Made by a program: the position numbers and the translations under genes. The notes beneath the pieces were generated by a model, which worked only from the letters and a program-made list of their open reading frames with translations, was not told where the DNA came from and searched no databases. Shown piece by piece: positions 1 through 64,000 of a stretch of DNA of 64,000 nucleotides. The number at the start of each line of letters is the position of its first letter. Position 1 is the first letter of the stretch. Source of the DNA: Elusimicrobiota bacterium (GTDB taxonomy: Bacteria; Elusimicrobiota; Elusimicrobia; Elusimicrobiales; UBA9959); contig JAJUJA010000004.1 of the NCBI GenBank assembly GCA_029267355.1, positions 1,404 to 65,403 on the forward strand, in the 5' to 3' direction.

Positions 1-2225
1 GAAGAAAACAATACAGGATTGAAGGAAACAGATGTTGAAAGCTGAAGTTCATAATTTTTCAGGCCGGAGCCGTCAATATCTGTAACGCTCTCAAATGAAA
101 AAGCGATATCTCCGTAATTGAGAAAAGCGCCATCCTGAGGGAATATGGAAAGCATAGCTGGAGCCGGCGGACTTGAAAGGTCCACGCCGAATGAAGGAGA
201 GTAATAGTCAACCCAATCGCCTCTATTGCCAAGCCCTGTTGCCGCAGCTCTCCACTTATATAAAGTACCTGATGTCAGCCCTGATACGGTTACGCTTGTT
301 GAAAGAGGAACACCAGAATAGGAAAAAGATAAACCTGTGCTCAAGGAAATGCCGTCAAAAGCCGAAGCTGCGGGCTTAAGCTCAACAACCATAGCCAGAT
401 TATCTGCGCTCATAGAACTTGAGAGAACCCCTTCAAATCGTACAGAACTTGAATTTATCCATTGCCCATTGCTTATCACAGCCCCTGAGGGCAGTTTCTG
501 AGATAAATTCTGCGGATTTTTAGGCGGCGGCACATACAAGTAATGAATATTGCCCAAAATGCTGAAAAAAGCCTGAGTCACAACTGAAACCGAAGCATTT
601 GTCGTAAAGGAATTTGTTGACCTGTAAATCTGAGACTTATTTTCATATAGTCTTGAGATATTGGTAGCCTCATTAACCGTTTTATGAGCTGTGATCAATG
701 GCAAGTTTCCGTTGAAGCTCATTGAAGAAGTAAAATCCTGAGTGGTTGTATTGCCATTGCTGTTTATATTTGCATATACATAAGCGCTGTTTATGGTTAT
801 AGAAGAGCCGTACTCGCTGAAAAATAAAGGCGATGTATAAGCATAAGAAGCCGCTGTGCCGAGAGTTGAATTGCCTGAATAAACCTTGTAGCTTGTATTG
901 TGCGAAAAGTCTTTCTGATAGGCGTATGTGGCGATAAGTTCCAACCCATGTGCGCCGGCATTCAACGGGACAGTTATCGTGGAACCTATGACAGCGCCGT
1001 TTGTCCAGCCGGCTATGGCGCCGGTAAGGGAGTGGAAAAACTCATAGCCGGATATTTGAGCGCCGCTTACCGCCTGAGCATAAGATTGCGAAGCCAGATT
1101 TGAGGCGCCTATATTTGAGGCAAGCGAAATATTGCCGGCCGTTGTGCTGTCATAAGAGCCAAGCACTCTCAGATAAACCTCCTTGAGAACAGGATTTTCT
1201 TCCTTTACTGTAAAAGGAACGGAAAAGTATCGGGATACAGCAGCATTTGAGGATATATAATGACCGAAATACATTGAAACTGTCTGAGTCCGCCATGCTG
1301 ATGCCGGCGAAAATTCATAAGTTATTACCGCCTCGCCGTTTAGAGCATTTACGGCATTTTGAGTATAGACTATATTTACCGTCTGAACCGTGCCTGTTGA
1401 AAAGCCCGGCACTATGGTAGATGAGGAAACATATCTGAAATAGTAGGAGTCAGCCAGACCTGAATCCAAAGTCATAGTCGGCTCATTAGCCCCGCCGCCG
1501 ATATTTAAGTAAATAGTCCCATCCGTTGTGCCGGGGCTTTGCCTGTAACCGCCTATTTCAAACCATTGCTGCTGAATTTTGAAATTTGAATCCTCCGCTA
1601 TGTCAGCCATGTATTGCATAGCTCTGGACCCTGCCGCCTGCTGCGTATTGAAAGCCGCTATTTTGCCTGCATAGTTTGAGTAAAGCGGAAATTTCACCGT
1701 TTTAACCTGCAGAGGGGACTGATCATCGTATTCATATGTTATGTAAAGCTTCATTGTATGAGAATTGCTTGTTGGCCCCGTAATCCTTATTCCGGAGGCA
1801 AAATTAAGGCCGGAAGAAAGACCGGCCGATTGGGATTGTAGAACTGAAGTAACATCAGCCATCGCGGTTAAAACTATTGACTCTCCGGTATTTGCCGTGT
1901 ATTGGCCTGAAGTAAATCGGGCAGTTGAAGGGACGGCTCCGGCGTCAAAGTAAATTACCAGAGGATTTATGTTTGCCGCGCTGGCTGTAAGCCCTCTGTA
2001 TTCAAGCCAGGCGCTCTTTATAGTTTTTCCGTTTTCCGGCAACTTTATAAATCTTGCGGGGAAATTATATTGCGTTCCGCTGGCCAGATCTGTACCTGTA
2101 TAATAGCCGCCGAAATTGTATTCAACAGTCTTTACTCTCATCTCAGCCGAAAGGTTTCCGGCAAAAATAAAAGCTGCGGCTGCCATAAGCGCCTTGCTCT
2201 TAAACTTGGCCGGGATATTTGCCAT
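1..2225 (-). CDS. Large secreted surface/adhesin-like protein, N-terminal 741 codons; the gene continues past the left edge
   Basis: Absent from the ORF track because no stop lies in the window. My minus-strand translation from ATG 2225 (MANIPAKFKSKALMAAAAFIFAGNLSAEMRVKTVEYNFGGYYTG...) stays open to base 3. It has a signal-peptide-like N-terminus and S/T/N/G/Y-rich beta-type composition. FN3-like segments lie near the window edge (..VSGLTSGTLYKWRAAATGLGNRGDWVDY.. and ..PPAPAMLSIFPQDGAFLNYGDIAFSFESVTDIDGSGLKNYELQLS..). The ATG is 2 nt after the stop of the Rrf2 gene. Confidence 0.75.
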   Translation of the reverse strand, partial: MANIPAKFKSKALMAAAAFIFAGNLSAEMRVKTVEYNFGGYYTGTDLASGTQYNFPARFIKLPENGKTIKSAWLEYRGLTASAANINPLVIYFDAGAVPSTARFTSGQYTANTGESIVLTAMADVTSVLQSQSAGLSSGLNFASGIRITGPTSNSHTMKLYITYEYDDQSPLQVKTVKFPLYSNYAGKIAAFNTQQAAGSRAMQYMADIAEDSNFKIQQQWFEIGGYRQSPGTTDGTIYLNIGGGANEPTMTLDSGLADSYYFRYVSSSTIVPGFSTGTVQTVNIVYTQNAVNALNGEAVITYEFSPASAWRTQTVSMYFGHYISSNAAVSRYFSVPFTVKEENPVLKEVYLRVLGSYDSTTAGNISLASNIGASNLASQSYAQAVSGAQISGYEFFHSLTGAIAGWTNGAVIGSTITVPLNAGAHGLELIATYAYQKDFSHNTSYKVYSGNSTLGTAASYAYTSPLFFSEYGSSITINSAYVYANINSNGNTTTQDFTSSMSFNGNLPLITAHKTVNEATNISRLYENKSQIYRSTNSFTTNASVSVVTQAFFSILGNIHYLYVPPPKNPQNLSQKLPSGAVISNGQWINSSSVRFEGVLSSSMSADNLAMVVELKPAASAFDGISLSTGLSFSYSGVPLSTSVTVSGLTSGTLYKWRAAATGLGNRGDWVDYYSPSFGVDLSSPPAPAMLSIFPQDGAFLNYGDIAFSFESVTDIDGSGLKNYELQLSTSVSFNPVLFS

Positions 2226-2227
2226 GG

Positions 2228-2629
2228 CTAATTTTTCCCCTCTTTTCCCTTTTCTTTTTCTTTCATTACATCCACTATATCCTTTACAGTCAAACCTACA
2301 AGCCACTTATTAACCTGATCCTGCAAAGTGCAGTAAAGCTTTATGGACAATTCCTTTTTTTCGCTTTCAGGCGCGCCATTGAATGTAAAGGCCTCCATAA
2401 GCTGCCAGACATTTATCTCTTCCAGGTCTTTAAGAAGACGGTAGCCTTTGCCTTTTTGAGACTCAACCAGGCCGGCATGCACCAAGGCCTGCATAACTTT
2501 ATTGCAGTATGCGCAGGGCAGACCCTGAAATTTTGAAATATCCTTTATCTCTGTCCATTCTCCGTGATTATGCTCTCCAAGATAATGCAGACAAACCAAA
2601 CCATATGCAAGAGTTCTGTTGAGTTTCAT
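2228..2629 (-). CDS. Rrf2/BadM-family winged-helix transcriptional regulator
   Basis: ORF track 2228..2650. MKLNRTLAYGLVCLHYL.. and ..HAGLVESQKGKGYRL fit the Rrf2 wHTH pattern. I prefer ATG 2629 (GAAAGGAAAAT-ATG Shine-Dalgarno) over the TTG at 2650. No three-Cys Fe-S motif is evident. Confidence 0.8.
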   Translation of the reverse strand: MKLNRTLAYGLVCLHYLGEHNHGEWTEIKDISKFQGLPCAYCNKVMQALVHAGLVESQKGKGYRLLKDLEEINVWQLMEAFTFNGAPESEKKELSIKLYCTLQDQVNKWLVGLTVKDIVDVMKEKEKGKEGKN

Positions 2630-2640
2630 ATTTTCCTTTC

Positions 2641-2663
2641 CATCGGACAATTTTTATCCGATG
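2641..2663. promoter_or_regulatory. Perfect 7+7 inverted repeat CATCGGA-N9-TCCGATG immediately upstream of the Rrf2 start; candidate autoregulatory operator
   Basis: Read directly: catcgga caattttta tccgatg. It lies 12 nt upstream of ATG 2629. Rrf2 regulators bind inverted repeats. Confidence 0.4.
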
Positions 2664-2670
2664 AGTTCTT

Positions 2671-2694
2671 AAAAAACAAGGCGCCAAAGCGCCT
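2671..2694 (-). terminator. Rho-independent terminator after the methyltransferase gene
   Basis: The minus-strand RNA reads AGGCGC-UUUG-GCGCCU followed by UGUUUUUU. Confidence 0.7.
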
Positions 2695-2752
2695 GATATA
2701 ATATCATAACAGATAATTGCTAATTGTCAATGCTAACAGGGTTACAGTAAAA

Positions 2753-3421
2753 TCATCTCTTAATCGCCTTAAGCATATATTGTCCGCCCAGAGGCAGTGT
2801 GCGCAGGAATTTTTCAAGGAAAGAAATCTTAAGGGCCGGCGGAAAGTAGAGATAGTATTTGACGGAAAAATCATTGAAGCCGGCTGCTTTAGCCGTATTT
2901 TTCATCTCACCGGGGCTTAAGAGGACGGCATCCTCATCATAAGGGCATCTTTCCACAAGTTTTCTTGTGACAGGGTTTAAGGGATTATGCTCAAAAACAA
3001 AAAATTCCCCGCCGCTTATGAGCGATGAGAAAATATCATTTGTGGCTTTCTGGCGCTCATCTACCGGTATATGATGATAAACGACGGAACAAAAAACAAG
3101 GTCAAAAAAATTCTCAAAACCTTTAAATTCCCTTATTACTTTGGCATAAGGATGTTTCTGTTCCAGATAATCCAGAGATTTTTGAGACACATCATAAGCG
3201 TAAATTTCGCTTTCCGGATAGGCATTTTTAATAAAAGGAATATTCCTGCCTATTCCGGCCCCGAATTCAAGTATCCTTTTTGGATTTTTTGAAGAGTATT
3301 GTTTTATTAGATCTGCTTTATATCTGCAGAAATATGAATCGTCCTTTGAAAAAAAAGAAAGATTTTTGTTAAGAAGTTCGTCGTATTCCTTTACATACTC
3401 GTCAAAATCAACCTTGGACAT
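2753..3421 (-). CDS. Class I SAM-dependent methyltransferase
   Basis: Motif I ILEFGAGIGRN, followed by YAYDVS and FDLVFCSVVYHHIP (post-I/II/III pattern). Confidence 0.8.
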   Translation of the reverse strand: MSKVDFDEYVKEYDELLNKNLSFFSKDDSYFCRYKADLIKQYSSKNPKRILEFGAGIGRNIPFIKNAYPESEIYAYDVSQKSLDYLEQKHPYAKVIREFKGFENFFDLVFCSVVYHHIPVDERQKATNDIFSSLISGGEFFVFEHNPLNPVTRKLVERCPYDEDAVLLSPGEMKNTAKAAGFNDFSVKYYLYFPPALKISFLEKFLRTLPLGGQYMLKAIKR

Positions 3422-3521
3422 CCTTTAATTTTACAAAATTATGCCGCCGGAACTCATAAAATAATATAATTTATCTGTAACGCTGCTCTTCCCTGAAAAA
3501 TTTAAGCCGAAAGGAGACAAT

Positions 3522-4592
3522 ATGGACAGAACCTCTTTAATGACAGGCATAGAAAAAAACTGGGAGAAATTTTTATCCATGCCGGTTTCTGAAAAACTTC
3601 CCTTTTTTTCCAGAGACTCAAAAATATACGATTGTCTTTTCGCCCAGCAGTTTGACAGAGCTTCGCTGTCGCATATATTCTCTGTGGCGGACACTCTCAG
3701 GACCATAACAAAGAATAAAGAAGGCATGGATTTCGCCGGCTCTCTTCTAAGCCATAAAAGGGCCATGCTTTACTTTGTACAGCCCTCAACAAGGACCTTC
3801 CTGTCATTTTTAAACGCCTGCCATATACTAGGCATAAAAACGGGCGAGATAAGAGATACAAGCACCTCCTCGGAGCTCAAGGGCGAAACGCCGGAAGACA
3901 CGGTAAGAACTTTTTCAAGTTATGTTGATATGATAATAATGAGGCATCCCACCCCCAATTTTGTGGAAAAAACAGCCTGGCTTATGAACAGAACCAACAG
4001 GCCGGTGCCTGTGATAAACGGCGGCTCCGGCAAGGACCAGCATCCGACTCAGGCGCTTCTTGACGTATACACTCTCCATAAAAGCTTTTCAGGCGAGATA
4101 GACAATAAAACCATAGCCATGGTAGGCGACTTGAAAAGAGGCAGAACGGTGCGCTCTTTAAGCTATTTGATGAAGAACTACAAAAACATTAAGCTTATAT
4201 TTATATCCCCAAAAGAATTCGCCATGGAAAAAGATATCCTTGATTTCCTTAAAAAGCACAATATTCCCTTTTATGAAACGGACAATTTCCGCGAAGGCAT
4301 AGCGCAGGCAGACGCCGTATATATGACAAGGATACAGGATGAGCATGACAAAAACAAAGAATCGGCCGGGGTGGACATATCCTCATTTGAATTTAAGACC
4401 GAGCATCTCAATATCATAAAGAAAAATGCCGTGATAATGCATCCTCTCCCAAGGCGAAGCGAGATAGACCCGCTTGTTGACGAAGACCCGAGGGCAGTAT
4501 ACTGGCGGCAGGAAAGAAACGGCATGTGGGCCAGAGCGGCTTTGATATCGCATATATTTTCCGTTGACGGCCAAATACTGAAGCATAAATGA
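3522..4592 (+). CDS. pyrB: Aspartate carbamoyltransferase catalytic chain (ATCase/OTCase superfamily)
   Basis: Motifs PSTRTFLSF, MRHP, HPTQALLD, GDLKRGRTVRSL, MTRIQDE and MHPLPR. AAAGGAG SD precedes ATG 3522. About 35 aa of N-terminal extension relative to typical PyrB. Confidence 0.8.
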   Translation: MDRTSLMTGIEKNWEKFLSMPVSEKLPFFSRDSKIYDCLFAQQFDRASLSHIFSVADTLRTITKNKEGMDFAGSLLSHKRAMLYFVQPSTRTFLSFLNACHILGIKTGEIRDTSTSSELKGETPEDTVRTFSSYVDMIIMRHPTPNFVEKTAWLMNRTNRPVPVINGGSGKDQHPTQALLDVYTLHKSFSGEIDNKTIAMVGDLKRGRTVRSLSYLMKNYKNIKLIFISPKEFAMEKDILDFLKKHNIPFYETDNFREGIAQADAVYMTRIQDEHDKNKESAGVDISSFEFKTEHLNIIKKNAVIMHPLPRRSEIDPLVDEDPRAVYWRQERNGMWARAALISHIFSVDGQILKHK

Positions 4593-6349
4593 TCTCTGCA
4601 AAAAGGTTTTTTTTGTTTTTCTCCGCAGGACTTTTGCTTGGGCTTCCTTTTTTTCTTTTCGGAATGAACAATCCGGATATTTTCTGGCATTTATCAGCTG
4701 GGAAATATATCCTTGAGAATTTTTCCGTTCCTAAAAGCGACTTTTTGTCATGGACATTGAACGGCTCATACTGGGCAGACTTTGAGTGGCTGACTCAGGC
4801 GCTGTATTATTTTCTCTATTCGCATTTTCAAATAGAATCGCTTTATTTTCTTAAGATAGCTTTAATATCAGCTTCGCTTTTCGTCTTTTCGCTGATAGTC
4901 ATTAAAAAAGGTGTAAATGAAAAACATCTCCTGTGGCTTCTGCCTCTTCTTTGCGCCTCAATTCTGACTTCAAGCGATGTCAGGCCTGAAAACTTTTCAG
5001 TTCTGTTTTTTTTGATTCTCTGGCTTAAAACGCAGGATACGGCCGAAAGTCCGCTTAAACTGAAAAGTTTAATTTTCTTTTTGGCTTTCTTTTCCCTGTG
5101 GACAAATTTGCACGGCGGATTCATATACGGACTTATCCTTCTTTTTTTCAGATTTTCAGGGTCTTTGCTGGGTGAAAATCTGGATTTTTCGGCGGGCAGG
5201 GCTTCTTTCAAATTTGAGGCCTCAAAAAAGTTTCTTTTTGCTTTGGCGGCAGCCATGGCCGGAACGCTTTTAAACCCTTACGGCTTTAAAATTTACTCAG
5301 TAATGAGCAGCCATTTCGCTCATTCGGCCGATTATGCTCAGCTTCTTCTGGAATGGCGGGATTTTGACATAACCGTGCCTTACTTCAGGCCTTTTTCTTT
5401 CATTCTGCTGGTTTTCCCTCCTGTATATCTTTGGCATTTCCTGAAAAACAGGAAAATTGATTTCTTTGAGCTATTTATGTCGGTTTTCTTCATCTTTTCG
5501 GCGCTTTTCCATCTCAGAAATCTGGTATTTGCCTCTTTCATTATGCTCATTGTATCGGCGGATTTTATAAAAAGCCTGAACAAATTAAGTCATTTCATGG
5601 TTATTTCTTTTTTCTTTGTTTTTTCTCTGACTCTTCACTTTTTTTCATATCCTGCCAAAGATTATGCTCAGTTTAAAATAGCCGATTTTTATTTCTCTTC
5701 GCCCGGGCTTGTGAAATTCCTTAAAGAAAATGAAAAGGAACTGTCGGGATTGAAAATGTATAATTCCTGGGCCTGGGGCGGCTATCTGGGCTTTAATCTT
5801 TATCCTTCCTATAAGGTATTCATTGACGGAAGATATATTTTCAGCCCCATGCTTTACGAATTTGCCGCGGCCAGAGAATCCGTTCAGCTATGGCGTCAGG
5901 TGCTGAAAAAATATGATTTTTCTCTTGTAATATCTCCCCCGTCGTCTCAGAGAATCACGGTAAGGAAAAACCTTAAGAACGGCTCGGACTATGCCGTCAA
6001 TATGCCGCTTTATCAGCTTCAATTGCCCAAAGAAGACTGGGCGATAGTTTATTTTGACAAGAAAAATTTTGCAGCGGTAAAAAGAAAGGCCGTACCGGCA
6101 TTATGGCTTAAAAGGAAAGAGTATAAGTTTATTGCGCCAAACGCTCTTGATAATCTGGACTATCCCGTATATGCCGGGGAAATATCTCTAAAAGAAATTG
6201 AAAAGGAAATAGTAAAATACTCTCTTGAAAATCCGCCAGGGGATGAAAACTCCATGGCTGTAGAGCTTTTAAACTGGTATAAATCGCTTAAGGTAAAAGG
6301 CAGAAAAAATGCTGAAAAAACATCCTCTCTATCTCTTTGCAGATTTTAG
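4589..6349 (+). CDS. Polytopic integral membrane protein with a C-terminal soluble domain; possibly a GT-C-type glycosyltransferase
   Basis: About 12 or more hydrophobic segments. A conserved-looking first loop reads FWHLSAGKYILEN..DFLSWT..WADFEWLTQ. 4-nt ATGA overlap with the pyrB stop. Function is inferred only. Confidence 0.5.
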   Translation: MISAKRFFLFFSAGLLLGLPFFLFGMNNPDIFWHLSAGKYILENFSVPKSDFLSWTLNGSYWADFEWLTQALYYFLYSHFQIESLYFLKIALISASLFVFSLIVIKKGVNEKHLLWLLPLLCASILTSSDVRPENFSVLFFLILWLKTQDTAESPLKLKSLIFFLAFFSLWTNLHGGFIYGLILLFFRFSGSLLGENLDFSAGRASFKFEASKKFLFALAAAMAGTLLNPYGFKIYSVMSSHFAHSADYAQLLLEWRDFDITVPYFRPFSFILLVFPPVYLWHFLKNRKIDFFELFMSVFFIFSALFHLRNLVFASFIMLIVSADFIKSLNKLSHFMVISFFFVFSLTLHFFSYPAKDYAQFKIADFYFSSPGLVKFLKENEKELSGLKMYNSWAWGGYLGFNLYPSYKVFIDGRYIFSPMLYEFAAARESVQLWRQVLKKYDFSLVISPPSSQRITVRKNLKNGSDYAVNMPLYQLQLPKEDWAIVYFDKKNFAAVKRKAVPALWLKRKEYKFIAPNALDNLDYPVYAGEISLKEIEKEIVKYSLENPPGDENSMAVELLNWYKSLKVKGRKNAEKTSSLSLCRF

Positions 6350-7520
6350 AAAACTTTTCGCCGGGCGGCTTGTTTCGGCGATAGGCGATAAATTTTTCCA
6401 GATAGCTCTTATCTGGTGGGCGCTTGGCGGAACAGAAGGCGGCAAATCAAGGGCCGGGCTTCTTATGGCGGCGGCATTCGCACCCATAGTATTATTCGGC
6501 CCCTTTATGGGCGCTTTGGCAGACAGATATGACAGAAAGAAAACGATGCTGGCCGCCGATTTCTTCAGGGCGCTTTTTGCTTCAATCCTTTTTCTTCTGC
6601 TTTTTTTTGAAATGCTCAATTTCCCTCTTGCTCTGCTTCTGGTATTTTGCGTTTCATCCTTTGCGCCCCTTTTTGAAAGCTCCGCGGCCGGCGCGCTTGT
6701 AAAACTTACTTCAAAGGAGACACTTTCAGCGGCAACAGCCGTTGACGCTTCTTCCTCACAGATATCATCTTTGATAGGTGCCGCGGCCGGCGCTGTCACT
6801 TTAGGCCTTATCGGCGTAAAGGGGGCTTTCCTTGCAAATGCCGCGGCCTATATGATTTCCTTTTCAATGATCTTTTTCATTAAGACTTCTCTTGAACCGC
6901 AAGGGACTCAGAATAGCGGTCATGCCGCAGCTCTTAAAGAAGGCTTTAACTATCTTAAGGGTGAAAAGGAAATTTTCTATCTTGTCGTTTTTTTCGCTTT
7001 TCTTAATTTCTTTGCCTCGCCAATTTTCGTGCTTATACCTATGATAGTTAAGTTCGTCCTTTCAGCCGACATAAAATGGCTGGCGATTTTTGAGGCGCTC
7101 TTTGCCGCCGGAATGATGTCGGTTTCAGCGGCTTTGGGATTCAGAGAAAGATATGAAAAGCCCTCACTTATTCTTTCATTCTCAATTTTAACTGCTGGAC
7201 TGTTTTTTATGGCGCTTGCCTTCTCAAAAGACAGATATATCTCTCTTGTATTTTTAACTTTGCTCGGCGCCGCCCTGAGTCTGGGCAATGTGGTGATACT
7301 TGCTCATTTTCAGAACAAGGTAGCGGATGAATTCAAGGGAAGATTTTTTTCTCTTATAACCGCTATCTCTTTCGCTATTATGCCCGCTTCTTTCGCCTTC
7401 AACGGTTTTGCGGCGGAAAAAATATCCGTTGAAAAAACCATCATGTTAAATGCCGCGGTTATGATATTAATTTCGGCGGCGCCTGTTCTTATAAACAGGA
7501 TGTTCAGGACCAGGAACTGA
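6309..7520 (+). CDS. MFS transporter (MFS_3/EntS-like type)
   Basis: FRKLFAGRLVSAIGDKFFQIALIWW and GALADRYDRKK motifs; 12-TM-like hydrophobicity. Confidence 0.8.
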   Translation: MLKKHPLYLFADFRKLFAGRLVSAIGDKFFQIALIWWALGGTEGGKSRAGLLMAAAFAPIVLFGPFMGALADRYDRKKTMLAADFFRALFASILFLLLFFEMLNFPLALLLVFCVSSFAPLFESSAAGALVKLTSKETLSAATAVDASSSQISSLIGAAAGAVTLGLIGVKGAFLANAAAYMISFSMIFFIKTSLEPQGTQNSGHAAALKEGFNYLKGEKEIFYLVVFFAFLNFFASPIFVLIPMIVKFVLSADIKWLAIFEALFAAGMMSVSAALGFRERYEKPSLILSFSILTAGLFFMALAFSKDRYISLVFLTLLGAALSLGNVVILAHFQNKVADEFKGRFFSLITAISFAIMPASFAFNGFAAEKISVEKTIMLNAAVMILISAAPVLINRMFRTRN

Positions 7521-7528
7521 CTATAAAA

Positions 7529-8527
7529 TTATTTTCCCCAGTTTCTCAGCGGCGCCGTAATAGGCTCATATTTTTCAAGCAAATTTCGGCCGTCAAAAGA
7601 ACCGCTATAGCTTAAATTTGCGTCTCCATGCCTGAAAGCCCTTTTATAGGCGACCGAGCTCATACCGAAGCTGACTTTGGAACCAATCTGCGAATAGGCG
7701 ATCTTGAAATATCCCTTTTCACCCCAATTCTCGCCCCAGCTGTTTTTGACTATGAAATAGCCTCCGTCTTCATCATTATATCCAACCAGAAAAACAGCAT
7801 GACCGCCGAGTTTTTTGCCTTCAACATAGGAGTATATTCCTGATTTATAATGCATAAAATCTTCATAAACCATCATGGCCGTGGGCAGAGGTCCGTACTT
7901 GTTCAAAGCCGCCTTGAGAGAATCGGCGTTCTGAGATACCGAGCCGTAGGAATAAATTTTATAGGCATTTTCCTGCCAGCCGGGCTGAGCTATTGAGCAG
8001 GCGGAATCTGAGGCATTATAGGGATAAAAACTTTCCGCCGGCAGGCCGGTCTTTTTAATATAGGACGGATTTATATATCCGCCCTTGCATGAGCCCGTGC
8101 CGCTGCAGGAAAGCATCACCTGTTCAGAAAGGTCCAAATCGGTATTAGGCATATTTTTGTCTATTAGAGTATAAGACTCCAAAGCGGCCGTCATGGCAAA
8201 GGCCCAGCAAGAACCGCATTTGCCCTGATTTCTTATGCCGGTAACATAACTTGCGCCGCCGATATTCCGCCAGTCTAGAGAGGAAGGCAAATCTTTCAAA
8301 TCAAGCCCGTCCATAAGGGGCGCTTCCAAAGGCCTGAAATCAAAGCCGACCCTGTATAATCTTTCTTCGTCTGACAAAAAAGACAGTTCCGTCTCGCCGG
8401 CTATCCATTTGGCGCCCTGCGCGTCTATTTTATTCTGAAGCTCTTTTATCCTGTCTTTGATATTCTCCTGGGCATTGGCCATTGAAAAAGCCAGAGCCAG
8501 AATGCTTATAACTTTCAATCTCTTCAT
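7529..8527 (-). CDS. Secreted papain-family (C1A) cysteine peptidase
   Basis: Signal peptide MKRLKVISILALAFSMANA. Catalytic Cys motif QGKCGSCWAFA, His GGHAVFLVGY, and Asn/Trp NSWGENWGEKGY. Confidence 0.85.
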   Translation of the reverse strand: MKRLKVISILALAFSMANAQENIKDRIKELQNKIDAQGAKWIAGETELSFLSDEERLYRVGFDFRPLEAPLMDGLDLKDLPSSLDWRNIGGASYVTGIRNQGKCGSCWAFAMTAALESYTLIDKNMPNTDLDLSEQVMLSCSGTGSCKGGYINPSYIKKTGLPAESFYPYNASDSACSIAQPGWQENAYKIYSYGSVSQNADSLKAALNKYGPLPTAMMVYEDFMHYKSGIYSYVEGKKLGGHAVFLVGYNDEDGGYFIVKNSWGENWGEKGYFKIAYSQIGSKVSFGMSSVAYKRAFRHGDANLSYSGSFDGRNLLEKYEPITAPLRNWGK

Positions 8528-8596
8528 ATTGTCTCCCTGTTTCTCAGATTTTATAACTTTATACCTGTTAAAAACAATGAAATAAGCGCGTTCGGG

Positions 8597-9349
8597 TCAA
8601 ATCGGGTTTTTTGAATCGTAAAAAAATGTTTTCAACTTAAATTTTTCGGCAATCATCTTTTCAAGGGCTTTTACCCCGAATTTTTCAGTGGCATAATGGC
8701 CGGCAGCCGCAAAATGAATTTTCTCTTCCCGCGCCGTTTCATAACATTGTTCGCTGGCCTCGCCGGTTATATATAAATCGCTTTTCTCCCTGACGGCCTG
8801 AGAAAACATCCCCTGTCCGCCGCCGCTTATCACCGCTATTCTTTTTATTTTTTCCGGTCCGAAAGGCAGGATTAAGGCTTTAGGATTTATTTTTTCCCTT
8901 ATTATCCTGAAAACTTTTTCACTCAAAAGGCCTTTTTTAAACTCTGCCTTGAATCCTATCATATTCTTTCTGTATTCGCCGAAAGGCTCAATTTTGGAAA
9001 CTGGAAAAAGCTTTACTATGTTTATATTATTGCCAAGTTTTTTATGAGCGTCTAAAGGCAGATGCCAGGCAAAAAAGTTTATGCCGTTTTCAAGAAGCAG
9101 CTTTATTTTTTTTGCATAAGAGCCAGTAATTCTCTGTTCTTTGCCCCATAAAAGCCCGTGATGAACTATTACGGCATCTGCTTTAAGCTCAACCGCTTTC
9201 TTTATAAGCTCCAAAGAAGCCGAAACTGAAAATAGGACAGATTTTATTTCTTTCCTGCCTTCAACTTGAAGACCGTTTTGAGAATCATCTTCAAACTTTT
9301 CGCTTGCCAGTTCCTTATTCAAAAAATCAAGCAGTTTTTCTCTGTCCAT
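8597..9349 (-). CDS. Nif3-like dinuclear metal-centre protein (YbgI/GTP cyclohydrolase 1 type 2 homologue)
   Basis: DDSQNGLQVEG.., VIVHHGLLW and ..HLPLDAH.. give a pattern typical of the NIF3 family. Confidence 0.8.
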   Translation of the reverse strand: MDREKLLDFLNKELASEKFEDDSQNGLQVEGRKEIKSVLFSVSASLELIKKAVELKADAVIVHHGLLWGKEQRITGSYAKKIKLLLENGINFFAWHLPLDAHKKLGNNINIVKLFPVSKIEPFGEYRKNMIGFKAEFKKGLLSEKVFRIIREKINPKALILPFGPEKIKRIAVISGGGQGMFSQAVREKSDLYITGEASEQCYETAREEKIHFAAAGHYATEKFGVKALEKMIAEKFKLKTFFYDSKNPI

Positions 9350-9355
9350 AATGCC

Positions 9356-10747
9356 TCAACTCTTTTTAAGCTTCGGACCCGCCGGCGTGTCTTCAATCAG
9401 CCAGCCGAGCGCCTTTATTTTTTCCCTTAATTCGTCGGCCTTTTTGAAATCCCTGTTTTTCTTGGCGGCCGCCCTTTCATTGCTTAAAGAGAGCACTTCC
9501 TGCGGTATTTCCTGTTTTTCCTCATTGAAAATGCCAAAGCCGAGAACTTTCTCAAATTCCTCAGCCAGCCATAACTTTTCCGGCGCTTCAACGGCTGAAT
9601 CTTTAAGCGTTTCCCATAGTATGCTTGAGGCTTTAGGGATATTTAGATCGTCTGATATCGCCTCTTTGAAAGCTGCCAGATAAGCTGAATTTGGATTTTC
9701 TTTTTTAATTCCGCCGGCTTTTTCTTTTACAGCCATAGCTGAAGCTTTGAGATTTTTAAGGCCTCTTGAAGCCGATTCTATCGCCTCAAAGGAAAATTCC
9801 AGCTGTTTTCTGTAATGCGCCTGCGAACAGAAATATCTGTAAACAAGAGGAGAGTATCCCTTCTCTGTTATGGAATCAAGAGTAAGAAAATTATTGGCCG
9901 ATTTTGACATCTTGGCGCTGTCTTTAAGCACCAAGAACTCCATATGAACCCAGTAATTGACGAATTTTTTGCCGGTAGCGCCTTCGGCCTGCGCTATTTC
10001 ATTGGTATGATGAACCGGTATATGATCCACTCCGCCGCAATGTATGTCAAAGGTTTCGCCCAGATATTTCATCGACATGGCCGAGCACTCTATATGCCAG
10101 CCGGGAAAGCCCTTTCCCCATGGCGAATCCCATTCCATCTGCCTTTTAGCGTCTGCCGGCGAAAACTTCCATAGAGAAAAATCAGAGGGATTTCTTTTCT
10201 CGCGGCTCATCTCCACTCTGGCGCCAGCCTTCAGTCCTTCTATATGCGCCTTGCCCACAAGAGCGCCGTAATCTGCAAATTTAGAAGTGTCATAATAAAT
10301 TCCGTCAGAAGCGCGGTAGGTATAGCCCCTGCTTTCAAGTTTTAAAACCATTTCTATCATTTCCTTTATGTGATCTGTAGCCTTGCAGGAAATTGAAGGC
10401 CGCAGGCAGTTTAGAGAATCAAAATGCCTGAAGAAGGCCTTTGTATAGAAATCAGCTATCTCATAGGCGCTTTTCCCCTCTCTTATTGAGGAAAGCTCCA
10501 TTTTATCGTCGCCTTCATCGGCGTCAGAGGTTAAATGCCCGACATCTGTTATATTCATCACATGCTTGACCCTATATCCCAGATATTCCAGCGTTCTTCT
10601 TAAAAAATCCTCCGATATATATGTTCTCATATTGCCTATATGCGCATAATGATAAACCGTCGGTCCGCAGGCATAAACGCCTGCCTCGCCTTCTTTTAAA
10701 GGCTTAAATTCCTCATTTTTTCTTGAAAGCGTATTATAAAGAAACAT
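9356..10747 (-). CDS. cysS: Cysteine--tRNA ligase
   Basis: HIGN (HAHIGNMR) and KMSKS motifs. The start is trimmed to ATG 10747 (GGAGAAAAA-ATG, MFLYNTLSRK..). Confidence 0.95.
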   Translation of the reverse strand: MFLYNTLSRKNEEFKPLKEGEAGVYACGPTVYHYAHIGNMRTYISEDFLRRTLEYLGYRVKHVMNITDVGHLTSDADEGDDKMELSSIREGKSAYEIADFYTKAFFRHFDSLNCLRPSISCKATDHIKEMIEMVLKLESRGYTYRASDGIYYDTSKFADYGALVGKAHIEGLKAGARVEMSREKRNPSDFSLWKFSPADAKRQMEWDSPWGKGFPGWHIECSAMSMKYLGETFDIHCGGVDHIPVHHTNEIAQAEGATGKKFVNYWVHMEFLVLKDSAKMSKSANNFLTLDSITEKGYSPLVYRYFCSQAHYRKQLEFSFEAIESASRGLKNLKASAMAVKEKAGGIKKENPNSAYLAAFKEAISDDLNIPKASSILWETLKDSAVEAPEKLWLAEEFEKVLGFGIFNEEKQEIPQEVLSLSNERAAAKKNRDFKKADELREKIKALGWLIEDTPAGPKLKKS

Positions 10748-10757
10748 TTTTTCTCCT

Positions 10758-11138
10758 TCATTTGGCAAGAGCAAGCCCTGTTTCTATTTCCCTGAAAAAA
10801 TCAGAGCATATTTTTTTCGCATCATCTTTGCCTGCGTAGCCGGCAAAAAGACAGGTAACCTTTACGCTTGAAAAAGGATAAACCGCTCCGTACGGAGACA
10901 TAGAGTAGGAGTAATACGAAGAGGCGGACACAAAAACTTTTGACGAGGCCTCTTCAAGAATGGTTTCAAATTTTTTCTCAAGCTCATAATCGGGAGTTTT
11001 TGACAATTCATAAATCCTTGAAAATTCCTCTTTTGCGCCGGCCTTCTCTTCCTGAGGGCCTGAATATATATAATGCTTTTTTTCGGCTGTGGCGGCGCAG
11101 CCGGCAAGGATGAAGGCAAAAATTATCAAATATCTCAT
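10758..11138 (-). CDS. Small lipoprotein, unknown function
   Basis: MRYLIIFAFILAGC contains a lipobox. The start is taken at ATG 11138, overlapping the ispF stop by 4 nt. Confidence 0.6.
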   Translation of the reverse strand: MRYLIIFAFILAGCAATAEKKHYIYSGPQEEKAGAKEEFSRIYELSKTPDYELEKKFETILEEASSKVFVSASSYYSYSMSPYGAVYPFSSVKVTCLFAGYAGKDDAKKICSDFFREIETGLALAK

Positions 11139-11665
11139 TTCAGAATCACCCCGGCAACGCAGTAGCATATCATCGCCTCTCCCCGGCCCACCTCGCCCAA
11201 TCCTTCCATGCTTTTGGCCTTGAAACTGACCCTATTTTCCTCAAGCTTGAATATTGAAGCCAGAGATTTCTTTATGGGCTCATAGTAGGGCTTTATTTTC
11301 GGCTCTTCAGCGACCAGAGTAACGTCAATCTGATTTATGAAAGCTTTTCTTTTCTTCATTATCTCAAGAACCTTTTCCGCTATCACAGAGCTTGAAATAC
11401 CCATAAGAGTCAAATCCGTGGGAGGGAAATAAACGCCAATCTCGCCTTCGTTAAGAGCGCCGAGTACGGCATCGCAGACGCTGTGTATTATCAAATCTCC
11501 GTCAGAATGGCCCAGCATCCCCTTGGGATAGTCTATTTTGTATCCGCCGAGAATAAGCTCGCGGCCCTCGGTCATTCTGTGTATATCATAGCCAAAACCG
11601 ACTCTGAAATCGCAGATGTTCTTATTTTGTTTTTTTGGAGTTTTTTTTGCAGCTGTTTTTTTCAT
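11135..11665 (-). CDS. ispF: 2-C-methyl-D-erythritol 2,4-cyclodiphosphate synthase
   Basis: RVGFGYDIHR, GHSDGD and the remaining IspF pattern. Lys-rich N-terminal extension. Overlaps ispD by 44 nt in another frame. Confidence 0.9.
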   Translation of the reverse strand: MKKTAAKKTPKKQNKNICDFRVGFGYDIHRMTEGRELILGGYKIDYPKGMLGHSDGDLIIHSVCDAVLGALNEGEIGVYFPPTDLTLMGISSSVIAEKVLEIMKKRKAFINQIDVTLVAEEPKIKPYYEPIKKSLASIFKLEENRVSFKAKSMEGLGEVGRGEAMICYCVAGVILK

Positions 11666-12326
11666 ATAAGGCCTCCGCCAGTATAAGATCTTCCGGGGTG
11701 GTTATTTTAAAATTTTCATAAACGCTTTCAACCGCCGCCGCTTTTATTGAAAGCTTTTCAAGAAGCTGAGAATCATCGGTTAAATCCGTATTTGACTCGG
11801 GCAAAGAAAGCATTTTTTCAAAAATTTCTCTTTTGTAGCATTGAGGCGTTTGAACCGCCGCATGAGTTTTCCTGTCTATGGTTGAAACTATTTTTCCGCC
11901 TGAGATCTTTTTTACGGTGTCTTTAAGCGCAACGACAGGCGCTGACGCTTTGAATTTTGAGGCTGCCTTGATAAGTTTTTCTATGAGCGCGGCGTTTGCG
12001 AAAGGCCTAGCACCGTCATGAACGCAAATAATACCGGCGTCAGTTGAGACAGCTTCATAAGCATTCTTAAGCGATGCCATTCTGGTGTCTCCGCCGAGAA
12101 CGACTTTCACTCTGTCAAAGCCGGCAAAAAGCTTTTTGCCTTTGGAGAAATTATTCTTTGAGAAAGCTATGACAATTTCCTCAATAAACCTGCAGCTGAG
12201 AAAATTGGACGCCGTAATCAGTATAGCGGGCTTGCCGCCGATAAGAGCAAACTGTTTGTCCCTGCCGAAACGTCTGGCGGAGCCGGCCGCCAGTATTAAA
12301 GCGGCGGATCTAAGACTATTTGCCAT
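11622..12326 (-). CDS. ispD: 2-C-methyl-D-erythritol 4-phosphate cytidylyltransferase
   Basis: ALILAAGSARRFG..DKQF, VHDGARPF and conserved context upstream of ispF. Confidence 0.9.
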   Translation of the reverse strand: MANSLRSAALILAAGSARRFGRDKQFALIGGKPAILITASNFLSCRFIEEIVIAFSKNNFSKGKKLFAGFDRVKVVLGGDTRMASLKNAYEAVSTDAGIICVHDGARPFANAALIEKLIKAASKFKASAPVVALKDTVKKISGGKIVSTIDRKTHAAVQTPQCYKREIFEKMLSLPESNTDLTDDSQLLEKLSIKAAAVESVYENFKITTPEDLILAEALYEKNSCKKNSKKTK

Positions 12327-13311
12327 TGTTCTTCTTTACTTTTGTAAAGATTATTCTTCCCTGTGAAGTTTGAAGTATTGACTGCACTATAACTTCCATT
12401 TTTCTTCCTATGCAGTCCCTGCCGTCCTCAACAACCACCATGGTGCCGTCGTCAAGATAGCCGACGCCCTGGCTTTTTTCCTTGCCTTCCTTCATAACGA
12501 ATATCTGCATATCCTCTCCGGGAAGCACTACCGGCTTTAGGGCAGCTGACAGATCATTGACATTCAAAACAGGGACATTTTCAAGCGCGCCGAGCTTATT
12601 TATGTTAAAATCAACGGTTATTATGGAGCATTTCAGCTCCTTGGCTATTTTTACCGTCTTGGAAGAGACATCGGACAGTTCTTTAATATCTCTGTCTATT
12701 ATTTTAAAAGGCAGGGCCTTTGTTTCTCTAAGTCTTGCCAATATATCCAGGCCCCTTCTTCCTCTGGCCTTTTCCATCGGGTCCTGATATTCCGTAAGCT
12801 TATGAAGATGGTCAAGAATAAATCTCGGCACCACCAGAGAGCCTGAGATAAAGCCTGTTTCGCAAATATCCAAAATCCTGCCGTCTATAATGCAGCTTAA
12901 ATCAAGAAGCTTTATTGTCCTGCCTACTTTCTTTCCGAGCTGAGAAATATCCGTATCAAGCTCATCAAGCTCGCTGACTTTTTTAACCCCTATAACCATG
13001 CCGAGTAAAGCCAGCACATATTTGAGTATGAAATTAAATCTGGACCACATAGCGCTGAGAGAGTCATTGTCTATCTGATAAACGGTGTAATCAAACAGTT
13101 TAGCAACTATTATACCCACAGCGGCTCCCATTATGCCTACAATGAGAACCGAAAGTTTGGTGTTTTCAAGCACATATTCGGCGGCGACCATCAGAAGCCC
13201 TATGAATAAGCCGAGCAAAATTCCGTTCAAGTTTTGAGAAATTTGAAAATAGGCGACTATAGGAGTTCCGGCAACGGCCAGTATCCTGAATATCCATATT
13301 ATCATAAGCAC
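12316..13311 (-). CDS. Membrane-anchored PIN/TRAM domain protein (YacL-like)
   Basis: Four N-terminal TM segments, a PIN-like core and a C-terminal TRAM-like beta domain. It sits in the radA-yacL-ispD-ispF order known from Firmicutes. Confidence 0.7.
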   Translation of the reverse strand: MLMIIWIFRILAVAGTPIVAYFQISQNLNGILLGLFIGLLMVAAEYVLENTKLSVLIVGIMGAAVGIIVAKLFDYTVYQIDNDSLSAMWSRFNFILKYVLALLGMVIGVKKVSELDELDTDISQLGKKVGRTIKLLDLSCIIDGRILDICETGFISGSLVVPRFILDHLHKLTEYQDPMEKARGRRGLDILARLRETKALPFKIIDRDIKELSDVSSKTVKIAKELKCSIITVDFNINKLGALENVPVLNVNDLSAALKPVVLPGEDMQIFVMKEGKEKSQGVGYLDDGTMVVVEDGRDCIGRKMEVIVQSILQTSQGRIIFTKVKKNNGK

Positions 13312-13418
13312 CTCATAGCCCGAAACTGACGGGCGGAATAATAATACATTTTACTATAATTTGAGAGCCTTAATTATGCCGGCCCAGCAGAAAGCCGGCG
13401 GGCGGAAACAAACCGGCG

Positions 13419-14777
13419 CTATTTATGAGATTTTAACAGGGAATGCAGTTCTCTTAAGTCTGAAACTTTAATTATCTCTATATCAAATTTCTGTTTTTCC
13501 TTAAAGCCGGCCGGCACAAACACTTTTCTGAAGCCGCGCCTGTCCAGTTCAGCTATCCTTTGAGAAATATAGGGACACATTGAAACCCCGGCCAGAATCC
13601 CGACTTCCCCCAGAAAAGCGCAGTCTCCTTTTACGGCAATATCCGTAAGCGAGGATATCATAGCCGCGCAGAAGGCCAAATCCGCGGCCGTATCCTTTGT
13701 TTTAAGCCCGCCCTTTACTCCGGCGAAAATATCCTGAGAATCAAATCTAAGGCCGGTGTTTTTTTCAACTGCCGCCACCAGCATTTGCGCCCTGGCATTT
13801 TCTATTCCGTTAAAAACGCGCCTGGGATAGGGATAAAAAGTCCTGTTTACCAAAGCTTCAACCTCGGCCGGCATCGGACGGCTGCCTTCAAAAAAAACGG
13901 TTCTCGCCCTGCCGCAAACCGCATCTTTCTCCTGAGCGCTGAAAGAAAAGGCGTCCGGAGCCGAAATAAGCCCTGAAGAAGTCATCTCAAATATGCCTAT
14001 TTCGTCTGCGGGTCCGAATCTATTTTTCTGCGCCCTTACTATCCTGTAGGCGCCGTTTTTTTCGCTTTCAAAGTAAAGCACCGTATCCACCATATGCTCC
14101 AAAAGCTTCGGGCCGGCCAAATCGCCTTCCTTGGTAATATGGCCTAGTATGAAAAGAGAAATTGAATTCTGCTTTGAAAGCCTTAAAAGCTCCGCTGCGC
14201 ATTCTCTTATCTGGGCCATGCCGCCTGAAGCGGAACCTATTTCCGGGTGATAAACGGTTTGTATAGAATCAATGACAACCACGGCAGGCTTTATCTTTTT
14301 TATCTCTTCGGATATTTTGAGCAGATTTGTTTCTGACAAAAGATATATCCTGCTGTCTGAAATTGAAAGTCTTGCCGCCCTGGAGGAAACCTGCTGGCAG
14401 GATTCTTCGCCTGAAACATACAGGCATTTATCGCCGTCCTTTGCTATCAAACCGGCCGCCTCAAGCATAAGAGTGCTTTTACCTATGCCAGGAGGGCCGG
14501 CAAGCAAAGTTATCTGTCCTTTTATAAAACCGCCGCCCAAAGCCCTGTCAAATTCGCCAAGCCCCGTTTTCTTTTTTTCAGTTTTAATCTCAAAAGCTTT
14601 ATCCAGCGTTATCGCCGGAGAGCTGAATTCTGTCAAAGCGCGCCTCTGCTTTTCAGAAACTTCAGCCACGGCGTCCTCTATCAAAGAATTCCATTTGCCG
14701 CAGGAGGAACATTGCCCCTGCCACTTGGCGTGAGAAGCGCCGCAGGACGAGCAGATATAAACCTTCTTTATTTTCAT
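13419..14777 (-). CDS. radA: DNA repair protein RadA
   Basis: N-terminal CSSCG..C..C zinc finger, Walker A GPPGIGKST, KNRFG motif and a Lon-like C-terminal domain. Confidence 0.95.
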   Translation of the reverse strand: MKIKKVYICSSCGASHAKWQGQCSSCGKWNSLIEDAVAEVSEKQRRALTEFSSPAITLDKAFEIKTEKKKTGLGEFDRALGGGFIKGQITLLAGPPGIGKSTLMLEAAGLIAKDGDKCLYVSGEESCQQVSSRAARLSISDSRIYLLSETNLLKISEEIKKIKPAVVVIDSIQTVYHPEIGSASGGMAQIRECAAELLRLSKQNSISLFILGHITKEGDLAGPKLLEHMVDTVLYFESEKNGAYRIVRAQKNRFGPADEIGIFEMTSSGLISAPDAFSFSAQEKDAVCGRARTVFFEGSRPMPAEVEALVNRTFYPYPRRVFNGIENARAQMLVAAVEKNTGLRFDSQDIFAGVKGGLKTKDTAADLAFCAAMISSLTDIAVKGDCAFLGEVGILAGVSMCPYISQRIAELDRRGFRKVFVPAGFKEKQKFDIEIIKVSDLRELHSLLKSHK

Positions 14778-16072
14778 TTAAGCGCCAGAGAAGATCCTGA
14801 AGCCAGCCCGAAAAGATAGGCCAGGTCCTTATCCTCAAATAGTATCTTTGCCGTATAGCTGACCCTTTTTACTTCAAGCAAATCAGACACTCTTATGCCG
14901 ACTTGAGCTGCGGAATTTACTTTAAAGTCAGCTCCGATATCATATCTAGGGTCATTAAATCTTCTGCCCTTTATCACCCTGTTCCTTGAAAAATCATTCC
15001 CTTCCAGAAACAGAGACAATCTGCCCCAGAGAGGGTCCCTGTAAAAAAGCCTGTATCTTATTCCCGCGCCGGCATTGCCCCTCAAGGCGCCTACATATAC
15101 ATCCGCCTGCTTTCTTTCCCAGCCCATATAGGCGTCAACAAGGTTTTTCTCTTCATAGCTTATGCCTCTATCCTTGTTCTTTATATTGAAAAAATTGGAC
15201 ATGCCGCCGTAGTAGTATCTGTTTTCTCCCGTATAAATCCTGACGCCGAATGAATTCATATTATATTCCGAAAGCGGCTCATAGCGGCTGTCAAGATGCC
15301 AGTATGTCCTTATTCTGGAAGCCTTGCCCATCATCTTCTTTATTGAATCGCTTGTTTCCCTTATATTGCTTATGGTCTGCTTTATTTCATCCTTTGAATT
15401 TTTGTCTGAAATAAGCGCTCCCAGCGGGCCTTCGCCTTTATCTATCTTTGCCACAAGCGCATCAGTCTTTTCAAGTATGGAATTTATCTTTTCAGTTATG
15501 TCATCAATATTGTTTGCGCTTTTTTCAAGAGCCGGCTTTGACACGGCTATCATTTCGCTTAAATCCGCCGATATATCCCTGAGATTTGCCACGGCTTCAT
15601 TCAGATTTTTTGTAAATTCGCCTTTATTGTTAAAGCCTTTCATAAAATCCTGCAGGTCGGCCACGGCGTTTATTATGGCCTTGTCCAGAGATATTATATT
15701 TTCGCCCGAAACTATTTCTCCCTCACTTATAACTCCGCTTGAAGGATCGCCCTGGTCTATTTGAAGGAATTTGGAGCCGATGATGCTTGTTGATCCTATC
15801 ATAAAGCGTGAATTTTTATATATCTCAACGCCTCTTCTAACAGACAAAACCACTGCCACCTGGTCTTTGTCTATATAAATATCCTTTACTTTACCCACAT
15901 CAACTCCGCTTAGTTTAATGTTTGATTTATCGGCCAGACCGGCTATATCCCTGAATTTGACAGTAAATATGTAATGGCTTTTAAAGGAAAAATCGCCCAG
16001 AAGAAAAATAGCGGTAGCAAGAAAAAGCAAGCCGCTCAAAACGAAAAGCCCGACTTTGGTTTCATCTTTCAT
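14774..16072 (-). CDS. mlaD: MCE/MlaD-family protein with a coiled-coil and a beta-rich C-terminal extension
   Basis: N-terminal TM plus MCE domain (FRDIAGLADKSNIKLSGVDVGKVKDI..). About 130 aa are helical, then about 185 aa are aromatic/Gly-rich with an alternating pattern. Confidence 0.8.
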   Translation of the reverse strand: MKDETKVGLFVLSGLLFLATAIFLLGDFSFKSHYIFTVKFRDIAGLADKSNIKLSGVDVGKVKDIYIDKDQVAVVLSVRRGVEIYKNSRFMIGSTSIIGSKFLQIDQGDPSSGVISEGEIVSGENIISLDKAIINAVADLQDFMKGFNNKGEFTKNLNEAVANLRDISADLSEMIAVSKPALEKSANNIDDITEKINSILEKTDALVAKIDKGEGPLGALISDKNSKDEIKQTISNIRETSDSIKKMMGKASRIRTYWHLDSRYEPLSEYNMNSFGVRIYTGENRYYYGGMSNFFNIKNKDRGISYEEKNLVDAYMGWERKQADVYVGALRGNAGAGIRYRLFYRDPLWGRLSLFLEGNDFSRNRVIKGRRFNDPRYDIGADFKVNSAAQVGIRVSDLLEVKRVSYTAKILFEDKDLAYLFGLASGSSLALK

Positions 16073-16099
16073 TTCAGCTCCCGAAATACATTATATAAA

Positions 16100-16846
16100 T
16101 TATGAATCTCCGGCCTGACAGGAACAATTTTCCAAAAACTCCCTTACAACCGTATTGGCGCTGTTTTTTATTTTTTGCGGCGAACCTATCTCTATGATTT
16201 TCCCGCCCTGAAAAAAAGCGATTTTATCCGATATCTCCATAGCCAGTTTCACGTCATGGGTCACGATAACTGATGTAACTTTCAGTTTCTCAGACATTTC
16301 TTTTATAAGTTTAGCCACCATCTCGCCTGTAATCGGATCCAGCCCTGTGGTGGGCTCATCGTATAGGAGATAAGAAGGGCCAGGAGCTATGGCTCTGGCC
16401 AAGGCCACCCTTTTTTTCATTCCGCCGGAAAGTTCGCTTATTTTCAAATATTCGCTTTTCTCCAGTCCTACCATTTTCAATTTCTCGCAGGCGACATCAA
16501 AATATTTTTCAGGCGCGATCCCGGTCAAATATTTAAGCCCGAAAGCAACATTTTCCCATACGCAAAGGGAATCAAAAAGAGCTCCTTCCTGAAACAAATA
16601 TCCCATTTTCTTTCTTATTTCCTGAAGCTCTTTCTCGCTCAAATTTCCTGCTATATTGCGCCCGTCAAGAAAAATCTCGCCGGAGTCGGGCCTGTTCAGG
16701 CCTATCAGGCATTTAAGAAAAGTGCTCTTGCCAGTGCCGGAAGGCCCCATTATTGAAAAAATCTCCCCGGTTTCTATCGTAAGGGAAATGCCGTCCAGAA
16801 CCTTTTTTGGGGGATAATTTTTGACCAGATCTCTTATATCTATCAT
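16100..16846 (-). CDS. mlaF: ABC transporter ATP-binding protein (MlaF-like)
   Basis: Walker A GPSGTGKST, signature LSGGMKKR and Walker B LLYDEPT. Confidence 0.9.
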   Translation of the reverse strand: MIDIRDLVKNYPPKKVLDGISLTIETGEIFSIMGPSGTGKSTFLKCLIGLNRPDSGEIFLDGRNIAGNLSEKELQEIRKKMGYLFQEGALFDSLCVWENVAFGLKYLTGIAPEKYFDVACEKLKMVGLEKSEYLKISELSGGMKKRVALARAIAPGPSYLLYDEPTTGLDPITGEMVAKLIKEMSEKLKVTSVIVTHDVKLAMEISDKIAFFQGGKIIEIGSPQKIKNSANTVVREFLENCSCQAGDS

Positions 16847-17625
16847 CAGCTTATCCCCACGGCCACAAGAAGCGCGCTCACAAAATAGTCTATGGCCAGT
16901 ATTAAAACCATGGATGAAACGACAGATTCTGTCGTTGCCTTCCCGACTCCCTGAGCTCCGCCCTGGGCGTAAAGTCCCTTATAACATGACACTGTCGCTA
17001 TAATAAAAGCGAAGAAGAAGCTCTTTATGAAACCGTGCATAAAATTCTTCACTTCCATATAGTTAAAAATATCGTCAAAATAGACGCTTGAAGCAACTGA
17101 AAGTTTTACTGAACTTACCATAAATCCGCCGAGTATTCCTATAAAATCGCTGAAAACGGTCAGAACAGGCAGAGCTATCATAAAGGCGAAATATCTCGGT
17201 ATAACAAGATAAGAAGAAGGATTGGTGCCCAGCGTATAAAGCGCGTCTATTTGCTCTGTCACGCGCATAGTGCCTATCTCGGCAGTTACGGCTGCTCCCG
17301 CCCTGCCCGCCACCACAATTGCAGTAAGTACAGGGCCCAGCTCTTTGACAAGAGAAAAACCCACAACGCTGCCCACATAAAGAGGCTCATTGAACAGAGA
17401 TTTTGAGGTATATCCGCTTTGGAGCGCCAGAACCATGCCTGTAAAAAGCGAGGTCAGCGAAGTAACGCTCAATGACTGCACGCCTATGCGTACGGTCTGT
17501 TTTACTATCTCTTTTTTCTCCAAAGGCGCAAGGAAAATCCAGGCCAAGGCCGAAGCCGTCATATAATAAGTCTGACCCAGTTTTTTGGCCAGAGCCAGAA
17601 GTTTTTCGCCTATGACGGCAATCAT
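16846..17625 (-). CDS. mlaE: ABC transporter permease (MlaE-like)
   Basis: MlaE-type polytopic permease pattern. 1-nt overlap with mlaF. Confidence 0.85.
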   Translation of the reverse strand: MIAVIGEKLLALAKKLGQTYYMTASALAWIFLAPLEKKEIVKQTVRIGVQSLSVTSLTSLFTGMVLALQSGYTSKSLFNEPLYVGSVVGFSLVKELGPVLTAIVVAGRAGAAVTAEIGTMRVTEQIDALYTLGTNPSSYLVIPRYFAFMIALPVLTVFSDFIGILGGFMVSSVKLSVASSVYFDDIFNYMEVKNFMHGFIKSFFFAFIIATVSCYKGLYAQGGAQGVGKATTESVVSSMVLILAIDYFVSALLVAVGIS

Positions 17626-17634
17626 AAAAACGCC

Positions 17635-18723
17635 TCACATTTTATAAATTCTCGGCACTCTGCTCATGATCAAGGTCGTTATCTCATAGCCTATGGTATC
17701 AGCCAGAGAAGCCAGAAAATCAGGCCCTATATATTCTTTTCCGCTTTTGCCCATAAGGACAACTTCATCACCGACCTGAGCTTTTTTAAGGCCGCTTATA
17801 TCGGCCATGAACATATCCATGGTTATATTGCCGACAATAGGACATTTTTGTCCATCGATGAGGACATAACCTCTGTTTGAGAACGCTCTTATATATCCGT
17901 CTCCGTAGCCGGCAGGTATCGTAGCCACACGCATATTTTTAGCGGCCTTGTAAGACTTATTGTAGCTTATAAAAGCGCCTCTTTTAACGTTTTTAATGAA
18001 CACTATTCTGCTTTTCAAAGACATTGCCGGCTTAAACCCTTTTACATATCCATAAGCCGCCCAGCCGCATCTCGCCATATCAAAACGCGCCCGCGGGAAA
18101 TTAAGGGCCCCCGCCGAATTGGCCATATGTCTTTCTATGAACTTCTCATATGGAGCGGTTATCTTTTTAAAAAGGTTCAGCTGCATCAAGGAATAGTCCC
18201 TGTCGCAATCTGCGCTTGAAAAATGGCTGTAAGCCGCCTGAACGCAAACATTCCTGGAGGTTTCCAAAAAAGACATTATGCTTTTGAAAGCGTTTTCGCT
18301 TACGCCTATTCTGTTCATGCCTGTCTCTATTTTTATATGACAATTGATTTTTTTCCCTAGAGACATAGCGGTTTTATCCAGCTCTTTTACTCCCCAGAGG
18401 CTTGAAATCGTGGGCGTGAGATTATGTTCGGCGAAAGCCTGAAAATTTTTCATCGGATAGACGCTGCCCAGAACCAAAACAGGCAATTTTATGCCTTTTT
18501 GCCTTAAAAGAAGACCTTCCTCTACGGAGGAAACGCCAAGCCAGTCGCAAAGCCTGTTTTGCTGGGCGAAAAGAGAAACCTCTTCTATGCCGTGGCCGTA
18601 AGCGTTGGCCTTGACCACGAACATAAGCCTGGACTTGCCAAGGATTTCTTTAAGTTTTTTAAGATTATAAGCCAGCGAATTAAGATCTATCTCCGCCCAT
18701 GTGGGCCTGAATAAATCTTTCAT
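17635..18723 (-). CDS. alr: Alanine racemase
   Basis: The PLP-Lys motif VVKANAYGHG and overall Alr pattern. Confidence 0.9.
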   Translation of the reverse strand: MKDLFRPTWAEIDLNSLAYNLKKLKEILGKSRLMFVVKANAYGHGIEEVSLFAQQNRLCDWLGVSSVEEGLLLRQKGIKLPVLVLGSVYPMKNFQAFAEHNLTPTISSLWGVKELDKTAMSLGKKINCHIKIETGMNRIGVSENAFKSIMSFLETSRNVCVQAAYSHFSSADCDRDYSLMQLNLFKKITAPYEKFIERHMANSAGALNFPRARFDMARCGWAAYGYVKGFKPAMSLKSRIVFIKNVKRGAFISYNKSYKAAKNMRVATIPAGYGDGYIRAFSNRGYVLIDGQKCPIVGNITMDMFMADISGLKKAQVGDEVVLMGKSGKEYIGPDFLASLADTIGYEITTLIMSRVPRIYKM

Positions 18724-18724
18724 A

Positions 18725-20119
18725 TTAAAGAGGCTCTTCCTCTACCACTATCTTTTCCACATCTTTGGGAACCGGGTTTGTGAACTTTGTGTATTCTGGT
18801 ATGAATCCTATGTGAATATCTTTTACGGCGCCGTTTCTATTCTTGGCTATTATCAGCGTAGCGTCATTTTTTTCTTCTTCCTTCTTGCTGTAATAGTAAT
18901 TCCTGTGTATCATGGCCACCACATCAGCATCCTGCTCCAGAGAGCCTGATTCTCTCAGATCCGAAAGCTGAGGCACATTGCCTTCCCTGCTTCTGTCTTC
19001 TGTTCTTCTGTTTAACTGAGACAGAGCGATTACCGGCACATTCAATGTTCTGGCCATATCCTTGAGAAGCCTTGATATTTCAGAAACTTCCTGCTGTCTG
19101 CTTTCAACCTTACCCCTGCCTCTTATCAGCTGCAGGTAGTCTATTATGATCAGCATCTTGTCAAAATTGGGGTCTTTGGCCTTTAACTCAAGCATCAATT
19201 TTCTCGCTCTTGACCTTATATCCATTATGCTTAAGCCCGGCGTATCATCTATCCATATTTTGCCGGAGCTGAAATTGGAAACTATGCCTGTGAGATTTGT
19301 AAATTCTTCCCTGGAAAAGCGGCCGTATCTGACCTTTGAAACGTCTATGCCCGCCACCGAGCATATCATCCTGTTTACCAGGGATATTCTGTCCATTTCC
19401 AGAGAGAAAAATATGACCGGAATTTTTTTCTCCATTTCAACTGCAGCATGGTAGGCAATGTTCAAAGCCAGCGCGGTTTTTCCCTGAGACGGCCTGGCCG
19501 CCAGTATTATGAATTCCGACTTTTGAAACCCCCCCGTGGCCTGATCAAATTCCGTAAAACCGCTCGGAACGCCGGTAATCCTGTTTCTGTTGGCATAAAG
19601 CACCGAAAGATTTTCAGTGTATTCGCTGGCCAGAGAAGAGGCGTCAAAAAAGCCGTGCTCTGCATTTTTTTGAGAAATTTCAAAGGCCGATTTCTGGGCA
19701 AAATCCAGTATGGAGTCCAGCTCCTCTGTCTGCTCATAAGCTTTTTCTATGGTCTGTGTGGAAGTTTTTATAAGCTCCCTGAGAATGTACTTTTCTTTTA
19801 CTATCTTGGCATAGTTCCTGTTATGCGCCGGCGTGCTTACGGACTCTATAAGTTCAGCTATGTATTTCTGGCCGCCTATGCCTTCCAGTTTTCCCGCTTT
19901 CTTAAGCTCTTCTGAAACCGTTATCAAATCAACAGCTTTTTTTCTGTCATGAAGCGAAATTACAGTTTCGTATATGAGCCTGTTATTATCGCTGTAGAAA
20001 TGTTCAGGTTTGAGTATTTCCGAGACGGAATCTATACTGTCTTTGCTTATAAGCATGGAGCCGAGCACAGCCATCTCGGCTTCCAAAGAATGGGGATAAA
20101 TCTTACTGACAGAGCCCAT
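18725..20119 (-). CDS. dnaB: Replicative DNA helicase DnaB
   Basis: PHSLEAEMAVLGSML N-terminus and Walker A ARPSQGKT. Size is normal and there is no intein. Confidence 0.95.
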   Translation of the reverse strand: MGSVSKIYPHSLEAEMAVLGSMLISKDSIDSVSEILKPEHFYSDNNRLIYETVISLHDRKKAVDLITVSEELKKAGKLEGIGGQKYIAELIESVSTPAHNRNYAKIVKEKYILRELIKTSTQTIEKAYEQTEELDSILDFAQKSAFEISQKNAEHGFFDASSLASEYTENLSVLYANRNRITGVPSGFTEFDQATGGFQKSEFIILAARPSQGKTALALNIAYHAAVEMEKKIPVIFFSLEMDRISLVNRMICSVAGIDVSKVRYGRFSREEFTNLTGIVSNFSSGKIWIDDTPGLSIMDIRSRARKLMLELKAKDPNFDKMLIIIDYLQLIRGRGKVESRQQEVSEISRLLKDMARTLNVPVIALSQLNRRTEDRSREGNVPQLSDLRESGSLEQDADVVAMIHRNYYYSKKEEEKNDATLIIAKNRNGAVKDIHIGFIPEYTKFTNPVPKDVEKIVVEEEPL

Positions 20120-20162
20120 AGCCCCTCCGGAAAGGAAGAAAGAAATTTGTACAAAAAACGGT

Positions 20163-20609
20163 TTAGTTCTGAGGCGTTACGCTGACCTTTATTTTGGCGG
20201 ACACATCGCTGTTGAGATAAACCGGTATCTCATAGTTCCCGATCGCCTTTATTGAAGCCGGCATATCCAGCATTTCTCTGCTTATCTCTATATCAGCGGC
20301 CTTCAAAGACTTCAATATATCGCTCTTGGCCACTGAACCGAACATCTGGCCTTCCTCATTTACTTTTCTTGAAAATGAAAGCGTTATGGCGGAAATCTTT
20401 TCTGCTACGGCAGAAAGAGCCTTATTTTCCTGTTCTCTTTTCTTTTTTCTTCTTTCCTCAGCCGACTTCCAGGATTTTACGGCGCCTTCCGTAGCCAGCT
20501 CTGCGATGCCGCGGGGCAGCAGATAATTTCTGGCATAGCCGTCTTTTACCTGCTTGATATCGCCGGCCCTGCCCAAAGTTCTCAAATCTTTCTTAAGGAT
20601 AACCTTCAT
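20163..20609 (-). CDS. rplI: 50S ribosomal protein L9
   Basis: MKVILKKDL..G..G.IKQVKDGYARNYLLPRG. Confidence 0.95.
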   Translation of the reverse strand: MKVILKKDLRTLGRAGDIKQVKDGYARNYLLPRGIAELATEGAVKSWKSAEERRKKKREQENKALSAVAEKISAITLSFSRKVNEEGQMFGSVAKSDILKSLKAADIEISREMLDMPASIKAIGNYEIPVYLNSDVSAKIKVSVTPQN

Positions 20610-20622
20610 AAAAAACCTCCGT

Positions 20623-20934
20623 TCAATCGTTGTAAGGCAGTAAAGCCAGATTTCTGTTGATCTTTATGGCTCTGGCAAGCTGTCTCTGATGCTTAGCGCA
20701 GGCGCCGGTAACTTTTCTGGGCAGTATTCTGCCTGTTTCGGTGCAATACGGCTTTATGAGATGGAACTGCTTATAGTCCACATGCTTTATTTTTTCAGCG
20801 CAAAGTCTGCAAACCTTTTTCTTGTTTGAAAAATGCCTTCTGAAAGGCCTTCTTGCTCCGGCTTCCGCCTTGCCTTCCTGCCTGTTTTCCGCCGGGGCCT
20901 GATTTTCTGTTTTGACGTTTTCATTGTTTTCCAT
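20623..20934 (-). CDS. rpsR: 30S ribosomal protein S18 (with an N-terminal extension)
   Basis: ..DYKQFHLIKPYCTETGRILPRKVTGACAKHQRQLARAIK.. Confidence 0.95.
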   Translation of the reverse strand: MENNENVKTENQAPAENRQEGKAEAGARRPFRRHFSNKKKVCRLCAEKIKHVDYKQFHLIKPYCTETGRILPRKVTGACAKHQRQLARAIKINRNLALLPYND

Positions 20935-20948
20935 AAACTTCTCCTGTT

Positions 20949-21389
20949 TTAAAACGGTGTTTCCTCTTCGCTTATACCGCTAACTGAACTTGTTCCGTTT
21001 TCATTTTCCTCAAGCGTTTCGTCGGCCTCATTGCTTTCTTTTGAAGCCGAAGCGAGAAATTGCACTCTGTTCGCCACAACCTTAAGAGTCTTTCTGTTCT
21101 GTCCGTCCTTGCCGGTATACTCGCCTGAAGCAAGACGGCCTTCAACATGAACCGGACTTCCCTTTTTAAGCTTGTCCTTACATCTGTCGGCTATCGCTCC
21201 CCAGGCAACCACCGGGATGAAAGAGACATCGTCTTTCCACTCATTGGATGCCTTGTCCAGATACCTTCTGTTGACGGCAACATCAAAAGTGCATACAGCC
21301 GACCCTTTCTGCGTATGAGACACATTAGGGTCCCGGGTCAGACGCCCGGTTATAACTACGCTGTTTTGCTCAGGCAATTTAAGATTCAT
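20949..21389 (-). CDS. ssb: Single-stranded DNA-binding protein
   Basis: OB-fold pattern NSVVITGRLTRDP.. with an acidic C-terminal tip EEETPF. The start is moved to ATG 21389, directly after the rpsF stop. Confidence 0.9.
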   Translation of the reverse strand: MNLKLPEQNSVVITGRLTRDPNVSHTQKGSAVCTFDVAVNRRYLDKASNEWKDDVSFIPVVAWGAIADRCKDKLKKGSPVHVEGRLASGEYTGKDGQNRKTLKVVANRVQFLASASKESNEADETLEENENGTSSVSGISEEETPF

Positions 21390-21390
21390 G

Positions 21391-21693
21391 TTATTTCTTT
21401 GCAGTTTCAACCGTTTCGTTGACTATCGAAACCCTTAAAATATTTTCCTGAACTTTGAGATTGAAATTTATCTCCTTTATCGAGGAGGCCGGAGCCTTAA
21501 ACTTCATATACGCGTAGAAACCGTCTCTGTTCTTTTTTATCTGATGATAGAATCTCTTCCTGCCAAGCATATCTTCGGTAAGAATTTCGCCATGATTGGA
21601 AGAGATGATTTTCTTATACTTTTCCAGCTCTTCTTTAACCTGAGTATCGGAAAGCTGAGGGTTTAACACCAATATCAATTCGTAATTTTTCAT
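21391..21693 (-). CDS. rpsF: 30S ribosomal protein S6
   Basis: MKNYELILVLNPQLSD.. is a typical S6 N-terminus, and the rpsF-ssb-rpsR-rplI order is conserved. Confidence 0.95.
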   Translation of the reverse strand: MKNYELILVLNPQLSDTQVKEELEKYKKIISSNHGEILTEDMLGRKRFYHQIKKNRDGFYAYMKFKAPASSIKEINFNLKVQENILRVSIVNETVETAKK

Positions 21694-21699
21694 AGTATA

Positions 21700-22452
21700 T
21701 CAATTATACCATATTTTGGGCGAGTTTAAGAGTTTTTTTTCCAAAGCTCTGACGGCGGCAGCCAATTTTTCTTCATTTCCTATATCATGCCAAAGGCCGT
21801 TTTCATACTCAAAACAGGCTATTTCTCCCCCCCTGCCGGCCGTGTCCAGATACAGTTGAGTAAGCGGGAATTTTTCTTCATTGGGGAAAAAGGCGAAAAT
21901 ATCGGGCGAGAGCAGCTGTATGCCGCAAAAAGGCAGAATTTTTTCTATTTTGGCCGTTTTTTTAACTATCTTTTCTCCAGTTTTATCATTAAGCCAGCCG
22001 CAAAGCGAGTTTTTTTCGTCAAAGATGAACTTCCTTGAGGCCGGCCTTTTTTTAACGGCCAGAAGGCCCAGAACCGGTTTCCTGTCAAACTCTTTTCTCA
22101 TAAGATTCAAGTCAAAATCGCAAAGTATATCGCTGTTATAGACAAAGAAACTCTTTTCGCCTTTGAAAAGCTGAGCCGCTTTTTTCAGACCCCCGCCCGT
22201 GTCCAGAAGGTAATCCTCCCTTGAGATATAAAAATCGGCACCGAAATATTTCTTTTCTTTCAAAAAACTTTCAACCTTATCGGCAAGATGCCATGTGTTT
22301 ATGACAAAACTGAAAACCCCCGCTTTTTTAAGATTCTCCACAGCCCTTTCAAGCATTGTCTTTCCGCCTATTTCTATAAGCGGCTTGGGCACAGTATCCG
22401 TTATCGGCCTTAATCTCTCGCCGCGGCCGGCGGCCAGTATCATCGCCTTCAT
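21700..22452 (-). CDS. murU: Sugar-1-phosphate nucleotidyltransferase, MurU-like (N-acetylmuramate-1-P uridylyltransferase candidate)
   Basis: The N-terminus MKAMILAAGRGERLRPITDTVPKPLIEIGGKTMLE closely resembles Pseudomonas MurU. It lies in the same strand block as an AmgK-like kinase. Confidence 0.6.
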   Translation of the reverse strand: MKAMILAAGRGERLRPITDTVPKPLIEIGGKTMLERAVENLKKAGVFSFVINTWHLADKVESFLKEKKYFGADFYISREDYLLDTGGGLKKAAQLFKGEKSFFVYNSDILCDFDLNLMRKEFDRKPVLGLLAVKKRPASRKFIFDEKNSLCGWLNDKTGEKIVKKTAKIEKILPFCGIQLLSPDIFAFFPNEEKFPLTQLYLDTAGRGGEIACFEYENGLWHDIGNEEKLAAAVRALEKKLLNSPKIWYN

Positions 22453-22991
22453 TTCATTATCTCTATCTGTCCTATTGACGGCTGCGGCACAAGGGCGGTT
22501 GAAACGGCGCTGACGCCTTCAGACACATACATACAGGCTATTATAACCACCGCCGAAAGAAGAATCCCTACAGCCAAATTTCCTTTTTGCAGTTCCCGGC
22601 CGGCATGGAGTTTTTCGCGGCTCAATCTGCCGAAAAGCCTCAAGGCGACTGAAATGGTAATTACAGCGGCGGCCATGGTTATGAACAAATGTCCGGCAGA
22701 CATCAGCGCAAGCTTCCATAAGGCGATATTATTCTCGCCGGGCGCCGACATATAAAGCCTGAACATGCTTACCACTGAAGAAATCGCTTTTTGAAGCATT
22801 GAAGAGGCCGAAAAAAGAATGGAAGCCACAAGCACGCCCACAGCGGTATTGCCTTTGGCTATCTCTTCTTCCATATCAAAGTCCGGATTAGCCCTTATGA
22901 ATATGCGGTAAGTAACATATATTACCAGTCCCGACATTAAAACTGCCAGAAGAAACTCAAACACGCTGACTATTATTCTTATGCTGAACAT
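22449..22991 (-). CDS. Tandem DUF350-domain membrane protein
   Basis: Two repeats each carry the DUF350 hallmark (EEIAKGNTAVGVLVA.. and RELQKGNLAVGILLS..). 4-nt overlap with murU. Confidence 0.7.
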   Translation of the reverse strand: MFSIRIIVSVFEFLLAVLMSGLVIYVTYRIFIRANPDFDMEEEIAKGNTAVGVLVASILFSASSMLQKAISSVVSMFRLYMSAPGENNIALWKLALMSAGHLFITMAAAVITISVALRLFGRLSREKLHAGRELQKGNLAVGILLSAVVIIACMYVSEGVSAVSTALVPQPSIGQIEIMK

Positions 22992-23004
22992 AACTCCTCC
23001 TTAA

Positions 23005-24087
23005 TTAAAAAAACGGCTCAATAGCATAACCCTTTGAACCGCCAAGCAGAGCCTTTGTATTGGCTCCAACCTGCCCCGGCATAAGCCAGGCCGGACCGGC
23101 AGGCTCTATGAGGACATATTCCAGTCCTTCATATCTGACGAATAAATCTCCCTTGGCCGGAATCCTTCTTAAACCCATAAGATAATGCCCCGGCACCGAT
23201 ATTCCGACCATTTTCACTCCGCTCCAATTGCCAAGTATTGAAGCAAGCACTCCCGTTTTGGTATCGCAATCTCCCCAGCCGCTTATAACTGCCTTAAGCG
23301 GAGGCAATATGCCGCAGGTATGAAGAGAGCCTTCTTTTGAAGGCGGGATCTTATATTTTACCGCAGTCTGCACCATTGAAACCGCAGCGCCTACGGTATC
23401 CTCCGAAGAATATCGTCTGGCCTTTGATATATTTTGTATAGCCAGGGCCAGCGGCTTAAGCTCATTTATATTCCTTCTCACTATGTTCGGCATATCGCAA
23501 ACCACTATATTGCCTTCTCTTAAAGCCAGGCCGCGCTTGTAAAAAAGAGCCCTGAGCCTGGTATCATATTCCTCGCTGACCCTCTCTGCCGCCTTATCGG
23601 CCTCGCCGCGGCCGCCCTTAGCATATGCTTTTTTCCATTCCTCCTGCAAGGTTTTTTGACGCCACTGTTTAAGGGTCTCATATTCCTCGTCTCTATAGCC
23701 GTAATTTTTAAGATATTCAGCGAGATATTTTTGAGAAACAGAAAAAGAGACAGAAAGTCTGTCTTTGTTGAAATTTATAAATTCATACCTTGCCTTCAAA
23801 AGGCCTGCGCCTGCTGATATTTTTTGGGCAGTTCCGGTCTCCTTTTTATTTTTCAAAACCTCGGCATTGCCTGTTTCTTCGGCTTCATCCTCTTCCCCGG
23901 CATCCTCATCTTCTCCGTCCCGGGCATCTTCTTCCTCTTCGTTTTCATAGTCCCCGCCGTAAAGCAAATCTCCGCCGCAGGCAGGCAAATTTAACTTTTC
24001 CTGCCATTGAAAAGCCAAATAAAAATTCATGATAAAAGACAAAAAGCCGAGAAAAGCGAATGCATATATTTGAGTTGAGTTTTTCAT
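23005..24087 (-). CDS. Membrane-anchored protein with an acidic linker and a transglutaminase-like (Cys-His-Glu) putative peptidase domain
   Basis: N-terminal TM, then a D/E-rich stretch (EEEEDARDGEDEDAGEEDEAEE). The C-terminal region reads GWGDCDTKTGVLASIL .. PGHYLMGL .. YVLIEP, resembling a transglutaminase-core triad. Confidence 0.45.
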   Translation of the reverse strand: MKNSTQIYAFAFLGFLSFIMNFYLAFQWQEKLNLPACGGDLLYGGDYENEEEEDARDGEDEDAGEEDEAEETGNAEVLKNKKETGTAQKISAGAGLLKARYEFINFNKDRLSVSFSVSQKYLAEYLKNYGYRDEEYETLKQWRQKTLQEEWKKAYAKGGRGEADKAAERVSEEYDTRLRALFYKRGLALREGNIVVCDMPNIVRRNINELKPLALAIQNISKARRYSSEDTVGAAVSMVQTAVKYKIPPSKEGSLHTCGILPPLKAVISGWGDCDTKTGVLASILGNWSGVKMVGISVPGHYLMGLRRIPAKGDLFVRYEGLEYVLIEPAGPAWLMPGQVGANTKALLGGSKGYAIEPFF

Positions 24088-24138
24088 TTTTTAAAGTTCA
24101 GAAATTAATGATACAAAAAAACGAATATCCCGTGTATA

Positions 24139-24540
24139 TCAAAGTTCGGCAAATAAAAAGGAAATCAGGGATATATAAGCTATGACAGCGATTATATGTC
24201 TGGGCAAAATGCCGTATGAAAAAATAAAAATGATGCCGGCTATTGATAATGCCGAAAAAAGAACGCGCTTTGCAGCCGGAATGCTGAAAAAAATCTCATC
24301 CCGGCTGAAAATTGAAATCAGCGGCTCTGCGGGCAATTTGTTTATTCTCAGATACAGAGACCTTATAGACCACAGGAAAAATCCTGCAAACAGGGCGCAG
24401 ACAAAGATCAGAAAGGCAAAAAGAATAATTTTGTTCAGAGCAGGCATTTCGCCGGCATTTCTTAAATAAAGCTGAAAACCGTAAACACCGCAAGTCACAG
24501 CAAAGGAAAACTTAAAAAGGCTCCAGGCCCTGCTTTTCAT
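24139..24540 (-). CDS. Four-TM membrane protein, unknown function
   Basis: Hydrophobic profile only. 4-nt overlap with the upstream kinase gene. Confidence 0.55.
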   Translation of the reverse strand: MKSRAWSLFKFSFAVTCGVYGFQLYLRNAGEMPALNKIILFAFLIFVCALFAGFFLWSIRSLYLRINKLPAEPLISIFSRDEIFFSIPAAKRVLFSALSIAGIIFIFSYGILPRHIIAVIAYISLISFLFAEL

Positions 24541-26015
24541 TTTTTTCTCTCTTCTATTTCCCTGTGAGAAAGCTCTACTCTTACTCCCTTAACAGCACGT
24601 AAAGCGGCAGCCATTTTCTCTGCCATAAAAACCGAGCGGTGTCTGCCGCCTGTGCAGCCGAAAGAAACAGAAAGATCCGTGAAATTCCTTGAGAGATAAT
24701 TATCTACGGAAAGCATAACAAGCGAATGCGCATTTTCAAAAAATTTTTCAGCCTGAGGGCTTTGACTAAGATAAGAGGCCACCTGAGGGTCCCTGCCGGT
24801 CATTTCTTTGTACTTCTCCTCTCTGCCGGGATTAGGCAGACATCGGCAATCAAAAACAAAGCCGCCGTTATGTCCGCTGAAATCGTCAGGAATCCCATTC
24901 TTATATGAAAAACTTTTAATCCTTACCGTAAGCCCGAGTTTTTTGGCCTGAAAATTCCTCAAATATGTTGAGGAAACTATCCTTTCAAAAACTTTTGTAA
25001 GCTCCGGAAGTTTTACAGGAAGGCTGGCATTAGACAAAAGCCATTCAATATTTTTTATGACATAAGGCACGCTTTGAAGAAAATGCGTTTTCTTCTCATA
25101 AAAGCCTCTAAGGCCGTACGCTCCCATGGCCTGCATAAGCCTTATATAAACGAAAGGGTAGTAAAAATTAAGGAACTCCTCCCTATCAACAGCCGATTTT
25201 ATCTCCGGCAGAGTCAGATACCAGTCAAGCAGGCGCTCTCTTGCTTCTATGGTCAGGTCCGCCTTGGCATCAAATAAAAGAGAAGCCACATCGTATTGAA
25301 GAGCTCCTTTGCGGCCGCCCTGATAATCTATAAAAAAAACGTCTCCGTTTTTTACCATTATATTTCTTGACTGGAAATCTCTGTAAAGGAAAAAATCGCT
25401 TTTAGCCGAAACCAGCAGATCGGCAAGTACATTATAGTCATTTTCAAGTTTTTGCTCATTGAAGGCTATGCCTGCCAGCTTTACGAAATAATATTTGAAA
25501 TAATTCAGGTCCCACATTATGGACTGTCTGTCAAAAGCGGCTCTCGGATAGCAAAGTTTGAGGTCCAGATCCCTTATGCCGAGGGTCTGAAATCTGGCCA
25601 GCTGAGCCAGCGCCTTTTTGTAAAGCTCAAGGGCCTCTTTGGGAAACGAATCGTCCTTTCTCAATGATATCAGCACATCAAAAAGCGTGCTGTCGCCAAG
25701 ATCAGTCTCAAGATAAACTTTATTGGCCTCATCAAAGGCGTAAATCTCCGGCACAGGCAGTCCGAGAGATTTAAAATGCCTCGAAAAACCGACAAAAGCC
25801 CTGTTTTCAAGTTTATCCGGCCCGCAAACCCCGACGGCAGAAATACCTGGCGAGCTTAATCTGAAAAGTTTCCTGTTTGAGCCGTCAGCTTTCAAATCTG
25901 AAATTCTTGACGGCTCTTTGCGGTAAACGGAGACAAAAAGGGCGGCAAGGTTTTTGCAGTACTTTTCCTTATCGCTATTGTCCATATCAGGCCTGGGAAC
26001 GCTCTTGCTGCTCAA
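24537..26015 (-). CDS. Fusion protein: AmgK/APH-type sugar kinase domain plus RapZ C-terminal domain
   Basis: The N-terminal ~340 aa have an APH-fold catalytic loop LYRDFQSRNIMV and FIDYQGG, as in the AmgK/COG3178 family. The C-terminal ~140 aa align closely with the E. coli RapZ C-domain (FDCRCLPNP..MTGRD.., GCTGGRHRSVFMAEKMA). Confidence 0.75.
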   Translation of the reverse strand: MSSKSVPRPDMDNSDKEKYCKNLAALFVSVYRKEPSRISDLKADGSNRKLFRLSSPGISAVGVCGPDKLENRAFVGFSRHFKSLGLPVPEIYAFDEANKVYLETDLGDSTLFDVLISLRKDDSFPKEALELYKKALAQLARFQTLGIRDLDLKLCYPRAAFDRQSIMWDLNYFKYYFVKLAGIAFNEQKLENDYNVLADLLVSAKSDFFLYRDFQSRNIMVKNGDVFFIDYQGGRKGALQYDVASLLFDAKADLTIEARERLLDWYLTLPEIKSAVDREEFLNFYYPFVYIRLMQAMGAYGLRGFYEKKTHFLQSVPYVIKNIEWLLSNASLPVKLPELTKVFERIVSSTYLRNFQAKKLGLTVRIKSFSYKNGIPDDFSGHNGGFVFDCRCLPNPGREEKYKEMTGRDPQVASYLSQSPQAEKFFENAHSLVMLSVDNYLSRNFTDLSVSFGCTGGRHRSVFMAEKMAAALRAVKGVRVELSHREIEERKK

Positions 26016-27966
26016 TTTGAGCGCCTATGCTTTTAAGAAAAGCGTTGATATCCGCTTCCCTGCCCAAAAACTGCCTGGCCTGCTCATTTTCATCAACTGA
26101 ACCGCCTTTTGAGAGTATGCAGTCAATGTATCTTTTGCCGGTCTCAGGGTTGAGTATTCCTTCTTTCTCAAAAACGGAAAACACGTCAGCCGCTATGACC
26201 TCGCTCCACAAATAGCTGTAATAGCCGGCCTGATATCCGCCCATAAGATGGCCGAAGCTGGCCTGAGGATGAGTGCCGGGCGTCATAGGTATGAAGAAAA
26301 TTTTCTTCATAAGCTTTTCATAGAGAGCGGTAGTGTCCGCCTTTGATTTTGTATGGTATTTTATGTCCAGTATGCTGAAAAAAAGCTGCCTGAGATAAAA
26401 AAGGCCGCTGTCCATATTTTTGCTTTCCATGAGCTTGTTTATTATTTCATCAGGCAATTTTTCACCTGTCTTGTAATGCGAAGAAATTTTCTTTAGCGCC
26501 TGAGGATAATAGGCCCAGTTCTCAAGCATTTTTGAAGGCACCTCAACAAAGTCCATGCTCGTATTTGTGCCTGAGAATCTGCCGTATTCGGATCTTGTGA
26601 ATATATTATGAGTTACATGGCCGAATTCATGAAAAAGAGTGACAACTTCGTCAAACTTTAAAAGAGAAGGCGAGTCAGGTCCGGCAGGCGTAAAATTTGA
26701 AACTATGGCCGCAGCAGGCAGCTGATAAACGCCGCCTTCTATTCTTCTGCCTTTCCTTATGCCGAAACAGGCCGCGTGCTTATATTTGCCCTCCCTGGGG
26801 AAAAGGTCAAAATAAAAATAGGCAAAAGTTTTACCGGAAATGTCCTTGACCTCGTAAGTCCTTACATCATTATGCCACTTATCAAGAGCGGCCGGCTCAA
26901 ATTTCACCGAAAATACCGCTCCGAAAGTCTCAAACATGCCGTTTATGACGGTTTCAAGCGGGAAATACTCTTTGATCTTTTCATGGTCTATTGAGTATTT
27001 CTCCTTTTTGAGAAAATTATTGTAAAAGCGCCATTCCCAGTTATGCATCGTTTTTTCATCAAGCCCCGAGAATTTCTTCTTGATCTTTATCCTTTCTTTC
27101 AGCTCTTTTTTGCCTTTTTTTATTACGGCTTTGTGCAGTTTCTCCAGAAAAGCCGATATATTATCGGCGCTTTTGGCCATTCTGTCGGCAGCGGCATAGT
27201 CTGCAAAGGTCTTATAGCCGAGCATTTTCGCTATCTTTGCCCTTAAAGCTATGGCTTTTTCCATCAGTTCGGTGTTTTTCTGGGCGCAGCGGTTATTGAA
27301 CAGGAATTCCATTTTTTTCCTTGTAGCGGCATTGGAGCAATTATCCATAAGAGGTATATAGTCCGGATAGTTGACGGTTACAATGTACTTGCCGGAAGGG
27401 CTCTTTTTAAGCCTGGCCTTATAATCCTCGCCCATTCCTTCAAGCTCGGCATCGTCAAATTCGCCGTAATCCTCAACTTCTCTGAGATTTTTTGAAAATT
27501 CCAGCTCAAGGTTGACCAGCTCTTTCATCAGGGCCTTGAGCTTCTCTCTCTTTTTCTTCTCAAGTCCGAGTCCGTTTTGCTTAAATTCAAAAAGAATCTT
27601 TTCAAGAAGGCGCTTCTCTGTTTCGTTTATATTTTCTCCAAGCCCGGCATACTCGCTAAGAGCGTTGAAAATGTCTTCTCTGGTATAAATATCTATAGAA
27701 TACTGGCTTATTTTCAGTTCAAGCTCCTGGGCAGCTTTCCTGTTCTGGGGATTATCCGAAACATAGGCCATAAAAATCGGTATATTTACATAATCGCTGA
27801 AATCGCTTAAAGCGCCTTCAAAAGCGGCTACGGTATTATGAAAATTTCTTTTTTCCTTAGGATAGGACGCAATCACTGAAAGACGGCTTTCCAAAGTTTT
27901 TATAGCCGTATCGGCCACAGAGTTTATATATTCCGGAGTAAGGTTGAAAACAGGCGCTTGTTCCAT
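25987..27966 (-). CDS. M3-family zinc oligopeptidase (thimet/oligopeptidase A-like), cytoplasmic
   Basis: HEXXH as LFHEFGHVTHN and an M3A-like length. No signal peptide. 29-nt overlap with the downstream kinase gene. Confidence 0.85.
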   Translation of the reverse strand: MEQAPVFNLTPEYINSVADTAIKTLESRLSVIASYPKEKRNFHNTVAAFEGALSDFSDYVNIPIFMAYVSDNPQNRKAAQELELKISQYSIDIYTREDIFNALSEYAGLGENINETEKRLLEKILFEFKQNGLGLEKKKREKLKALMKELVNLELEFSKNLREVEDYGEFDDAELEGMGEDYKARLKKSPSGKYIVTVNYPDYIPLMDNCSNAATRKKMEFLFNNRCAQKNTELMEKAIALRAKIAKMLGYKTFADYAAADRMAKSADNISAFLEKLHKAVIKKGKKELKERIKIKKKFSGLDEKTMHNWEWRFYNNFLKKEKYSIDHEKIKEYFPLETVINGMFETFGAVFSVKFEPAALDKWHNDVRTYEVKDISGKTFAYFYFDLFPREGKYKHAACFGIRKGRRIEGGVYQLPAAAIVSNFTPAGPDSPSLLKFDEVVTLFHEFGHVTHNIFTRSEYGRFSGTNTSMDFVEVPSKMLENWAYYPQALKKISSHYKTGEKLPDEIINKLMESKNMDSGLFYLRQLFFSILDIKYHTKSKADTTALYEKLMKKIFFIPMTPGTHPQASFGHLMGGYQAGYYSYLWSEVIAADVFSVFEKEGILNPETGKRYIDCILSKGGSVDENEQARQFLGREADINAFLKSIGAQIEQQERSQA

Positions 27967-28066
27967 AATGCCTCCTTGATTTCTATAATTTTAGCAATTA
28001 TTTTGCGGATTTTTGACAAAAACTGCTGATTTTGAAGATTGAGGATTATTTAATAATATATATCTT

Positions 28067-28852
28067 ATGAGAGAATACGACATTGCTCTTTCCTGCCTGA
28101 GAAAAAGCGGCGAGATAATAAAAAAGCATTTTTTGAAAGTGGGCTATAAACTCAAGGGAAGAGCGAATCCTGTAACACTGGCCGATATAAAATCCCAGGA
28201 TTTGATAGTCAGAACCATAAAGAAAAACTTCCCTGACCATTCCATAATCGCAGAAGAAAGCGGCCTGACAAGAAACCATAAAGAAAAAGTCTGGATACTG
28301 GACCCGCTGGACGGCACAGTAAACTATGCGCACGGCTATCCGCATTGCGCCGTATCTCTGGCATATGTGTCAAATAATATGCCTATTATCGGCTTTATTT
28401 ACAATCCGATACAAGAAGAGCTTTTTTATGCCGTAAAAGGCAGAGGCGCCTTTTTAAACTCAAAGAGAATAAAAGTGTCATCAAACAAATCTCTGACTAA
28501 CTCTCTTCTGGCCACAGGTTTTGCCTATGACAGAGCGCAAAAAGCCGAATTTTACTGCTCCTTCTACGCAGATTTTATGAAGATTTCCCATGATATAAGG
28601 CGGGCGGGAGCTGCCTCTCTTGATATGGCATGGACAGCCTGCGGCAGGCTGGACGGATATTGGGAATTTAATCTCAAGCCCTGGGATGTAGCGGCCGGCA
28701 TATTAATAGCCTGTGAAGCCGGCGGAAAAGTAACCGACTTTAAAGGAATTGATACAGTCAATTTGCCTGTTTTGCAGTGGGGCAAACAAACTCTCTGCTC
28801 CAACAAGCACATACATAAAGAGATGCTTTCTCTGATAAAAAGGAAAATATGA
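28067..28852 (+). CDS. suhB: Inositol monophosphatase family protein
   Basis: WILDPLDGTVNY, AEES.. and WDVAAG motifs. Confidence 0.85.
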   Translation: MREYDIALSCLRKSGEIIKKHFLKVGYKLKGRANPVTLADIKSQDLIVRTIKKNFPDHSIIAEESGLTRNHKEKVWILDPLDGTVNYAHGYPHCAVSLAYVSNNMPIIGFIYNPIQEELFYAVKGRGAFLNSKRIKVSSNKSLTNSLLATGFAYDRAQKAEFYCSFYADFMKISHDIRRAGAASLDMAWTACGRLDGYWEFNLKPWDVAAGILIACEAGGKVTDFKGIDTVNLPVLQWGKQTLCSNKHIHKEMLSLIKRKI

Positions 28853-30234
28853 AAAAAGAAAATATAATCTTATGGCTGCTGGCGGCGCTTACTCCTGTTT
28901 CTTTGATATACTATTTCTCCCCTAATTCAAACCATTACCTTGCTTGGACTGCTTTCGTCCCGCTGTGGTACGCCGTCTTAAGGCTCCCCTCAATGCTTTC
29001 CGCTTTTTCGGCCGCCTTTGTATGCTTCTACGCCGCATATTTTTTCTCTCTTGACTGGATGAGAGGCCTCTTCGGCTGGCAAGCCTGGTTTTTTTACGCC
29101 ATATTTTCATTTTGGCCGATTTTACACGCTCTGGTTCTAAGAAAGTTATGGGAAAAGGCGGTAAAATCATTTCAAATATGGCTTATGGCTTTCTCTCTTT
29201 CGGCTTTATATGCAGGCCTGGAATATTTCAGGTCAGAACTATGGCCCTTGAACTGCCCGTGGCTGGGGCTGGGTTATGCTCAATTTCCAAACCCTCACAT
29301 CTATCAAAGTTTAAGCATTTGGGGCGTATTCGGACTGACATTTTTCGTAATATTCTTCAACATATCAATACTGATAGCAATATTAAAAAGGCATTTTTCA
29401 ACTGCTGCTTTTTCAATACTTATCATGCTGTCTCTATTCTTGTACGGACATAAACGCCTTGAGATAAATCCGCAAGGCGCCCCCGTCAAAGCTCTTCTTG
29501 TACAGGATGAAACTTATTCTCTTGAAAAACTTTTGTCAATGTCAAAAACAAGAAAAGATGAAGAATTGATAATCTGGCCGGAAAACTCCTTTTATCTCAA
29601 AAGCGGCGAAAAGACTGAGGACAAATTAAGGCAAATACAATCTGCCTTCAAAAACAGAAATTTTTATGCACTGATCCCTATAGGGGTCAAAGAGAAGGAA
29701 AACGGCAGGATTAAAAGAGAAAATTATGCCGTATTCTTTGATCTCAAAACGGGCGGAAAACAAATCTATGAGAAAATGCATCCTGTGCCCTTTGTTGAAA
29801 CAGGCCTAAAAAAAGGGCCCTGTCCTTCGCCTTTAGATTTTAAAGGCAGGAAAATAGGAGTACAAATCTGCTATGACCTGAATTTTGAAAACGGCTCGCG
29901 AATCCTGGCCGGCAAAGGCGCCGAAATTATCCTTGCGCCGACAAACGACCCGATAGAATGGACTGCTAAACAGCAAAGACAGCATGCGGATATGTCAGCC
30001 GCAAGGGCTGTTGAAAACGGGCTATGGATACTGCGTCCGGCGACCTCGGGCATTTCGCAAGTAATAGATGACAGAGGCAGGATAATACGGGAGACTGCCT
30101 CCGGGGAAAGCCTTGCCTTGAGCGGGCAGGCTGAAATGAAAACTTCAGACGCTTTTTATACAAAATACGGCTGGATAATTCCCAAACTTTTTCTGCTTGT
30201 CTCCGCGCTGACTTTAATTGCTGTTTTCATCTGA
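28849..30234 (+). CDS. lnt: Apolipoprotein N-acyltransferase
   Basis: N-terminal polytopic region plus a CN-hydrolase domain with E (IIWPENS), K (YEKMHPVPF) and C (VQICYD). ATGA overlap with suhB. Confidence 0.85.
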   Translation: MKKENIILWLLAALTPVSLIYYFSPNSNHYLAWTAFVPLWYAVLRLPSMLSAFSAAFVCFYAAYFFSLDWMRGLFGWQAWFFYAIFSFWPILHALVLRKLWEKAVKSFQIWLMAFSLSALYAGLEYFRSELWPLNCPWLGLGYAQFPNPHIYQSLSIWGVFGLTFFVIFFNISILIAILKRHFSTAAFSILIMLSLFLYGHKRLEINPQGAPVKALLVQDETYSLEKLLSMSKTRKDEELIIWPENSFYLKSGEKTEDKLRQIQSAFKNRNFYALIPIGVKEKENGRIKRENYAVFFDLKTGGKQIYEKMHPVPFVETGLKKGPCPSPLDFKGRKIGVQICYDLNFENGSRILAGKGAEIILAPTNDPIEWTAKQQRQHADMSAARAVENGLWILRPATSGISQVIDDRGRIIRETASGESLALSGQAEMKTSDAFYTKYGWIIPKLFLLVSALTLIAVFI

Positions 30235-30302
30235 TTGCACTCAGAGCTTTGCAATAATTTTGCAAGGCCTTTTGTGCTATGATATAGTAAATGGAGAAAA
30301 TT

Positions 30303-31211
30303 ATGAAAAGAATTGCCGCTATCGCCCTCGTTCTTTTAGCCGCCTGCGATATGAAGCCGCGCAGCAACGATAACAATTCAAATTCGGCCAGACAGAAAAG
30401 TCAGGCCGGCTATCATTTTTCAACAGCTTCAAGCTATCTTAAGAACAATCAGTATGAAAAAGCCGTTCAATATTTCACAAAAGCGCTGGAGCTTGATCCT
30501 GAAAAAAGGGAAATTTACCCTCAGAGGGCTATGGCATACTTCTATATGGGCGAATACGCCAAGGCCGGCATGGATGTGGAAAAAGCTATGCAGGATTCTC
30601 CTGAATCTGCGCCTCTATATTCATTAAGAGCCAAAATTTTTATGAATATGGGCAATTACGGCGGCGCCAAACAGGATTTGGCAAAGGCGCTGAAGCTTAA
30701 TCCCAATGATGACAGCGCCCATACCGCAGTCGGCGAACTTTTTCTAAGGGACAGGCAATATGAAAAAGCGCTGCAGGCTTTGGAAAAAGCTTTAAAAATA
30801 AATCCGACGGATTACAGCGCCAATCTGGCCGCTGCCAAGGCCTATTATGCCATGCTTGACTATGACAATGCCGTGAAATATTTTGAAAAAGCCGCTGAAT
30901 TCAATCCCAAAAATCCTGAACCGCACACTTATTTGGGTTATTGCGAGTTTGAAAGGTCTAATTACTCTTCAGCAACAGAAAAATTCAAAAAATCCATCTC
31001 TCTGGCCAAAAACTTCAATGCCCATCTCGGGCTGGCAGCCTCATATTTTATGTCGGGAGAAGAGCAAAAGGCCAGAATTGAGCTTAATCAGGCCAAAGCT
31101 CTTGAGCCGGCTCTCTCCGTCAAGGGAAAAGAACTCTCTGAATTGCAAAAGAAGGGCTATGTTTACACGGATATACAGAAAGAAACCATAGCCGAACTCC
31201 TGAAACTTTAA
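30303..31211 (+). CDS. TPR-repeat lipoprotein
   Basis: MKRIAAIALVLLAAC contains a lipobox, followed by about 7 TPR-like repeats (..Y..A...F.KALELDP..). The start is trimmed to ATG 30303 after GGAGAA. Confidence 0.75.
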   Translation: MKRIAAIALVLLAACDMKPRSNDNNSNSARQKSQAGYHFSTASSYLKNNQYEKAVQYFTKALELDPEKREIYPQRAMAYFYMGEYAKAGMDVEKAMQDSPESAPLYSLRAKIFMNMGNYGGAKQDLAKALKLNPNDDSAHTAVGELFLRDRQYEKALQALEKALKINPTDYSANLAAAKAYYAMLDYDNAVKYFEKAAEFNPKNPEPHTYLGYCEFERSNYSSATEKFKKSISLAKNFNAHLGLAASYFMSGEEQKARIELNQAKALEPALSVKGKELSELQKKGYVYTDIQKETIAELLKL

Positions 31212-31364
31212 AAAAGCCGGACTATTCCCGGTTAAACGGCTTTCCCCTTAGGTCCTATTTTCTTATAGGCTGAAAAAAATAATTATAAATACCTTTTGAA
31301 CCTTATATATCCCTTCCGGATTGACTAAAATTTAATCATGCAAGATAAAATGAACGGAGGATTA

Positions 31365-32789
31365 ATGAAAAAAGCGCTGGTTATAGCTGCAGTTTTACTC
31401 TCCTGCTTTTCACAAATTAAAGCGAGCGAATTCAATCTTGAGTCTATGAATGCCAAAGACATTATGGCCGCAGATTCTCAAACAAAAGGCATCTTTGATT
31501 TCATAAAACCGGGCAAGGAAGAGCCTATGCCTGTAAAGGAATGGACGGTCATAGTCTTTATGAACGCCAAAAATGACCTTTCCGAAAGCTCTTTGTTCGG
31601 GCTTGTCGGCAAATGGGCCGAAAAGGATATAGATGAAATGAAAAAAGTCGGCACCACGGATAAAGTCAATGTGGTAGTTGAGCACGGCTCAAAAGGCAAA
31701 GGCGCAAAAAGAATGCTTATTCTTAAAAAATCTTCAGGCCTTGGCGGTTTTTTCGCCTCGGGAGAGAAGGTTTATCTCCAGGATCCGAAAGCCGATATGG
31801 GCGATTATAAAAGAGTAATAGATTTCGTCAAATGGTCAAAACAGAATTTCCCCGCCAAGAAATATATGCTTATAATATGGAATCACGGCCTCGGCTGGAT
31901 AGACCCCAATATGCAGGAACATACAGCCGGCACAGGCACTTCCGACAAAGGCATAGCTTTTGACGATGAAACCAAAAATTACATAAGAACAAAACAGCTC
32001 GGGGAAATACTTAAGGCCTCAGGATATATAGATGTATTTGCCATGAACGCCTGCCTTATGCAGATGGCTGAAGTCGCCTACGAAATGAAAGGATATACCG
32101 GCCTTATAGTCGGCTCCGAAGAAACAATGCTGGCTCAGGGCTTTGATTATGAAAAACTTCTTAATTTCATTAACGGCAATCCGAATTTCTCAAAAAAACA
32201 GATAAGCGACTTTTTCATGAACTGGTATAAACAGTTTTATGCACAGGGAATGAGCGTTGGACCTCTTACAATGCCTTTAGACAATATCGCCTCAACGCTT
32301 TCAACCATAGAGCCTGCGGCTCTGGCCGAATTGCCGCAATATCTCAATTATTTCGCCGATCAGGTTATGAAAAACGATGAGAAAGAAGCCGTCAAAGCGG
32401 CTATCCCTGCCGTAATAAGATTTACAAGCATAGCTGACCCGGCCAAAGACAAAAAGAAGCTTATAGCTCCCTATGTAGATCTTTACGATTTCGCCAGGAT
32501 AGTCGGCGAAAACGCTTCCAATGCCAACACCAGACAAGCCGCCGAGTATCTGATGGGCTTCGTAAAAAACAAGCTTGTCATATCCTCAGTGGGCATAAAC
32601 AGGGATGCTGAAAACAATTATGACTATACTAAGGTCGGCGGCGTTGCCATAAATATGACAATGAAAATAAAGGAAGTTCCGCCTCAGCTGGCCCTGATAT
32701 ATGAAACAAAGTATCAGGACTTAACTCTCTCTAAAGACTCAATGTGGGACGAGTTCATAACCTGGACCGATTCAGTCTGGTCTAAATAA
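31365..32789 (+). CDS. Secreted clostripain-family (C11, clan CD) cysteine peptidase
   Basis: Signal peptide MKKALVIAAVLLSCFSQIKA. His motif IWNHGLGW and Cys motif FAMNACLMQ. The start is trimmed to ATG 31365 after GGAGG. Confidence 0.8.
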   Translation: MKKALVIAAVLLSCFSQIKASEFNLESMNAKDIMAADSQTKGIFDFIKPGKEEPMPVKEWTVIVFMNAKNDLSESSLFGLVGKWAEKDIDEMKKVGTTDKVNVVVEHGSKGKGAKRMLILKKSSGLGGFFASGEKVYLQDPKADMGDYKRVIDFVKWSKQNFPAKKYMLIIWNHGLGWIDPNMQEHTAGTGTSDKGIAFDDETKNYIRTKQLGEILKASGYIDVFAMNACLMQMAEVAYEMKGYTGLIVGSEETMLAQGFDYEKLLNFINGNPNFSKKQISDFFMNWYKQFYAQGMSVGPLTMPLDNIASTLSTIEPAALAELPQYLNYFADQVMKNDEKEAVKAAIPAVIRFTSIADPAKDKKKLIAPYVDLYDFARIVGENASNANTRQAAEYLMGFVKNKLVISSVGINRDAENNYDYTKVGGVAINMTMKIKEVPPQLALIYETKYQDLTLSKDSMWDEFITWTDSVWSK

Positions 32790-32805
32790 GATACCCTCAC
32801 CTCAA

Positions 32806-32838
32806 GAAAAAGCCCCGGCTAAAACCGGGGCTTTTTCA
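32806..32838. terminator. Bidirectional rho-independent terminator between convergent genes
   Basis: gaaaaAGCCCCGGctaaaaCCGGGGCTttttc: an 8-bp GC-rich stem flanked by an A-run and a T-run. Confidence 0.85.
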
Positions 32839-32862
32839 TTTTAATATCAGCGCTAATCAGTT

Positions 32863-33606
32863 TTATTTCGGCTGAACCGCTTCATCTTTAGGCAAAGATT
32901 TGAAGCAGAAAAACCAGTCATGGCATTTGACAGCCGGGTCTTTCTTCTCAACTCTTTCTTTGGCTACTCCGCATGAAGAAGGCGGAGGCACTATAACATC
33001 GTCTCCTGGTCTCCAGTCAGCCGGCGTGGCGACATTATATTTGTCTGATGTCTGCATGGCCACAAGCAGCCTCTTCATCTCGTCAAAATTCCTGCCGTTT
33101 GAAAGAGGATAATATATAAGAGCGCGGATTTTGGCTGAAGGGTCTATGAAAAACACGGCTCTTACGGCTTTGGTATCAGATGCCGATTCCTGTATCATTC
33201 CGTACTTTTTTGCCACGTCCATTTTAAGGTCCGCTATTATAGGGAATTTTATTTCAACATTTTTCATTCCCTTGTATTCGGCCTTTTCTTTTATGGTTCT
33301 GGCCCAGGCTATATGGCTGTACACGCTGTCTATTGACAAACCTATCAGTTCTGCGTTCAAGGCCTTGAATTCATCCTGCATTTTCGCGAAAGTCATAAAT
33401 TCAGTGGTGCATACAGGCGTAAAATCCGCCGGATGGCTGAATAAAATGACCCATTTGCCTTTATAATCGGCCGGGAAGTTTATTTTTCCCATTGTCGTTT
33501 CCGCCGTGAAAGACGGAGCGTCTTCTCCTATAAGCGGCACATTGCCGCCGGCAAAAGACGAGGCAGACATCAAAGTAATAAACGCTATTGCTATTACTTT
33601 CTTCAT
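32863..33606 (-). CDS. Exported Prx6-type (1-Cys/archaeal-type) peroxiredoxin
   Basis: Signal peptide MKKVIAIAFITLMSASSFA. Peroxidatic motif FTPVCTTE and C-terminal CHDWFFC motif, as in Aeropyrum-type Prx. Confidence 0.85.
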   Translation of the reverse strand: MKKVIAIAFITLMSASSFAGGNVPLIGEDAPSFTAETTMGKINFPADYKGKWVILFSHPADFTPVCTTEFMTFAKMQDEFKALNAELIGLSIDSVYSHIAWARTIKEKAEYKGMKNVEIKFPIIADLKMDVAKKYGMIQESASDTKAVRAVFFIDPSAKIRALIYYPLSNGRNFDEMKRLLVAMQTSDKYNVATPADWRPGDDVIVPPPSSCGVAKERVEKKDPAVKCHDWFFCFKSLPKDEAVQPK

Positions 33607-33754
33607 TTTTCCTCCTTTACACCATATTTAGATGCTGTTTCAGGCCAAAAGTTTCAAAATAGCCCGGCATAGGCCCAAGGTCCCATAGACAGATTACTCA
33701 AAAAGCACTTAATTTGTCAAGGATAAGGATATAAGATGTAAGCAAGGAGGCCTT

Positions 33755-34438
33755 ATGAAAAAACTTATCGCAGCAATTATCTTAAGCGCCGCCTTTTCAA
33801 CGGTTTCAGCCCAGTTTGAAAGCGTATCTTTGGAAAGAATAAGAGAAACAGAAATTCCAGTCTCGTCCGAAACAGGTTTTGAAGCCGACAAGGATTTTAA
33901 TTCTTTCTTTTATGTTGACAGAAAAGGAGAAATTCCGGCAAAAGCGCTAGAAAAAGCTTTGGATTTTTACAAAAACAATCAGCAGAGGATATCAAATAAA
34001 AGATTTATAGCCATAGCCGATTTCACTCAGCATTCTTCAAACAAGAGACTGTATATCGTGAATATGGAAAACGGGCAGGTGAAAAAATACCTTGCAGCTC
34101 ACGGCAAAGGTTCAGACGCTAATCATGACGGCTATGCCGGCAGATTTTCCAATGAGCCCAACAGCAATGCCACATCGCTTGGATTTTATTTAACAGCAGA
34201 AACCTATCAGGGCAAGCACGGCTATTCTTTAAGGCTGGACGGGCTTGAAAATTCAAATTCCAATGCTAGAGACAGGGACATAGTTTTTCACGGCGCAGAC
34301 TATGTGGTAAATAATGGCGGGAAGATTGGAAGAAGTCTCGGCTGCCCGGCCGTTGAAAACGCCCTGGCGAGAGAAGTCATAGATATGATAAAGGGCGGCG
34401 CTTTATATCTGGCCTGGCATGAAAATTTCTCTAAATAA
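33755..34438 (+). CDS. Secreted L,D-transpeptidase catalytic-domain family protein (YkuD_2-like)
   Basis: Signal peptide. VFHGADYV..GRSLGCPAV catalytic His/Cys pattern. AGGAGG SD. Confidence 0.75.
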   Translation: MKKLIAAIILSAAFSTVSAQFESVSLERIRETEIPVSSETGFEADKDFNSFFYVDRKGEIPAKALEKALDFYKNNQQRISNKRFIAIADFTQHSSNKRLYIVNMENGQVKKYLAAHGKGSDANHDGYAGRFSNEPNSNATSLGFYLTAETYQGKHGYSLRLDGLENSNSNARDRDIVFHGADYVVNNGGKIGRSLGCPAVENALAREVIDMIKGGALYLAWHENFSK

Positions 34439-34470
34439 AATAATCCTGTTTTTATTTATATAATCTCCTT

Positions 34471-35262
34471 ATGGCAGACAATGATTTTGTCTTTGCCGCG
34501 CAGGAAAAACTGCCGCCGGCAAAAATAATGGCGCAGGCATTAGCTCAAAGTCAGGGCATGATATTCTATGAAGCAATGGCCATAGTTGTAAAAAATTACG
34601 GTTTTCTCGGCTTCAATCTCTCTAAAGAAAAGTCCAAAGCTCTTATTGGTGCCTGCCTGGCCTGCGATATAAAGGCCGTCTCAATGCCTTCTGAAAGTAT
34701 GCCGAAGCTGGCCCCGGCCTTGGAAATAAAAAAAGCCGATTTTTCAGGGCAATATCTGATTTATGAAAATCAGGGCCTTCAATTGAAGGCGGAACTAGAA
34801 AAATTAAAAGTAATCGCCTATGCTCCAATTTCCAGAGAAACAATCAAGGTCATAAAGGAAAAGCAGGGGCCGGGAGCCGGCGAAAAGGCCATGCGTCTTG
34901 GCATAATGATGGCCACAGGACTGCCTCTGGGACTGGGCAAAAGCAAGGAAGTTTCAAGGGAAATACATCAAAGCGAAACCTTGCTTTATCTGGATATGAT
35001 ATTTGACGAAGAGCTTAGACTGAGAATAAATTCGGATAATTTTGATTTTTCCTGCCTTAAAGAACAGAAGGGCTACTCATCGCATACAAACTTTAAGAAT
35101 CTCTGCCTTAAACTGGCTGAAACTTCACCAAAAGCGTGGAAAAACAGCGCCCTTTTTGATCTACTTGATGGCGCCATGGCGCCGTCCTTCAAATATGAAA
35201 CGCTTTCAGACCTTGAGAAAGAGGAAAAAAGGCTGATTCTGGCTCAGATGAAAAACTTCTGA
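34471..35262 (+). CDS. Hypothetical cytoplasmic protein
   Basis: 263-aa ORF with no recognisable motif and no obvious SD. It contains one Gly-rich hydrophobic patch (MRLGIMMATGLPLGLG). Confidence 0.5.
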   Translation: MADNDFVFAAQEKLPPAKIMAQALAQSQGMIFYEAMAIVVKNYGFLGFNLSKEKSKALIGACLACDIKAVSMPSESMPKLAPALEIKKADFSGQYLIYENQGLQLKAELEKLKVIAYAPISRETIKVIKEKQGPGAGEKAMRLGIMMATGLPLGLGKSKEVSREIHQSETLLYLDMIFDEELRLRINSDNFDFSCLKEQKGYSSHTNFKNLCLKLAETSPKAWKNSALFDLLDGAMAPSFKYETLSDLEKEEKRLILAQMKNF

Positions 35263-35386
35263 AAACGGCCAAAATCCTTATCAAAAATGCATATAGGCCC
35301 TTTGTCCTCTATTTTAGCAGGCCGCATCAACCCTTGACATGTCAAGCATATTGATACATACTATTCTTGTGCCCTTTGGAGGCCTT

Positions 35387-36211
35387 ATGAAAAACGCAAT
35401 TATCTCCCTCATATTATGGCTCGCAGTCCAGCCTTTATTTTCTCAGGATTTCGGTTCTTTTTCCATTCCCGACAACCTCAATCTCCCCGCTCCTGTTATG
35501 GACATAGACAAGAACGCGCCTAAAGCGGCTGAAATTCCCTGCTATATGTCAAAGTCCGGCTGTTCAACGGTAAGCGGCTTTTACATCATAAAGAAATGGG
35601 TTCTAAAATACGGGGGCGACTGCCCTGAAATAACTTCAGGCAGAGGCATACTTGAGGCCTGTAAGGATATTAAGGCCAATTACCCCGGCTCGCATCCAAC
35701 CTCTGAAAGAGACGCAGTTTGCGATGCGGTGCACGATAAATTGCAGCCGAACTGGATGCATACAAGGGCTTCCATAGAAATGAGCCGTTCCATATGCAAA
35801 TCCCAAAAAAGCTTCGGCTGGTTTGAAGACAGAATAGAAATAGAGTTTGAAAAATCCGGAAGGATTTCCTCCGACGGAGAGATAGTCAGGGTAACGGCAA
35901 AGAAAGAAGCCGGCAACGGCGATTATAAATCATACAAAGGCTCGGCGCAAAATATCTTCAATATGGATATAGAAGTGACATGCTCCAGAAACGGCAATGA
36001 ATGGAAAAATGACACTCTTTCCATAAGGATAGATAAGCCTTATGCATCCTCTCAAAGCGGCAGCTTCAGCTTCTCCGTCGGGCCTTCAGTGGCGAAATTT
36101 TCAGGCGGCTATACTCAGGGGGTAACACATACCTATCCATACGGCGTATGGCAGAAGCTTAACATAAAAGGCGTATTCTGCGGCAGCGACATAGATCAGA
36201 AAGATAAATAA
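35387..36211 (+). CDS. Hypothetical secreted Cys-containing protein
   Basis: The start is trimmed to ATG 35387 (GGAGG SD). Signal peptide MKNAIISLILWLAVQPLFSQ. 10 Cys residues in the mature part; no recognisable family. Confidence 0.6.
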   Translation: MKNAIISLILWLAVQPLFSQDFGSFSIPDNLNLPAPVMDIDKNAPKAAEIPCYMSKSGCSTVSGFYIIKKWVLKYGGDCPEITSGRGILEACKDIKANYPGSHPTSERDAVCDAVHDKLQPNWMHTRASIEMSRSICKSQKSFGWFEDRIEIEFEKSGRISSDGEIVRVTAKKEAGNGDYKSYKGSAQNIFNMDIEVTCSRNGNEWKNDTLSIRIDKPYASSQSGSFSFSVGPSVAKFSGGYTQGVTHTYPYGVWQKLNIKGVFCGSDIDQKDK

Positions 36212-36225
36212 ACCATAAAGACCTT

Positions 36226-36256
36226 AAAAAGCGGCGTTTACAGCGCCGCTTTTTTA
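36226..36256 (+). terminator. Rho-independent terminator
   Basis: aaaaAGCGGCGtttacagCGCCGCTttttttatttt. Confidence 0.85.
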
Positions 36257-36276
36257 TTTTCCGGCATAAAAAAAAC

Positions 36277-36310
36277 GCGACAGGACGCTGTCGCAGTAAT
36301 CTGTTATAAT
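36277..36310 (+). promoter_or_regulatory. Candidate rmuC-operon promoter with an operator: inverted repeat GCGACAG-gacg-CTGTCGC over the -35 position, plus an extended -10 TGTTATAAT
   Basis: Read directly. The palindrome is at 36277-36294, TGnTATAAT at 36302-36310, and the GGAGG SD and ATG at 36329 follow. Confidence 0.55.
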
Positions 36311-36328
36311 TTATATGACGGAGGACCT

Positions 36329-37663
36329 ATGAACGCTTTTATAATTTCTATTTCCATACTCAATCTTATACTTATCATATACCTTTTATTCCGCCTTAAA
36401 TCAGCCGGCAATCAGGACTATGAAAAGGCGCTTAATGAGACTTCGGAAAAACTGGCCGAGAAACAGGCCGCGGAATTCTCCAGAAACCGCGCCGAGTATA
36501 TGGCTGCAGCAAAAGAGCTCAGGCAGGAGCTTACCGGCACTTTGACCAAGCTTGCCGAGGCCAATTCTCTGTCTCAGAAAAATCAGCTGGACAGTTTCGC
36601 TTTGACGCTTAAAAATATTTCAGAAACGCAGCTTAAAAACCTTGAAAATCTCAATGAATCGCTCAAGAAGCTCAAAGACGCCACAGCCGAAACACTAAAA
36701 AACGAAATAAGATTTCTTCAGGAAAAGAACGAAAAAAAGCTGGAGGAAATGCGCCAGACCGTGGACGAGAAACTGCAAAGCACTCTTGAAAAGCGGCTTG
36801 GCGAATCATTCAAGGCCGTAAGCCAGCAGCTTGAAAACGTTTATAAAGGGCTTGGCGAAATGCAAAATCTTGCCGCCGATGTCGGCGATTTGAAAAGAGT
36901 TCTCACCAATGTAAAATCAAGGGGAATTTTCGGCGAGATGCAGCTTAAAAATATACTTGAGGACATTCTGACCCGCGATCAATTCGAAGAAAATGCCAAA
37001 ATAGGCAGGGGAGCAGTGGAATTTGCGATAAAAATTCCGTCCAAAGACGAAGGCAATAAACATATACTTCTGCCCATAGACTCAAAATTTCCAAGAGAGG
37101 ATTATGAAAAGATACTTGACGCCCAGCAAAAGGCCGACCCTGCCGCTCTTGATAAGGCGGTAAAAGCTCTTTGCGAAAGGATAAAGGGAGAGGCGAAGGA
37201 CATAAAGGACAAATATATAAATCCGCCTCAAACTACGGACTTTGCGCTTATGTTTCTGCCTGTGGAAGGCCTTTTTGCCGAAGTGCTCAGAATACCCGGC
37301 TTCTTTGAAGATATAAGGAAGAATTACAATATTGTTATAACCGGTCCCACCACATTGACGGCTATAGTCAACAGCTTGCAGATGGGCTTCAGGACCCTGG
37401 CCATAGAAAAGCACTCTCACAAGGTATGGAAAATACTCGGCGCGGCAAAAAAGGAATTTCAAAATTTTGAAGACATACTTGCCAAAACCAGAAAAAAACT
37501 GGAAGAAGCGGCTGACAATATAGATAAAGCCCAGAAAAAGACTCAAACCATAGGCAAAAAGCTCAAAGAAGTGGAAACTGTTCCATCTTTTGAAAGTGAA
37601 AATCTGCTGGGGCTGGAAAGCTCTCAGGATGATGCGCCTTCAGAAGAAGCCAAGGACTTTTAG
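36329..37663 (+). CDS. rmuC: DNA recombination protein RmuC
   Basis: N-terminal TM, a long coiled coil and an RmuC-type nuclease-like C-terminal domain (..FALMFLPVEGLFAEVL.., ..IVITGPTTLTAIVNSLQMGF..). Confidence 0.85.
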   Translation: MNAFIISISILNLILIIYLLFRLKSAGNQDYEKALNETSEKLAEKQAAEFSRNRAEYMAAAKELRQELTGTLTKLAEANSLSQKNQLDSFALTLKNISETQLKNLENLNESLKKLKDATAETLKNEIRFLQEKNEKKLEEMRQTVDEKLQSTLEKRLGESFKAVSQQLENVYKGLGEMQNLAADVGDLKRVLTNVKSRGIFGEMQLKNILEDILTRDQFEENAKIGRGAVEFAIKIPSKDEGNKHILLPIDSKFPREDYEKILDAQQKADPAALDKAVKALCERIKGEAKDIKDKYINPPQTTDFALMFLPVEGLFAEVLRIPGFFEDIRKNYNIVITGPTTLTAIVNSLQMGFRTLAIEKHSHKVWKILGAAKKEFQNFEDILAKTRKKLEEAADNIDKAQKKTQTIGKKLKEVETVPSFESENLLGLESSQDDAPSEEAKDF

Positions 37664-37711
37664 TTTTCTTCTGAGTATTATACCTTAAGTCAGCGCTGCG
37701 CATTTTATTTT

Positions 37712-38956
37712 ATGGAACTTTTAGAAAAACTTGAAATATTGGCAAATTCAGCCAAGTATGACGCATCCTGCGCTTCAAGCGGTTCAGACAGGCAGGGGGG
37801 CGCCATAGGCAGCGCTCATATTTCAGGGATTTGCCATTCCTGGGCGGCTGACGGCCGCTGCGTTTCTCTTCTTAAAATACTTCTGACCAATATATGCGAA
37901 TATGACTGCGCTTACTGTATAAACAGGAAATCAAACAATATAAAAAGGACCGCTTTTTCTGCAGATGAGATATGCCGTCTCACCGCGGAGTTTTACAAAA
38001 GAAATTACATAGAGGGCCTTTTTTTGAGCTCTGCCGTTATAAAAAACCCTGACTTCACTATGGAGCTGATGATAAAAGCGGTAAAAAAGCTCAGAAAAGA
38101 ATACGGCTTTGCGGGCTATATACATTTCAAGGTTATACCCGGCTGCGATCTCAAACTGGTAAGGGAAGCGTCTATCTGGGCTGACAGAGTAAGCGTAAAC
38201 ATAGAACTTCCTGACCATAAAAGTCTTGAGAAACTCTGCCCTCAAAAAAACAAGGAAAGCGTTTTTAAGCCGATGAAATACGCGGCAGACCTTATACTTG
38301 AAAGCGCTCAAAGCAAAAAGCTTAAAATGGCGCCGGCCGGGCAAAGCACTCAGCTTATAGTCGGCGCGGATGAAAACAGCGATTTTAAAATACTAAATCT
38401 CTCTCAATGGCTTTACAATAGAATTTACCTTAAAAGAGTTTATTACTCTGGATTTGTCAGATTAAACGATGATTCCCGCCTGCCAGCCCTAAAAGAGCCG
38501 CCTCTTATAAGAGAACACAGACTGTATCAGGCGGACTGGCTTATGAGATTTTATAACTTCAAGGCGGATGAGCTTTTGAAAGATGGAGAAAATTTAAATC
38601 TTTTTTTTGACCCTAAAACGGCTTGGGCTCTTAAAAATCTGGATCTTTTCCCGGTTGAAATAAATAAAGCCGATTATGAGACTCTGCTCAGAGTGCCGGG
38701 CATAGGCATAATTTCGGCAAAGAAAATAATAAAGGCCAGAAAATTTACTTCTTTGACCGCTCAAGGGCTTAAGAATATGGGCGTATCGCTTAAGAAAGCC
38801 GTCTATTTTATTACAATAAGCGGCAAATATTACGGACTCAGGACCGGCAATAAAGAACGGCTTGAGAATCTTCTTCTGGAATACAAGCAGGATGAGCTTT
38901 TTGATTTGAAATCTCCGGCAAGAACATATATATCCGCCAATACCGGAAACTTGTAA
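37712..38956 (+). CDS. Putative DNA modification/repair radical-SAM protein (TIGR03916-type as I recall it)
   Basis: CEYDCAYC cluster motif. The N-terminal line ELLEKLEILANSAKYDASCAS is typical of this family. C-terminal helix-hairpin-helix LLRVPGIGIISAKKIIKAR. Confidence 0.8.
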   Translation: MELLEKLEILANSAKYDASCASSGSDRQGGAIGSAHISGICHSWAADGRCVSLLKILLTNICEYDCAYCINRKSNNIKRTAFSADEICRLTAEFYKRNYIEGLFLSSAVIKNPDFTMELMIKAVKKLRKEYGFAGYIHFKVIPGCDLKLVREASIWADRVSVNIELPDHKSLEKLCPQKNKESVFKPMKYAADLILESAQSKKLKMAPAGQSTQLIVGADENSDFKILNLSQWLYNRIYLKRVYYSGFVRLNDDSRLPALKEPPLIREHRLYQADWLMRFYNFKADELLKDGENLNLFFDPKTAWALKNLDLFPVEINKADYETLLRVPGIGIISAKKIIKARKFTSLTAQGLKNMGVSLKKAVYFITISGKYYGLRTGNKERLENLLLEYKQDELFDLKSPARTYISANTGNL

Positions 38957-39679
38957 ATGAAAATAATATACGACTCCACCTATGCCGGCTTTTTAAACGC
39001 CCTGAGCAAATCGCTTGAGGAAGGGCATGAAGAAATATCTGCTTTTGAAAGCGAAGGCCTTTTTGAAACAAATTTTCTAATTTCATCGGATTTGAAGGCC
39101 GCGGAGGCGTTTGAAAACAAAATAGAAAAAATTTCTCCGCAGGCGCTTAAGGTCATCAGGCTTTTATGGCTTTCCGAATCAAAGGGCTTTGAGAACCTCG
39201 CGCTCGGCTATATTAAAAATCTGTTCAAATACGGCGCCGAAGGCCTGAATAATATACAGAACATTTATGTTGCCAAATCTGACAGAATCGCCAAAAAAGT
39301 TTTAAGCGAGGTTCATCGTTTCAAAGGTTTTGTCAGATTTTCTCAGACCGCAGGCGGTCTTATGTTTGCCGAAATAGAGCCTCAGCATAATATACTGCCT
39401 TTAATAAAAGGCCATTTCCGTACGCGCTTCGGCAAAATGCCTTTCCTGATCTATGATAAAAAAAGGAAACTTTCCCTTGTAAATATTGAAGGGAAATGCG
39501 AAATAAAAAACATTGAGCCTGATTTCGAGGCTTCTTTTGAAAATGACGCTGAAATAGAAAAACTCTGGCTCAAGTTTTTTCAGACAATAGCCATAGAAAG
39601 CAGAAAAAACGAAAAACTTCAAAAAAGTTTTGTGCCTTTGAAATACAGGCGCAATATGACCGAGTTTCGCATTAAATGA
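38957..39679 (+). CDS. DUF4130 / probable DNA metabolism protein (TIGR03915-type partner of the radical-SAM protein)
   Basis: It starts on the base after the radical-SAM stop. MKIIYDSTYAGFLNAL.. and ..EVHRFKGFVRFSQ..G.MFAEIEPQHNILPL.. match my memory of this family. Confidence 0.7.
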   Translation: MKIIYDSTYAGFLNALSKSLEEGHEEISAFESEGLFETNFLISSDLKAAEAFENKIEKISPQALKVIRLLWLSESKGFENLALGYIKNLFKYGAEGLNNIQNIYVAKSDRIAKKVLSEVHRFKGFVRFSQTAGGLMFAEIEPQHNILPLIKGHFRTRFGKMPFLIYDKKRKLSLVNIEGKCEIKNIEPDFEASFENDAEIEKLWLKFFQTIAIESRKNEKLQKSFVPLKYRRNMTEFRIK

Positions 39680-39694
39680 TAGAATTTAAATATT

Positions 39695-40183
39695 ATGAAC
39701 ATTTTTGAAGCCAGAAAAGACTTTTCTGTCAAATTCATTACCGGCCTTTTTATCTTTATTATTCATATTCCGTTAATTATGTACTTTCTTATGCCCGGAA
39801 AAACTTTTACAGTTCTGGCAGTTTTCATAATACTGCTGGCGGCGCTTTTGATTACATTTATCTATGCGCCGAAATCTTATGAAATAGACGATGAAAGCGT
39901 GATAATAAAAAGGCGCGCCGGAGACATTGCAATCTATTTTGACTCAATAGAAGAAGTTAAAGAGCTTTCAGGGGATGAATTGAAAGGTTCCTTAAGGCTT
40001 TTCGGCTCAAGCGGCCTTTTCGGCTTCTTTGGAATTTTTTACAAAAAAGGCTGGGGGAGATTCACGGCCTACTGCTCTAACTCCAGCGATTTAGTGTTTA
40101 TAAGAACTGAAAAAATATGGCTTATTTCCCCCCATCAAAAAGAAATTTTTGTCTCGGTCTTAAAAGAAAAATTAAAAAAATAA
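39695..40183 (+). CDS. Membrane protein with a bacterial PH-like domain
   Basis: Two N-terminal TM segments, then a YEIDDESVIIKRRAGDIAIYFDSIEEVK.. pattern typical of bPH domains. Confidence 0.6.
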   Translation: MNIFEARKDFSVKFITGLFIFIIHIPLIMYFLMPGKTFTVLAVFIILLAALLITFIYAPKSYEIDDESVIIKRRAGDIAIYFDSIEEVKELSGDELKGSLRLFGSSGLFGFFGIFYKKGWGRFTAYCSNSSDLVFIRTEKIWLISPHQKEIFVSVLKEKLKK

Positions 40184-40212
40184 TCTTTAGAGTTTTAGGC
40201 AAACTCTTACTC

Positions 40213-43200
40213 TTATATTGAAAAATAAACGGCCTTGGGATTATGGAGTATGAAAGATGAAACCCCCGCTTCAGGCTCCATCATAAAATTTTCCGTAAGC
40301 TCAAGCCCTATATCGCCCGGGGAAATCAAAGAAAACAATTTGGCCTGATTTGACATATCCGGACAGGGCGGATAGCCGAAAGAATATCTTTTGCCTCTGT
40401 AATCGGCCCCGGGCAGATCTTCCAAAGGCCCGCCTTCTGAAATCCCCCAGTCTTCGCGGACAAAACGATGCAGCACTTCGGTAAAACTTTCAGCCAGCAT
40501 CAAAGCCAGCGCCTCAAGCAGATAGGCCTTTACATAAAGTCCTTTTTTTCTTAACTGCTCTGTCTTCTCTTTCAGCCCCTGACCGCAATTTACGGCAGTA
40601 AAAGCCATAAAATCTTTTCTGCCGGCCGAAACGGGCGCTATAAAGTCGGCTATGCACAAAAAATCGCCTTTAGTCTGCCTTGGGAAATGTATTTCGCTTA
40701 AAATCTGAGAATTATCTCCAAATATCAGAACTGAATTCTCTCTGGAGTTGACAGGGAAAAATTTATAGATTCCCCTGGCCCTTATAAGTTTCTCAGCTGC
40801 GATTTCTTTTCGCAACTCCTCTATTTCTTTATGCGCTTTTTCAAGATTTGGCGCATTTTTAGGGCCAGCTTTAAGGAATTTAAAATTAAACATCGGCCAG
40901 TCTATATTTTCAAACAGGACATCAATATCAAAATCGTCAAATATCTTTCTTTCAAAATCTTTCGGATAAGGTATATCCTGCGGATAAAGATCCTTTCTAG
41001 CTTTTACCGCGGCGGTTTTTTCTGCGTCCGGTGAACGGCTTGATGAAATTTTATTTTCATCTTTGAGATTTCCGGACAGATAAGCCAGAGCCTTGTTCAA
41101 TCCGTCCATAGCGTCTTTGGCGTATATGACCTTTCCTTCGTAAAACGGAGCGATATTATCCGCCACATATTTTTCACTTAAAGCCGCCCCGCCCAGAAGG
41201 AGAGGCGCGTTTATTTTGTTCATAGCCAGCTCTCTGGCGGCAATGGCCATCTGCTCTGTTGAGCGCACAAGCAGACCGCTTAAACCTATAAAATCCGGTT
41301 TTTCGGCCAAAGCCGCTTCCACTATGGTTTCAGGCGCGGCTTTAACGCCAAGATCTTTTATCTCAAAACCGTTGGATTCAAATATTACGGCGGCAAGATT
41401 TTTCCCTATATCATGCACATCGCCTTTGACCGTGGCCAGAAGAATCTTTCCCCTTTTTGGGGCCTGACTTTTTCTGAGATACGGCTCAAGAACTGAAACG
41501 GCCTTTTTAACCGCCTGCGCCGATGAAAGGACTTCCGTAACTATAAGGTCGCCTTTGGCAAAAAGCCGTCCCACCTCGCCCATAGCTTTAAGTATGGGGC
41601 CATTGACTATGTCCATAGGCGATACCGCGGCCAATTCGCTTTTTACCGCCTCTTCAAGCCCGCTGTGCAGGCCGTTCAATATGCAATTGTAAATCTTTTG
41701 CGAAGCGGAAATATTTTCCGCCTCTTTCTTTTCCTCTTTCTTTCCCCTGAAATAATCAGCCAGCTCCAAAGCGGCATTATCTTTCAGCGCATAGATAAGA
41801 TTTTCGCAAAGCTCTATCTCTTTTTTGTCAATTGAAGAATATCTCCTGAGCTTTTCTATATTGACTATGGCGCTGGCCAGGCCTTTCATAACCGCCTGTC
41901 TTAAGAAAACTGAATTAAGAACCTCTCTCGCCTTTGGCGGAAGGCCGAAGGAGACATTGCTTATGCCGAGTATGGTTTTCACTCTGGGATAGGCCTTTTT
42001 CAGCTCGCCTACGGCTTTTATAGTTTCAGCCGCGCTGTATTTATAATCTCCGCCTACGCCGGCAGGGAAAACCAGTGCGTCAAATATAAGGTCCTGCTCA
42101 GGCAGGCCGTTTTTCTTCACCATGAAATCATAAGCTCTTGCGGCTATGGCCATCTTCCTTTCGCAGGATACAGCCATGCCTTTGGCCTTATCTTCGTCTA
42201 TAAGTCCGAAAACTATTTTGGCGCCGTATTTTCTATTAAGCTCAATTGCCTTAAGCGGTTTTTCTTCGCCGAATTCAAAATTCACAGAATTTATTATGAT
42301 TTTACCGGCACTTATCTTACAGGCCAATTCAGCGGCTTCAAGATTGGTGGTATCTATCATCAAAGGTATTTTCACGGCCCCGCTCAGCATAGGCAAAAAT
42401 ACGGATAAATCCTCAATTTCATTTCTGTCAGGATTGGCCAAGCATATATCAAGGGCATGAGCTCCGCAGGCCGCCTGCGTCTTTGCCAAATCAACTGCCT
42501 CCTGCCACTGCCCCGCGGCAACCATATCCCTGAATTTTTTGCTTCCTATTGAATTATTCCTTTCGCCTATAAGCATAGGCGGCTCTATCTCGTCAAAGTA
42601 AAAAGCTGACAAATGCGATACCGCCCATCTGTCATTTTCGGCCGCAGCTCTCGGCGCGGCTGAGGAAAGTTTCTCATTAAGCGACCTTATATGCTCAGGT
42701 CCAGTTCCGCAGCAGCCGCCCGCTATGTTTATCAGGCCTTCCTTGGCATAAGAAAGCATATGAGAAGAAAAAATTTCTGGCGTCTGTTTATAGACGCCAT
42801 TCTCATCCGGCAAGCCGGCATTGGGCATTACAAATAAAGGGAAACGGCTTATTTTAGACAAAGTTCTGAGCCTTAAAGCCATATCCTCGGGCCCTGTTGA
42901 GCAGTTAAAGCCGAAAGCGAAAAGCGGAAAATGCTCCAGCGCCCAGTAAGCCGATTCAACGCAATGGCCGCTCAAGGTAAGATTGTTTTTATCCATCGTA
43001 ATTGAGGCGATTACGGGCAGAGAAATATTTCTCTCCTTCATCAATTCAAAAACGCCGGTCAGGCCGGCTTTCAAATTCAAAATATCATGAGCTGTTTCAA
43101 GAAGCAGAATATCCGCTCCGCCATCTATCAGCCCTTCAGCCTGTCTCCTATAAGCCAGGCGCATAAAATCAAAGTCATAATTTCTGTTCACGAAAGCTGA

Positions 43201-43566
43201 TACTGTTGTGGGGCCGATCGAGCCTGCGACAAATCTCGGCTTTGCCGCGGATGAAAACTTCAAGGCGGACGCTTTGGCTATTTCCGCGGCCTTTTTGTTT
43301 ATCTCAAAAACCTTATCTTCAAGCCCGTATTCACCCAAAGTTATGGGATTTGCGCCGAAAGTATTTGTTTCTATTACATCCGCGCCGGCTGAAAGATACT
43401 TCTCATGCACAAGAGAAATCAGGTCCGGTCTTGTGAAATTAAGCCACTCATTAAGCCCGTCATAAGCGCCGAAATCGGCTTCTGCCGGTTTCATAAGCGC
43501 CAGCTGAGTACCGGTGGCTCCGTCAAATATCAGTATCCTGTTCTTTATTACTTCCTGAAGAGTCAT
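40213..43566 (-). CDS. metH: Cobalamin-dependent methionine synthase
   Basis: Hcy-binding, pterin-binding, B12-binding (GDVHDIGKN) and activation domains, in 1117 aa. Confidence 0.95.
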   Translation of the reverse strand: MTLQEVIKNRILIFDGATGTQLALMKPAEADFGAYDGLNEWLNFTRPDLISLVHEKYLSAGADVIETNTFGANPITLGEYGLEDKVFEINKKAAEIAKASALKFSSAAKPRFVAGSIGPTTVSAFVNRNYDFDFMRLAYRRQAEGLIDGGADILLLETAHDILNLKAGLTGVFELMKERNISLPVIASITMDKNNLTLSGHCVESAYWALEHFPLFAFGFNCSTGPEDMALRLRTLSKISRFPLFVMPNAGLPDENGVYKQTPEIFSSHMLSYAKEGLINIAGGCCGTGPEHIRSLNEKLSSAAPRAAAENDRWAVSHLSAFYFDEIEPPMLIGERNNSIGSKKFRDMVAAGQWQEAVDLAKTQAACGAHALDICLANPDRNEIEDLSVFLPMLSGAVKIPLMIDTTNLEAAELACKISAGKIIINSVNFEFGEEKPLKAIELNRKYGAKIVFGLIDEDKAKGMAVSCERKMAIAARAYDFMVKKNGLPEQDLIFDALVFPAGVGGDYKYSAAETIKAVGELKKAYPRVKTILGISNVSFGLPPKAREVLNSVFLRQAVMKGLASAIVNIEKLRRYSSIDKKEIELCENLIYALKDNAALELADYFRGKKEEKKEAENISASQKIYNCILNGLHSGLEEAVKSELAAVSPMDIVNGPILKAMGEVGRLFAKGDLIVTEVLSSAQAVKKAVSVLEPYLRKSQAPKRGKILLATVKGDVHDIGKNLAAVIFESNGFEIKDLGVKAAPETIVEAALAEKPDFIGLSGLLVRSTEQMAIAARELAMNKINAPLLLGGAALSEKYVADNIAPFYEGKVIYAKDAMDGLNKALAYLSGNLKDENKISSSRSPDAEKTAAVKARKDLYPQDIPYPKDFERKIFDDFDIDVLFENIDWPMFNFKFLKAGPKNAPNLEKAHKEIEELRKEIAAEKLIRARGIYKFFPVNSRENSVLIFGDNSQILSEIHFPRQTKGDFLCIADFIAPVSAGRKDFMAFTAVNCGQGLKEKTEQLRKKGLYVKAYLLEALALMLAESFTEVLHRFVREDWGISEGGPLEDLPGADYRGKRYSFGYPPCPDMSNQAKLFSLISPGDIGLELTENFMMEPEAGVSSFILHNPKAVYFSI

Positions 43567-43703
43567 CTGAAACCCGCTATATCCGGCCCGTAAAGAGTGA
43601 AAGCCAGGGCTATATAAACGAAATGAAGGAAGATAAAAAGCGAAGCGCAGGCTATAAAAACTTCAAGCCAGTTGTCATGCCATTTTTTCAGAAATTCCTT
43701 CAT
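43563..43703 (-). CDS. Mini membrane ORF c (46 aa), translationally coupled to metH
   Basis: Manual translation gives MKEFLKKWHDNWLEVFIACASLFIFLHFVYIALAFTLYGPDIAGFR. Its TGA overlaps the metH ATG (ATGA). Below the ORF-track size cut-off. Confidence 0.45.
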   Translation of the reverse strand: MKEFLKKWHDNWLEVFIACASLFIFLHFVYIALAFTLYGPDIAGFR

Positions 43704-43816
43704 TTCCCAAATCCGTAAATCAAAAGATTATAAAGCAGAAAAAAGTCGGCTATTAAAAAGAAAATTGAAACCGGCGCCAGAATAAAAGCCGAAAATAAAA
43801 GCAGTTTTCTCTTCAC
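43700..43816 (-). CDS. Mini membrane ORF b (38 aa)
   Basis: GTG start. (M)KRKLLLFSAFILAPVSIFFLIADFFLLYNLLIYGFGK. GTGA overlap with ORF a and ATGA overlap with ORF c. Confidence 0.4.
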   Translation of the reverse strand: MKRKLLLFSAFILAPVSIFFLIADFFLLYNLLIYGFGK

Positions 43817-43944
43817 GAGAATGTCCTCTCTATAAGTCTGTAAATCATGATGATGTTCATTATCAGGAGACCTGCCGAAAAAATCAGCATTAAAGCGGAT
43901 ATGAACATAAAAATCTTTTTGACAATCTCTTTTAGCGCCGTCAT
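43813..43944 (-). CDS. Mini membrane ORF a (43 aa)
   Basis: MTALKEIVKKIFMFISALMLIFSAGLLIMNIIMIYRLIERTFS. The ATG is 4 nt after the tatD stop. Confidence 0.4.
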   Translation of the reverse strand: MTALKEIVKKIFMFISALMLIFSAGLLIMNIIMIYRLIERTFS

Positions 43945-43948
43945 ATCA

Positions 43949-44746
43949 TCATTTTATAAAACTGCGGGAATTATTATACACCGCATTTTCGGCCGCGGAA
44001 AAGGAAAAGCCGCAAAAGGCGGATATTTCAGCCGCTATTTGCGGAATTTTAGAAGAGTCATTTCTTTTGCCGCGAAAATTCTGAGGCGGCAAATAAGGAC
44101 AATCAGTCTCAAAAACTATATTTTCAGGTCCGGCTTTCTTTACGATTTCTCTCAATTGACTGTTTTTGGGATAAGTAAAAGTCCCGTTTATGCCAAGATA
44201 CAAACCGAGCTCCAAAGCCCTTTGTGCGTCAATGTCTGAGCCTGAAAAAGAATGTAGAATGCCTCTTTTTTTGCCGGTACTATTGAAATTCCAGTTTTTC
44301 TCAATCAAATCAAGCAAGTCGCCATAGGCATTATCATCGGCGTCTTTTCCGTTTCTGCAATGGAAAACGCAGGGCAGCGAAAGGCTCTCGGAAAGTGAAA
44401 GCTGGGCCAGCAAAAGCTCCTTTTGCCTTTGCTTATTGTCATTTACCCAGTAATAATCAAGGCCTGTTTCGCCGATAAAAAGAGTTCTTTCCCCTTTAAG
44501 CTTTTCTTTGAGCTTTTCCAAATCTTCGGATTTATATTTTGAAGCGTATTCGGGATGAATGCCGTAGGCGAAATAAAAGTTTTTGCCGTAATCTGAAAAA
44601 AGCGGATCTTTTTGCCAATCCTCCGGAGAGCATAGAATTTCAAAAAAAAACTCAAGCCCCGCCGATAAAGCGGCTTCTATAATTTCATTTCTGTCGGAAT
44701 TGAAAGCGCCGTCTGAAAAATGGCAATGAGTATCAATATAAGGCAT
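43949..44746 (-). CDS. tatD: TatD-family metal-dependent hydrolase/DNase
   Basis: IDTHCHF.., ..IGETGLDY.., ..VFHCR.., ..HSFSG.. and ..ETDCPYL.. motifs. Confidence 0.9.
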   Translation of the reverse strand: MPYIDTHCHFSDGAFNSDRNEIIEAALSAGLEFFFEILCSPEDWQKDPLFSDYGKNFYFAYGIHPEYASKYKSEDLEKLKEKLKGERTLFIGETGLDYYWVNDNKQRQKELLLAQLSLSESLSLPCVFHCRNGKDADDNAYGDLLDLIEKNWNFNSTGKKRGILHSFSGSDIDAQRALELGLYLGINGTFTYPKNSQLREIVKKAGPENIVFETDCPYLPPQNFRGKRNDSSKIPQIAAEISAFCGFSFSAAENAVYNNSRSFIK

Positions 44747-44757
44747 AATGGGAAATT

Positions 44758-45879
44758 TTACTTCTTTTCTTTGGCCTTCCAGCTCAAATAGCTGTGCATA
44801 AAGGGATCCAAATCGCCGTCCATGACATCCTGTATCTGCGAGGTCTCATAATCGGTTCTCAAATCTTTCACCAGCTGATAAGGCATGAAAACATATGAGC
44901 GTATCTGATGGCCCCAGCCTATATCGCCTTTCTCGTCATAATGCTTTTCCATAGCCGAGCGTTTTTTGTCCATTTCTATTTCATAAAGCTTGGCCTTAAG
45001 CAGCTTCATGGCATTTTCTCTGTTTTGATGCTGCGACCTTTCTGTCTGGCACTGCACCACTATACCGCTCGGCTTATGCGTTATTCTAACCGCAGTTTCA
45101 ACCTTATTGACATTCTGTCCGCCATGCCCGCCGGCCCTGTATGTGTCAAGGATCAAATCGCTGTCGGATATTTTTATATCTATTTCCTCGTCTATATCGG
45201 CAAGCACATCCACTGAAGCAAAAGATGTATGGCGCCTTTTATTTGCGTCAAAAGGAGAAATTCTTACAAGTCTGTGTACGCCTATCTCGCTTTTCAAATA
45301 GCCGTAGGCGTACTTGCCGCGCACAAAAGCGGTCACGCTCTTTATGCCGGCCTCTTCCCCCTGCAGTATATCCGTTATTGAAAACTCAAAACCTTTCCTT
45401 TGAGCCCAGCGCTGATACATTCTCAAAAGCATCTGAGCCCAGTCGCAGGCTTCAGTGCCGCCGGCGCCTGAATGTATGCTCAATATGGCATCATCTTTAT
45501 CAAGAGGATTAGAAAGCTTCAGCTCAAAATCAAGGGCCGACAGCGAGGCCTGCAATTTTTTAAGCCCATCATAGACGACCTGCATCTCGGCCGTATCATT
45601 CATCTCTTTTACAAGGTCAAAATGAACTTTGAAATCCTCAATTTCTTTTTTCGCTTTTTCCAGTTCGGAAATATTTTTCTTTATTTCGTTTATTTCCTTT
45701 ACAAGCTTGCCCGCAGCCCTCTGATCGTTCCAGAAGCCGTCTCTTTGCGTCTCCTTTTCCAGCTCGGCAAGTTTAAGCTGCTTTTCTTCAATGTTGAATA
45801 TGGACAAAATCTCGCTGTAAAATTTTTCAAGATATTCTATTTTATTGGCTATATCTTTAAGCTCTATATTTTCTGCCAT
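44758..45879 (-). CDS. prfB: Peptide chain release factor 2 (no programmed frameshift)
   Basis: SPF tripeptide (RISPFD) and GGQ ([10 protein letters not shown]). A continuous ORF from MAENIELKD. Confidence 0.95.
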
Positions 45880-45925
45880 AAGGAAATTTTAGCATTTATG
45901 CGGCAAATTGTCCTGAAAACGGCTT

Positions 45926-46111
45926 CTAAAAATATCTCCAGGCGCCAAGCAGGAAATGCAAAACGGCGAATATTAGCGCGCTGAAAGCGCAAATTTTATG
46001 GTATTTAAGTCCGAAACGGCGCATATTAAGGCCTAAAAAAACGGCCGCCGCAAGCGAAATGCCTGCGGCTATGCCGAACCATATATAAAGCGGCCTGTCA
46101 AAAAAGGTCAT
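45926..46111 (-). CDS. Two-TM small membrane protein coupled to the cytochrome b5-like gene
   Basis: 61 aa with two hydrophobic helices and two His residues (YHKICAF.., AVLHFLL). 4-nt overlap with the upstream gene. Confidence 0.55.
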   Translation of the reverse strand: MTFFDRPLYIWFGIAAGISLAAAVFLGLNMRRFGLKYHKICAFSALIFAVLHFLLGAWRYF

Positions 46112-46542
46112 TTTTTCTCCGCTTTAACTTCCTTATTTTCTTTTTCAGCTTCCCGCGATTTTTTTACTTCGGCTTTTTCATCCTTCTTTTCAGAAACAGG
46201 GCTGTCAACCAAAACTCCGACTTTCGGCATTTTCTCAAGTATCTTGCCGCCCTTATGTATTCTTTGCGGCGCCTTTTCCTTTATATCTCTGGTCAAATCC
46301 TCTCCCGCCTGATGCATTTTCATATGCGTTCCGCTTTTCCAGTATTTGGACTTGCTGACATCATAAACAATGCCGTCCACGGCGACATAAACAGGTTTCC
46401 CGTCCTTGCCGTTGTACTGCTTCAGTTCTTCAGAAGTGAATTTTCTATTTTTCCATGACTCGTCTTTTGAAGCTTCTTTTTTCTGGGCTAAAACCGGCGC
46501 TATAAAACCGGCCACAAGCGCTATTATCACTAATTTCCTCAT
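46108..46542 (-). CDS. Exported cytochrome b5-like heme/steroid-binding domain protein
   Basis: Signal peptide MRKLVIIALVAGFIAPVLAQ (start trimmed to ATG 46542 after GGAGG). FTSEELKQYNGKDGKPVYVAVDGIVYDVS..W..G.H fits the COG4892-type pattern. Lys/Glu-rich tail. Confidence 0.7.
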   Translation of the reverse strand: MRKLVIIALVAGFIAPVLAQKKEASKDESWKNRKFTSEELKQYNGKDGKPVYVAVDGIVYDVSKSKYWKSGTHMKMHQAGEDLTRDIKEKAPQRIHKGGKILEKMPKVGVLVDSPVSEKKDEKAEVKKSREAEKENKEVKAEKK

Positions 46543-46554
46543 CTTTGCCTCCAT

Positions 46555-47061
46555 TTACTTTACTGCTTCAACTATGGCCTCGCCGTAAGCTTTCGCGGCG
46601 GCTGGGCCGTTGGCGGTTATTATATTTGAATCTATTTCCAGCTCCTTGCCGGTATAAACGGCGCCATTGGCTACAAGCTCATTTGAGCCGTCAGGCCATA
46701 CTGTGGCTTTTTTATTTTTCAAAAGCCCCGCATGCGCCAGTATGACAGGCGAAATGCAAATAGCTGCTATCGGTTTTCCCTGAGCATGAAAATCTGTGAA
46801 CATTTTATGCACCTTAGGTTTGTCCAGATGTTCCAAAGCGCCCGGACCGCCGACCAGAGCCATGCAGGCATAATCTGAAATATTCACCTCGTCTAAAACC
46901 TTGTCAACTTGAGCCGTTATCTTTATCTTGCCTCTGGCCAGCCCTTTTGAAGTTGAAATTGTCTCAACCGTAAGGCCGGCTTTCTCCATTATTCTCTTCG
47001 GCTCGGCATATTCCTCATCCCTGAAGCCCTGAAAAGCTATAAATAAAGCCGCTTTCTTCAT
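46555..47061 (-). CDS. DJ-1/PfpI-family protein
   Basis: Nucleophile-elbow motif PIAAICISPVILA. The start is trimmed to ATG 47061 after GGAGGG. Confidence 0.85.
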   Translation of the reverse strand: MKKAALFIAFQGFRDEEYAEPKRIMEKAGLTVETISTSKGLARGKIKITAQVDKVLDEVNISDYACMALVGGPGALEHLDKPKVHKMFTDFHAQGKPIAAICISPVILAHAGLLKNKKATVWPDGSNELVANGAVYTGKELEIDSNIITANGPAAAKAYGEAIVEAVK

Positions 47062-47140
47062 ATTTCCCTCCACACTCAATTTTATTAAAAAGAGAAAATT
47101 AAACCAAGAAAGTAAAAATTTTGTAAAATTATTTCAGTAA

Positions 47141-47212
<72 letters not shown>

Positions 47213-47228
47213 TTGTTTTTTTAGAGCT

Positions 47229-47903
47229 ATGAAAATACTCATAATTGAAGACGAAAAAAAAATAGCGAGTTTTATAAAGCGGGGGCTGACCGAGGAAAAT
47301 CATATGGCCTCTGTCGCTAATAGGGGAGACGAGGGGCTGCAAATGGCGGCTGAAAATAATTATGACCTTGTAATTTTGGATTTGATGCTGCCGGGAATGG
47401 ACGGGATATCGGTTTGCAGAGAGCTCAGAAAAAATAATTTCCAAAAGCCGATACTTATGCTTACAGCCAAAGACAGGGTTGAAGACAAGGTCAAAGGCCT
47501 GGACAGCGGCGCCGATGACTATCTGACCAAGCCTTTTGCCTTTGAGGAATTGCTGGCGCGCATAAGAGCATTATCAAGAAAAAATATGAATTCCGAAGGC
47601 TCCGTTTTGAAAGCAGGGGAGCTTGAAATGGATCTTCTTTCTCATAAAGCGCGGTTTTTTGGAAAAGAGCTGGAGCTGACAACCAAAGAGTTTGCGCTGC
47701 TGGAGTATCTTATGCGGAATGCCGGCAAAGTGGTAACAAGGACAATGATATCTGAGAATGTCTGGGACATAAATTTTGACACAGACACCAATGTTATAGA
47801 CGTATTTATAAACCACCTGCGGAAAAAAATTGATCCTGAAAATCCTCTCAGAATAATAAAAACCGTGCGCGGAAAAGGCTATGTTCTTGAAAACGGCCGT
47901 TAA
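47229..47903 (+). CDS. OmpR/PhoB-family response regulator (CusR/heavy-metal type)
   Basis: ILIIEDE.., DLVILDLMLPGMDG, TAKD, KPF and a winged-helix C-terminal domain (..VRGKGYVL). Confidence 0.9.
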   Translation: MKILIIEDEKKIASFIKRGLTEENHMASVANRGDEGLQMAAENNYDLVILDLMLPGMDGISVCRELRKNNFQKPILMLTAKDRVEDKVKGLDSGADDYLTKPFAFEELLARIRALSRKNMNSEGSVLKAGELEMDLLSHKARFFGKELELTTKEFALLEYLMRNAGKVVTRTMISENVWDINFDTDTNVIDVFINHLRKKIDPENPLRIIKTVRGKGYVLENGR

Positions 47904-49359
47904 CTCGGTCAGATTTAAGATAACCCTGTGGTACAGCTTTACCTTATTGATCGCCCTTTCAGTTTTCAGTTTTTTCCTTTATAATCAGCAAAAGAAGGCG
48001 CTTGATGAATACTCTGACGAGGTTATAGCCGTAAAGGGAGAGGATACCGCAGATGCGATAGAAACCTATCTCAAAACCAGAAGCGGAGAAGGGAATAAAA
48101 AAAAATCAGGCTTTTTGGACCGCAAATTCTTTGAGTCAATAGTGAACAATCATATGCAGGACCCAGGGCTTGTCTCCATATCCATAAGGATAGCAGACAT
48201 ACACGGAGATATAATCGCAAATTCTGCCAATATGATGCAAATACACGGCATCTCCCGTGAAGCTCTGGCCGAATCAATGAGCGGAAACGCTTATTACGAA
48301 ACCTTGCAATTGAATTCCGGCAATGACAAGATCGTTTATTACCGCTCATATACAACTCCTGTTCAAATTGAGGGCAAGGCCGCATATATAGTTCAGGTTT
48401 TAAAGCCTCTGCATAATAATCGGCTGGCGATGAAAGCTCTTCTTGAAAACATTCTTATATTCATACCGATAACTATTATGCTTACAGGATTTCTTGGAAT
48501 GAGCATGGCCGGTCTGTCTTTGAAGCCGGTAAATGACATAATAAGGACAACAAGACAAATAAATGCCGAGAACCTGCATTTAAGGATACCGGCGCCAAAC
48601 ACCAGGGATGAAATAAGAGAACTGGCAGACCTCTTCAATGAAATGCTTTCACGCATTGAAAGCGCTTTTCTTTCTCAAAGGCGCTTTATACAGGATGTCT
48701 CTCATGAACTCAAGACTCCGCTGACAATAGTCAAGGGCGAGATTGAAGTTGCACTTAAAAAGACAAGGACAGAACAGGAATATAATGAAGTGCTCAAAAG
48801 CAATCTTGAAGAAATAAACCGTATAAGCAGGCTTGTGGAAAATCTTCTTACTTTAGCCAAGCTGGAAAGCAGCGGAAATGAAGGGCCAAGCCCTGAGATA
48901 AATCCTAACGATGCCCTGATTCAGGCGGCCGGGAAAATAAAAAAACTGGCTGAAGCAAAAAACATAAAGGTTGAGCTTGACCTCTCTCCAGAAAAGCTTC
49001 AGGTCAAGGCAAATGAAATGCAAATTATAAGCGCTTTTTTCAATGTCATGGAAAATGCAGTGAAGTATTCTCCTGAAGGGACTTGCATAAGAATAAAAAC
49101 ATTTCCTTCAAACGGCGGGTTTATGGTTGATATAACAGATGAGGGACCCGGGATAGAGCCGGAAAGCCTGCCGCATATCTTTGAAAGATTTTACCGGGCT
49201 GACGCCTCACGCAGCAGCGAAGGATTCGGACTAGGGCTTTCCATAGCAAAGTCTGCCCTTGAAAATTGCGGCGCCTCAATAAAAGCGGAAAATGCGCCGG
49301 GCAAGGGCGCTAAATTCTTAATCATATTCCCTCAGCCGCAAGCCCAAATCAAAAATTAA
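47881..49359 (+). CDS. Sensor histidine kinase (two TM, HAMP, HisKA, HATPase_c)
   Basis: H-box SHELKTPLT, N-box NAVKYSP, and G-boxes DEGPGI and GFGLGLSI. Overlaps the regulator gene by 23 nt. Confidence 0.9.
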   Translation: MFLKTAVNSVRFKITLWYSFTLLIALSVFSFFLYNQQKKALDEYSDEVIAVKGEDTADAIETYLKTRSGEGNKKKSGFLDRKFFESIVNNHMQDPGLVSISIRIADIHGDIIANSANMMQIHGISREALAESMSGNAYYETLQLNSGNDKIVYYRSYTTPVQIEGKAAYIVQVLKPLHNNRLAMKALLENILIFIPITIMLTGFLGMSMAGLSLKPVNDIIRTTRQINAENLHLRIPAPNTRDEIRELADLFNEMLSRIESAFLSQRRFIQDVSHELKTPLTIVKGEIEVALKKTRTEQEYNEVLKSNLEEINRISRLVENLLTLAKLESSGNEGPSPEINPNDALIQAAGKIKKLAEAKNIKVELDLSPEKLQVKANEMQIISAFFNVMENAVKYSPEGTCIRIKTFPSNGGFMVDITDEGPGIEPESLPHIFERFYRADASRSSEGFGLGLSIAKSALENCGASIKAENAPGKGAKFLIIFPQPQAQIKN

Positions 49360-49409
49360 TTTTTTTTAATCTCTTTTTAATCCTGCTTTAACCATCCTTG
49401 TGCTATCCT
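49356..49409 (+). promoter_or_regulatory. Phased TTAAY direct repeats (TTTTAATC / TTTTAATC / CTTTAACC at 11-bp spacing) plus a TGnTATCCT -10-like element upstream of the small secreted-protein gene
   Basis: Read directly. TTAAT occurs at 49356, 49366 and 49377, and TTAAC at 49388. TGCTATCCT is at 49401-49409. The geometry is typical of OmpR-family binding sites. Confidence 0.45.
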
Positions 49410-49454
49410 GTTATCAGACCTTAAGAGGTTTAATGAAACAAGGAGGAAATTCAA

Positions 49455-49868
49455 ATGAAAAAGACTGTTATATCCATAGCGGCTCTCGCAGCCATATCGG
49501 CTGTGAGCTTTGCCCAGACCAATCCGGCCCCTGCGCAGACTGCGCAAACACAGCAGGTATCGCCCGCCGCAAAAACAGCGGCTGTAAGCAAGGAAGCTAA
49601 AAAGGCTGAAGTTATTTTCGGAGACATCTCAGCCGTCAATACTGAGAAAAACGAAATAACTTTGAAAGTAAAGAAGGATAAAACTGACAAGACATTCTCC
49701 GTTGAGCAGAAAGAGATGGCCAAGCTTAAAGTCGGCGAAGAAGTCAAAATAAAACTTATAGACGGCAAAGTAGAGTCAATAAAACCAGTAATGAAGCATG
49801 AAGTAAAGAATAAAAAGCACGAGAATAAGACGGAAGCAAAGCAGGAAAAACCGGCTGAAAATAAGTAA
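49455..49868 (+). CDS. Small secreted Lys-rich protein, possibly a single OB/beta-barrel domain
   Basis: AGGAGG SD and signal peptide MKKTVISIAALAAISAVSFA. The core GDISAVNTEKNEITLKVKK..FSVEQKEMAKLKVGEEVKIKLIDGKVESIK resembles the CusF/DUF5666-like layout but lacks the Met/His ligands. Confidence 0.6.
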   Translation: MKKTVISIAALAAISAVSFAQTNPAPAQTAQTQQVSPAAKTAAVSKEAKKAEVIFGDISAVNTEKNEITLKVKKDKTDKTFSVEQKEMAKLKVGEEVKIKLIDGKVESIKPVMKHEVKNKKHENKTEAKQEKPAENK

Positions 49869-49887
49869 TGTCTGCCGGCGAAATTAG

Positions 49888-49919
49888 AAAAGGCCCGCCT
49901 GAAAGCGGGCCTTTTTTTG
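49888..49919. terminator. Bidirectional rho-independent terminator
   Basis: aaaAGGCCCGCctgaaaGCGGGCCTttttttt, between convergent genes. Confidence 0.85.
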
Positions 49920-49949
49920 ATATCGCAGGAATATCCCGCAGATTTTAAC

Positions 49950-51758
49950 CTAAATAAAAGAAACTGAGATCCCCGCCCTGAATGTTCTCGGGTCTGCCGG
50001 GTAATAGCCGTTAAACGAATCGGCGTTCAAAGCGTATCTCTTATCAAATATGTTCAGGATGGAGAAATCCAAAGTTAAATCCCCGCTCTTGAAAGAGACA
50101 TTCATTGATGAAACGCTGTAAGGCGGAATTTTTTTGCCGGTTTTACCCTTTGAAGTCCATTTTTCAGCTTCTGTTTTATTCAGGAATTCCGCGAAAAATC
50201 CGTTTCTTCTGAAAGAAACGGCCGCGACATTGGCAAAGTTTGAGAGATAGGGCAATTCAGAATAGGCGTCGCCGGCGCTTTTACCCATAGCTTTGCTCAA
50301 AGACAATGATTCCCTGAAAGACCAATGCCTGAAAAAAAAGGAAAAGCCGGTTTCAATTCCTCTGTTAAAAGCGCTGTCTATATTGTACGCAGCCCAGTTC
50401 CTGGCCGGGTCCAGAGCTATTCTGTCTTTTATATCGCTGTAATAAAGAGAGGTCCAATGCTCAAATCCCGAAGAAGCTTTGCGGCTTATGGATATCTCGC
50501 CCTGAATTGACCTTTCCGGCTTAAGATTTTCATTCGGCGCCCACGGATTGTATAAATCCGCAAATGTCGGGGCCTGCCAGGCCCTTACTGCTTTGGCTGA
50601 AAATGTCCATTTACCGCGGGGCGTCCATATCAGCGAAATGCCGGGAGAAAACTGGTCCTTGTATTTTTTATTGTCGTCAAAACGGGCAGATGGAGTTAAG
50701 GAAACGCTTTCAGATAAATTAACCTTAAAAAACCCGCTGGCGGCATTGGCTGAAAGTTTTCTGTCGCCGTAAAATGAAGAGATAAGCCGCCGTCTGTCTG
50801 ACTGAACGGCAATACCTGAACTATCGGAATTGAATCCCGCTTCCCATAAACCGCCGAGTATGGCGGTTCTATTTTCATCCATCGATGACAGATAGCTGTT
50901 ATATTGCCTGGCAAGCGTATTTAAGGAGCTGCCGGACAGACGCATGAAAAAAGCGCCTTCTCCGGCTTTTTTCTCAATTTTTAAAGCGCCCCAAAGCAAA
51001 TCATCTTTTTGAGAGTTCCATGGAGTATTGGCTTTCTTTTCTTTTTCACCGTCCCACAAGCTTATATCAAAAGGCGTGCCTCCGGGCAGGCCTCTGTCAA
51101 GGCCTGAGGCAAAACCAAGAAAGCTTAACTTAATGTCATGGCCGGCGTCTCTTGCAAAGCTTAATGAAGCCTCTTTTTTCTCATAAGATGAGTTTTCCTG
51201 AAAACCGTTTCCTTTTGTATAGGCCGCAGAGTTTATCATGGAAAAATCTTTTTTGTTAAGGCCGTTTTTCATGGAAAATGAATTTTCCCCAAAAGAGCTG
51301 AGCGAATAATCAAAGCTTGCGAAATCCCTTGAATAAAAATGAGGCAGACTGTAAAAAGAAATTGCGCCGCCTTCAGCATTGGCGCCGTAAACAGGCGAAA
51401 GCCCGCCCTTTATCAAATCGGCTTTTCTAAATATGGAAAAAGGCAAGAGAGATAAATCATTGGTGCCGGTCACATCCCTGGGCAGTTCAATGCCGTCTAT
51501 TAGAACGGCTGTCTGTTTGGAATAAAAGCCGCGCATAGACGGCAGTTCAGCCGACATGGCGCCGCCGCTTTTGCGCAAACTCAGAGAAGCCGATTGTATC
51601 GTCTCTGAAAAAAGGGCATTGTCAATTTCAAAGCTTTCAACCAAAGCCGCGCCCGGCAAGGCGTTTTTAGGCTTATTTTCCATTGTTAGAAAAACATCTG
51701 CGGCCTGAACTGCGCTGCAGAGAAAAAATACTGAGGTATGGATTATGAAGGTTTTCAC
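49950..51758 (-). CDS. btuB: TonB-dependent outer-membrane receptor, cobalamin-type by riboswitch context
   Basis: Plug-domain pattern (..SMRGFYSKQTAVLIDGIEL..) and a beta-barrel with a C-terminal aromatic residue. The start is trimmed to GTG 51758 (GAGAGGAGAACCC-GTG, VKTFIIHTSVFFLCSAVQA signal peptide). Confidence 0.8.
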   Translation of the reverse strand: MKTFIIHTSVFFLCSAVQAADVFLTMENKPKNALPGAALVESFEIDNALFSETIQSASLSLRKSGGAMSAELPSMRGFYSKQTAVLIDGIELPRDVTGTNDLSLLPFSIFRKADLIKGGLSPVYGANAEGGAISFYSLPHFYSRDFASFDYSLSSFGENSFSMKNGLNKKDFSMINSAAYTKGNGFQENSSYEKKEASLSFARDAGHDIKLSFLGFASGLDRGLPGGTPFDISLWDGEKEKKANTPWNSQKDDLLWGALKIEKKAGEGAFFMRLSGSSLNTLARQYNSYLSSMDENRTAILGGLWEAGFNSDSSGIAVQSDRRRLISSFYGDRKLSANAASGFFKVNLSESVSLTPSARFDDNKKYKDQFSPGISLIWTPRGKWTFSAKAVRAWQAPTFADLYNPWAPNENLKPERSIQGEISISRKASSGFEHWTSLYYSDIKDRIALDPARNWAAYNIDSAFNRGIETGFSFFFRHWSFRESLSLSKAMGKSAGDAYSELPYLSNFANVAAVSFRRNGFFAEFLNKTEAEKWTSKGKTGKKIPPYSVSSMNVSFKSGDLTLDFSILNIFDKRYALNADSFNGYYPADPRTFRAGISVSFI

Positions 51759-51761
51759 GGG

Positions 51762-51896
51762 TTCTCCTCTCGAGAAAATGAACCCCAAGGGAAAACCGCG
51801 CCTCCCTCGAGGAACAATCTAAAGGTAGACCGGGCTTAGGAACTTCCATCACCGTTGCGGGGCAGCGTCCGATTTTCACGGACTTCCTTCCTTAAG
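51762..51896 (-). promoter_or_regulatory. Cobalamin (B12) riboswitch with an SD-sequestering expression platform
   Basis: The minus strand reads CUUAAGGAAGGAAGUCCGUGAAAAUCGGACGCUGCCCCGCAACGGUGAUGGAAGUUCCUAAGCCCGGUCUACCUUUAG. This matches the conserved GGAAG.CGGUGAAAAUCCG.CGC.G.CCCGC.AC.GU core and a B12-box-like AGCCCGG..ACC. Downstream, UUCCUCGAG can pair with CUCGAGAGGAG (the SD). Confidence 0.8.
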
Positions 51897-51937
51897 ATCA
51901 GATAGATTTTATTTATTTTTGATAAAATTTACAAATA

Positions 51938-52759
51938 ATGAGCCAAGATATCCTGGCAAGGAACATACTCCTTCTCAATTCCCTTGAAAAACTGTCAAAA
52001 GAACTTCCTGAAAATTGCAGTTTTATAGTTTTAAAAGGCGCCTGGCTTCTGCTTTCGCAAATAGCAGATCCTTCAAAAAGACAAATGTCAGACCTTGATA
52101 TTCTCATAAGGCGCGAACAAAAAAACTGGTTTTATTCGGCGCTTTCAAAATGCGGATTTCAAAAAATGCCTTCAAGCGAAAGCGCCTGGTTTAGGGAAAA
52201 TCACAAAGGCCCGCCTTCAATAATAGATTTACACTTTTCTATCAGAGCAATTGACAGCAGCGCTTTTTGGAATATTGCCGAAAAAATATCCGGCAAGGCA
52301 ATGGGGCTTCCGGCTGAATATAATTTCATACATATAATACACCATGCCCTGCTTCATCATGGTAATTTAAGTTTTAAGGAAATTTCAGATCTTGAAGGAA
52401 TTTGCCTCTCTGAATTTAAAAAAAACCGTCTGGCTGAATTTGCGCATAAGGTCTCAAATTTGGCGCGCAGAAATAAAACCGCTTTTCTGTTATATCATGC
52501 GGCAAAAAAAATCTGGGGGATAGAGCCGCCAAAACAGCATTTTTCGGCAGGAGAAAGAGTTTTTTACAGATTTTTTGAATTCACACTTTCAAAAGAAAGG
52601 AAAATAAACGAATATATTCTGGAATTATTCTACTGTCCGGAAATTTTTATCCGCAGATTTTTTCCGCCGAAAGCGCTGCTTATTGAGAATCACGGCAAGG
52701 TCTGGCCGTTGAATTATATTAAGTATTTGAAAGAAAAAATCTTGAATATCGCCGGATAA
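51938..52759 (+). CDS. Uncharacterised nucleotidyltransferase family protein (NTP_transf_5-like)
   Basis: The VLKGAWLL..RQMSDLDILIR..IIDLHFSI pattern is as I recall for this family. Confidence 0.6.
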   Translation: MSQDILARNILLLNSLEKLSKELPENCSFIVLKGAWLLLSQIADPSKRQMSDLDILIRREQKNWFYSALSKCGFQKMPSSESAWFRENHKGPPSIIDLHFSIRAIDSSAFWNIAEKISGKAMGLPAEYNFIHIIHHALLHHGNLSFKEISDLEGICLSEFKKNRLAEFAHKVSNLARRNKTAFLLYHAAKKIWGIEPPKQHFSAGERVFYRFFEFTLSKERKINEYILELFYCPEIFIRRFFPPKALLIENHGKVWPLNYIKYLKEKILNIAG

Positions 52760-52771
52760 AAAATTGACCGA

Positions 52772-53140
52772 TTATTTTTTCACGGCCATATAGAGCCTTA
52801 TCATATTGTCCAGTTTGTCCATCTGAGCCGGCCTTATGATAAAGTCAAAAGCGCCTTCCTTAACCGCTCTTTCCGCTATATCCGCGTTTTCAAGAGAGCT
52901 TATTATAATAACGCAGCAGTCTTTATTTTTGGACTTTGCCAGATGCGTTATTTCAAGGCAGGAAATTCCCTTAAGCGAGACTTCGCAAATTACAAGGTCA
53001 AAAAAAGAATTTTGCAGCAGCTCGCGCGCCGTTTTTGCATTGTCGGCGAAAGCGCTTTCAGAGAGAGAAAGACTTTTAAGAGTGTTTCTTACCCTTTGCG
53101 CGACATGCGCCATATCCTCTATAAGAAGTATCTTAAGCAT
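52772..53140 (-). CDS. Stand-alone atypical receiver (REC) domain, with the phospho-acceptor Asp replaced by Glu
   Basis: MLKILLIEDM.. and FDLVICEVSLKGISCLE (canonical D is E here). IIISS and DFIIRP (canonical K is R here). The start is at ATG 53140, 1 nt after the HD-GYP stop. Confidence 0.75.
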   Translation of the reverse strand: MLKILLIEDMAHVAQRVRNTLKSLSLSESAFADNAKTARELLQNSFFDLVICEVSLKGISCLEITHLAKSKNKDCCVIIISSLENADIAERAVKEGAFDFIIRPAQMDKLDNMIRLYMAVKK

Positions 53141-53141
53141 T

Positions 53142-54347
53142 TTACCCCCAATCAATCCAGAAATGCTTCATCTCCCAGGCGGAATAAAAAGACGGATTTT
53201 TTTCAAGAAGCTGCGAAAAAGAAATCTCATTCTCAATGCTTGTAAGCGGATATTCGGTCAAATCAAGCAAAAAAGATTTCGTCTCCATAAAATCCGCGTC
53301 CATTACTATTTCAACTACAGGACGCGTCAAATTCTTCTTATTGTTCAAAACGACGCAGGCAATTTCCCCCGTGGAAAGCTTGACCAGAGAATTCGCCGGA
53401 TACATTCCGTTTGAAGACACGAGCGCCTTAAGGGCCCGCGGACTGAACTGGGATTTAAATTCATTCAGGAAAAATCTCATAACAGCCGGCTGTTCATAAG
53501 CTTCACGCCAGTTTCTTTTATGGGAAAGGGCCTCGTAGGCGTCCGCAATGGATAAGATTGAAGCGAGGTCATCCTGATCCTCTTTAAGCCCGGCCGGATA
53601 GCCTGAGCCGTCATATCTTTCATGCGTCTTAATTATAATTCTTGAAAACAGCTGTTTTTTCTCATATTCCAGATCTGTTATTTTATCAAGATATTCAACG
53701 CTTCGCTGAGAATGCTGCCTTACAATATCTTTTTCCTCAAAGGAAAGCTCCCTTTCATTCTTTATTATATCCAGAAAATCAACTATTCCGATATCATGCA
53801 GAAAAGCTGCGCAGCCGAGAGTTATTATCTCGTGTTTAGAATAGTTAAGCGACAGCGCGCAATTCATCGCCGTAATGGCAGTATTTACATTATGAGAATA
53901 AAGATAATTGGCCGGAGTTATAAAGGAGGCAAAACCGGCAAATAAAGGATTGTCTTTAAGCTGAGTATAAATTTTAGAGACTATGTACTCTATCTGATAA
54001 TATATTTCAAAATACGGCGAATAACACCGGGTCATAAGCTCTTTTGATATTTCTATCGCTTTGCCGTAAGTTTCTTTTCCTGAAAGCTCAAGATTCTGCC
54101 TGTTTATTTTTAAATACTCAGTTGCGGAATCAGTACTGGAAAGATTTTTCTCGCTTTTAATTGAAAATTTAACATCTCTTGATGAATTATCCTGCGCCAA
54201 ATCCTGCTTTTGCGGTTCTTTCGGCGAAATATCCTGAGTTTTTAAAGGTTCCGGTAACTGCTGCGGCTTCTGTATTTTTTCCTCCAAAGGCAATGCAATT
54301 TCCTTCTTATCGCTGTTTTGAGGTTTCTGGAATTTGGAGAACTTCAT
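53142..54347 (-). CDS. HD-GYP domain protein (putative c-di-GMP phosphodiesterase)
   Basis: AAFLHDIGIV (HD) and THERYDGSGYPAGL (GYP). N-terminal low-complexity Pro/Gln/Lys region. Confidence 0.85.
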   Translation of the reverse strand: MKFSKFQKPQNSDKKEIALPLEEKIQKPQQLPEPLKTQDISPKEPQKQDLAQDNSSRDVKFSIKSEKNLSSTDSATEYLKINRQNLELSGKETYGKAIEISKELMTRCYSPYFEIYYQIEYIVSKIYTQLKDNPLFAGFASFITPANYLYSHNVNTAITAMNCALSLNYSKHEIITLGCAAFLHDIGIVDFLDIIKNERELSFEEKDIVRQHSQRSVEYLDKITDLEYEKKQLFSRIIIKTHERYDGSGYPAGLKEDQDDLASILSIADAYEALSHKRNWREAYEQPAVMRFFLNEFKSQFSPRALKALVSSNGMYPANSLVKLSTGEIACVVLNNKKNLTRPVVEIVMDADFMETKSFLLDLTEYPLTSIENEISFSQLLEKNPSFYSAWEMKHFWIDWG

Positions 54348-54417
54348 ATTAAAATATTAGCAAAACCTTGTTAAATTTTCTTTTCAAAATAATTTATTTT
54401 TCCTGCCAGCGGGAAGT

Positions 54418-55527
54418 TCAAATCTTTTTTCTGTAAATTCTGTATTTTTTGTAAACAAAGCCCCCCACAGCTTTGATGACCGAGTTTATTTTATCATTAT
54501 CTTCCAGGGTCCAGGATAACTCGCCCCAATCCCAGCCCAGCTCTTTCGCGCATTCTATGGACTTTTTTATCATTAAAAGCTCAAGTCCGCGGTTTCTGTA
54601 TTCGCTTTTCACGCCCAAAGCCAGCATTCTGCCGCTTTTTATTGAGAAAAGCATCTTCCACAGGAAAACCGGCAGATTAAACGGAGTAAAAGAGCCCTTT
54701 AAAGGCCTCAGCGGTATATTAAAATCGGGCAGTATAAGGCAAAAGGCGGCAGGGTCTTCTTTTACGCCGGCAAAGAACAGGTATTGCGGTTTAAGCAAAG
54801 GCTTAAGGTCCTGCGCCATTCTTTCTATCTCCGCCTGGGTCATCGGCACAAACCCCCAGTTTTTCTCCCAGGCCTTATTGTAAATTTCTTTGACCTTCTC
54901 AAGCTCTCTGTCTATGTTTTTAATATCGGCCAAATATACCTTCACCGTCCCGTCGCGCATAGCCCTTTGAGCTATCTTTTCAAACCTCTCGGGCAGGCCG
55001 CCTGAGGTTATAAATTTGAAGGCAAACAGGTCCTTCTCTTTTTCATAACCGGCTTTTTTGGCCAATTCATTATAGTAAGGGAAATTATAAGGCATCATAA
55101 TGACATTGGGCGAATCAAAACCCTCAAGAAGCATGCCCCAGGTTTCATTGCTTGAAGGATTGGCCGGCCCCCTCACAATATCCATGCCTTTTTCCCTTAG
55201 CCAGTCTTCAGCCGCCTTAAAAAGCGCGCCGGCAGCCTGCTCATCGTTTATGCAGTCAAAAAAGCCGAAAAAACCGCATTTTTCATCATGGAAAGAATTA
55301 TGATTGTGATTTATTATCGCAGCTATCCTGCCGGCCATTTTGCCATCGCTTGAATAGGCGGAAAAAAGCTTTCTTTCAGCATGGAACCAGAAAGGATGAG
55401 AAGGCGATAAAAGCTTCATTACATCCTTTTTAAGCTCGCCTGTCCAATATGGACTTTCGGCATAAAGGGCGTAAGGGAAAGCGGCAAAACTTTCCAGGTC
55501 TGTATTCTCTCTTACAATAAATGGCAT
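54418..55527 (-). CDS. Large (~370 aa) GNAT-superfamily acyltransferase-like protein
   Basis: C-terminal GNAT-like core (..MLALGVKSEYRNRGLELLMIKKSIECAKELG..). ATG 55527 lies 2 nt after the stop of the upstream AOS gene. Confidence 0.55.
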   Translation of the reverse strand: MPFIVRENTDLESFAAFPYALYAESPYWTGELKKDVMKLLSPSHPFWFHAERKLFSAYSSDGKMAGRIAAIINHNHNSFHDEKCGFFGFFDCINDEQAAGALFKAAEDWLREKGMDIVRGPANPSSNETWGMLLEGFDSPNVIMMPYNFPYYNELAKKAGYEKEKDLFAFKFITSGGLPERFEKIAQRAMRDGTVKVYLADIKNIDRELEKVKEIYNKAWEKNWGFVPMTQAEIERMAQDLKPLLKPQYLFFAGVKEDPAAFCLILPDFNIPLRPLKGSFTPFNLPVFLWKMLFSIKSGRMLALGVKSEYRNRGLELLMIKKSIECAKELGWDWGELSWTLEDNDKINSVIKAVGGFVYKKYRIYRKKI

Positions 55528-55529
55528 TC

Positions 55530-56735
55530 TCAAACCGCGTGAGGGGTTTTTTTCTTTACTATCTTTCTGTAATAGCTCTCAAATATATCTAATGCCCTGT
55601 CCAGCTGCTCTCTGGTGTGTGAGGCGGTGACAACCACTCTCATAAGAGTTCTCTTGGGCGGTACAGCCGGGCTGACCACAGGATTAGTGAAAATACCCTC
55701 ATCAAAAAGGGCGCGCCAAAGCATGAAGGTTTTCTCATTGTCGCCTATGAGTATGGGGATTATGGGCGTATTCGTATGGCCGGTATTGCAGCCCATTTTC
55801 TTGAATCTTTCAAGCAAATAATTGGAATTTTCCCAGAGTTTCTCCCTTCTCTGCGGCTCTTCTTTTATTATGTCTATGGCTTTGGAAATGGAAGCCACGC
55901 AGGAAGGCGGCAGAGCGGCAGAAAAGATCATTGAACGCGACATATGCCTTATGTAATGTATTATCTTTTCATCTCCGACAACAAAACCGCCGACAGAAGC
56001 GAAGGTTTTTGAGCAGGTGCCGACTATCAGATCAACATCCTTATGATCCAGCCCGAAATGTTCGCAGGTGCCGCGGCCGTTCTTGCCCATAACGCCGGTA
56101 GCGTGAGCGTCATCTACTATAAGTCTCGCAGAATGCCTTTTGCATATTTTGACTATTTCAGGAAGCGGGGCTATATCGCCTTCCATTGAGAAAACGCCGT
56201 CAACTATGACAAGTTTTCCGCTGTCCTGCGGCACTTTGGAAAGGACTTTATCAAGGTCTGCAGGGTCATTGTGCTTAAATCTCTTTATTTCGGCGCCGCT
56301 GAGCTTGCAGCCGTCAAGTATGCTGGCATGGTCAAGCTTGTCAACTATTACGGTATCGCCTTTCTGGGCCAAAGCGCTTACCACGCCCAGATTCATCTGA
56401 TAGCCGGTAGCATATATCAGACCGGCTTCCCTTTGCTTGAATTCAGCCAATTTTCTTTCAAGCTCTTCATGAAGAACCGTATTTCCGTTCAAAAATCTTG
56501 AGCCGGCCACGCCGGTGCCGTACTTTTCTATGGCCATGGAAGCTGCGGCCTTCATTCTCGGGTCATTGGCCAGACCGAGATAATTATTTGAGCCGAACAT
56601 TATGAATTTTCTGCCGCCTATATAGACTTCCGGAGCCTGCTCTGATTCAAGCGCCTTAAAATATGGATAAATCCCCTTCTCTTTCAATTCATGAACTATG
56701 TTAAAACCGTAGCATTTTTCAAAGATATCTTTCAT
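55530..56735 (-). CDS. PLP-dependent alpha-oxoamine synthase, serine palmitoyltransferase-like
   Basis: GIYPYF..E..Q..EV..GGRKFIMFGSNNYLGL, DHASILDG, DDAHATG and PLP-Lys GTCSKTFASVGGFV. This is closer to the SPT pattern (GTFSKS..GGF) than to the BioF or Kbl patterns. Confidence 0.65.
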   Translation of the reverse strand: MKDIFEKCYGFNIVHELKEKGIYPYFKALESEQAPEVYIGGRKFIMFGSNNYLGLANDPRMKAAASMAIEKYGTGVAGSRFLNGNTVLHEELERKLAEFKQREAGLIYATGYQMNLGVVSALAQKGDTVIVDKLDHASILDGCKLSGAEIKRFKHNDPADLDKVLSKVPQDSGKLVIVDGVFSMEGDIAPLPEIVKICKRHSARLIVDDAHATGVMGKNGRGTCEHFGLDHKDVDLIVGTCSKTFASVGGFVVGDEKIIHYIRHMSRSMIFSAALPPSCVASISKAIDIIKEEPQRREKLWENSNYLLERFKKMGCNTGHTNTPIIPILIGDNEKTFMLWRALFDEGIFTNPVVSPAVPPKRTLMRVVVTASHTREQLDRALDIFESYYRKIVKKKTPHAV

Positions 56736-56750
56736 AATGTTATAATTTTA

Positions 56751-57239
56751 TTATTTACCGCGCGTTTTTTCAATGATTTTACTTGTTGAACGGCCTTTTA
56801 GAAGAGGTATTATCTCAACTTTGCCGGAAAACTCGGCCCCGACGACCTTTTCAGGCGAATAATCGCCGCCTTTGACCAGAATATCCGGTTTTATGGCTTT
56901 TATGAGTTCATAAGGAGTATCCTGCGAAAAACCGGTAACATAATCCACGCAGGCAAAAGCGGCTAAAACAGCGGCTCTGTCCTTGAAACTGTTGACCGGC
57001 CTGCCGGGGCCTTTCAATCGTCTCACTGAAGCGTCGGAATTAAGACCGACTATGAGAATATCGCCGAAGGATTTCGCTTTTTCAAGGCTTTTGACATGGC
57101 CGGCATGTATTATGTCAAAACAGCCGTTCGTGAAAACAACTTTAAGGCCGTCCTTTTTGGCCTTTTTTGCCAGAGAAGAAGCCCTTGAGGACTTTATTAT
57201 CTTATTTTTTGAATTCATCGCTGGCCATAAAATTTTCAA
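56751..57239 (-). CDS. hldC: D-glycero-beta-D-manno-heptose-1-phosphate adenylyltransferase (RfaE domain II type cytidylyltransferase fold)
   Basis: [47 protein letters not shown] and GRSTSKII. Confidence 0.8.
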
Positions 57240-58563
57240 GAAATTTTGTATCTATATCGCCCGACATGAACTGAGGACTTCTCAGTATTTTCTCATGAGC
57301 GCCTAGAGTGGTTTTTATGCCCTCAACTTTAAATTCATCTATTGCTCTGAGAGATCTCGCTATGGCCTTATTTCTGTCAGGCGCCCATATTATCAGTTTT
57401 GCTATCATGCTGTCATAATAAACCGGCAATTCATAGCCGGCATAGACATGGGAATCTATTCTTATGCCGGGGCCGCCGGGCAATATCCACTCTTTAACCT
57501 TGCCGACCGAGGGCGCGAAATTATTGCGCCAGTCTTCCGCATTTACTCTGTGTTCTATTGAATGGCCCCTGAAATTATCGGCATCCTGCTGCGTTATTTC
57601 AAGTTTCTCGCCCATAGCAGCCAGGACCTGCTGCCTGACAAGGTCCGAACCGGAGATTGACTCCGTCACAGGATGCTCAACTTGAAGCCGGGTATTTACT
57701 TCCATAAAATAAAAGTCGCCGTTCTTGTCCAGCAAAAATTCCACGGTGCCGGCGCCAAGGTAATCGGCGCTGTCGGCCAGATTGGCGGCCGCTTTCTGAA
57801 GTTTTTTTCTAAGCTGAGCATTCACGGCCGGAGAAGGAGTCTCCTCTATAAGCTTCTGATTTCTTCTCTGAACCGAACAGTCCCTTTCAGGAAAAGCTAC
57901 GGTATTTCCAAAGCTGTCCCTTATGAACTGTATTTCTATATGCCTCGGCTTTTCTATGAACTTCTCAAAATAAATCTCTCCGTTCCCGAAAGCAGCCAGA
58001 GCTTCGCTTCTGGCCATTTCGCATTCATGCAGAAGCTTGTCCTTATCATAAACTATTCTTATGCCCCTGCCGCCGCCGCCGGCAGCCGCCTTTATCATAA
58101 CCGGGAAGCCGATTTTCTCGGCCTCTTTCATAAAATCTTTCTCAACGCAGCCGTCTGTGCCGGGCGTTATAGGCACGCCGGCCTTTTTTGCTATAGAACG
58201 GGCAGTGGCCTTATGGCCAAGCAGTTTTATTGAGTCCGGCGCAGGCCCGATAAAAATTATTCCGTTTTTTGAACAGGCCCTGGAAAAATCAGCATTCTCG
58301 GAAAGAAAGCCGTAGCCCGGATGTACGGCGTCTGCCTTATGCGTGACAGCGGCCGAGATTATATTGTCTATTTTCAAATAGCTTTCTTTTGAGGGCGCGG
58401 GCCCTATGCAGACTGATTCGTCGGCCATTCTCACATGAAGCGAATTCCTGTCGCCTTCTGAATACACAGCCACGGATTTTATTCCCATCTCCCTTAAAGT
58501 TCTTATGACTCTCAAAGCTATTTCGCCCCTGTTGGCGATTAAAACCTTCCTTATTTCCTTCAT
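57202..58563 (-). CDS. accC: Biotin carboxylase
   Basis: [16 protein letters not shown], an ATP-grasp domain and ..[15 protein letters not shown].. Confidence 0.95.
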
Positions 58564-58576
58564 TTAACCTCCAGAA

Positions 58577-60196
58577 TTATTTTGAAACGGCTTTAACAGA
58601 GCCGGTCCAGAGATTTACCGAAGCCCTGTAAACTTCATTTTCTTCAAGTTTTTTATTTCTCTTATCGTATTTAACCTGAAATACATAGACCATGTAAATC
58701 GGGCCATCTTGTTTTTCGGCCTTCCATTCATCCTTGAAATAAAAGCTTTTTTTGGCGTCCTTGCCGTTAAGCGAGCTCAAAGCCGCGCTTCTCTGTTCCA
58801 AAACAGTCGGCGCATCAGGCGAAACTCTGGCCCTTTGGGCCATATTTACCGCCTCTGCTGAAACGTCCGAAGACAGGAAAGACTGCCTCTTAAGCGCCTC
58901 CTTCTTATTAATACCTTCCGGGCATACGGAAACCGCCGATTGTATATCGGATTCAGCGCTTTGGAAATCGCCAAGGCGCACATAGGCGTCCGCTCTGGAC
59001 ATAAGCAAAGGACACTTGTTTTTTAATGAAATGTCTTCAAAATTCAACAGCTCTTCATAGGCCTGAAGAGCATCCTGAAATCTGGCCATAAATCTCAAGC
59101 TGTCAGCGTAATAAAATGTAAACCAGAAAACCTCGTCTTTGCTGAAGCCCACAGGATATGAAGCCTGAGCGTCAAGCGTTCTTCTGCATGATTCAAGCGC
59201 CTTGTCATAAAGCCCCATTAGATACTCTGTATTACACAGATATCCGGAAGTTCTTGGGTCCATAGGATCGGTCAAATAAAGCTTCTGAGCCAGAAAAAGA
59301 GCCTGCGAGAAATCGCCTTTTCCTATTGCCTCGTCTATGGGCGCAAATAAATGCCATATATAAGGCCTTACCCATCTGTCATGCTCTCTGACAAAAGAGA
59401 TATAGTCTTCCTTCCAGGTTCCTGTGCCTTCCTTGAGCCAGTATTTCACTATGGCGCCTTCTTTCCCCATCTTAAAAACGGAAACATCCCTGAATTCCCA
59501 GCCGCCTTTGATCTGCGAATAGTAAGCGTCATTGTATTTGACATAATCTGTAAAAGGGCAGGTGAACTTTGAGTTATTTGAGAGATATGAATATGCCTGA
59601 GAATAATTTTTTTCGCTCAGGGCTGTCAAATATTTCCTTGCCGTCAAAACAAGCTTTATGCCCGGAATTTTCGGCGCGATAATAAGCCATGCAATCGAAA
59701 TGACTGCGATCAAAACCGCAAGATAAACGGCATACTTTGAAAGAGGGCTTTTTTTTATTTGCCCAGGTTTCGGCTTGTTTTCAGAGGTATTTTTTTTAGT
59801 TTCCAGCTCGGCCAGCTTGTCTTTCTCTCTTTTGGCGGCCTCAACTCTTTCGTCTTTATTTACTACTTTAGGCGCCTGATTTTGCGGATTGGCCTCCTGT
59901 TTTTTTCTGAAACTGTCGGCATGGCTCTCAACCGTTTCATTAATTGACTCAAATTCTATAACCATCTTAGGCGCTGCGGGTTTCTCAGGTTTATTTTCAT
60001 CCTGCGGCTCATTTTGAGGCGCGGCTTTCAAAGCCAGAAGAGAGCCGCAAGAGTCGCAGTAATTCTTCTCCACAGCGTTCACCGCCTCGCAATTTCCGCA
60101 AATTTTCACAAGCGAGGAGCCGCATTTAATGCAGGTATCGCTTATTATATTGGACTGATATCCGCATTTGGAACATCTTATTATTGAAGGTTTCAT
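58577..60196 (-). CDS. Double zinc-ribbon / single-TM / TPR-like protein, unknown function
   Basis: N-terminal CSKCG..C..CG, then CGNC..C..CG. A Lys/Glu/Pro-rich linker and TM (YAVYLAVLIAVISIAWLIIAP). The extracytoplasmic part has TPR-like helical repeats. Confidence 0.6.
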   Translation of the reverse strand: MKPSIIRCSKCGYQSNIISDTCIKCGSSLVKICGNCEAVNAVEKNYCDSCGSLLALKAAPQNEPQDENKPEKPAAPKMVIEFESINETVESHADSFRKKQEANPQNQAPKVVNKDERVEAAKREKDKLAELETKKNTSENKPKPGQIKKSPLSKYAVYLAVLIAVISIAWLIIAPKIPGIKLVLTARKYLTALSEKNYSQAYSYLSNNSKFTCPFTDYVKYNDAYYSQIKGGWEFRDVSVFKMGKEGAIVKYWLKEGTGTWKEDYISFVREHDRWVRPYIWHLFAPIDEAIGKGDFSQALFLAQKLYLTDPMDPRTSGYLCNTEYLMGLYDKALESCRRTLDAQASYPVGFSKDEVFWFTFYYADSLRFMARFQDALQAYEELLNFEDISLKNKCPLLMSRADAYVRLGDFQSAESDIQSAVSVCPEGINKKEALKRQSFLSSDVSAEAVNMAQRARVSPDAPTVLEQRSAALSSLNGKDAKKSFYFKDEWKAEKQDGPIYMVYVFQVKYDKRNKKLEENEVYRASVNLWTGSVKAVSK

Positions 60197-60197
60197 C

Positions 60198-60575
60198 TTA
60201 CTTTTTTTCTACAAAAAAGAGAGGAACGCCGAAATCAGCGCAATCGCCGTCTTTAAGGCATACTTTCGCCACTACCGCGTTATAGGGAGAAGTTATCTCC
60301 CTGTGCTCGCCGAGAACTTCCACATAGCCGAGTACTTCTCCCTTTTTAACTTCGTCGCCTTCTGATATGTTCAAAGTTCTGCCCGGCAGTGAACGCCTGA
60401 AAATACCGACGCATGGAGAGTTTATATTGGCCATTGAAGAAATGAAATTAAAGTTTCTTTCCTCTCTCCATACTTCGCAAAAGGAAAAACTTTCCTTTCC
60501 GTTCTTATAAACTATCTCTTCAAGATCTGTTTCTTTTGCCCATTTGGCAATTGACGCTATATCTTCAGCTTTCAT
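60198..60575 (-). CDS. BCCP-like biotinyl-domain protein lacking the biotinylated lysine
   Basis: It aligns with E. coli AccB (SPMVGTF..VG..V..G..LCIVEAMKMMNQIE). Here the sequence is SPCVGIF..EGDEVKKGEVLGYVEVLGEHREIT, so the AMK lysine position is Gly. Confidence 0.75.
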   Translation of the reverse strand: MKAEDIASIAKWAKETDLEEIVYKNGKESFSFCEVWREERNFNFISSMANINSPCVGIFRRSLPGRTLNISEGDEVKKGEVLGYVEVLGEHREITSPYNAVVAKVCLKDGDCADFGVPLFFVEKK

Positions 60576-60584
60576 AGAAATCTC

Positions 60585-61040
60585 CTACAAACCGGCCTGA
60601 GAAGGGTCAAAGGGCTTCAAAAGCAGTTTTGAAACCTTTATCACCGTTATTTTTTCCTTTTTCTTTTCTATCGGCTGCCAGTCAACGCAGATTACATTGG
60701 CATCCCTGGCCGCAAATTCAAGTATGACCTGTCTGCAGGCGCCGCGGGGCGTGGCAGATTTGGCCACCACGCAAATATCCCTTATTTTTTTCTCGCCCGC
60801 GCTTATCGCCTTGAATATAGCCGTTCTTTCAGCGCACATTGAAAGGCCGAAGGAGGCATTTTCCACATTGCAGCCGGTATATATCCTGCCTGATTCGCCA
60901 AGAACGGCGGCACCGACCGGGTATCTTGAATAAGGAGAATAAGAATGCTTCTGCGCCTTCTTGGCCAGCTCTACAAGCTTTTCCCTTATTTTTTTGTTCC
61001 AGTCTTTTCTTGATATTTTCTCTTTCTTGGCCATTTTCAA
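60585..61040 (-). CDS. cdd: Cytidine deaminase (homotetrameric type) with a variant zinc motif
   Basis: The CAERTAIF motif is present. The second motif reads TPRGACRQ instead of PCGACRQ (codon CGC at 60744-60746). Confidence 0.8.
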   Translation of the reverse strand: MKMAKKEKISRKDWNKKIREKLVELAKKAQKHSYSPYSRYPVGAAVLGESGRIYTGCNVENASFGLSMCAERTAIFKAISAGEKKIRDICVVAKSATPRGACRQVILEFAARDANVICVDWQPIEKKKEKITVIKVSKLLLKPFDPSQAGL

Positions 61041-61891
61041 CCTATTATCAGTTTGAGCTTTGCTTTTAGCGCCGCAGGGATATTATCCTTTGAAGTCAAA
61101 AGTGAAGTTTTCATTATATCGGCATAGCCGCAGCTGCATTTAATCTTGCTTAATTCAGGTATGACTTTAACCAGCAGCCGCCTTATATTTTCGACATTTT
61201 TATGCAGCGTTTCCAGAACCTTGGCCTGATCAACTTCCTCTCCTTCCTTCCAGCAATCATAGTCCGTGACAAGCGAAACCGGCGTATAATGCAGGCCTGC
61301 CTCTCTGGCGACTTTTGCTTCGGTAGCCACGGTCATGCCTATTATGGAATACCCCATTTTTCTGTGATATTCGCTTTCAGCCCTGGTTGAAAAGCCGGGC
61401 CCTTCCATACACACATATGTGCCGCCGAAATGCGATGTTATGCCGAGTTTTTTTGCATGTCCGAACATAAACTTGGAATACTCCATACAGAAAGGATGAG
61501 CCATAGGCACATGGGCCACAGCGCCGTCTCCGAAGAAAGTGGCTTTTCTGAGTTTCGTTTCATCCACGAACTGATCCGGGAAAACAAAATGCGAAGGCGC
61601 CAGCTTCTGCTGCAGAGAGCCTACTGCGCTTACCGAAATAACGGTCTCCACGCCCAGAGATTTAAGCGCCCATATATTTGCCTGATGCGGTATCTCCGAA
61701 GGCAGTATATTATGCTTTCTGCCGTGCCTGGGCACAAAGCAAACCGGGCAGCCGGAAATCTCTCCAAAAATCAGCTTATCCGAAGTTTTGCCGAAAGGCG
61801 TTTTAATGTTCAACTCCCTCTTATTCTTAAGTTCGTCTATCTGGTAAAGGCCGCTGCCGCCTATAACCGCTATTTTTGCGGATAATTTCAT
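61037..61891 (-). CDS. mtnP: S-methyl-5'-thioadenosine phosphorylase
   Basis: IAVIGGSGLY.., ..FVPRHGR.H.., ..IIGMT...E and the overall MTAP/PNP-family-2 pattern. Confidence 0.85.
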   Translation of the reverse strand: MKLSAKIAVIGGSGLYQIDELKNKRELNIKTPFGKTSDKLIFGEISGCPVCFVPRHGRKHNILPSEIPHQANIWALKSLGVETVISVSAVGSLQQKLAPSHFVFPDQFVDETKLRKATFFGDGAVAHVPMAHPFCMEYSKFMFGHAKKLGITSHFGGTYVCMEGPGFSTRAESEYHRKMGYSIIGMTVATEAKVAREAGLHYTPVSLVTDYDCWKEGEEVDQAKVLETLHKNVENIRRLLVKVIPELSKIKCSCGYADIMKTSLLTSKDNIPAALKAKLKLIIG

Positions 61892-61899
61892 TTTTCCTC

Positions 61900-63150
61900 C
61901 TAATTTTCAAAACCGGGATAAATCGGGAAACCGGCGCAGAATTTCTCCACTTTCTCCGATATGCCCTTAAGAGCGGTATCATTGTCCTTGTTCTTTACCG
62001 CCTCATCTATGAATCCGGCTATTATTTCCATTTCCTTCTCTTTCATTCCTCTTGTGGTAACAGCCGGCGTGCCTATCCTGACTCCGCTGGTTATCAGAGG
62101 CGGCTGCGGGTCATAAGGTATGGTGTTCTTATTCACCGTTATGCCGGCCTTGTCCAGCGCTTTTTCCGCGTCCTTGCCTGTCACATTTTTGCTTCTCAAA
62201 TCAAGCGAAAGTAAATGGCAGTCGGTTCCGCCCGAAACTATCCTGTAGCCGAGCGAAGCCAAGCAGGAGGCGAGTTTTTGAGCATTGGCCAGAACCTGCT
62301 TCTGATAGGCAACGAAATCCGGCTTAAGCGCCTCGCCGAAACAAACCGCTTTGGCAGCCACAGCATGCATAAGCGGCCCGCCCTGATTGCCGGGGAAATT
62401 CGTTCTGTCAACGGCTTTTGAATATGCCGCTTTTGAAAGTATCAGGCCGCCGCGGGGGCCTCTGAGAGTTTTATGCGTAGTGGTGGTCATTATATCGGCA
62501 TATTCGGCAGGAGAAGGATATACGCCTGCGGCTATAAGGCCGGCATAATGGGCTATATCCGTAACCATGAACGCCTTCCATCTGTCGGCCATTTTCTTTA
62601 TTCTGGCCCAATCCCATACTCTTGAATAATTGGAAGCGCCGGCCATTATAAGTCTGGGCCTTTCCTTCTCTACTATTTTCTCCATCTCATCGTAATCAAT
62701 GAGTTCGGTGTCCTTATTGACATTTATGGTGACTATTTTGAAATATCTGCCTGAAAAATTCAGCGGATGGCCGTGAGAAAGATGACCGCCGTGGGAAAGA
62801 TTAAGGCCAAGCACAGTATCGCCGGGATTGATAAGTGAAAGATAAGCCGTTATATTGGCCGTTGTGCCGCTATGGGGCTGGACATTGGCATGTTCGGCAT
62901 TGAAAAGCTTTTTGGCTCTTTCTATGGCTATTTTTTCGGCTACATCCACATGTTCACAGCCGCCGTAATATCTTTTACCCGGATAGCCCTCCGCATATTT
63001 ATTGGTCAAAACAGAGCCGAGAGCGTCAAGCACCGCTTTGGATGTATAGTTTTCAGAAGCTATAAGCTCAAGCTTATTCTGCTGTCTGAGCACCTCGCCC
63101 CTTACCGCTTCATAAATCTCTTTGTCCGCTTTTTTCAATTCCTCATACAT
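61900..63150 (-). CDS. glyA: Serine hydroxymethyltransferase
   Basis: LELIASENYTS and the PLP-Lys region TTTTHKTLRGPRGG. Confidence 0.95.
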   Translation of the reverse strand: MYEELKKADKEIYEAVRGEVLRQQNKLELIASENYTSKAVLDALGSVLTNKYAEGYPGKRYYGGCEHVDVAEKIAIERAKKLFNAEHANVQPHSGTTANITAYLSLINPGDTVLGLNLSHGGHLSHGHPLNFSGRYFKIVTINVNKDTELIDYDEMEKIVEKERPRLIMAGASNYSRVWDWARIKKMADRWKAFMVTDIAHYAGLIAAGVYPSPAEYADIMTTTTHKTLRGPRGGLILSKAAYSKAVDRTNFPGNQGGPLMHAVAAKAVCFGEALKPDFVAYQKQVLANAQKLASCLASLGYRIVSGGTDCHLLSLDLRSKNVTGKDAEKALDKAGITVNKNTIPYDPQPPLITSGVRIGTPAVTTRGMKEKEMEIIAGFIDEAVKNKDNDTALKGISEKVEKFCAGFPIYPGFEN

Positions 63151-63196
63151 AAAATCTCCTTTGAGCCGTGAAATATCTAAAGCGACCGTCTATCTA

Positions 63197-64000
63197 TTAT
63201 ATATTTTTTATAACTGTCTTTTCCAAAGCGCCTTTGACGCAGTTTTTTATGGTTTTGAAAGTCATAAGGTAAAAATCGCGGTCCTGACCCCAGGGGTCGG
63301 AGATATCAACCCGGCCTAAACCGGCAAAAAAGGAAAGCTGGTAAATTTTAGACGAGTATTTAGGAAAAAGACCCGAAAGTATCTCCCTTTGTTTTTCTGT
63401 CATACAGAGTACAATGTCGCTTTCCTCAACCATTTCCGCATTTATTTGCCTTGGGCTGTGTTCAAAACGCTCTATACCTTCTGTTTTAAGCGCGCTAAAA
63501 ACTTCGTCAGGCACTTCGGCATTAGAGGCGTAAATCCCGGCGGAGAAAGGCTTTATATTCTCAGGGAAAATTTTCAGGGCGTATTTTTCAGCCATTAAGC
63601 TTCTGCATGTGTTTCCGGCGCAGACAAATAGAACCTTCTGATTTTTATCCTCTGCGGAAATCTCAATTTTTTTGTCCTCCCAGGCGACTATGGTAAATTC
63701 GCCGAGGTTTTCCCCTTTCTCAAGATCAGCGCATATCTTGGCGGCATCGCCCCTGAGCCATTGCTGATAGGTTTTTGTCAATTCTCTGGCCAAAATAAAG
63801 GATACTGAAGGCAGTCTTTGCTTTGCGGCTTCAAAAAACTTTTTCACTCTCTGCGGAGATTCATAGAAGACCACCGGATAGCCGGATGACAGCGCTTTAG
63901 AAAGTTTTTTGAAAATCTTTTCCTCGCCTCTGGGCAAAAAACCGATAAACTGGAAATTATCGCAGGGAAATCCGCTGCCGGCTAAAGCGCATAAAACGGA
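63197..64000 (-). CDS. rsmI: 16S rRNA 2'-O-methyltransferase RsmI (C-terminal part; N-terminus beyond the right edge) fused to a low-molecular-weight protein-tyrosine/arsenate-reductase-type phosphatase domain
   Basis: The frame stays open upstream of the tracked TTG to base 64000 (SVLCALAGSGFPCDNFQFIGFLPRGEEK..VFYESPQRV..ARELTKTYQ), which is the RsmI pattern. This is followed in-frame by VLFVCAGNTCRSLMAE (CX5R(S) P-loop) and DISDPWG (catalytic Asp). Confidence 0.8.
   Translation of the reverse strand, partial: SVLCALAGSGFPCDNFQFIGFLPRGEEKIFKKLSKALSSGYPVVFYESPQRVKKFFEAAKQRLPSVSFILARELTKTYQQWLRGDAAKICADLEKGENLGEFTIVAWEDKKIEISAEDKNQKVLFVCAGNTCRSLMAEKYALKIFPENIKPFSAGIYASNAEVPDEVFSALKTEGIERFEHSPRQINAEMVEESDIVLCMTEKQREILSGLFPKYSSKIYQLSFFAGLGRVDISDPWGQDRDFYLMTFKTIKNCVKGALEKTVIKNI

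Follow-up and report, generated by a model that had tools for sequence, protein, structure and literature searches.

Does a single bacterial polypeptide join an amino-sugar kinase of the AmgK type to RapZ's C-terminal domain (RapZ-C), and what function could such a combination serve? AmgK is the anomeric MurNAc/GlcNAc kinase of Pseudomonas putida (PP_0405, EC 2.7.1.221), and MurU (EC 2.7.7.99) is its partner in AmgK/MurU systems. A preliminary description of the DNA analysed here, a 64-kb window, had proposed such a fusion, which our analysis confirms, and an interpretation of it, which our analysis partly supports. The gene and its upstream neighbour are placed as follows:

24537-25985, minus strand: fusion gene, 482 aa from ATG (ORF list, translation, database twin)
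24537-26015, minus strand: longest ORF of the fusion gene, 492 aa from the TTG at 26015
25987-27966, minus strand: upstream gene for an M3 oligopeptidase (Pfam PF01432, E 1e-137), given as context only

The fusion gene is real and consists of a single, uninterrupted ORF. The preliminary description had given the ORF as 24537-26015 and had named no strand; these coordinates are exact for the longest ORF, the strand is minus, and the start is likely to be the ATG at 25985. A plus-strand reading of the interval was rejected because its translation is riddled with stops, while the motifs LYRDFQSRNIMV, FIDYQGG, FDCRCLPNP, MTGRD and GCTGGRHRSV were all found in the minus-strand translation. The ATG at 25985 is backed by homologues, including a database twin (P0001) of 482 aa, and lies one base past the stop codon of the peptidase gene (TGA, one base, ATG). 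Both the homologue lengths and the context of the start site point to it as the likely true start. The TTG at 26015, which falls within the 3' end of the peptidase gene, was rejected in its favor. At the other end, the stop codon of the fusion gene overlaps the start of the next ORF as ATGA. The adjacency of the peptidase and fusion genes is retained in close relatives only. The locus is present in three sequencing runs only, all of bioreactor-metagenome DNA and none of RNA.

The possibility that an assembly error or frameshift joined two separate genes can be given a negligible probability. We found no point in its favor, and a two-domain protein of ~480 aa with the same architecture recurs, with a conserved linker, in hundreds of independent assemblies, in isolates and across phyla, and therefore cannot reasonably be attributed to a frameshift in this one. 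The presence of both domains in one frame, as initially described, is thereby upheld.

The same comparison indicates that the fusion is a large, unstudied family that is not peculiar to this genome. The architecture of an APH domain followed by RapZ_C was found in >350 full-length homologues among the matches listed. Clustered at 50% identity, its carriers make up at least 150 groups; they span at least six phyla, and their taxa include Elusimicrobiota, Acidobacteriota, Gemmatimonadota, Ignavibacteriales and, within the Bacteroidota, Prevotella, Phocaeicola, Tannerella, Chitinophagaceae and Muribaculaceae. Cultured Prevotella, Phocaeicola, Alloprevotella and Paludibacter carry it as well, and a single 90% cluster comprises 3,494 sequences. 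Family members are about 470-500 aa long, and their linker region is conserved. An abundant Tannerellaceae-like protein (P0584) has 476 aa. A novelty specific to the Elusimicrobia was rejected, since a representative search and a genome scan both revealed a wide spread, and the rarity implied by the preliminary description was wrong, the architecture being already common. Its statement that no protein of this architecture has been characterized stands for the searchable literature, where we found neither a link between AmgK and RapZ, YvcJ or YhbJ nor an experiment on any member of the APH-RapZ_C fusion family. In RefSeq and UniRef, the sequences appear as "phosphotransferase", "RapZ C-terminal domain-containing protein" or, wrongly, "RNase adapter RapZ".

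The N-terminal part of the protein comprises the following features:

24966-25985, minus strand: kinase domain of the APH fold, AmgK-like (residues 1-340 in 482-aa numbering)
25356-25385, minus strand: catalytic-loop motif YRDFQSRNIM, counterpart to the HxD....N loop found in APH and protein kinases
25314-25331, minus strand: metal-binding motif IDYQGG, the DFG equivalent, aligning with VIDFQDA of 3csv

Based on its nearest curated family and its nearest solved structure, we confirm this domain as a kinase of the AmgK-type APH fold. Pfam APH (PF01636) was matched above its gathering threshold at 25212-25811 (ORF residues 69-268; E 9.5e-12, 45.6 bits vs a cutoff of 23.2), with the catalytic D203 and N208 and the metal-binding D220 in place, and the AmgK models of NCBIfam were the sole kinase families to match. 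The structure 3csv was retrieved by the PDB sequence search (E 8e-18) and is also the closest PDB fold to the kinase domain (TM 0.78); it is itself an AmgK-family kinase, scoring 251 bits on the NCBIfam AmgK model. The two share the G-loop, the catalytic loop, in which YRDFQSRNIM aligns with FVHRDFHAQNLL of 3csv, and the DFG-like motif. Across 35 diverse family members, R202, D203, Q205 and N208, as well as D220 and Q222, are invariant (35/35 in each case). The AmgK equivalog cutoffs were not reached (NF045698, 58.1 vs 500 bits; NF045759, 53.4 vs 550 bits), and identity to 3csv is ~22%, so that the substrate specificity of AmgK is not transferable to this kinase. The full-length AF2 model (pLDDT 90, pTM 0.70) consists of two well-folded domains and a low-confidence linker, and the pTM and the disordered linker leave the arrangement of the domains uncertain.

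Beyond this linker (about residues 341-350), the C-terminal part contains:

24552-24929, minus strand: RapZ C-terminal domain PF22740 (Pfam, PDB matches, AF2 model)
24822-24854, minus strand: FDCRCLPNPGR (aligned to E. coli RapZ; family conservation)
24633-24659, minus strand: pocket loop GCTGGRHRS of the phosphate/metabolite pocket (alignment and family conservation)

The assignment of this domain rests on several lines of evidence. ORF residues 363-488 matched model positions 2-121 of the 121 in PF22740 (E 1.6e-36, 125.5 bits vs a cutoff of 27), and PDB chains of the E. coli RapZ C-domain matched the fusion protein with E 4e-21. A domain-only AF2 model (pLDDT 90, pTM 0.84) superimposes on the E. 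coli RapZ-CTD structure 5o5s with TM 0.90, an rmsd of 2.1 Å and 38% identity, and Foldseek returned no significant fold for it besides RapZ. Together with the kinase matches (PF01636, the AmgK models, PDB), this bears out the domain composition first proposed. The loop GCTGGRHRS corresponds to C247-T248-G249-G250-K251-H252-R253-S254 of E. coli RapZ, and its C, T, G, G, H, R and S are kept in 33 to 35 of 35 members across phyla. What the residues of the RapZ pocket and the essential C247 do has been described previously (PMC5737377, PMC9841335). Five of the six residues formed by this pocket and C247 (T248, G249, H252, R253 and C247) have near-invariant equivalents in the family, while the sixth, H190, is replaced by Gly-Arg, NPG-R standing in the fusion protein where E. 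coli RapZ has NPH(190)-W. In FDCRCLPNPGR, the F-D pair corresponds to F181/D182 of the RapZ CTD dimer interface, for which F181A and D182A data exist (PMC5737377), and the R to R184; all three are likewise near-invariant. A second Cys (FDCR), found in 33/35 members, is specific to the fusion family.

The isolated RapZ-CTD binds GlcN6P (PMC7073468), while YvcJ binds UDP-GlcNAc and has no RNA tail (PMC7525490). Since the replaced H190 is a pocket residue essential in E. coli RapZ, the ligand of the fused domain may differ from GlcN6P, and "GlcN6P sensing" by this domain is an extrapolation from E. coli.

Would the fusion protein instead act on RNA, as RapZ does? In that case, it would be a true RapZ-like RNase adaptor, in which the C-domain binds a regulatory sRNA and hands it over to an RNase while the kinase domain does the sensing. 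The protein analyzed here has K/R counterparts of K170, R184, K194 and R196 and a tail ending in RKK, and the RapZ pocket also touches the RNA backbone (PMC9841335). Across the family, however, the basic tail is not conserved, the segment past the conserved His being short and non-basic (1.9 K/R vs 2.0 D/E). H190, R211 and R238 are lost. The RapZ equivalog NF003828 was not reached (115.3 bits vs a cutoff of 244) and was matched only at model positions 152-278 of 278, the N-terminal NTPase part with Walker A/B missing. Tblastn detected no P-loop RapZ N-domain in the 64-kb window, which is nearly the whole 68-kb contig, and none of the candidate RNA families, GlmY and GlmZ included, reached the Rfam threshold in the window. 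Even B. subtilis YvcJ is without evidence of RNA binding (PMC7525490), and the conserved coupling of the fusion gene is to MurU rather than to RNA-metabolism genes. We thus regard an RNase adaptor as highly improbable.

This coupling is seen in the gene string downstream of the fusion gene:

24139-24540, minus strand: membrane ORF in the insert, 133 aa
23005-24087, minus strand: ORF in the insert, 360 aa, with no Pfam or NCBIfam family match
22449-22991, minus strand: DUF350 gene in the insert (Pfam/NCBIfam scans)
22449-24540, minus strand: the insert as a whole, three lineage-specific genes between the kinase and MurU genes (Pfam and NCBIfam scans)
21700-22452, minus strand: MurU-like sugar-1-phosphate nucleotidyltransferase, the partner gene (NCBIfam and PDB matches)

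In the window, the MurU-like gene lies 2.1 kb downstream of the fusion gene in the same string. A similar insert is present in the closest relative (L001) and missing in L002-L006, where both genes abut. MurU (NF045761) is the top NCBIfam family of the partner by ~70 bits, with a cutoff that was not reached (153.8 vs 250 bits), and its top PDB matches are the MurU structures of P. aeruginosa (8hhd, E 8.5e-27) and P. putida (4y7t). In 61 of 80 other species-level loci from at least six phyla, the next gene after the fusion gene is MurU-like and on the same strand (<150 bp away in 56, <800 bp in 5 more); of the 76 loci with sufficient flanking sequence, 14 have no such gene nearby. Triple fusions (APH-RapZ_C-NTP_transferase) are seen in six proteins. 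The pairs from Tannerella, Phocaeicola, Acidobacteriaceae and Bdellovibrionales show the same NCBIfam AmgK/MurU pattern, the AmgK models again being the only kinase families matched and the scores again lying under the equivalog cutoffs. ORF clustering of the 80 loci revealed MurU as the only conserved neighbor; others, such as transporters, MurQ, AnmK, NagZ or MupP, were rejected. The coupling of the kinase to MurU-like genes, which are adjacent in most relatives and sometimes fused, strongly supports the link to AmgK/MurU salvage that the preliminary description had suggested.

An alternative, to which we assign a low but appreciable probability, is that the pair activates another sugar, for instance one used in LPS, capsule or protein glycosylation, with no relation to peptidoglycan salvage. 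Both enzymes score well under the AmgK and MurU equivalog cutoffs, and APH-fold kinases and small NTP-transferases are diverse in substrate, as judged from the range of matches. On the other hand, AmgK and MurU clearly lead the matches of the two partners in all phyla tested, and the pair lies outside glycan-synthesis clusters and has no further conserved neighbors. RapZ-C is tied to GlcN6P and UDP-GlcNAc in both characterized relatives (PMC7073468, PMC7525490), and the published, homology-based AmgK/MurU bypass of Bacteroidetes most likely means these genes (PMC5790795, PMC8054146).

Considering the above, we find it moderately probable that the protein is the kinase of an AmgK/MurU-type salvage pair, with a RapZ-C module for the binding of a sugar phosphate or a nucleotide sugar. 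The architecture, the family and its breadth, the coupling to MurU and the conservation of the pocket are observed, and the sugar substrate, the C-domain ligand and the ligand's effect on the kinase are inferred in the following scheme. The N-terminal APH-fold domain would phosphorylate an N-acetyl-amino sugar, most likely MurNAc and/or GlcNAc, at C1 in an ATP-dependent reaction, and the MurU-like enzyme would convert the sugar-1-phosphate to the UDP-sugar for peptidoglycan synthesis. The RapZ-C module, which keeps the dimer strand and phosphate/metabolite pocket of RapZ and not its RNA-binding tail, most likely serves to dimerize the enzyme and has an amino-sugar phosphate or a nucleotide sugar as its ligand, candidates being GlcN6P, GlcNAc-6P/MurNAc-6P and UDP-GlcNAc/UDP-MurNAc. 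Binding of this ligand would adjust salvage to the precursor pool.

The same pocket could be catalytic instead of serving as a sensor, which we consider improbable. RapZ-C would then use its Cys for phosphatase or phosphotransfer chemistry on a sugar 6-phosphate, in a MupP-like step that would free the sugar of MurNAc-6P or GlcNAc-6P for the adjacent 1-kinase, and the single protein would shift the phosphate from C6 to C1. The loop reads C-X5-R-S (CTGGRHRS), lies between a beta-strand and a helix and is as invariant as the catalytic residues of the kinase, and the fusion-specific second Cys (FDCR, 33/35) would fit such chemistry. C247S inactivates RapZ, its -SH "may fulfil a specialised catalytic function", and the density in GlcN6P crystals resembles a chemically transformed product (PMC9841335); NTPase and phosphatase activities of YvcJ have also been cited (PMC7525490). 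However, Foldseek detected no similarity to PTP, LMW-PTP or ArsC, the CX5R likeness being a local motif only, and phosphatase activity is not known to have been assigned to the CTD. A PTP/ArsC-like fold for the loop was rejected, as the domain-only model gave RapZ as its sole significant neighbor. MurNAc enters Bacteroidetes unphosphorylated via MurT (PMC5790795), so that a 6-phosphatase is not obviously needed there.

A broader hypothesis, which we also hold to be unlikely, is that RapZ-C represents an ancient module for handling amino-sugar phosphates that was joined to two unrelated kinase folds, P-loop (RapZ/YvcJ) and APH (AmgK-like). In its stronger form, no less doubtful, the invariant Cys-X5-Arg-Ser loop would be a catalytic site for phosphotransfer or phosphatase action, and the fusion would turn MurNAc-6P or GlcNAc-6P into the 1-phosphate within a single polypeptide. 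If the ancient-module hypothesis were true, the ancestral job of RapZ-C would be small-molecule chemistry or binding beside a kinase rather than RNA presentation, and the sRNA function seen in enterobacteria would have been acquired late.

RapZ-C is known to bind GlcN6P and to depend on Cys247, and structural work on RapZ has hinted that chemistry may take place in its pocket. The family described here joins this pocket to a putative amino-sugar 1-kinase that is coupled or fused to MurU, without sRNA machinery in the window, and thus offers a simple enzymatic system for asking what RapZ-C binds and does. Among the Bacteroidota, it occurs in abundant groups associated with humans (Prevotella, Phocaeicola, Tannerella, Muribaculaceae), where the AmgK/MurU bypass matters for MurNAc auxotrophy, for susceptibility to fosfomycin and for tools that label peptidoglycan. 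The link between an AmgK-like kinase and RapZ-C is new with respect to the searchable literature, while the sequences were already present in RefSeq and UniRef under generic names, among which "RNase adapter RapZ" is a misnomer for the many members that lack the N-domain and score under the model cutoff.

Compared to the AmgK/MurU systems, the fusion shares the APH fold, the G-loop G-x-S-x-R-x-Y/F-x-R, the RDF-x-x-x-N loop and the IDFQ metal loop, as well as the operon with a MurU-like nucleotidyltransferase and the top curated-family and PDB matches of both partners. It differs from AmgK in that its kinase is only ~22% identical to the AmgK-family structure and scores ~ten times under the equivalog cutoffs, and in its extra 140-aa RapZ-C domain, which the proteobacterial AmgK (about 340 aa, 38-39 kDa) lacks. 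With RapZ and YvcJ, it has in common the C-domain fold (TM 0.90, 2.1 Å, 35-38% identity), the pocket loop GCTGGxHRS with the essential Cys and the F-D residues of the dimer strand. In contrast, their P-loop NTPase N-domain is swapped for an unrelated kinase fold, H190 is changed to Gly-Arg, conservation does not extend to the basic RNA-binding tail, the window contains no GlmY or GlmZ match, and the genomic partner is MurU instead of rpoN/ptsN or glmR/whiA.

The closest experimental counterpart may be found in Tannerella forsythia, for which, along with other Bacteroidetes, an AmgK/MurU bypass has been reported (PMC5790795, PMC8054146). In E. coli, the T. forsythia pair "Tf-KU", which is used for MurNAc-probe labelling, yields UDP-MurNAc from MurNAc (PMC10941766, PMC13041923). 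The searchable literature, which does not extend to the primary reports, yielded no mention of a RapZ-C domain in T. forsythia AmgK. In Tannerella sp. and Tannerellaceae MAGs, precisely the same fusion precedes a MurU-like gene, and the experimentally used "AmgK/MurU" of T. forsythia may therefore well be of the fusion type.

A single open reading frame at 24537-26015 joins an AmgK-like kinase of the APH fold to a RapZ C-terminal domain (RapZ-C), as the preliminary description had correctly read from the sequence. Pfam matched both APH (PF01636, residues 69-268, E 9.5e-12) and RapZ_C (PF22740, residues 363-488, E 1.6e-36, full model length) in it, in the numbering of the 492-aa product. The ORF list and translation place this ORF on the minus strand, where all motifs quoted in that description were found; a plus-strand reading was rejected because of the many stops in its translation. 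The mechanical ORF (492 aa) begins at a TTG that still belongs to the upstream M3 oligopeptidase gene, within its 3' end. Homologues instead back the ATG at 25985, where the database twin of the protein (P0001) and nearly all relatives begin; the product is then 482 aa long. One base separates the oligopeptidase stop from this start (...CAG GCC TGA T ATG GAC...), and at its other end the fusion gene shares an ATGA with the next ORF, its stop overlapping that ORF's start. The genes concerned are as follows.

25987-27966, minus strand: M3 oligopeptidase, translationally coupled to the fusion gene
24537-26015, minus strand: fusion gene
22449-24540, minus strand: three-gene insert (a 133-aa membrane protein; a 360-aa ORF with an acidic low-complexity stretch; a DUF350 protein overlapping the MurU start by 4 bp)
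21700-22452, minus strand: MurU-like nucleotidyltransferase, 250 aa, with NCBIfam and PDB matches

The NCBIfam scan of the fusion protein matched only three families, namely RapZ (NF003828, C-terminal part, model positions 152-278 only, 115 bits against a cutoff of 244) and, with the kinase part, AmgK NF045698 and NF045759 (58 and 53 bits against cutoffs of 500 and 550). AlphaFold, run on the full length with 40 homologues, gave a model (mean pLDDT 90.2, pTM 0.70) whose sole disordered stretch was the interdomain linker, residues 347-349. The model's top PDB fold match was 3csv (TM 0.78 on target), a structural-genomics "aminoglycoside phosphotransferase" from Silicibacter, followed by other small-molecule APH-fold kinases, with the C-terminal part matched by RapZ. 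The 3csv sequence, as read from the printed alignment, scored 251 bits on the AmgK model, far ahead of any other family, which makes the nearest kinase of known structure a member of the AmgK family. The G-loop, the catalytic loop (RDFxxxN) and the metal loop (IDFQ) are common to both in the alignment.

In the first protein search, each of the 120 full-length relatives listed carried both Pfam domains, and all those bearing an organism name were Elusimicrobiota MAGs, the best named ones being 76-78% identical to the window protein, which puts the window organism in this phylum; the locus itself was found in only three sequencing runs, all bioreactor metagenomes. When 1.84 billion cluster representatives were searched with a profile, the best 150 (50%-identity clusters) all exceeded 430 bits and most spanned both domains, most representatives being only 35-50% identical to the window protein. 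Named members include Paludibacteraceae, Paludibacter sp. 221, Porphyromonadaceae, Muribaculaceae, Chitinophagales, Tannerella and Tannerellaceae, and one 90% cluster of 3,494 sequences comprises Prevotella, including P. jejuni. A genome scan with one genome per GTDB species gave at least 600 candidate stretches (598 of 600 confirmed). The best 80 of these belong to Elusimicrobia, many Acidobacteriota (Terriglobales), many Bacteroidota (among them Phocaeicola plebeius DSM 17135, Alloprevotella rava DSM 22548, Bacteroides sp. 519, Tannerella sp., Chitinophagaceae and Sphingobacteriales), Gemmatimonadota and Ignavibacteriales, with one MAG each of Eremiobacteraceae, Opitutaceae and Bdellovibrionales. 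The architecture, whose rarity the preliminary description implied, defines a widespread family of at least six phyla and at least 150 50%-identity clusters, already catalogued in databases and not peculiar to the window. A frameshift or assembly error joining two genes does not explain an architecture that recurs in so many relatives, and the chance that the fusion is an artefact is negligible.

The database names of these proteins are "phosphotransferase", "aminoglycoside/choline kinase family phosphotransferase", "RapZ C-terminal domain-containing protein" and "RNase adapter RapZ", and many fusion proteins and fragments are called "RNase adapter RapZ" or "RNase adaptor protein for sRNA GlmZ degradation". 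The name "RNase adapter RapZ" is unjustified because the P-loop N-domain is missing and the score is below the RapZ cutoff, and judged by their domains this naming looks like systematic over-annotation. One variant from Paludibacteraceae (P0268/P0277, 718 aa; MCQ2199802.1) carries an N-terminal 3'-5' exonuclease domain (PF01612) before APH and RapZ_C; what purpose this combination would serve is not evident, and two genes may have been merged in gene calling.

The top NCBIfam match of the partner is MurU (153.8 bits against a cutoff of 250; next family 87 bits), and in the PDB it comes closest to two MurU structures, 8hhd of P. aeruginosa (E 8.5e-27, full length) and 4y7t of P. putida. Three same-strand ORFs separate it from the fusion gene in the window, an insert splitting in this lineage a kinase-MurU pair that is otherwise adjacent; the 360-aa ORF had no Pfam or NCBIfam match. 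The closest relative's locus (L001) has a comparable but not identical insert, and relatives farther away within Elusimicrobia have the two genes overlapping or abutting. Among 80 species loci (the best of at least 600 candidates; distances measured between tblastn hits), a MurU-like gene lies directly downstream on the same strand at <150 bp in 56 and at <800 bp in 5, and nearby, upstream and on the opposite strand, in one; 14 have none in the >1 kb of downstream flank available, and in 4 the flank is too short to judge. Clustering of all ORFs from these loci gave no other conserved neighbour. In six representative proteins of 714-816 aa (P0200, P0207, P0228, P0238, P0266, P0184) all three domains are fused, in the order APH-RapZ_C-NTP_transferase with RapZ_C in the middle. 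These triple fusions fall into at least four sequence clusters of the family, so that the third domain may have been joined on more than one occasion. The NCBIfam pattern of the window genes recurs in the pairs of Tannerella sp., Phocaeicola plebeius, an Acidobacteriaceae MAG and a Bdellovibrionales MAG. Together, the adjacency counts, triple fusions and equal patterns support that the functional unit, [AmgK-like kinase + RapZ-C] with [MurU-like], is conserved across phyla. The AmgK/MurU pathway, proposed in the preliminary description, is well supported by the partner's place downstream in 61 of the 80 loci. That the pair acts on a different sugar would accord with its scores below the family cutoffs, and is unlikely beside the MurU and AmgK matches that lead all others.

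Modelled alone (pLDDT 90.1, pTM 0.84), the C-domain matched the E. coli RapZ-CTD crystal structure 5o5s (TM 0.90, rmsd 2.1 Å, 38% identity), and a PDB search with it returned nothing significant besides RapZ. The RapZ-CTD has a sulphate/malonate pocket (H190, T248, G249, H252, R253), a nearby essential C247 at which even Ser is not tolerated, basic residues including K170 on the path of the RNA, a dimer strand (F181/D182) and a basic C-terminal tail (PMC5737377, PMC9841335), and it binds GlcN6P on its own (PMC7073468). Over 35 fusion-family sequences from several phyla, the loop G-C-T-G-G-x-H-R-S-V and the motif F-D-C-R (F181, D182, R184) are kept in 33-35, and the K170 equivalent is K or R in 30. 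The H190 equivalent is Gly followed by a conserved Arg (NPGR), those of R211 and R238 are lost, and the tail past the invariant His has about 9 residues with equal acidic and basic counts. Judging from this alignment, the RNA-specific features of RapZ are not maintained, a parallel to B. subtilis YvcJ, a UDP-GlcNAc-binding protein with NTPase and phosphatase activities and no RNA tail (PMC7525490). Within the 64-kb window there was no second RapZ-like sequence, no P-loop RapZ N-domain and no Rfam match to GlmY, GlmZ or the glmS ribozyme. A genuine RNA adaptor, for which the basic residue at K170 would speak, is very improbable against these losses.

The pocket is as invariant over the 35 sequences as the kinase catalytic residues, which argues that it has an essential job in the fusion protein. 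A second conserved Cys, C380 in the 482-aa numbering (24846-24848, minus strand), lies in FDCR of 33 of the 35 members and is peculiar to the fusion family, its counterpart in E. coli RapZ being Val183; with the invariant pocket-loop C444 it could form a redox or catalytic pair. We consider a catalytic, Cys-dependent role of RapZ-C improbable.

We are confident of the architecture and pathway context as proposed. The kinase domain would phosphorylate MurNAc and/or GlcNAc at C1, which its family and partner make its probable substrates, and the MurU-like enzyme would make the UDP-sugar for peptidoglycan synthesis. The conserved RapZ-C module would dimerise the enzyme and, by binding a phosphorylated amino sugar or nucleotide sugar, tie salvage to the pool of precursors; its role as a regulatory sensor is put forward tentatively. 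The overall reading, a salvage kinase with a RapZ-C sensor, is on balance somewhat favoured. Such an "anabolic recycling" bypass has been described for Pseudomonas and stated for T. forsythia and other Bacteroidetes (PMC5790795, PMC8054146, PMC13046382).

Peptidases and wall-related genes are abundant in the window, and a TonB-dependent receptor gene with an AdoCbl riboswitch directly upstream suggests BtuB-like B12 uptake under riboswitch control.

7529-8527, minus strand: papain-family C1 peptidase
17635-18723: alanine racemase, nearby
28849-30234: Lnt, nearby
31338-32789, plus strand: clostripain C11 peptidase
33755-34438, plus strand: YkuD-type L,D-transpeptidase
40213-43566, minus strand: B12-dependent methionine synthase MetH, 1117 aa
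49950-51788, minus strand: TonB-dependent receptor
51780-51913, minus strand: AdoCbl (B12) riboswitch RF01482 (Rfam 54.1 bits, gathering score 50)

The ORFs at 4589-6349 (plus), 12316-13311 (minus), 54418-55533 (minus) and 34471-36211 (plus), of 586, 331, 371, 263 and 290 aa, had no Pfam match at E <= 1e-5 (E <= 1e-3 for those of 263 and 290 aa).

No paper naming AmgK along with RapZ, YvcJ, YhbJ or the Pfam accessions was found in the searchable literature, nor any study dedicated to the family, which databases do list. The window pair would work like AmgK/MurU, yet it falls below both equivalog thresholds. With RapZ the protein shares a bona fide C-domain, but the lack of a P-loop domain and a score under the cutoff mean that it is no RapZ. 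The T. forsythia AmgK/MurU pair has been used in E. coli to convert MurNAc probes to UDP-MurNAc (PMC10941766, PMC13041923), and Tannerella MAGs carry exactly the same kinase-RapZ-C fusion followed by MurU; judging by these MAGs, AmgK function has likely been demonstrated already for a protein built in this way, its extra domain going unremarked. The value of the family lies in what it reveals about RapZ-C: that this domain is paired with two kinase folds unrelated to each other suggests that its ancestral role concerned small molecules, a role for which the fusion family offers a simple test system.

Follow-up and report, generated by a model that had tools for sequence, protein, structure and literature searches.

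A lysine-less biotin carboxyl carrier protein homologue in the accB position upstream of accC in Elusimicrobiota

Genes and features of the locus

The window, meaning the whole 64-kb stretch of DNA from an Elusimicrobiota bacterium analysed here, carries on its reverse strand a gene for a short homologue of BCCP (biotin carboxyl carrier protein, AccB). The 125-aa protein sequence reported in a first-pass annotation, which was made from the DNA alone, is the exact translation of this open reading frame. The features of the locus are collected in Table 1. The gene is the fourth of a co-directional cluster which runs from glyA to a gene for a 371-aa protein of unknown function. Its other members include genes for an mtap-like phosphorylase, an RfaE-II-like cytidylyltransferase-fold protein, and an aminotransferase. 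The BCCP-like gene follows cdd after 9 nt, ends 1 nt before the gene of a 539-aa protein, and is linked to accC by strand and tight spacing. The order of the cluster is largely kept across the phylum and is the same in most related loci, some of which lack individual genes.

Table 1. Coordinates of the BCCP-like gene, its parts, and its neighbours in the window
Feature	Position	Strand	Basis or remark
Lysine-less BCCP-like gene (accB orthologue by position)	60198..60575	-	Open reading frame, ATG start, 125 aa
Shine-Dalgarno sequence AGGAG of the BCCP-like gene	60582..60586	-	About 6 nt upstream; overlaps the cdd stop codon
Cluster glyA, mtap, cdd, BCCP-like, 539-aa protein, accC, rfaE2-like, aminotransferase, unknown	54418..63150	-	Co-directional, gaps of -38 to +15 nt
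N-terminal segment, residues 1-35, with motif W12, T16-D17-L18, E20	60471..60575	-	Aligns with the N-terminal region of E. coli AccB
Biotinyl-domain fold, residues 48-125	60201..60434	-	AlphaFold2 (pLDDT about 95) and Foldseek
Beta-hairpin, residues 81-95, VLGYVEVLGEHREIT (site of the biotinyl-lysine in real BCCPs)	60291..60335	-	Strands 81-87 and 90-95; aligned to EAMKM hairpins
Gly89 codon GGC, biotinyl-lysine column	60309..60311	-	Three alignments and modelled tip
accC, biotin carboxylase, 453 aa	57202..58563	-	TIGR00514, 656 bits (cut-off 626.5)
Double-zinc-ribbon, single-transmembrane, TPR protein, 539 aa	58577..60196	-	Pfam DZR and TPR; between the BCCP-like gene and accC

The gene between the BCCP-like gene and accC ends 13 nt before the accC start. 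An alignment of its orthologues shows two N-terminal zinc ribbons with eight conserved cysteines (six invariant, two nearly so), followed by a low-complexity linker and one hydrophobic helix (approximately residues 156-185). The part beyond the helix comprises a conserved domain (about 100 aa), TPRs, a further four invariant cysteines, and a C-terminal beta region that is likewise conserved. A single-sequence structure model of this protein was unreliable (pLDDT 49). That it tethers or regulates the biotin carboxylase (BC) complex is speculation.

Domain identity and the missing lysine

The 125-aa protein scores 29.6 bits against the Pfam profile Biotin_lipoyl (PF00364, gathering cut-off 22.1), with residues 51-120 aligned to profile positions 3-71. 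Its best NCBIfam match is the BCCP model TIGR00531, with 39.6 bits, far below the cut-off of 115.2. The protein thus passes the fold-family threshold and fails the equivalog cut-off. A canonical BCCP HMM was made from the C-terminal domains of 188 EAMK-type BCCPs, and its sole match in the 64-kb window was the BCCP-like open reading frame (E 1.3e-20). AlphaFold2, run with a 40-sequence family alignment, modelled residues 48-125 with a pLDDT of about 95. The modelled hairpin consists of strands 81-87 and 90-95 and has L88-G89 as its tip; the N-terminal part (helix 3-14, strands 21-24 and 29-32) is of moderate pLDDT (60-73). The top Foldseek matches of the model are BCCP biotinyl domains: 5gu8, Arabidopsis BCCP1 (9a87), E. 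coli 1bdo, and the BC-BCCP complex 4hr7. Target TM-scores for 1bdo, 4hr7, and 5gu8 lie between 0.87 and 0.91 (1bdo: 0.88, rmsd 1.2 Å; 4hr7: 0.91). In a MAFFT alignment the N-terminal 35 residues align with the N-terminus of E. coli AccB, whose sequence as used here agrees with the PDB matches. The profile matches and the modelled fold bear out the first-pass description of the protein as a BCCP homologue with a biotinyl-domain fold.

Several traits are shared with E. coli AccB: an N-terminal segment followed by a C-terminal biotinyl fold, a gene placed upstream of accC, and a modelled structure which superposes on 1bdo and 4hr7 at 1.2 Å. Unlike the E. coli protein (156 aa), the window protein has only 125 aa, lacks the Pro/Ala-rich linker, and falls short of the TIGR00531 cut-off. 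It also has EVLGE in place of EAMKM. The accBC arrangement of the AccB system, in addition, has no zinc-ribbon/TM/TPR gene between the two genes.

BCCPs are defined by their biotinyl lysine, which normally does not vary. In a phmmer search against PDB the query residues VEVLGEHREI were aligned over LEAMKMENEI of the Pyrococcus horikoshii BCCP, and in the MAFFT alignment EVLGE lies over EAMKM of E. coli AccB. Gly89 falls in the lysine column in three independent alignments and is found at the hairpin tip in the AlphaFold2 model. The lysines of the protein are residues 2, 11, 14, 24, 27, 77, 78, 104, 108, 124, and 125; none lies in 79-103. The hairpin with the (A/V)MKM acceptor lysine is therefore absent. 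The first-pass annotation had stated that the acceptor lysine is replaced by glycine and that no lysine lies anywhere in the hairpin, and both statements hold; a check of the alignments for another lysine at the modification site found none. Because the acceptor lysine at the tip is replaced by glycine, the protein is predicted to be incapable of being biotinylated and of shuttling CO2.

An Elusimicrobiota family of short AccB-like proteins

The family to which the protein belongs was delimited by a profile search of 1.84 billion representatives together with a profile/word search. Its members are 120-130 aa long, and their sources are without exception named Elusimicrobiota, Elusimicrobia, or Elusimicrobiaceae. 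In these sources the members are labelled 'hypothetical protein', 'biotin/lipoyl-containing protein', or 'BCCP subunit'. A word-indexed search with the window protein gave, from 53% identity upwards, just three further clusters; a scan of genome contigs returned one relative, and looking up the exact protein sequence gave no match.

The most conserved part of the family is an N-terminal motif, W-x3-T-D-L-x-E, in which D17 and L18 never vary and W12, T16, and E20 hardly do, both among 40 members and in a 58-sequence non-redundant set. Glycines are conserved, and the C-terminus (Y)GQPLFFIEP is nearly invariant. With E 1.6e-45 against the family profile, the window protein belongs to the family over its full length. 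It falls in the length range of the family, carries the N-terminal motif, G57, G65, G79, G83, L119-F120, and the C-terminal PLFF(I/V)E, and shares the family synteny, including the position upstream of accC. It differs from the others in having Ala100 where 57 of the 58 non-redundant members have glycine. Its subclade has Leu-Gly at the tip, whereas most members have Gly-x.

The lysine column is variable in this family. Over 149 family clusters it contains K in 62, S in 25, G in 24, A in 11, R in 7, Q in 5, and other residues in the remainder; 23 clusters have no lysine in the tip at all. In the 58-sequence set, filtered at 60% identity, G (19) is followed by K (16) and R (5), and few positions of the C-terminal domain vary as much as 89-92 at the tip (2.8-3.9 bits). 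The AMKM motif is found in none of the family hairpins listed. The non-family BCCP domains recovered by the same search have a lysine in the column in all but a few cases, mostly as EAMK.

On a neighbour-joining tree built with the tip columns left out, at least 17 changes between lysine and non-lysine states are required, versus about 48 when the states are shuffled. Some subclades have lysine throughout (EVGKDFK, SHKK, MNK), and others lack it altogether (ETVSKQH and a GC-rich ETG-x group). Its strict retention in several subclades suggests that carrying biotin was the original, and is often the current, job of the family. For the same reason the lysine-less forms could be recent loss-of-function variants. 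In 43 of the 87 non-lysine members a lysine lies one residue downstream, so that modification may still occur in some of these proteins; no such lysine is present in the window protein.

Lysine-less AccB-like proteins were also found as orphans in other bacteria, two encoded after efp (P0047 and P0115) and one after rnpA (P0088). Like the window protein, they have an AccB-like N-terminus, a biotinyl fold, and a near-identical E-V-L-G hairpin (YVEVLGILHEITSP versus YVEVLGEHREITSP). Unlike it, they are about 140 aa long, have a longer linker, and have no accC in the fetched flanks. Their weaker profile scores place them outside the Elusimicrobiota family.

Synteny and orthology with accB

The loci compared comprise the window, 15 loci obtained by exact protein look-up, and 73 from a metagenome scan with a narrower family alignment. 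About 70 distinct Elusimicrobiota loci extend far enough to show where the family gene is placed, and in nearly all of them it is found upstream of accC. The exceptions are few (L084 and three non-family orphan loci). The family gene is either directly adjacent to accC, as in Elusimicrobiaceae-type loci, or separated from it by one gene encoding 530-600 aa. The usual flanks are glyA, mtap, and cdd upstream and the rfaE2-like, aminotransferase, and unknown genes downstream.

A second biotinyl-domain gene was found nowhere in about 0.96 Mb of fetched loci (10 kb to either side in relatives) except at L090. This last is an unrelated locus with a pyruvate-carboxylase-like open reading frame. Because the family gene precedes accC in nearly every sufficiently long locus, the window gene is by position an orthologue of accB rather than an additional paralogue beside a genuine accB.

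The zinc-ribbon/TM/TPR gene is present in about half of the related loci. A link between its insertion and the loss of lysine was considered and rejected. Both lysine states are found with and without the inserted gene: it accompanies lysine in 23 loci and a non-lysine residue in 8, and it is absent from 12 loci with lysine and 17 without. The pattern used for the search also skews the sample, in which a few AccB loci from outside the family are counted.

Lysine loss and selection in the closest relatives

The codon in the lysine column is GGC in the window, GGT in L008, AAA in L011 and L005, and AGG in L001. L008 is a 78%-identical orthologue from an independent assembly of another sample. 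A base-calling error at Gly89 is unlikely, since this sequence from a different sample encodes glycine by a different codon. The window sequence was found in just two public runs, the bioreactor metagenomes X1 and X4, and there as low-coverage fragments only, none of which spans 60309-60311. A change from AAA to GGC takes at least three base changes.

By distance, the five closest sequences group as ((window, L008), L011) and (L005, L001). Lysine is found on both sides of this clade, which argues for a lysine-bearing ancestor and two independent losses among the five sequences, each involving at least two nucleotide changes. The hairpin pattern of the clade, YVE[VI]LxE[YH][KR]EI, is kept except at x, which is K, K, R, G, and G. 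Because close orthologues retain the lysine, the window gene is best read as an accB lineage that lost it, rather than as a member of a dedicated regulator family.

The lysine-less gene is under purifying selection. By the Nei-Gojobori method, dN/dS of the BCCP-like gene is 0.12 between the window and L008, both of the glycine type (dS approximately 1.0), and likewise 0.12 between L005 (Lys) and L001 (Arg). Purifying selection also acts on the inserted 539-aa gene (0.09) and, strongly, on accC (0.04). The BCCP-like protein evolves much faster than AccC (identities within the clade of 53-61% versus 84-92%). The lysine-less lineages are hardly further from the outgroup than the lysine-bearing ones: amino-acid distances of the BCCP-like protein are 0.472 for Gly versus 0.456 for Lys, and 0.456 for Arg versus 0.456 for Lys, and those of AccC are 0.159 versus 0.148 and 0.146 versus 0.148. 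Relaxed selection after lysine loss was rejected on the basis of the dN/dS of 0.12 and this small or absent acceleration. The glycine state is older than the split of the window and L008 lineages at a dS of about 1, with no sign of decay in either the BCCP-like gene or accC.

AccC and the rest of the acetyl-CoA carboxylase

AccC matches biotin carboxylases in PDB with E-values down to 2e-161. Of the 15 catalytic positions of E. coli BC that were compared, it keeps 14, among them K116, K159, E276, E288, N290, R292, E296, and R338. The one exception, H236, is Asn, as it is in the best-matching solved biotin carboxylase, 9eb7. These residues are the same in six relatives whose neighbouring BCCP-like proteins have K, R, S, or G in the lysine column. 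By its residues, the window AccC is catalytically intact. A working biotin carboxylase requires a biotinylated substrate, and since none of the seven lineages has lost the catalytic residues of AccC, such a substrate is still to be expected.

A genuine AccB or BirA was found nowhere in the 64-kb window by a six-frame motif scan, Pfam searches of approximately 55 open reading frames, and two HMM searches. The same Pfam scan returned housekeeping genes only, with no AccA, AccD, PccB-type carboxyltransferase, PycB/OadA, or biotin ligase among them. No carboxyltransferase gene was found near the BCCP-like gene, either in the window or in the flanks of relatives.

In Additional file 2 of Lombard & Moreira, Elusimicrobium minutum is credited with a BC of the ACC type and the beta subunit of an acyl-CoA carboxylase, but with neither AccA nor AccD (PMC3199775). 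In the printed Table 1 of that paper the second '+' stands in the urea carboxylase column, apparently by a slip between columns (PMC3199775). Given the listing of the beta subunit without AccA or AccD, Elusimicrobiota may use a three-subunit enzyme of AccC, AccB, and a PccB-type carboxyltransferase. Three-subunit acyl-CoA carboxylases of this composition require a biotinylated AccB, which the window protein, to judge from its hairpin, could not be.

Possible roles of the lysine-less protein

The reading favoured here, with a probability of about one half, is that the window protein is a non-biotinylated structural or regulatory subunit associated with AccC, and that the real carboxyl carrier is encoded elsewhere. 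A non-carrier role is the most economical interpretation, because purifying selection keeps the lysine-less form beside an intact biotin carboxylase. The Elusimicrobiota AccB would be a short protein of about 125 aa in which a segment resembling the BC-binding N-terminus precedes the biotinyl fold. Its ancestor would have had the lysine, and the window lineage would have exchanged it for glycine at the tip. Kept by selection and predicted to be co-transcribed with the intact accC, the gene would encode a protein that still docks on AccC through its conserved N-terminal motif and otherwise conserved hairpin. Once docked, it would serve as a non-catalytic assembly or regulatory subunit. The job of carrier would fall to another biotinylated protein encoded outside the window, either a separate carrier or a domain fused to a carboxyltransferase. 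This second carrier is hypothetical, and none was seen in the 64 kb or within 10 kb to either side in relatives.

Plant BADC proteins resemble BCCP, are not biotinylated, and join biotin carboxylase as subunits without a catalytic function (PMC12706156, PMC11889953). The window protein resembles them in combining a BCCP-like fold with the absence of the biotinyl lysine. However, BADCs are additional paralogues which coexist with BCCP1 and BCCP2 in plastids, whereas the window gene takes the position of accB, and its close relatives, unlike BADCs, still have the lysine. Positional orthology to accB and the lysine-bearing sister sequences argue for an origin independent of the BADC clade. The first-pass annotation had proposed a bacterial BADC-like regulator or a scaffold for AccC. 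The tie to AccC, seen in the synteny of some 70 loci, and the selective maintenance of the lysine-less form speak for that proposal; the accB position without an extra paralogue and the lysine of close orthologues speak against it. 'BADC-like' therefore seems apt as an analogy and not as family membership. A literature search for bacterial non-biotinylated BCCP-like proteins gave plant BADC work and a Chloroflexus BC-BCCP fusion only, and a search for Elusimicrobiota AccB found nothing.

A more far-reaching form of the favoured reading can be proposed only tentatively. In Elusimicrobiota the accB orthologue itself would have shed its lysine repeatedly, with at least 17 switches between lysine and non-lysine over the family and two within the five closest sequences, and would have been kept by selection beside an intact BC. 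AccB would then have an essential function that does not depend on biotin, for instance in assembling BC, regulating it, or tethering it to the membrane, possibly in concert with the zinc-ribbon/TM/TPR protein, while a different protein would be the real carrier. The arrangement would be a bacterial parallel, of independent origin, to the BADC system of plants.

It is rather unlikely that the locus is a relic in which the sole carrier lost its lysine and acetyl-CoA carboxylase (ACC) activity disappeared, perhaps because lipids or malonyl-CoA are obtained from elsewhere. In that case the BCCP-like protein and AccC would be retained for an unrelated role that needs no biotin, or be slowly decaying. 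A relic would fit the failure to find another biotinyl domain or a carboxyltransferase in the window and in the flanks of relatives, and it fits the listing of Elusimicrobium minutum without AccA or AccD (PMC3199775). Some weight is added by the lysine-less EVLG proteins encoded after efp, with no accC in their fetched flanks, which indicate that AccB relics can outlive ACC. These orphans argue that AccB-like proteins can persist without the enzyme, and they argue equally for a biotin-independent function of the fold. Against slow decay stand the low dN/dS of accC (0.04), its intact catalytic and biotin-handling residues, and the small or absent acceleration in lysine-less lineages. The glycine state, moreover, predates a split at a dS of about 1, and neither gene shows decay.

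That the protein mainly regulates its own operon or the level of AccC, and is not a structural subunit, is improbable. E. coli AccB autoregulates accBC via its N-terminal domain. In the Elusimicrobiota family conservation is highest in the N-terminal motif, and the gene heads the accC-containing part of a tightly packed operon. A role of the N-terminus alone would nevertheless not need the biotinyl fold and most of the hairpin, which are strongly conserved, and no DNA- or RNA-binding feature is detectable in the protein.

Very little weight is given to the idea that the protein is still a carrier, with biotin or another cofactor attached at a different residue or bound non-covalently. The hairpin is kept apart from its tip, E86 and D114 are present as the equivalents of E. 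coli E119 and E147, and about half of the non-lysine family members have a lysine one residue downstream. The window protein, however, has no lysine between residues 79 and 103, and in E. coli BCCP moving the target lysine by one position abolishes biotinylation. To our knowledge, there is no precedent for a lysine-independent carrier. An assembly or sequencing artefact or a pseudogene is the least credible explanation of all: the sequence is metagenome-derived and its Gly89 codon is uncovered in the public reads, but the open reading frame is intact and has a Shine-Dalgarno sequence, the orthologue from another sample encodes glycine by GGT, at least three changes separate AAA from GGC, and dN/dS is 0.12.

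Significance

The outcome may yet be mundane, for instance a canonical BCCP encoded elsewhere in the genome. Since annotation pipelines label some family members 'BCCP subunit', acetyl-CoA carboxylase may be taken for functional by mistake when metabolism is reconstructed from Elusimicrobiota metagenome-assembled genomes. For experiments, nature offers a ready series of K, R, and G variants in backgrounds that are nearly identical. A selected lysine-less accB orthologue beside an intact accC would point either to a second, unrecognised carrier in the whole phylum or to a biotin-independent role of AccB, of a type documented so far, in the literature searched, just for the plant BADC proteins.

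The gene that separates accC from the accB-like gene

The two genes are separated in the window by a gene for a 539-aa zinc-ribbon/TM/TPR protein, which lies 1 nt from the accB-like gene and 13 nt from accC and has a dN/dS of 0.09. The N-terminus of the protein carries two zinc ribbons with eight conserved Cys. The remainder comprises a single TM helix, a domain of roughly 100 aa that is conserved, TPRs and, at the C-terminus, a beta region that is likewise conserved. About one in two related Elusimicrobiota loci carries a gene of this type, and Elusimicrobiaceae-type loci lack it.

Other genes in the window

One 492-aa protein is an unusual fusion of an APH-type phosphotransferase domain with the C-terminal domain of RapZ. 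Pfam gave no hit at E<=1e-6 for several large ORFs of 263-586 aa. One of these, of 371 aa, keeps its place downstream of the aminotransferase gene in most related loci.

Coordinates of the features discussed
Feature	Location	Coordinates and strand
Zinc-ribbon/TM/TPR protein, 539 aa	window	58577-60196 (-)
APH-type phosphotransferase + RapZ C-terminal domain, 492 aa	window	24537-26015 (-)
Papain-family (C1) cysteine and clostripain-family (C11) proteases	window	7529-8527 (-) and 31338-32789 (+)
ORFs without Pfam match	window	4589-6349 (+), 12316-13311 (-), 23005-24087 (-), 34471-36211 (+), 54418-55533 (-)
P0047, lysine-less AccB-like	L017	8001-8414
P0115, lysine-less AccB-like	L018	8001-8432
P0088, lysine-less AccB-like	L016	10001-10429

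Departures from the biotinyl-domain consensus

At residue 100 (window 60275-60277, (-)), 57 of the 58 non-redundant family members have Gly; the window protein has Ala, as does its sister of the Gly type. Ala100 is thus a second deviation of this subclade from the family consensus.

The literature on Elusimicrobia contains a discrepancy. In PMC3199775, the Elusimicrobia row of the printed Table 1 has urea carboxylase marked, but the per-genome spreadsheet (Additional file 2) marks the acyl-CoA carboxylase beta subunit in its place. The columns of these tables are ordered differently, and the Table 1 row seems not to have been rearranged to match.

Many more metagenomic proteins of AccB architecture matched in the representative search (P0022, P0056, P0072, P0117, P0138, P0146, P0025, P0100, P0108) have N, R, G or H at the biotinyl-Lys column. 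Their motif variants are EAMN, EALN, EAMR, EALR and ALG, and one protein contains two tandem lysine-less domains.

Lysine-less AccB-like proteins were also found outside the Elusimicrobiota family (P0047, P0115 and P0088), with an EVLG hairpin near-identical to that of the window protein. Two of the three genes are directly 3' of efp, and efp-accB is the classic accB gene position. For the efp-adjacent genes, accC was absent from the fetched flanks. L018, the P0115 locus, encodes FlaA, which suggests a spirochaete source. The three proteins look like orphan AccB relics that retain some biotin-independent role.
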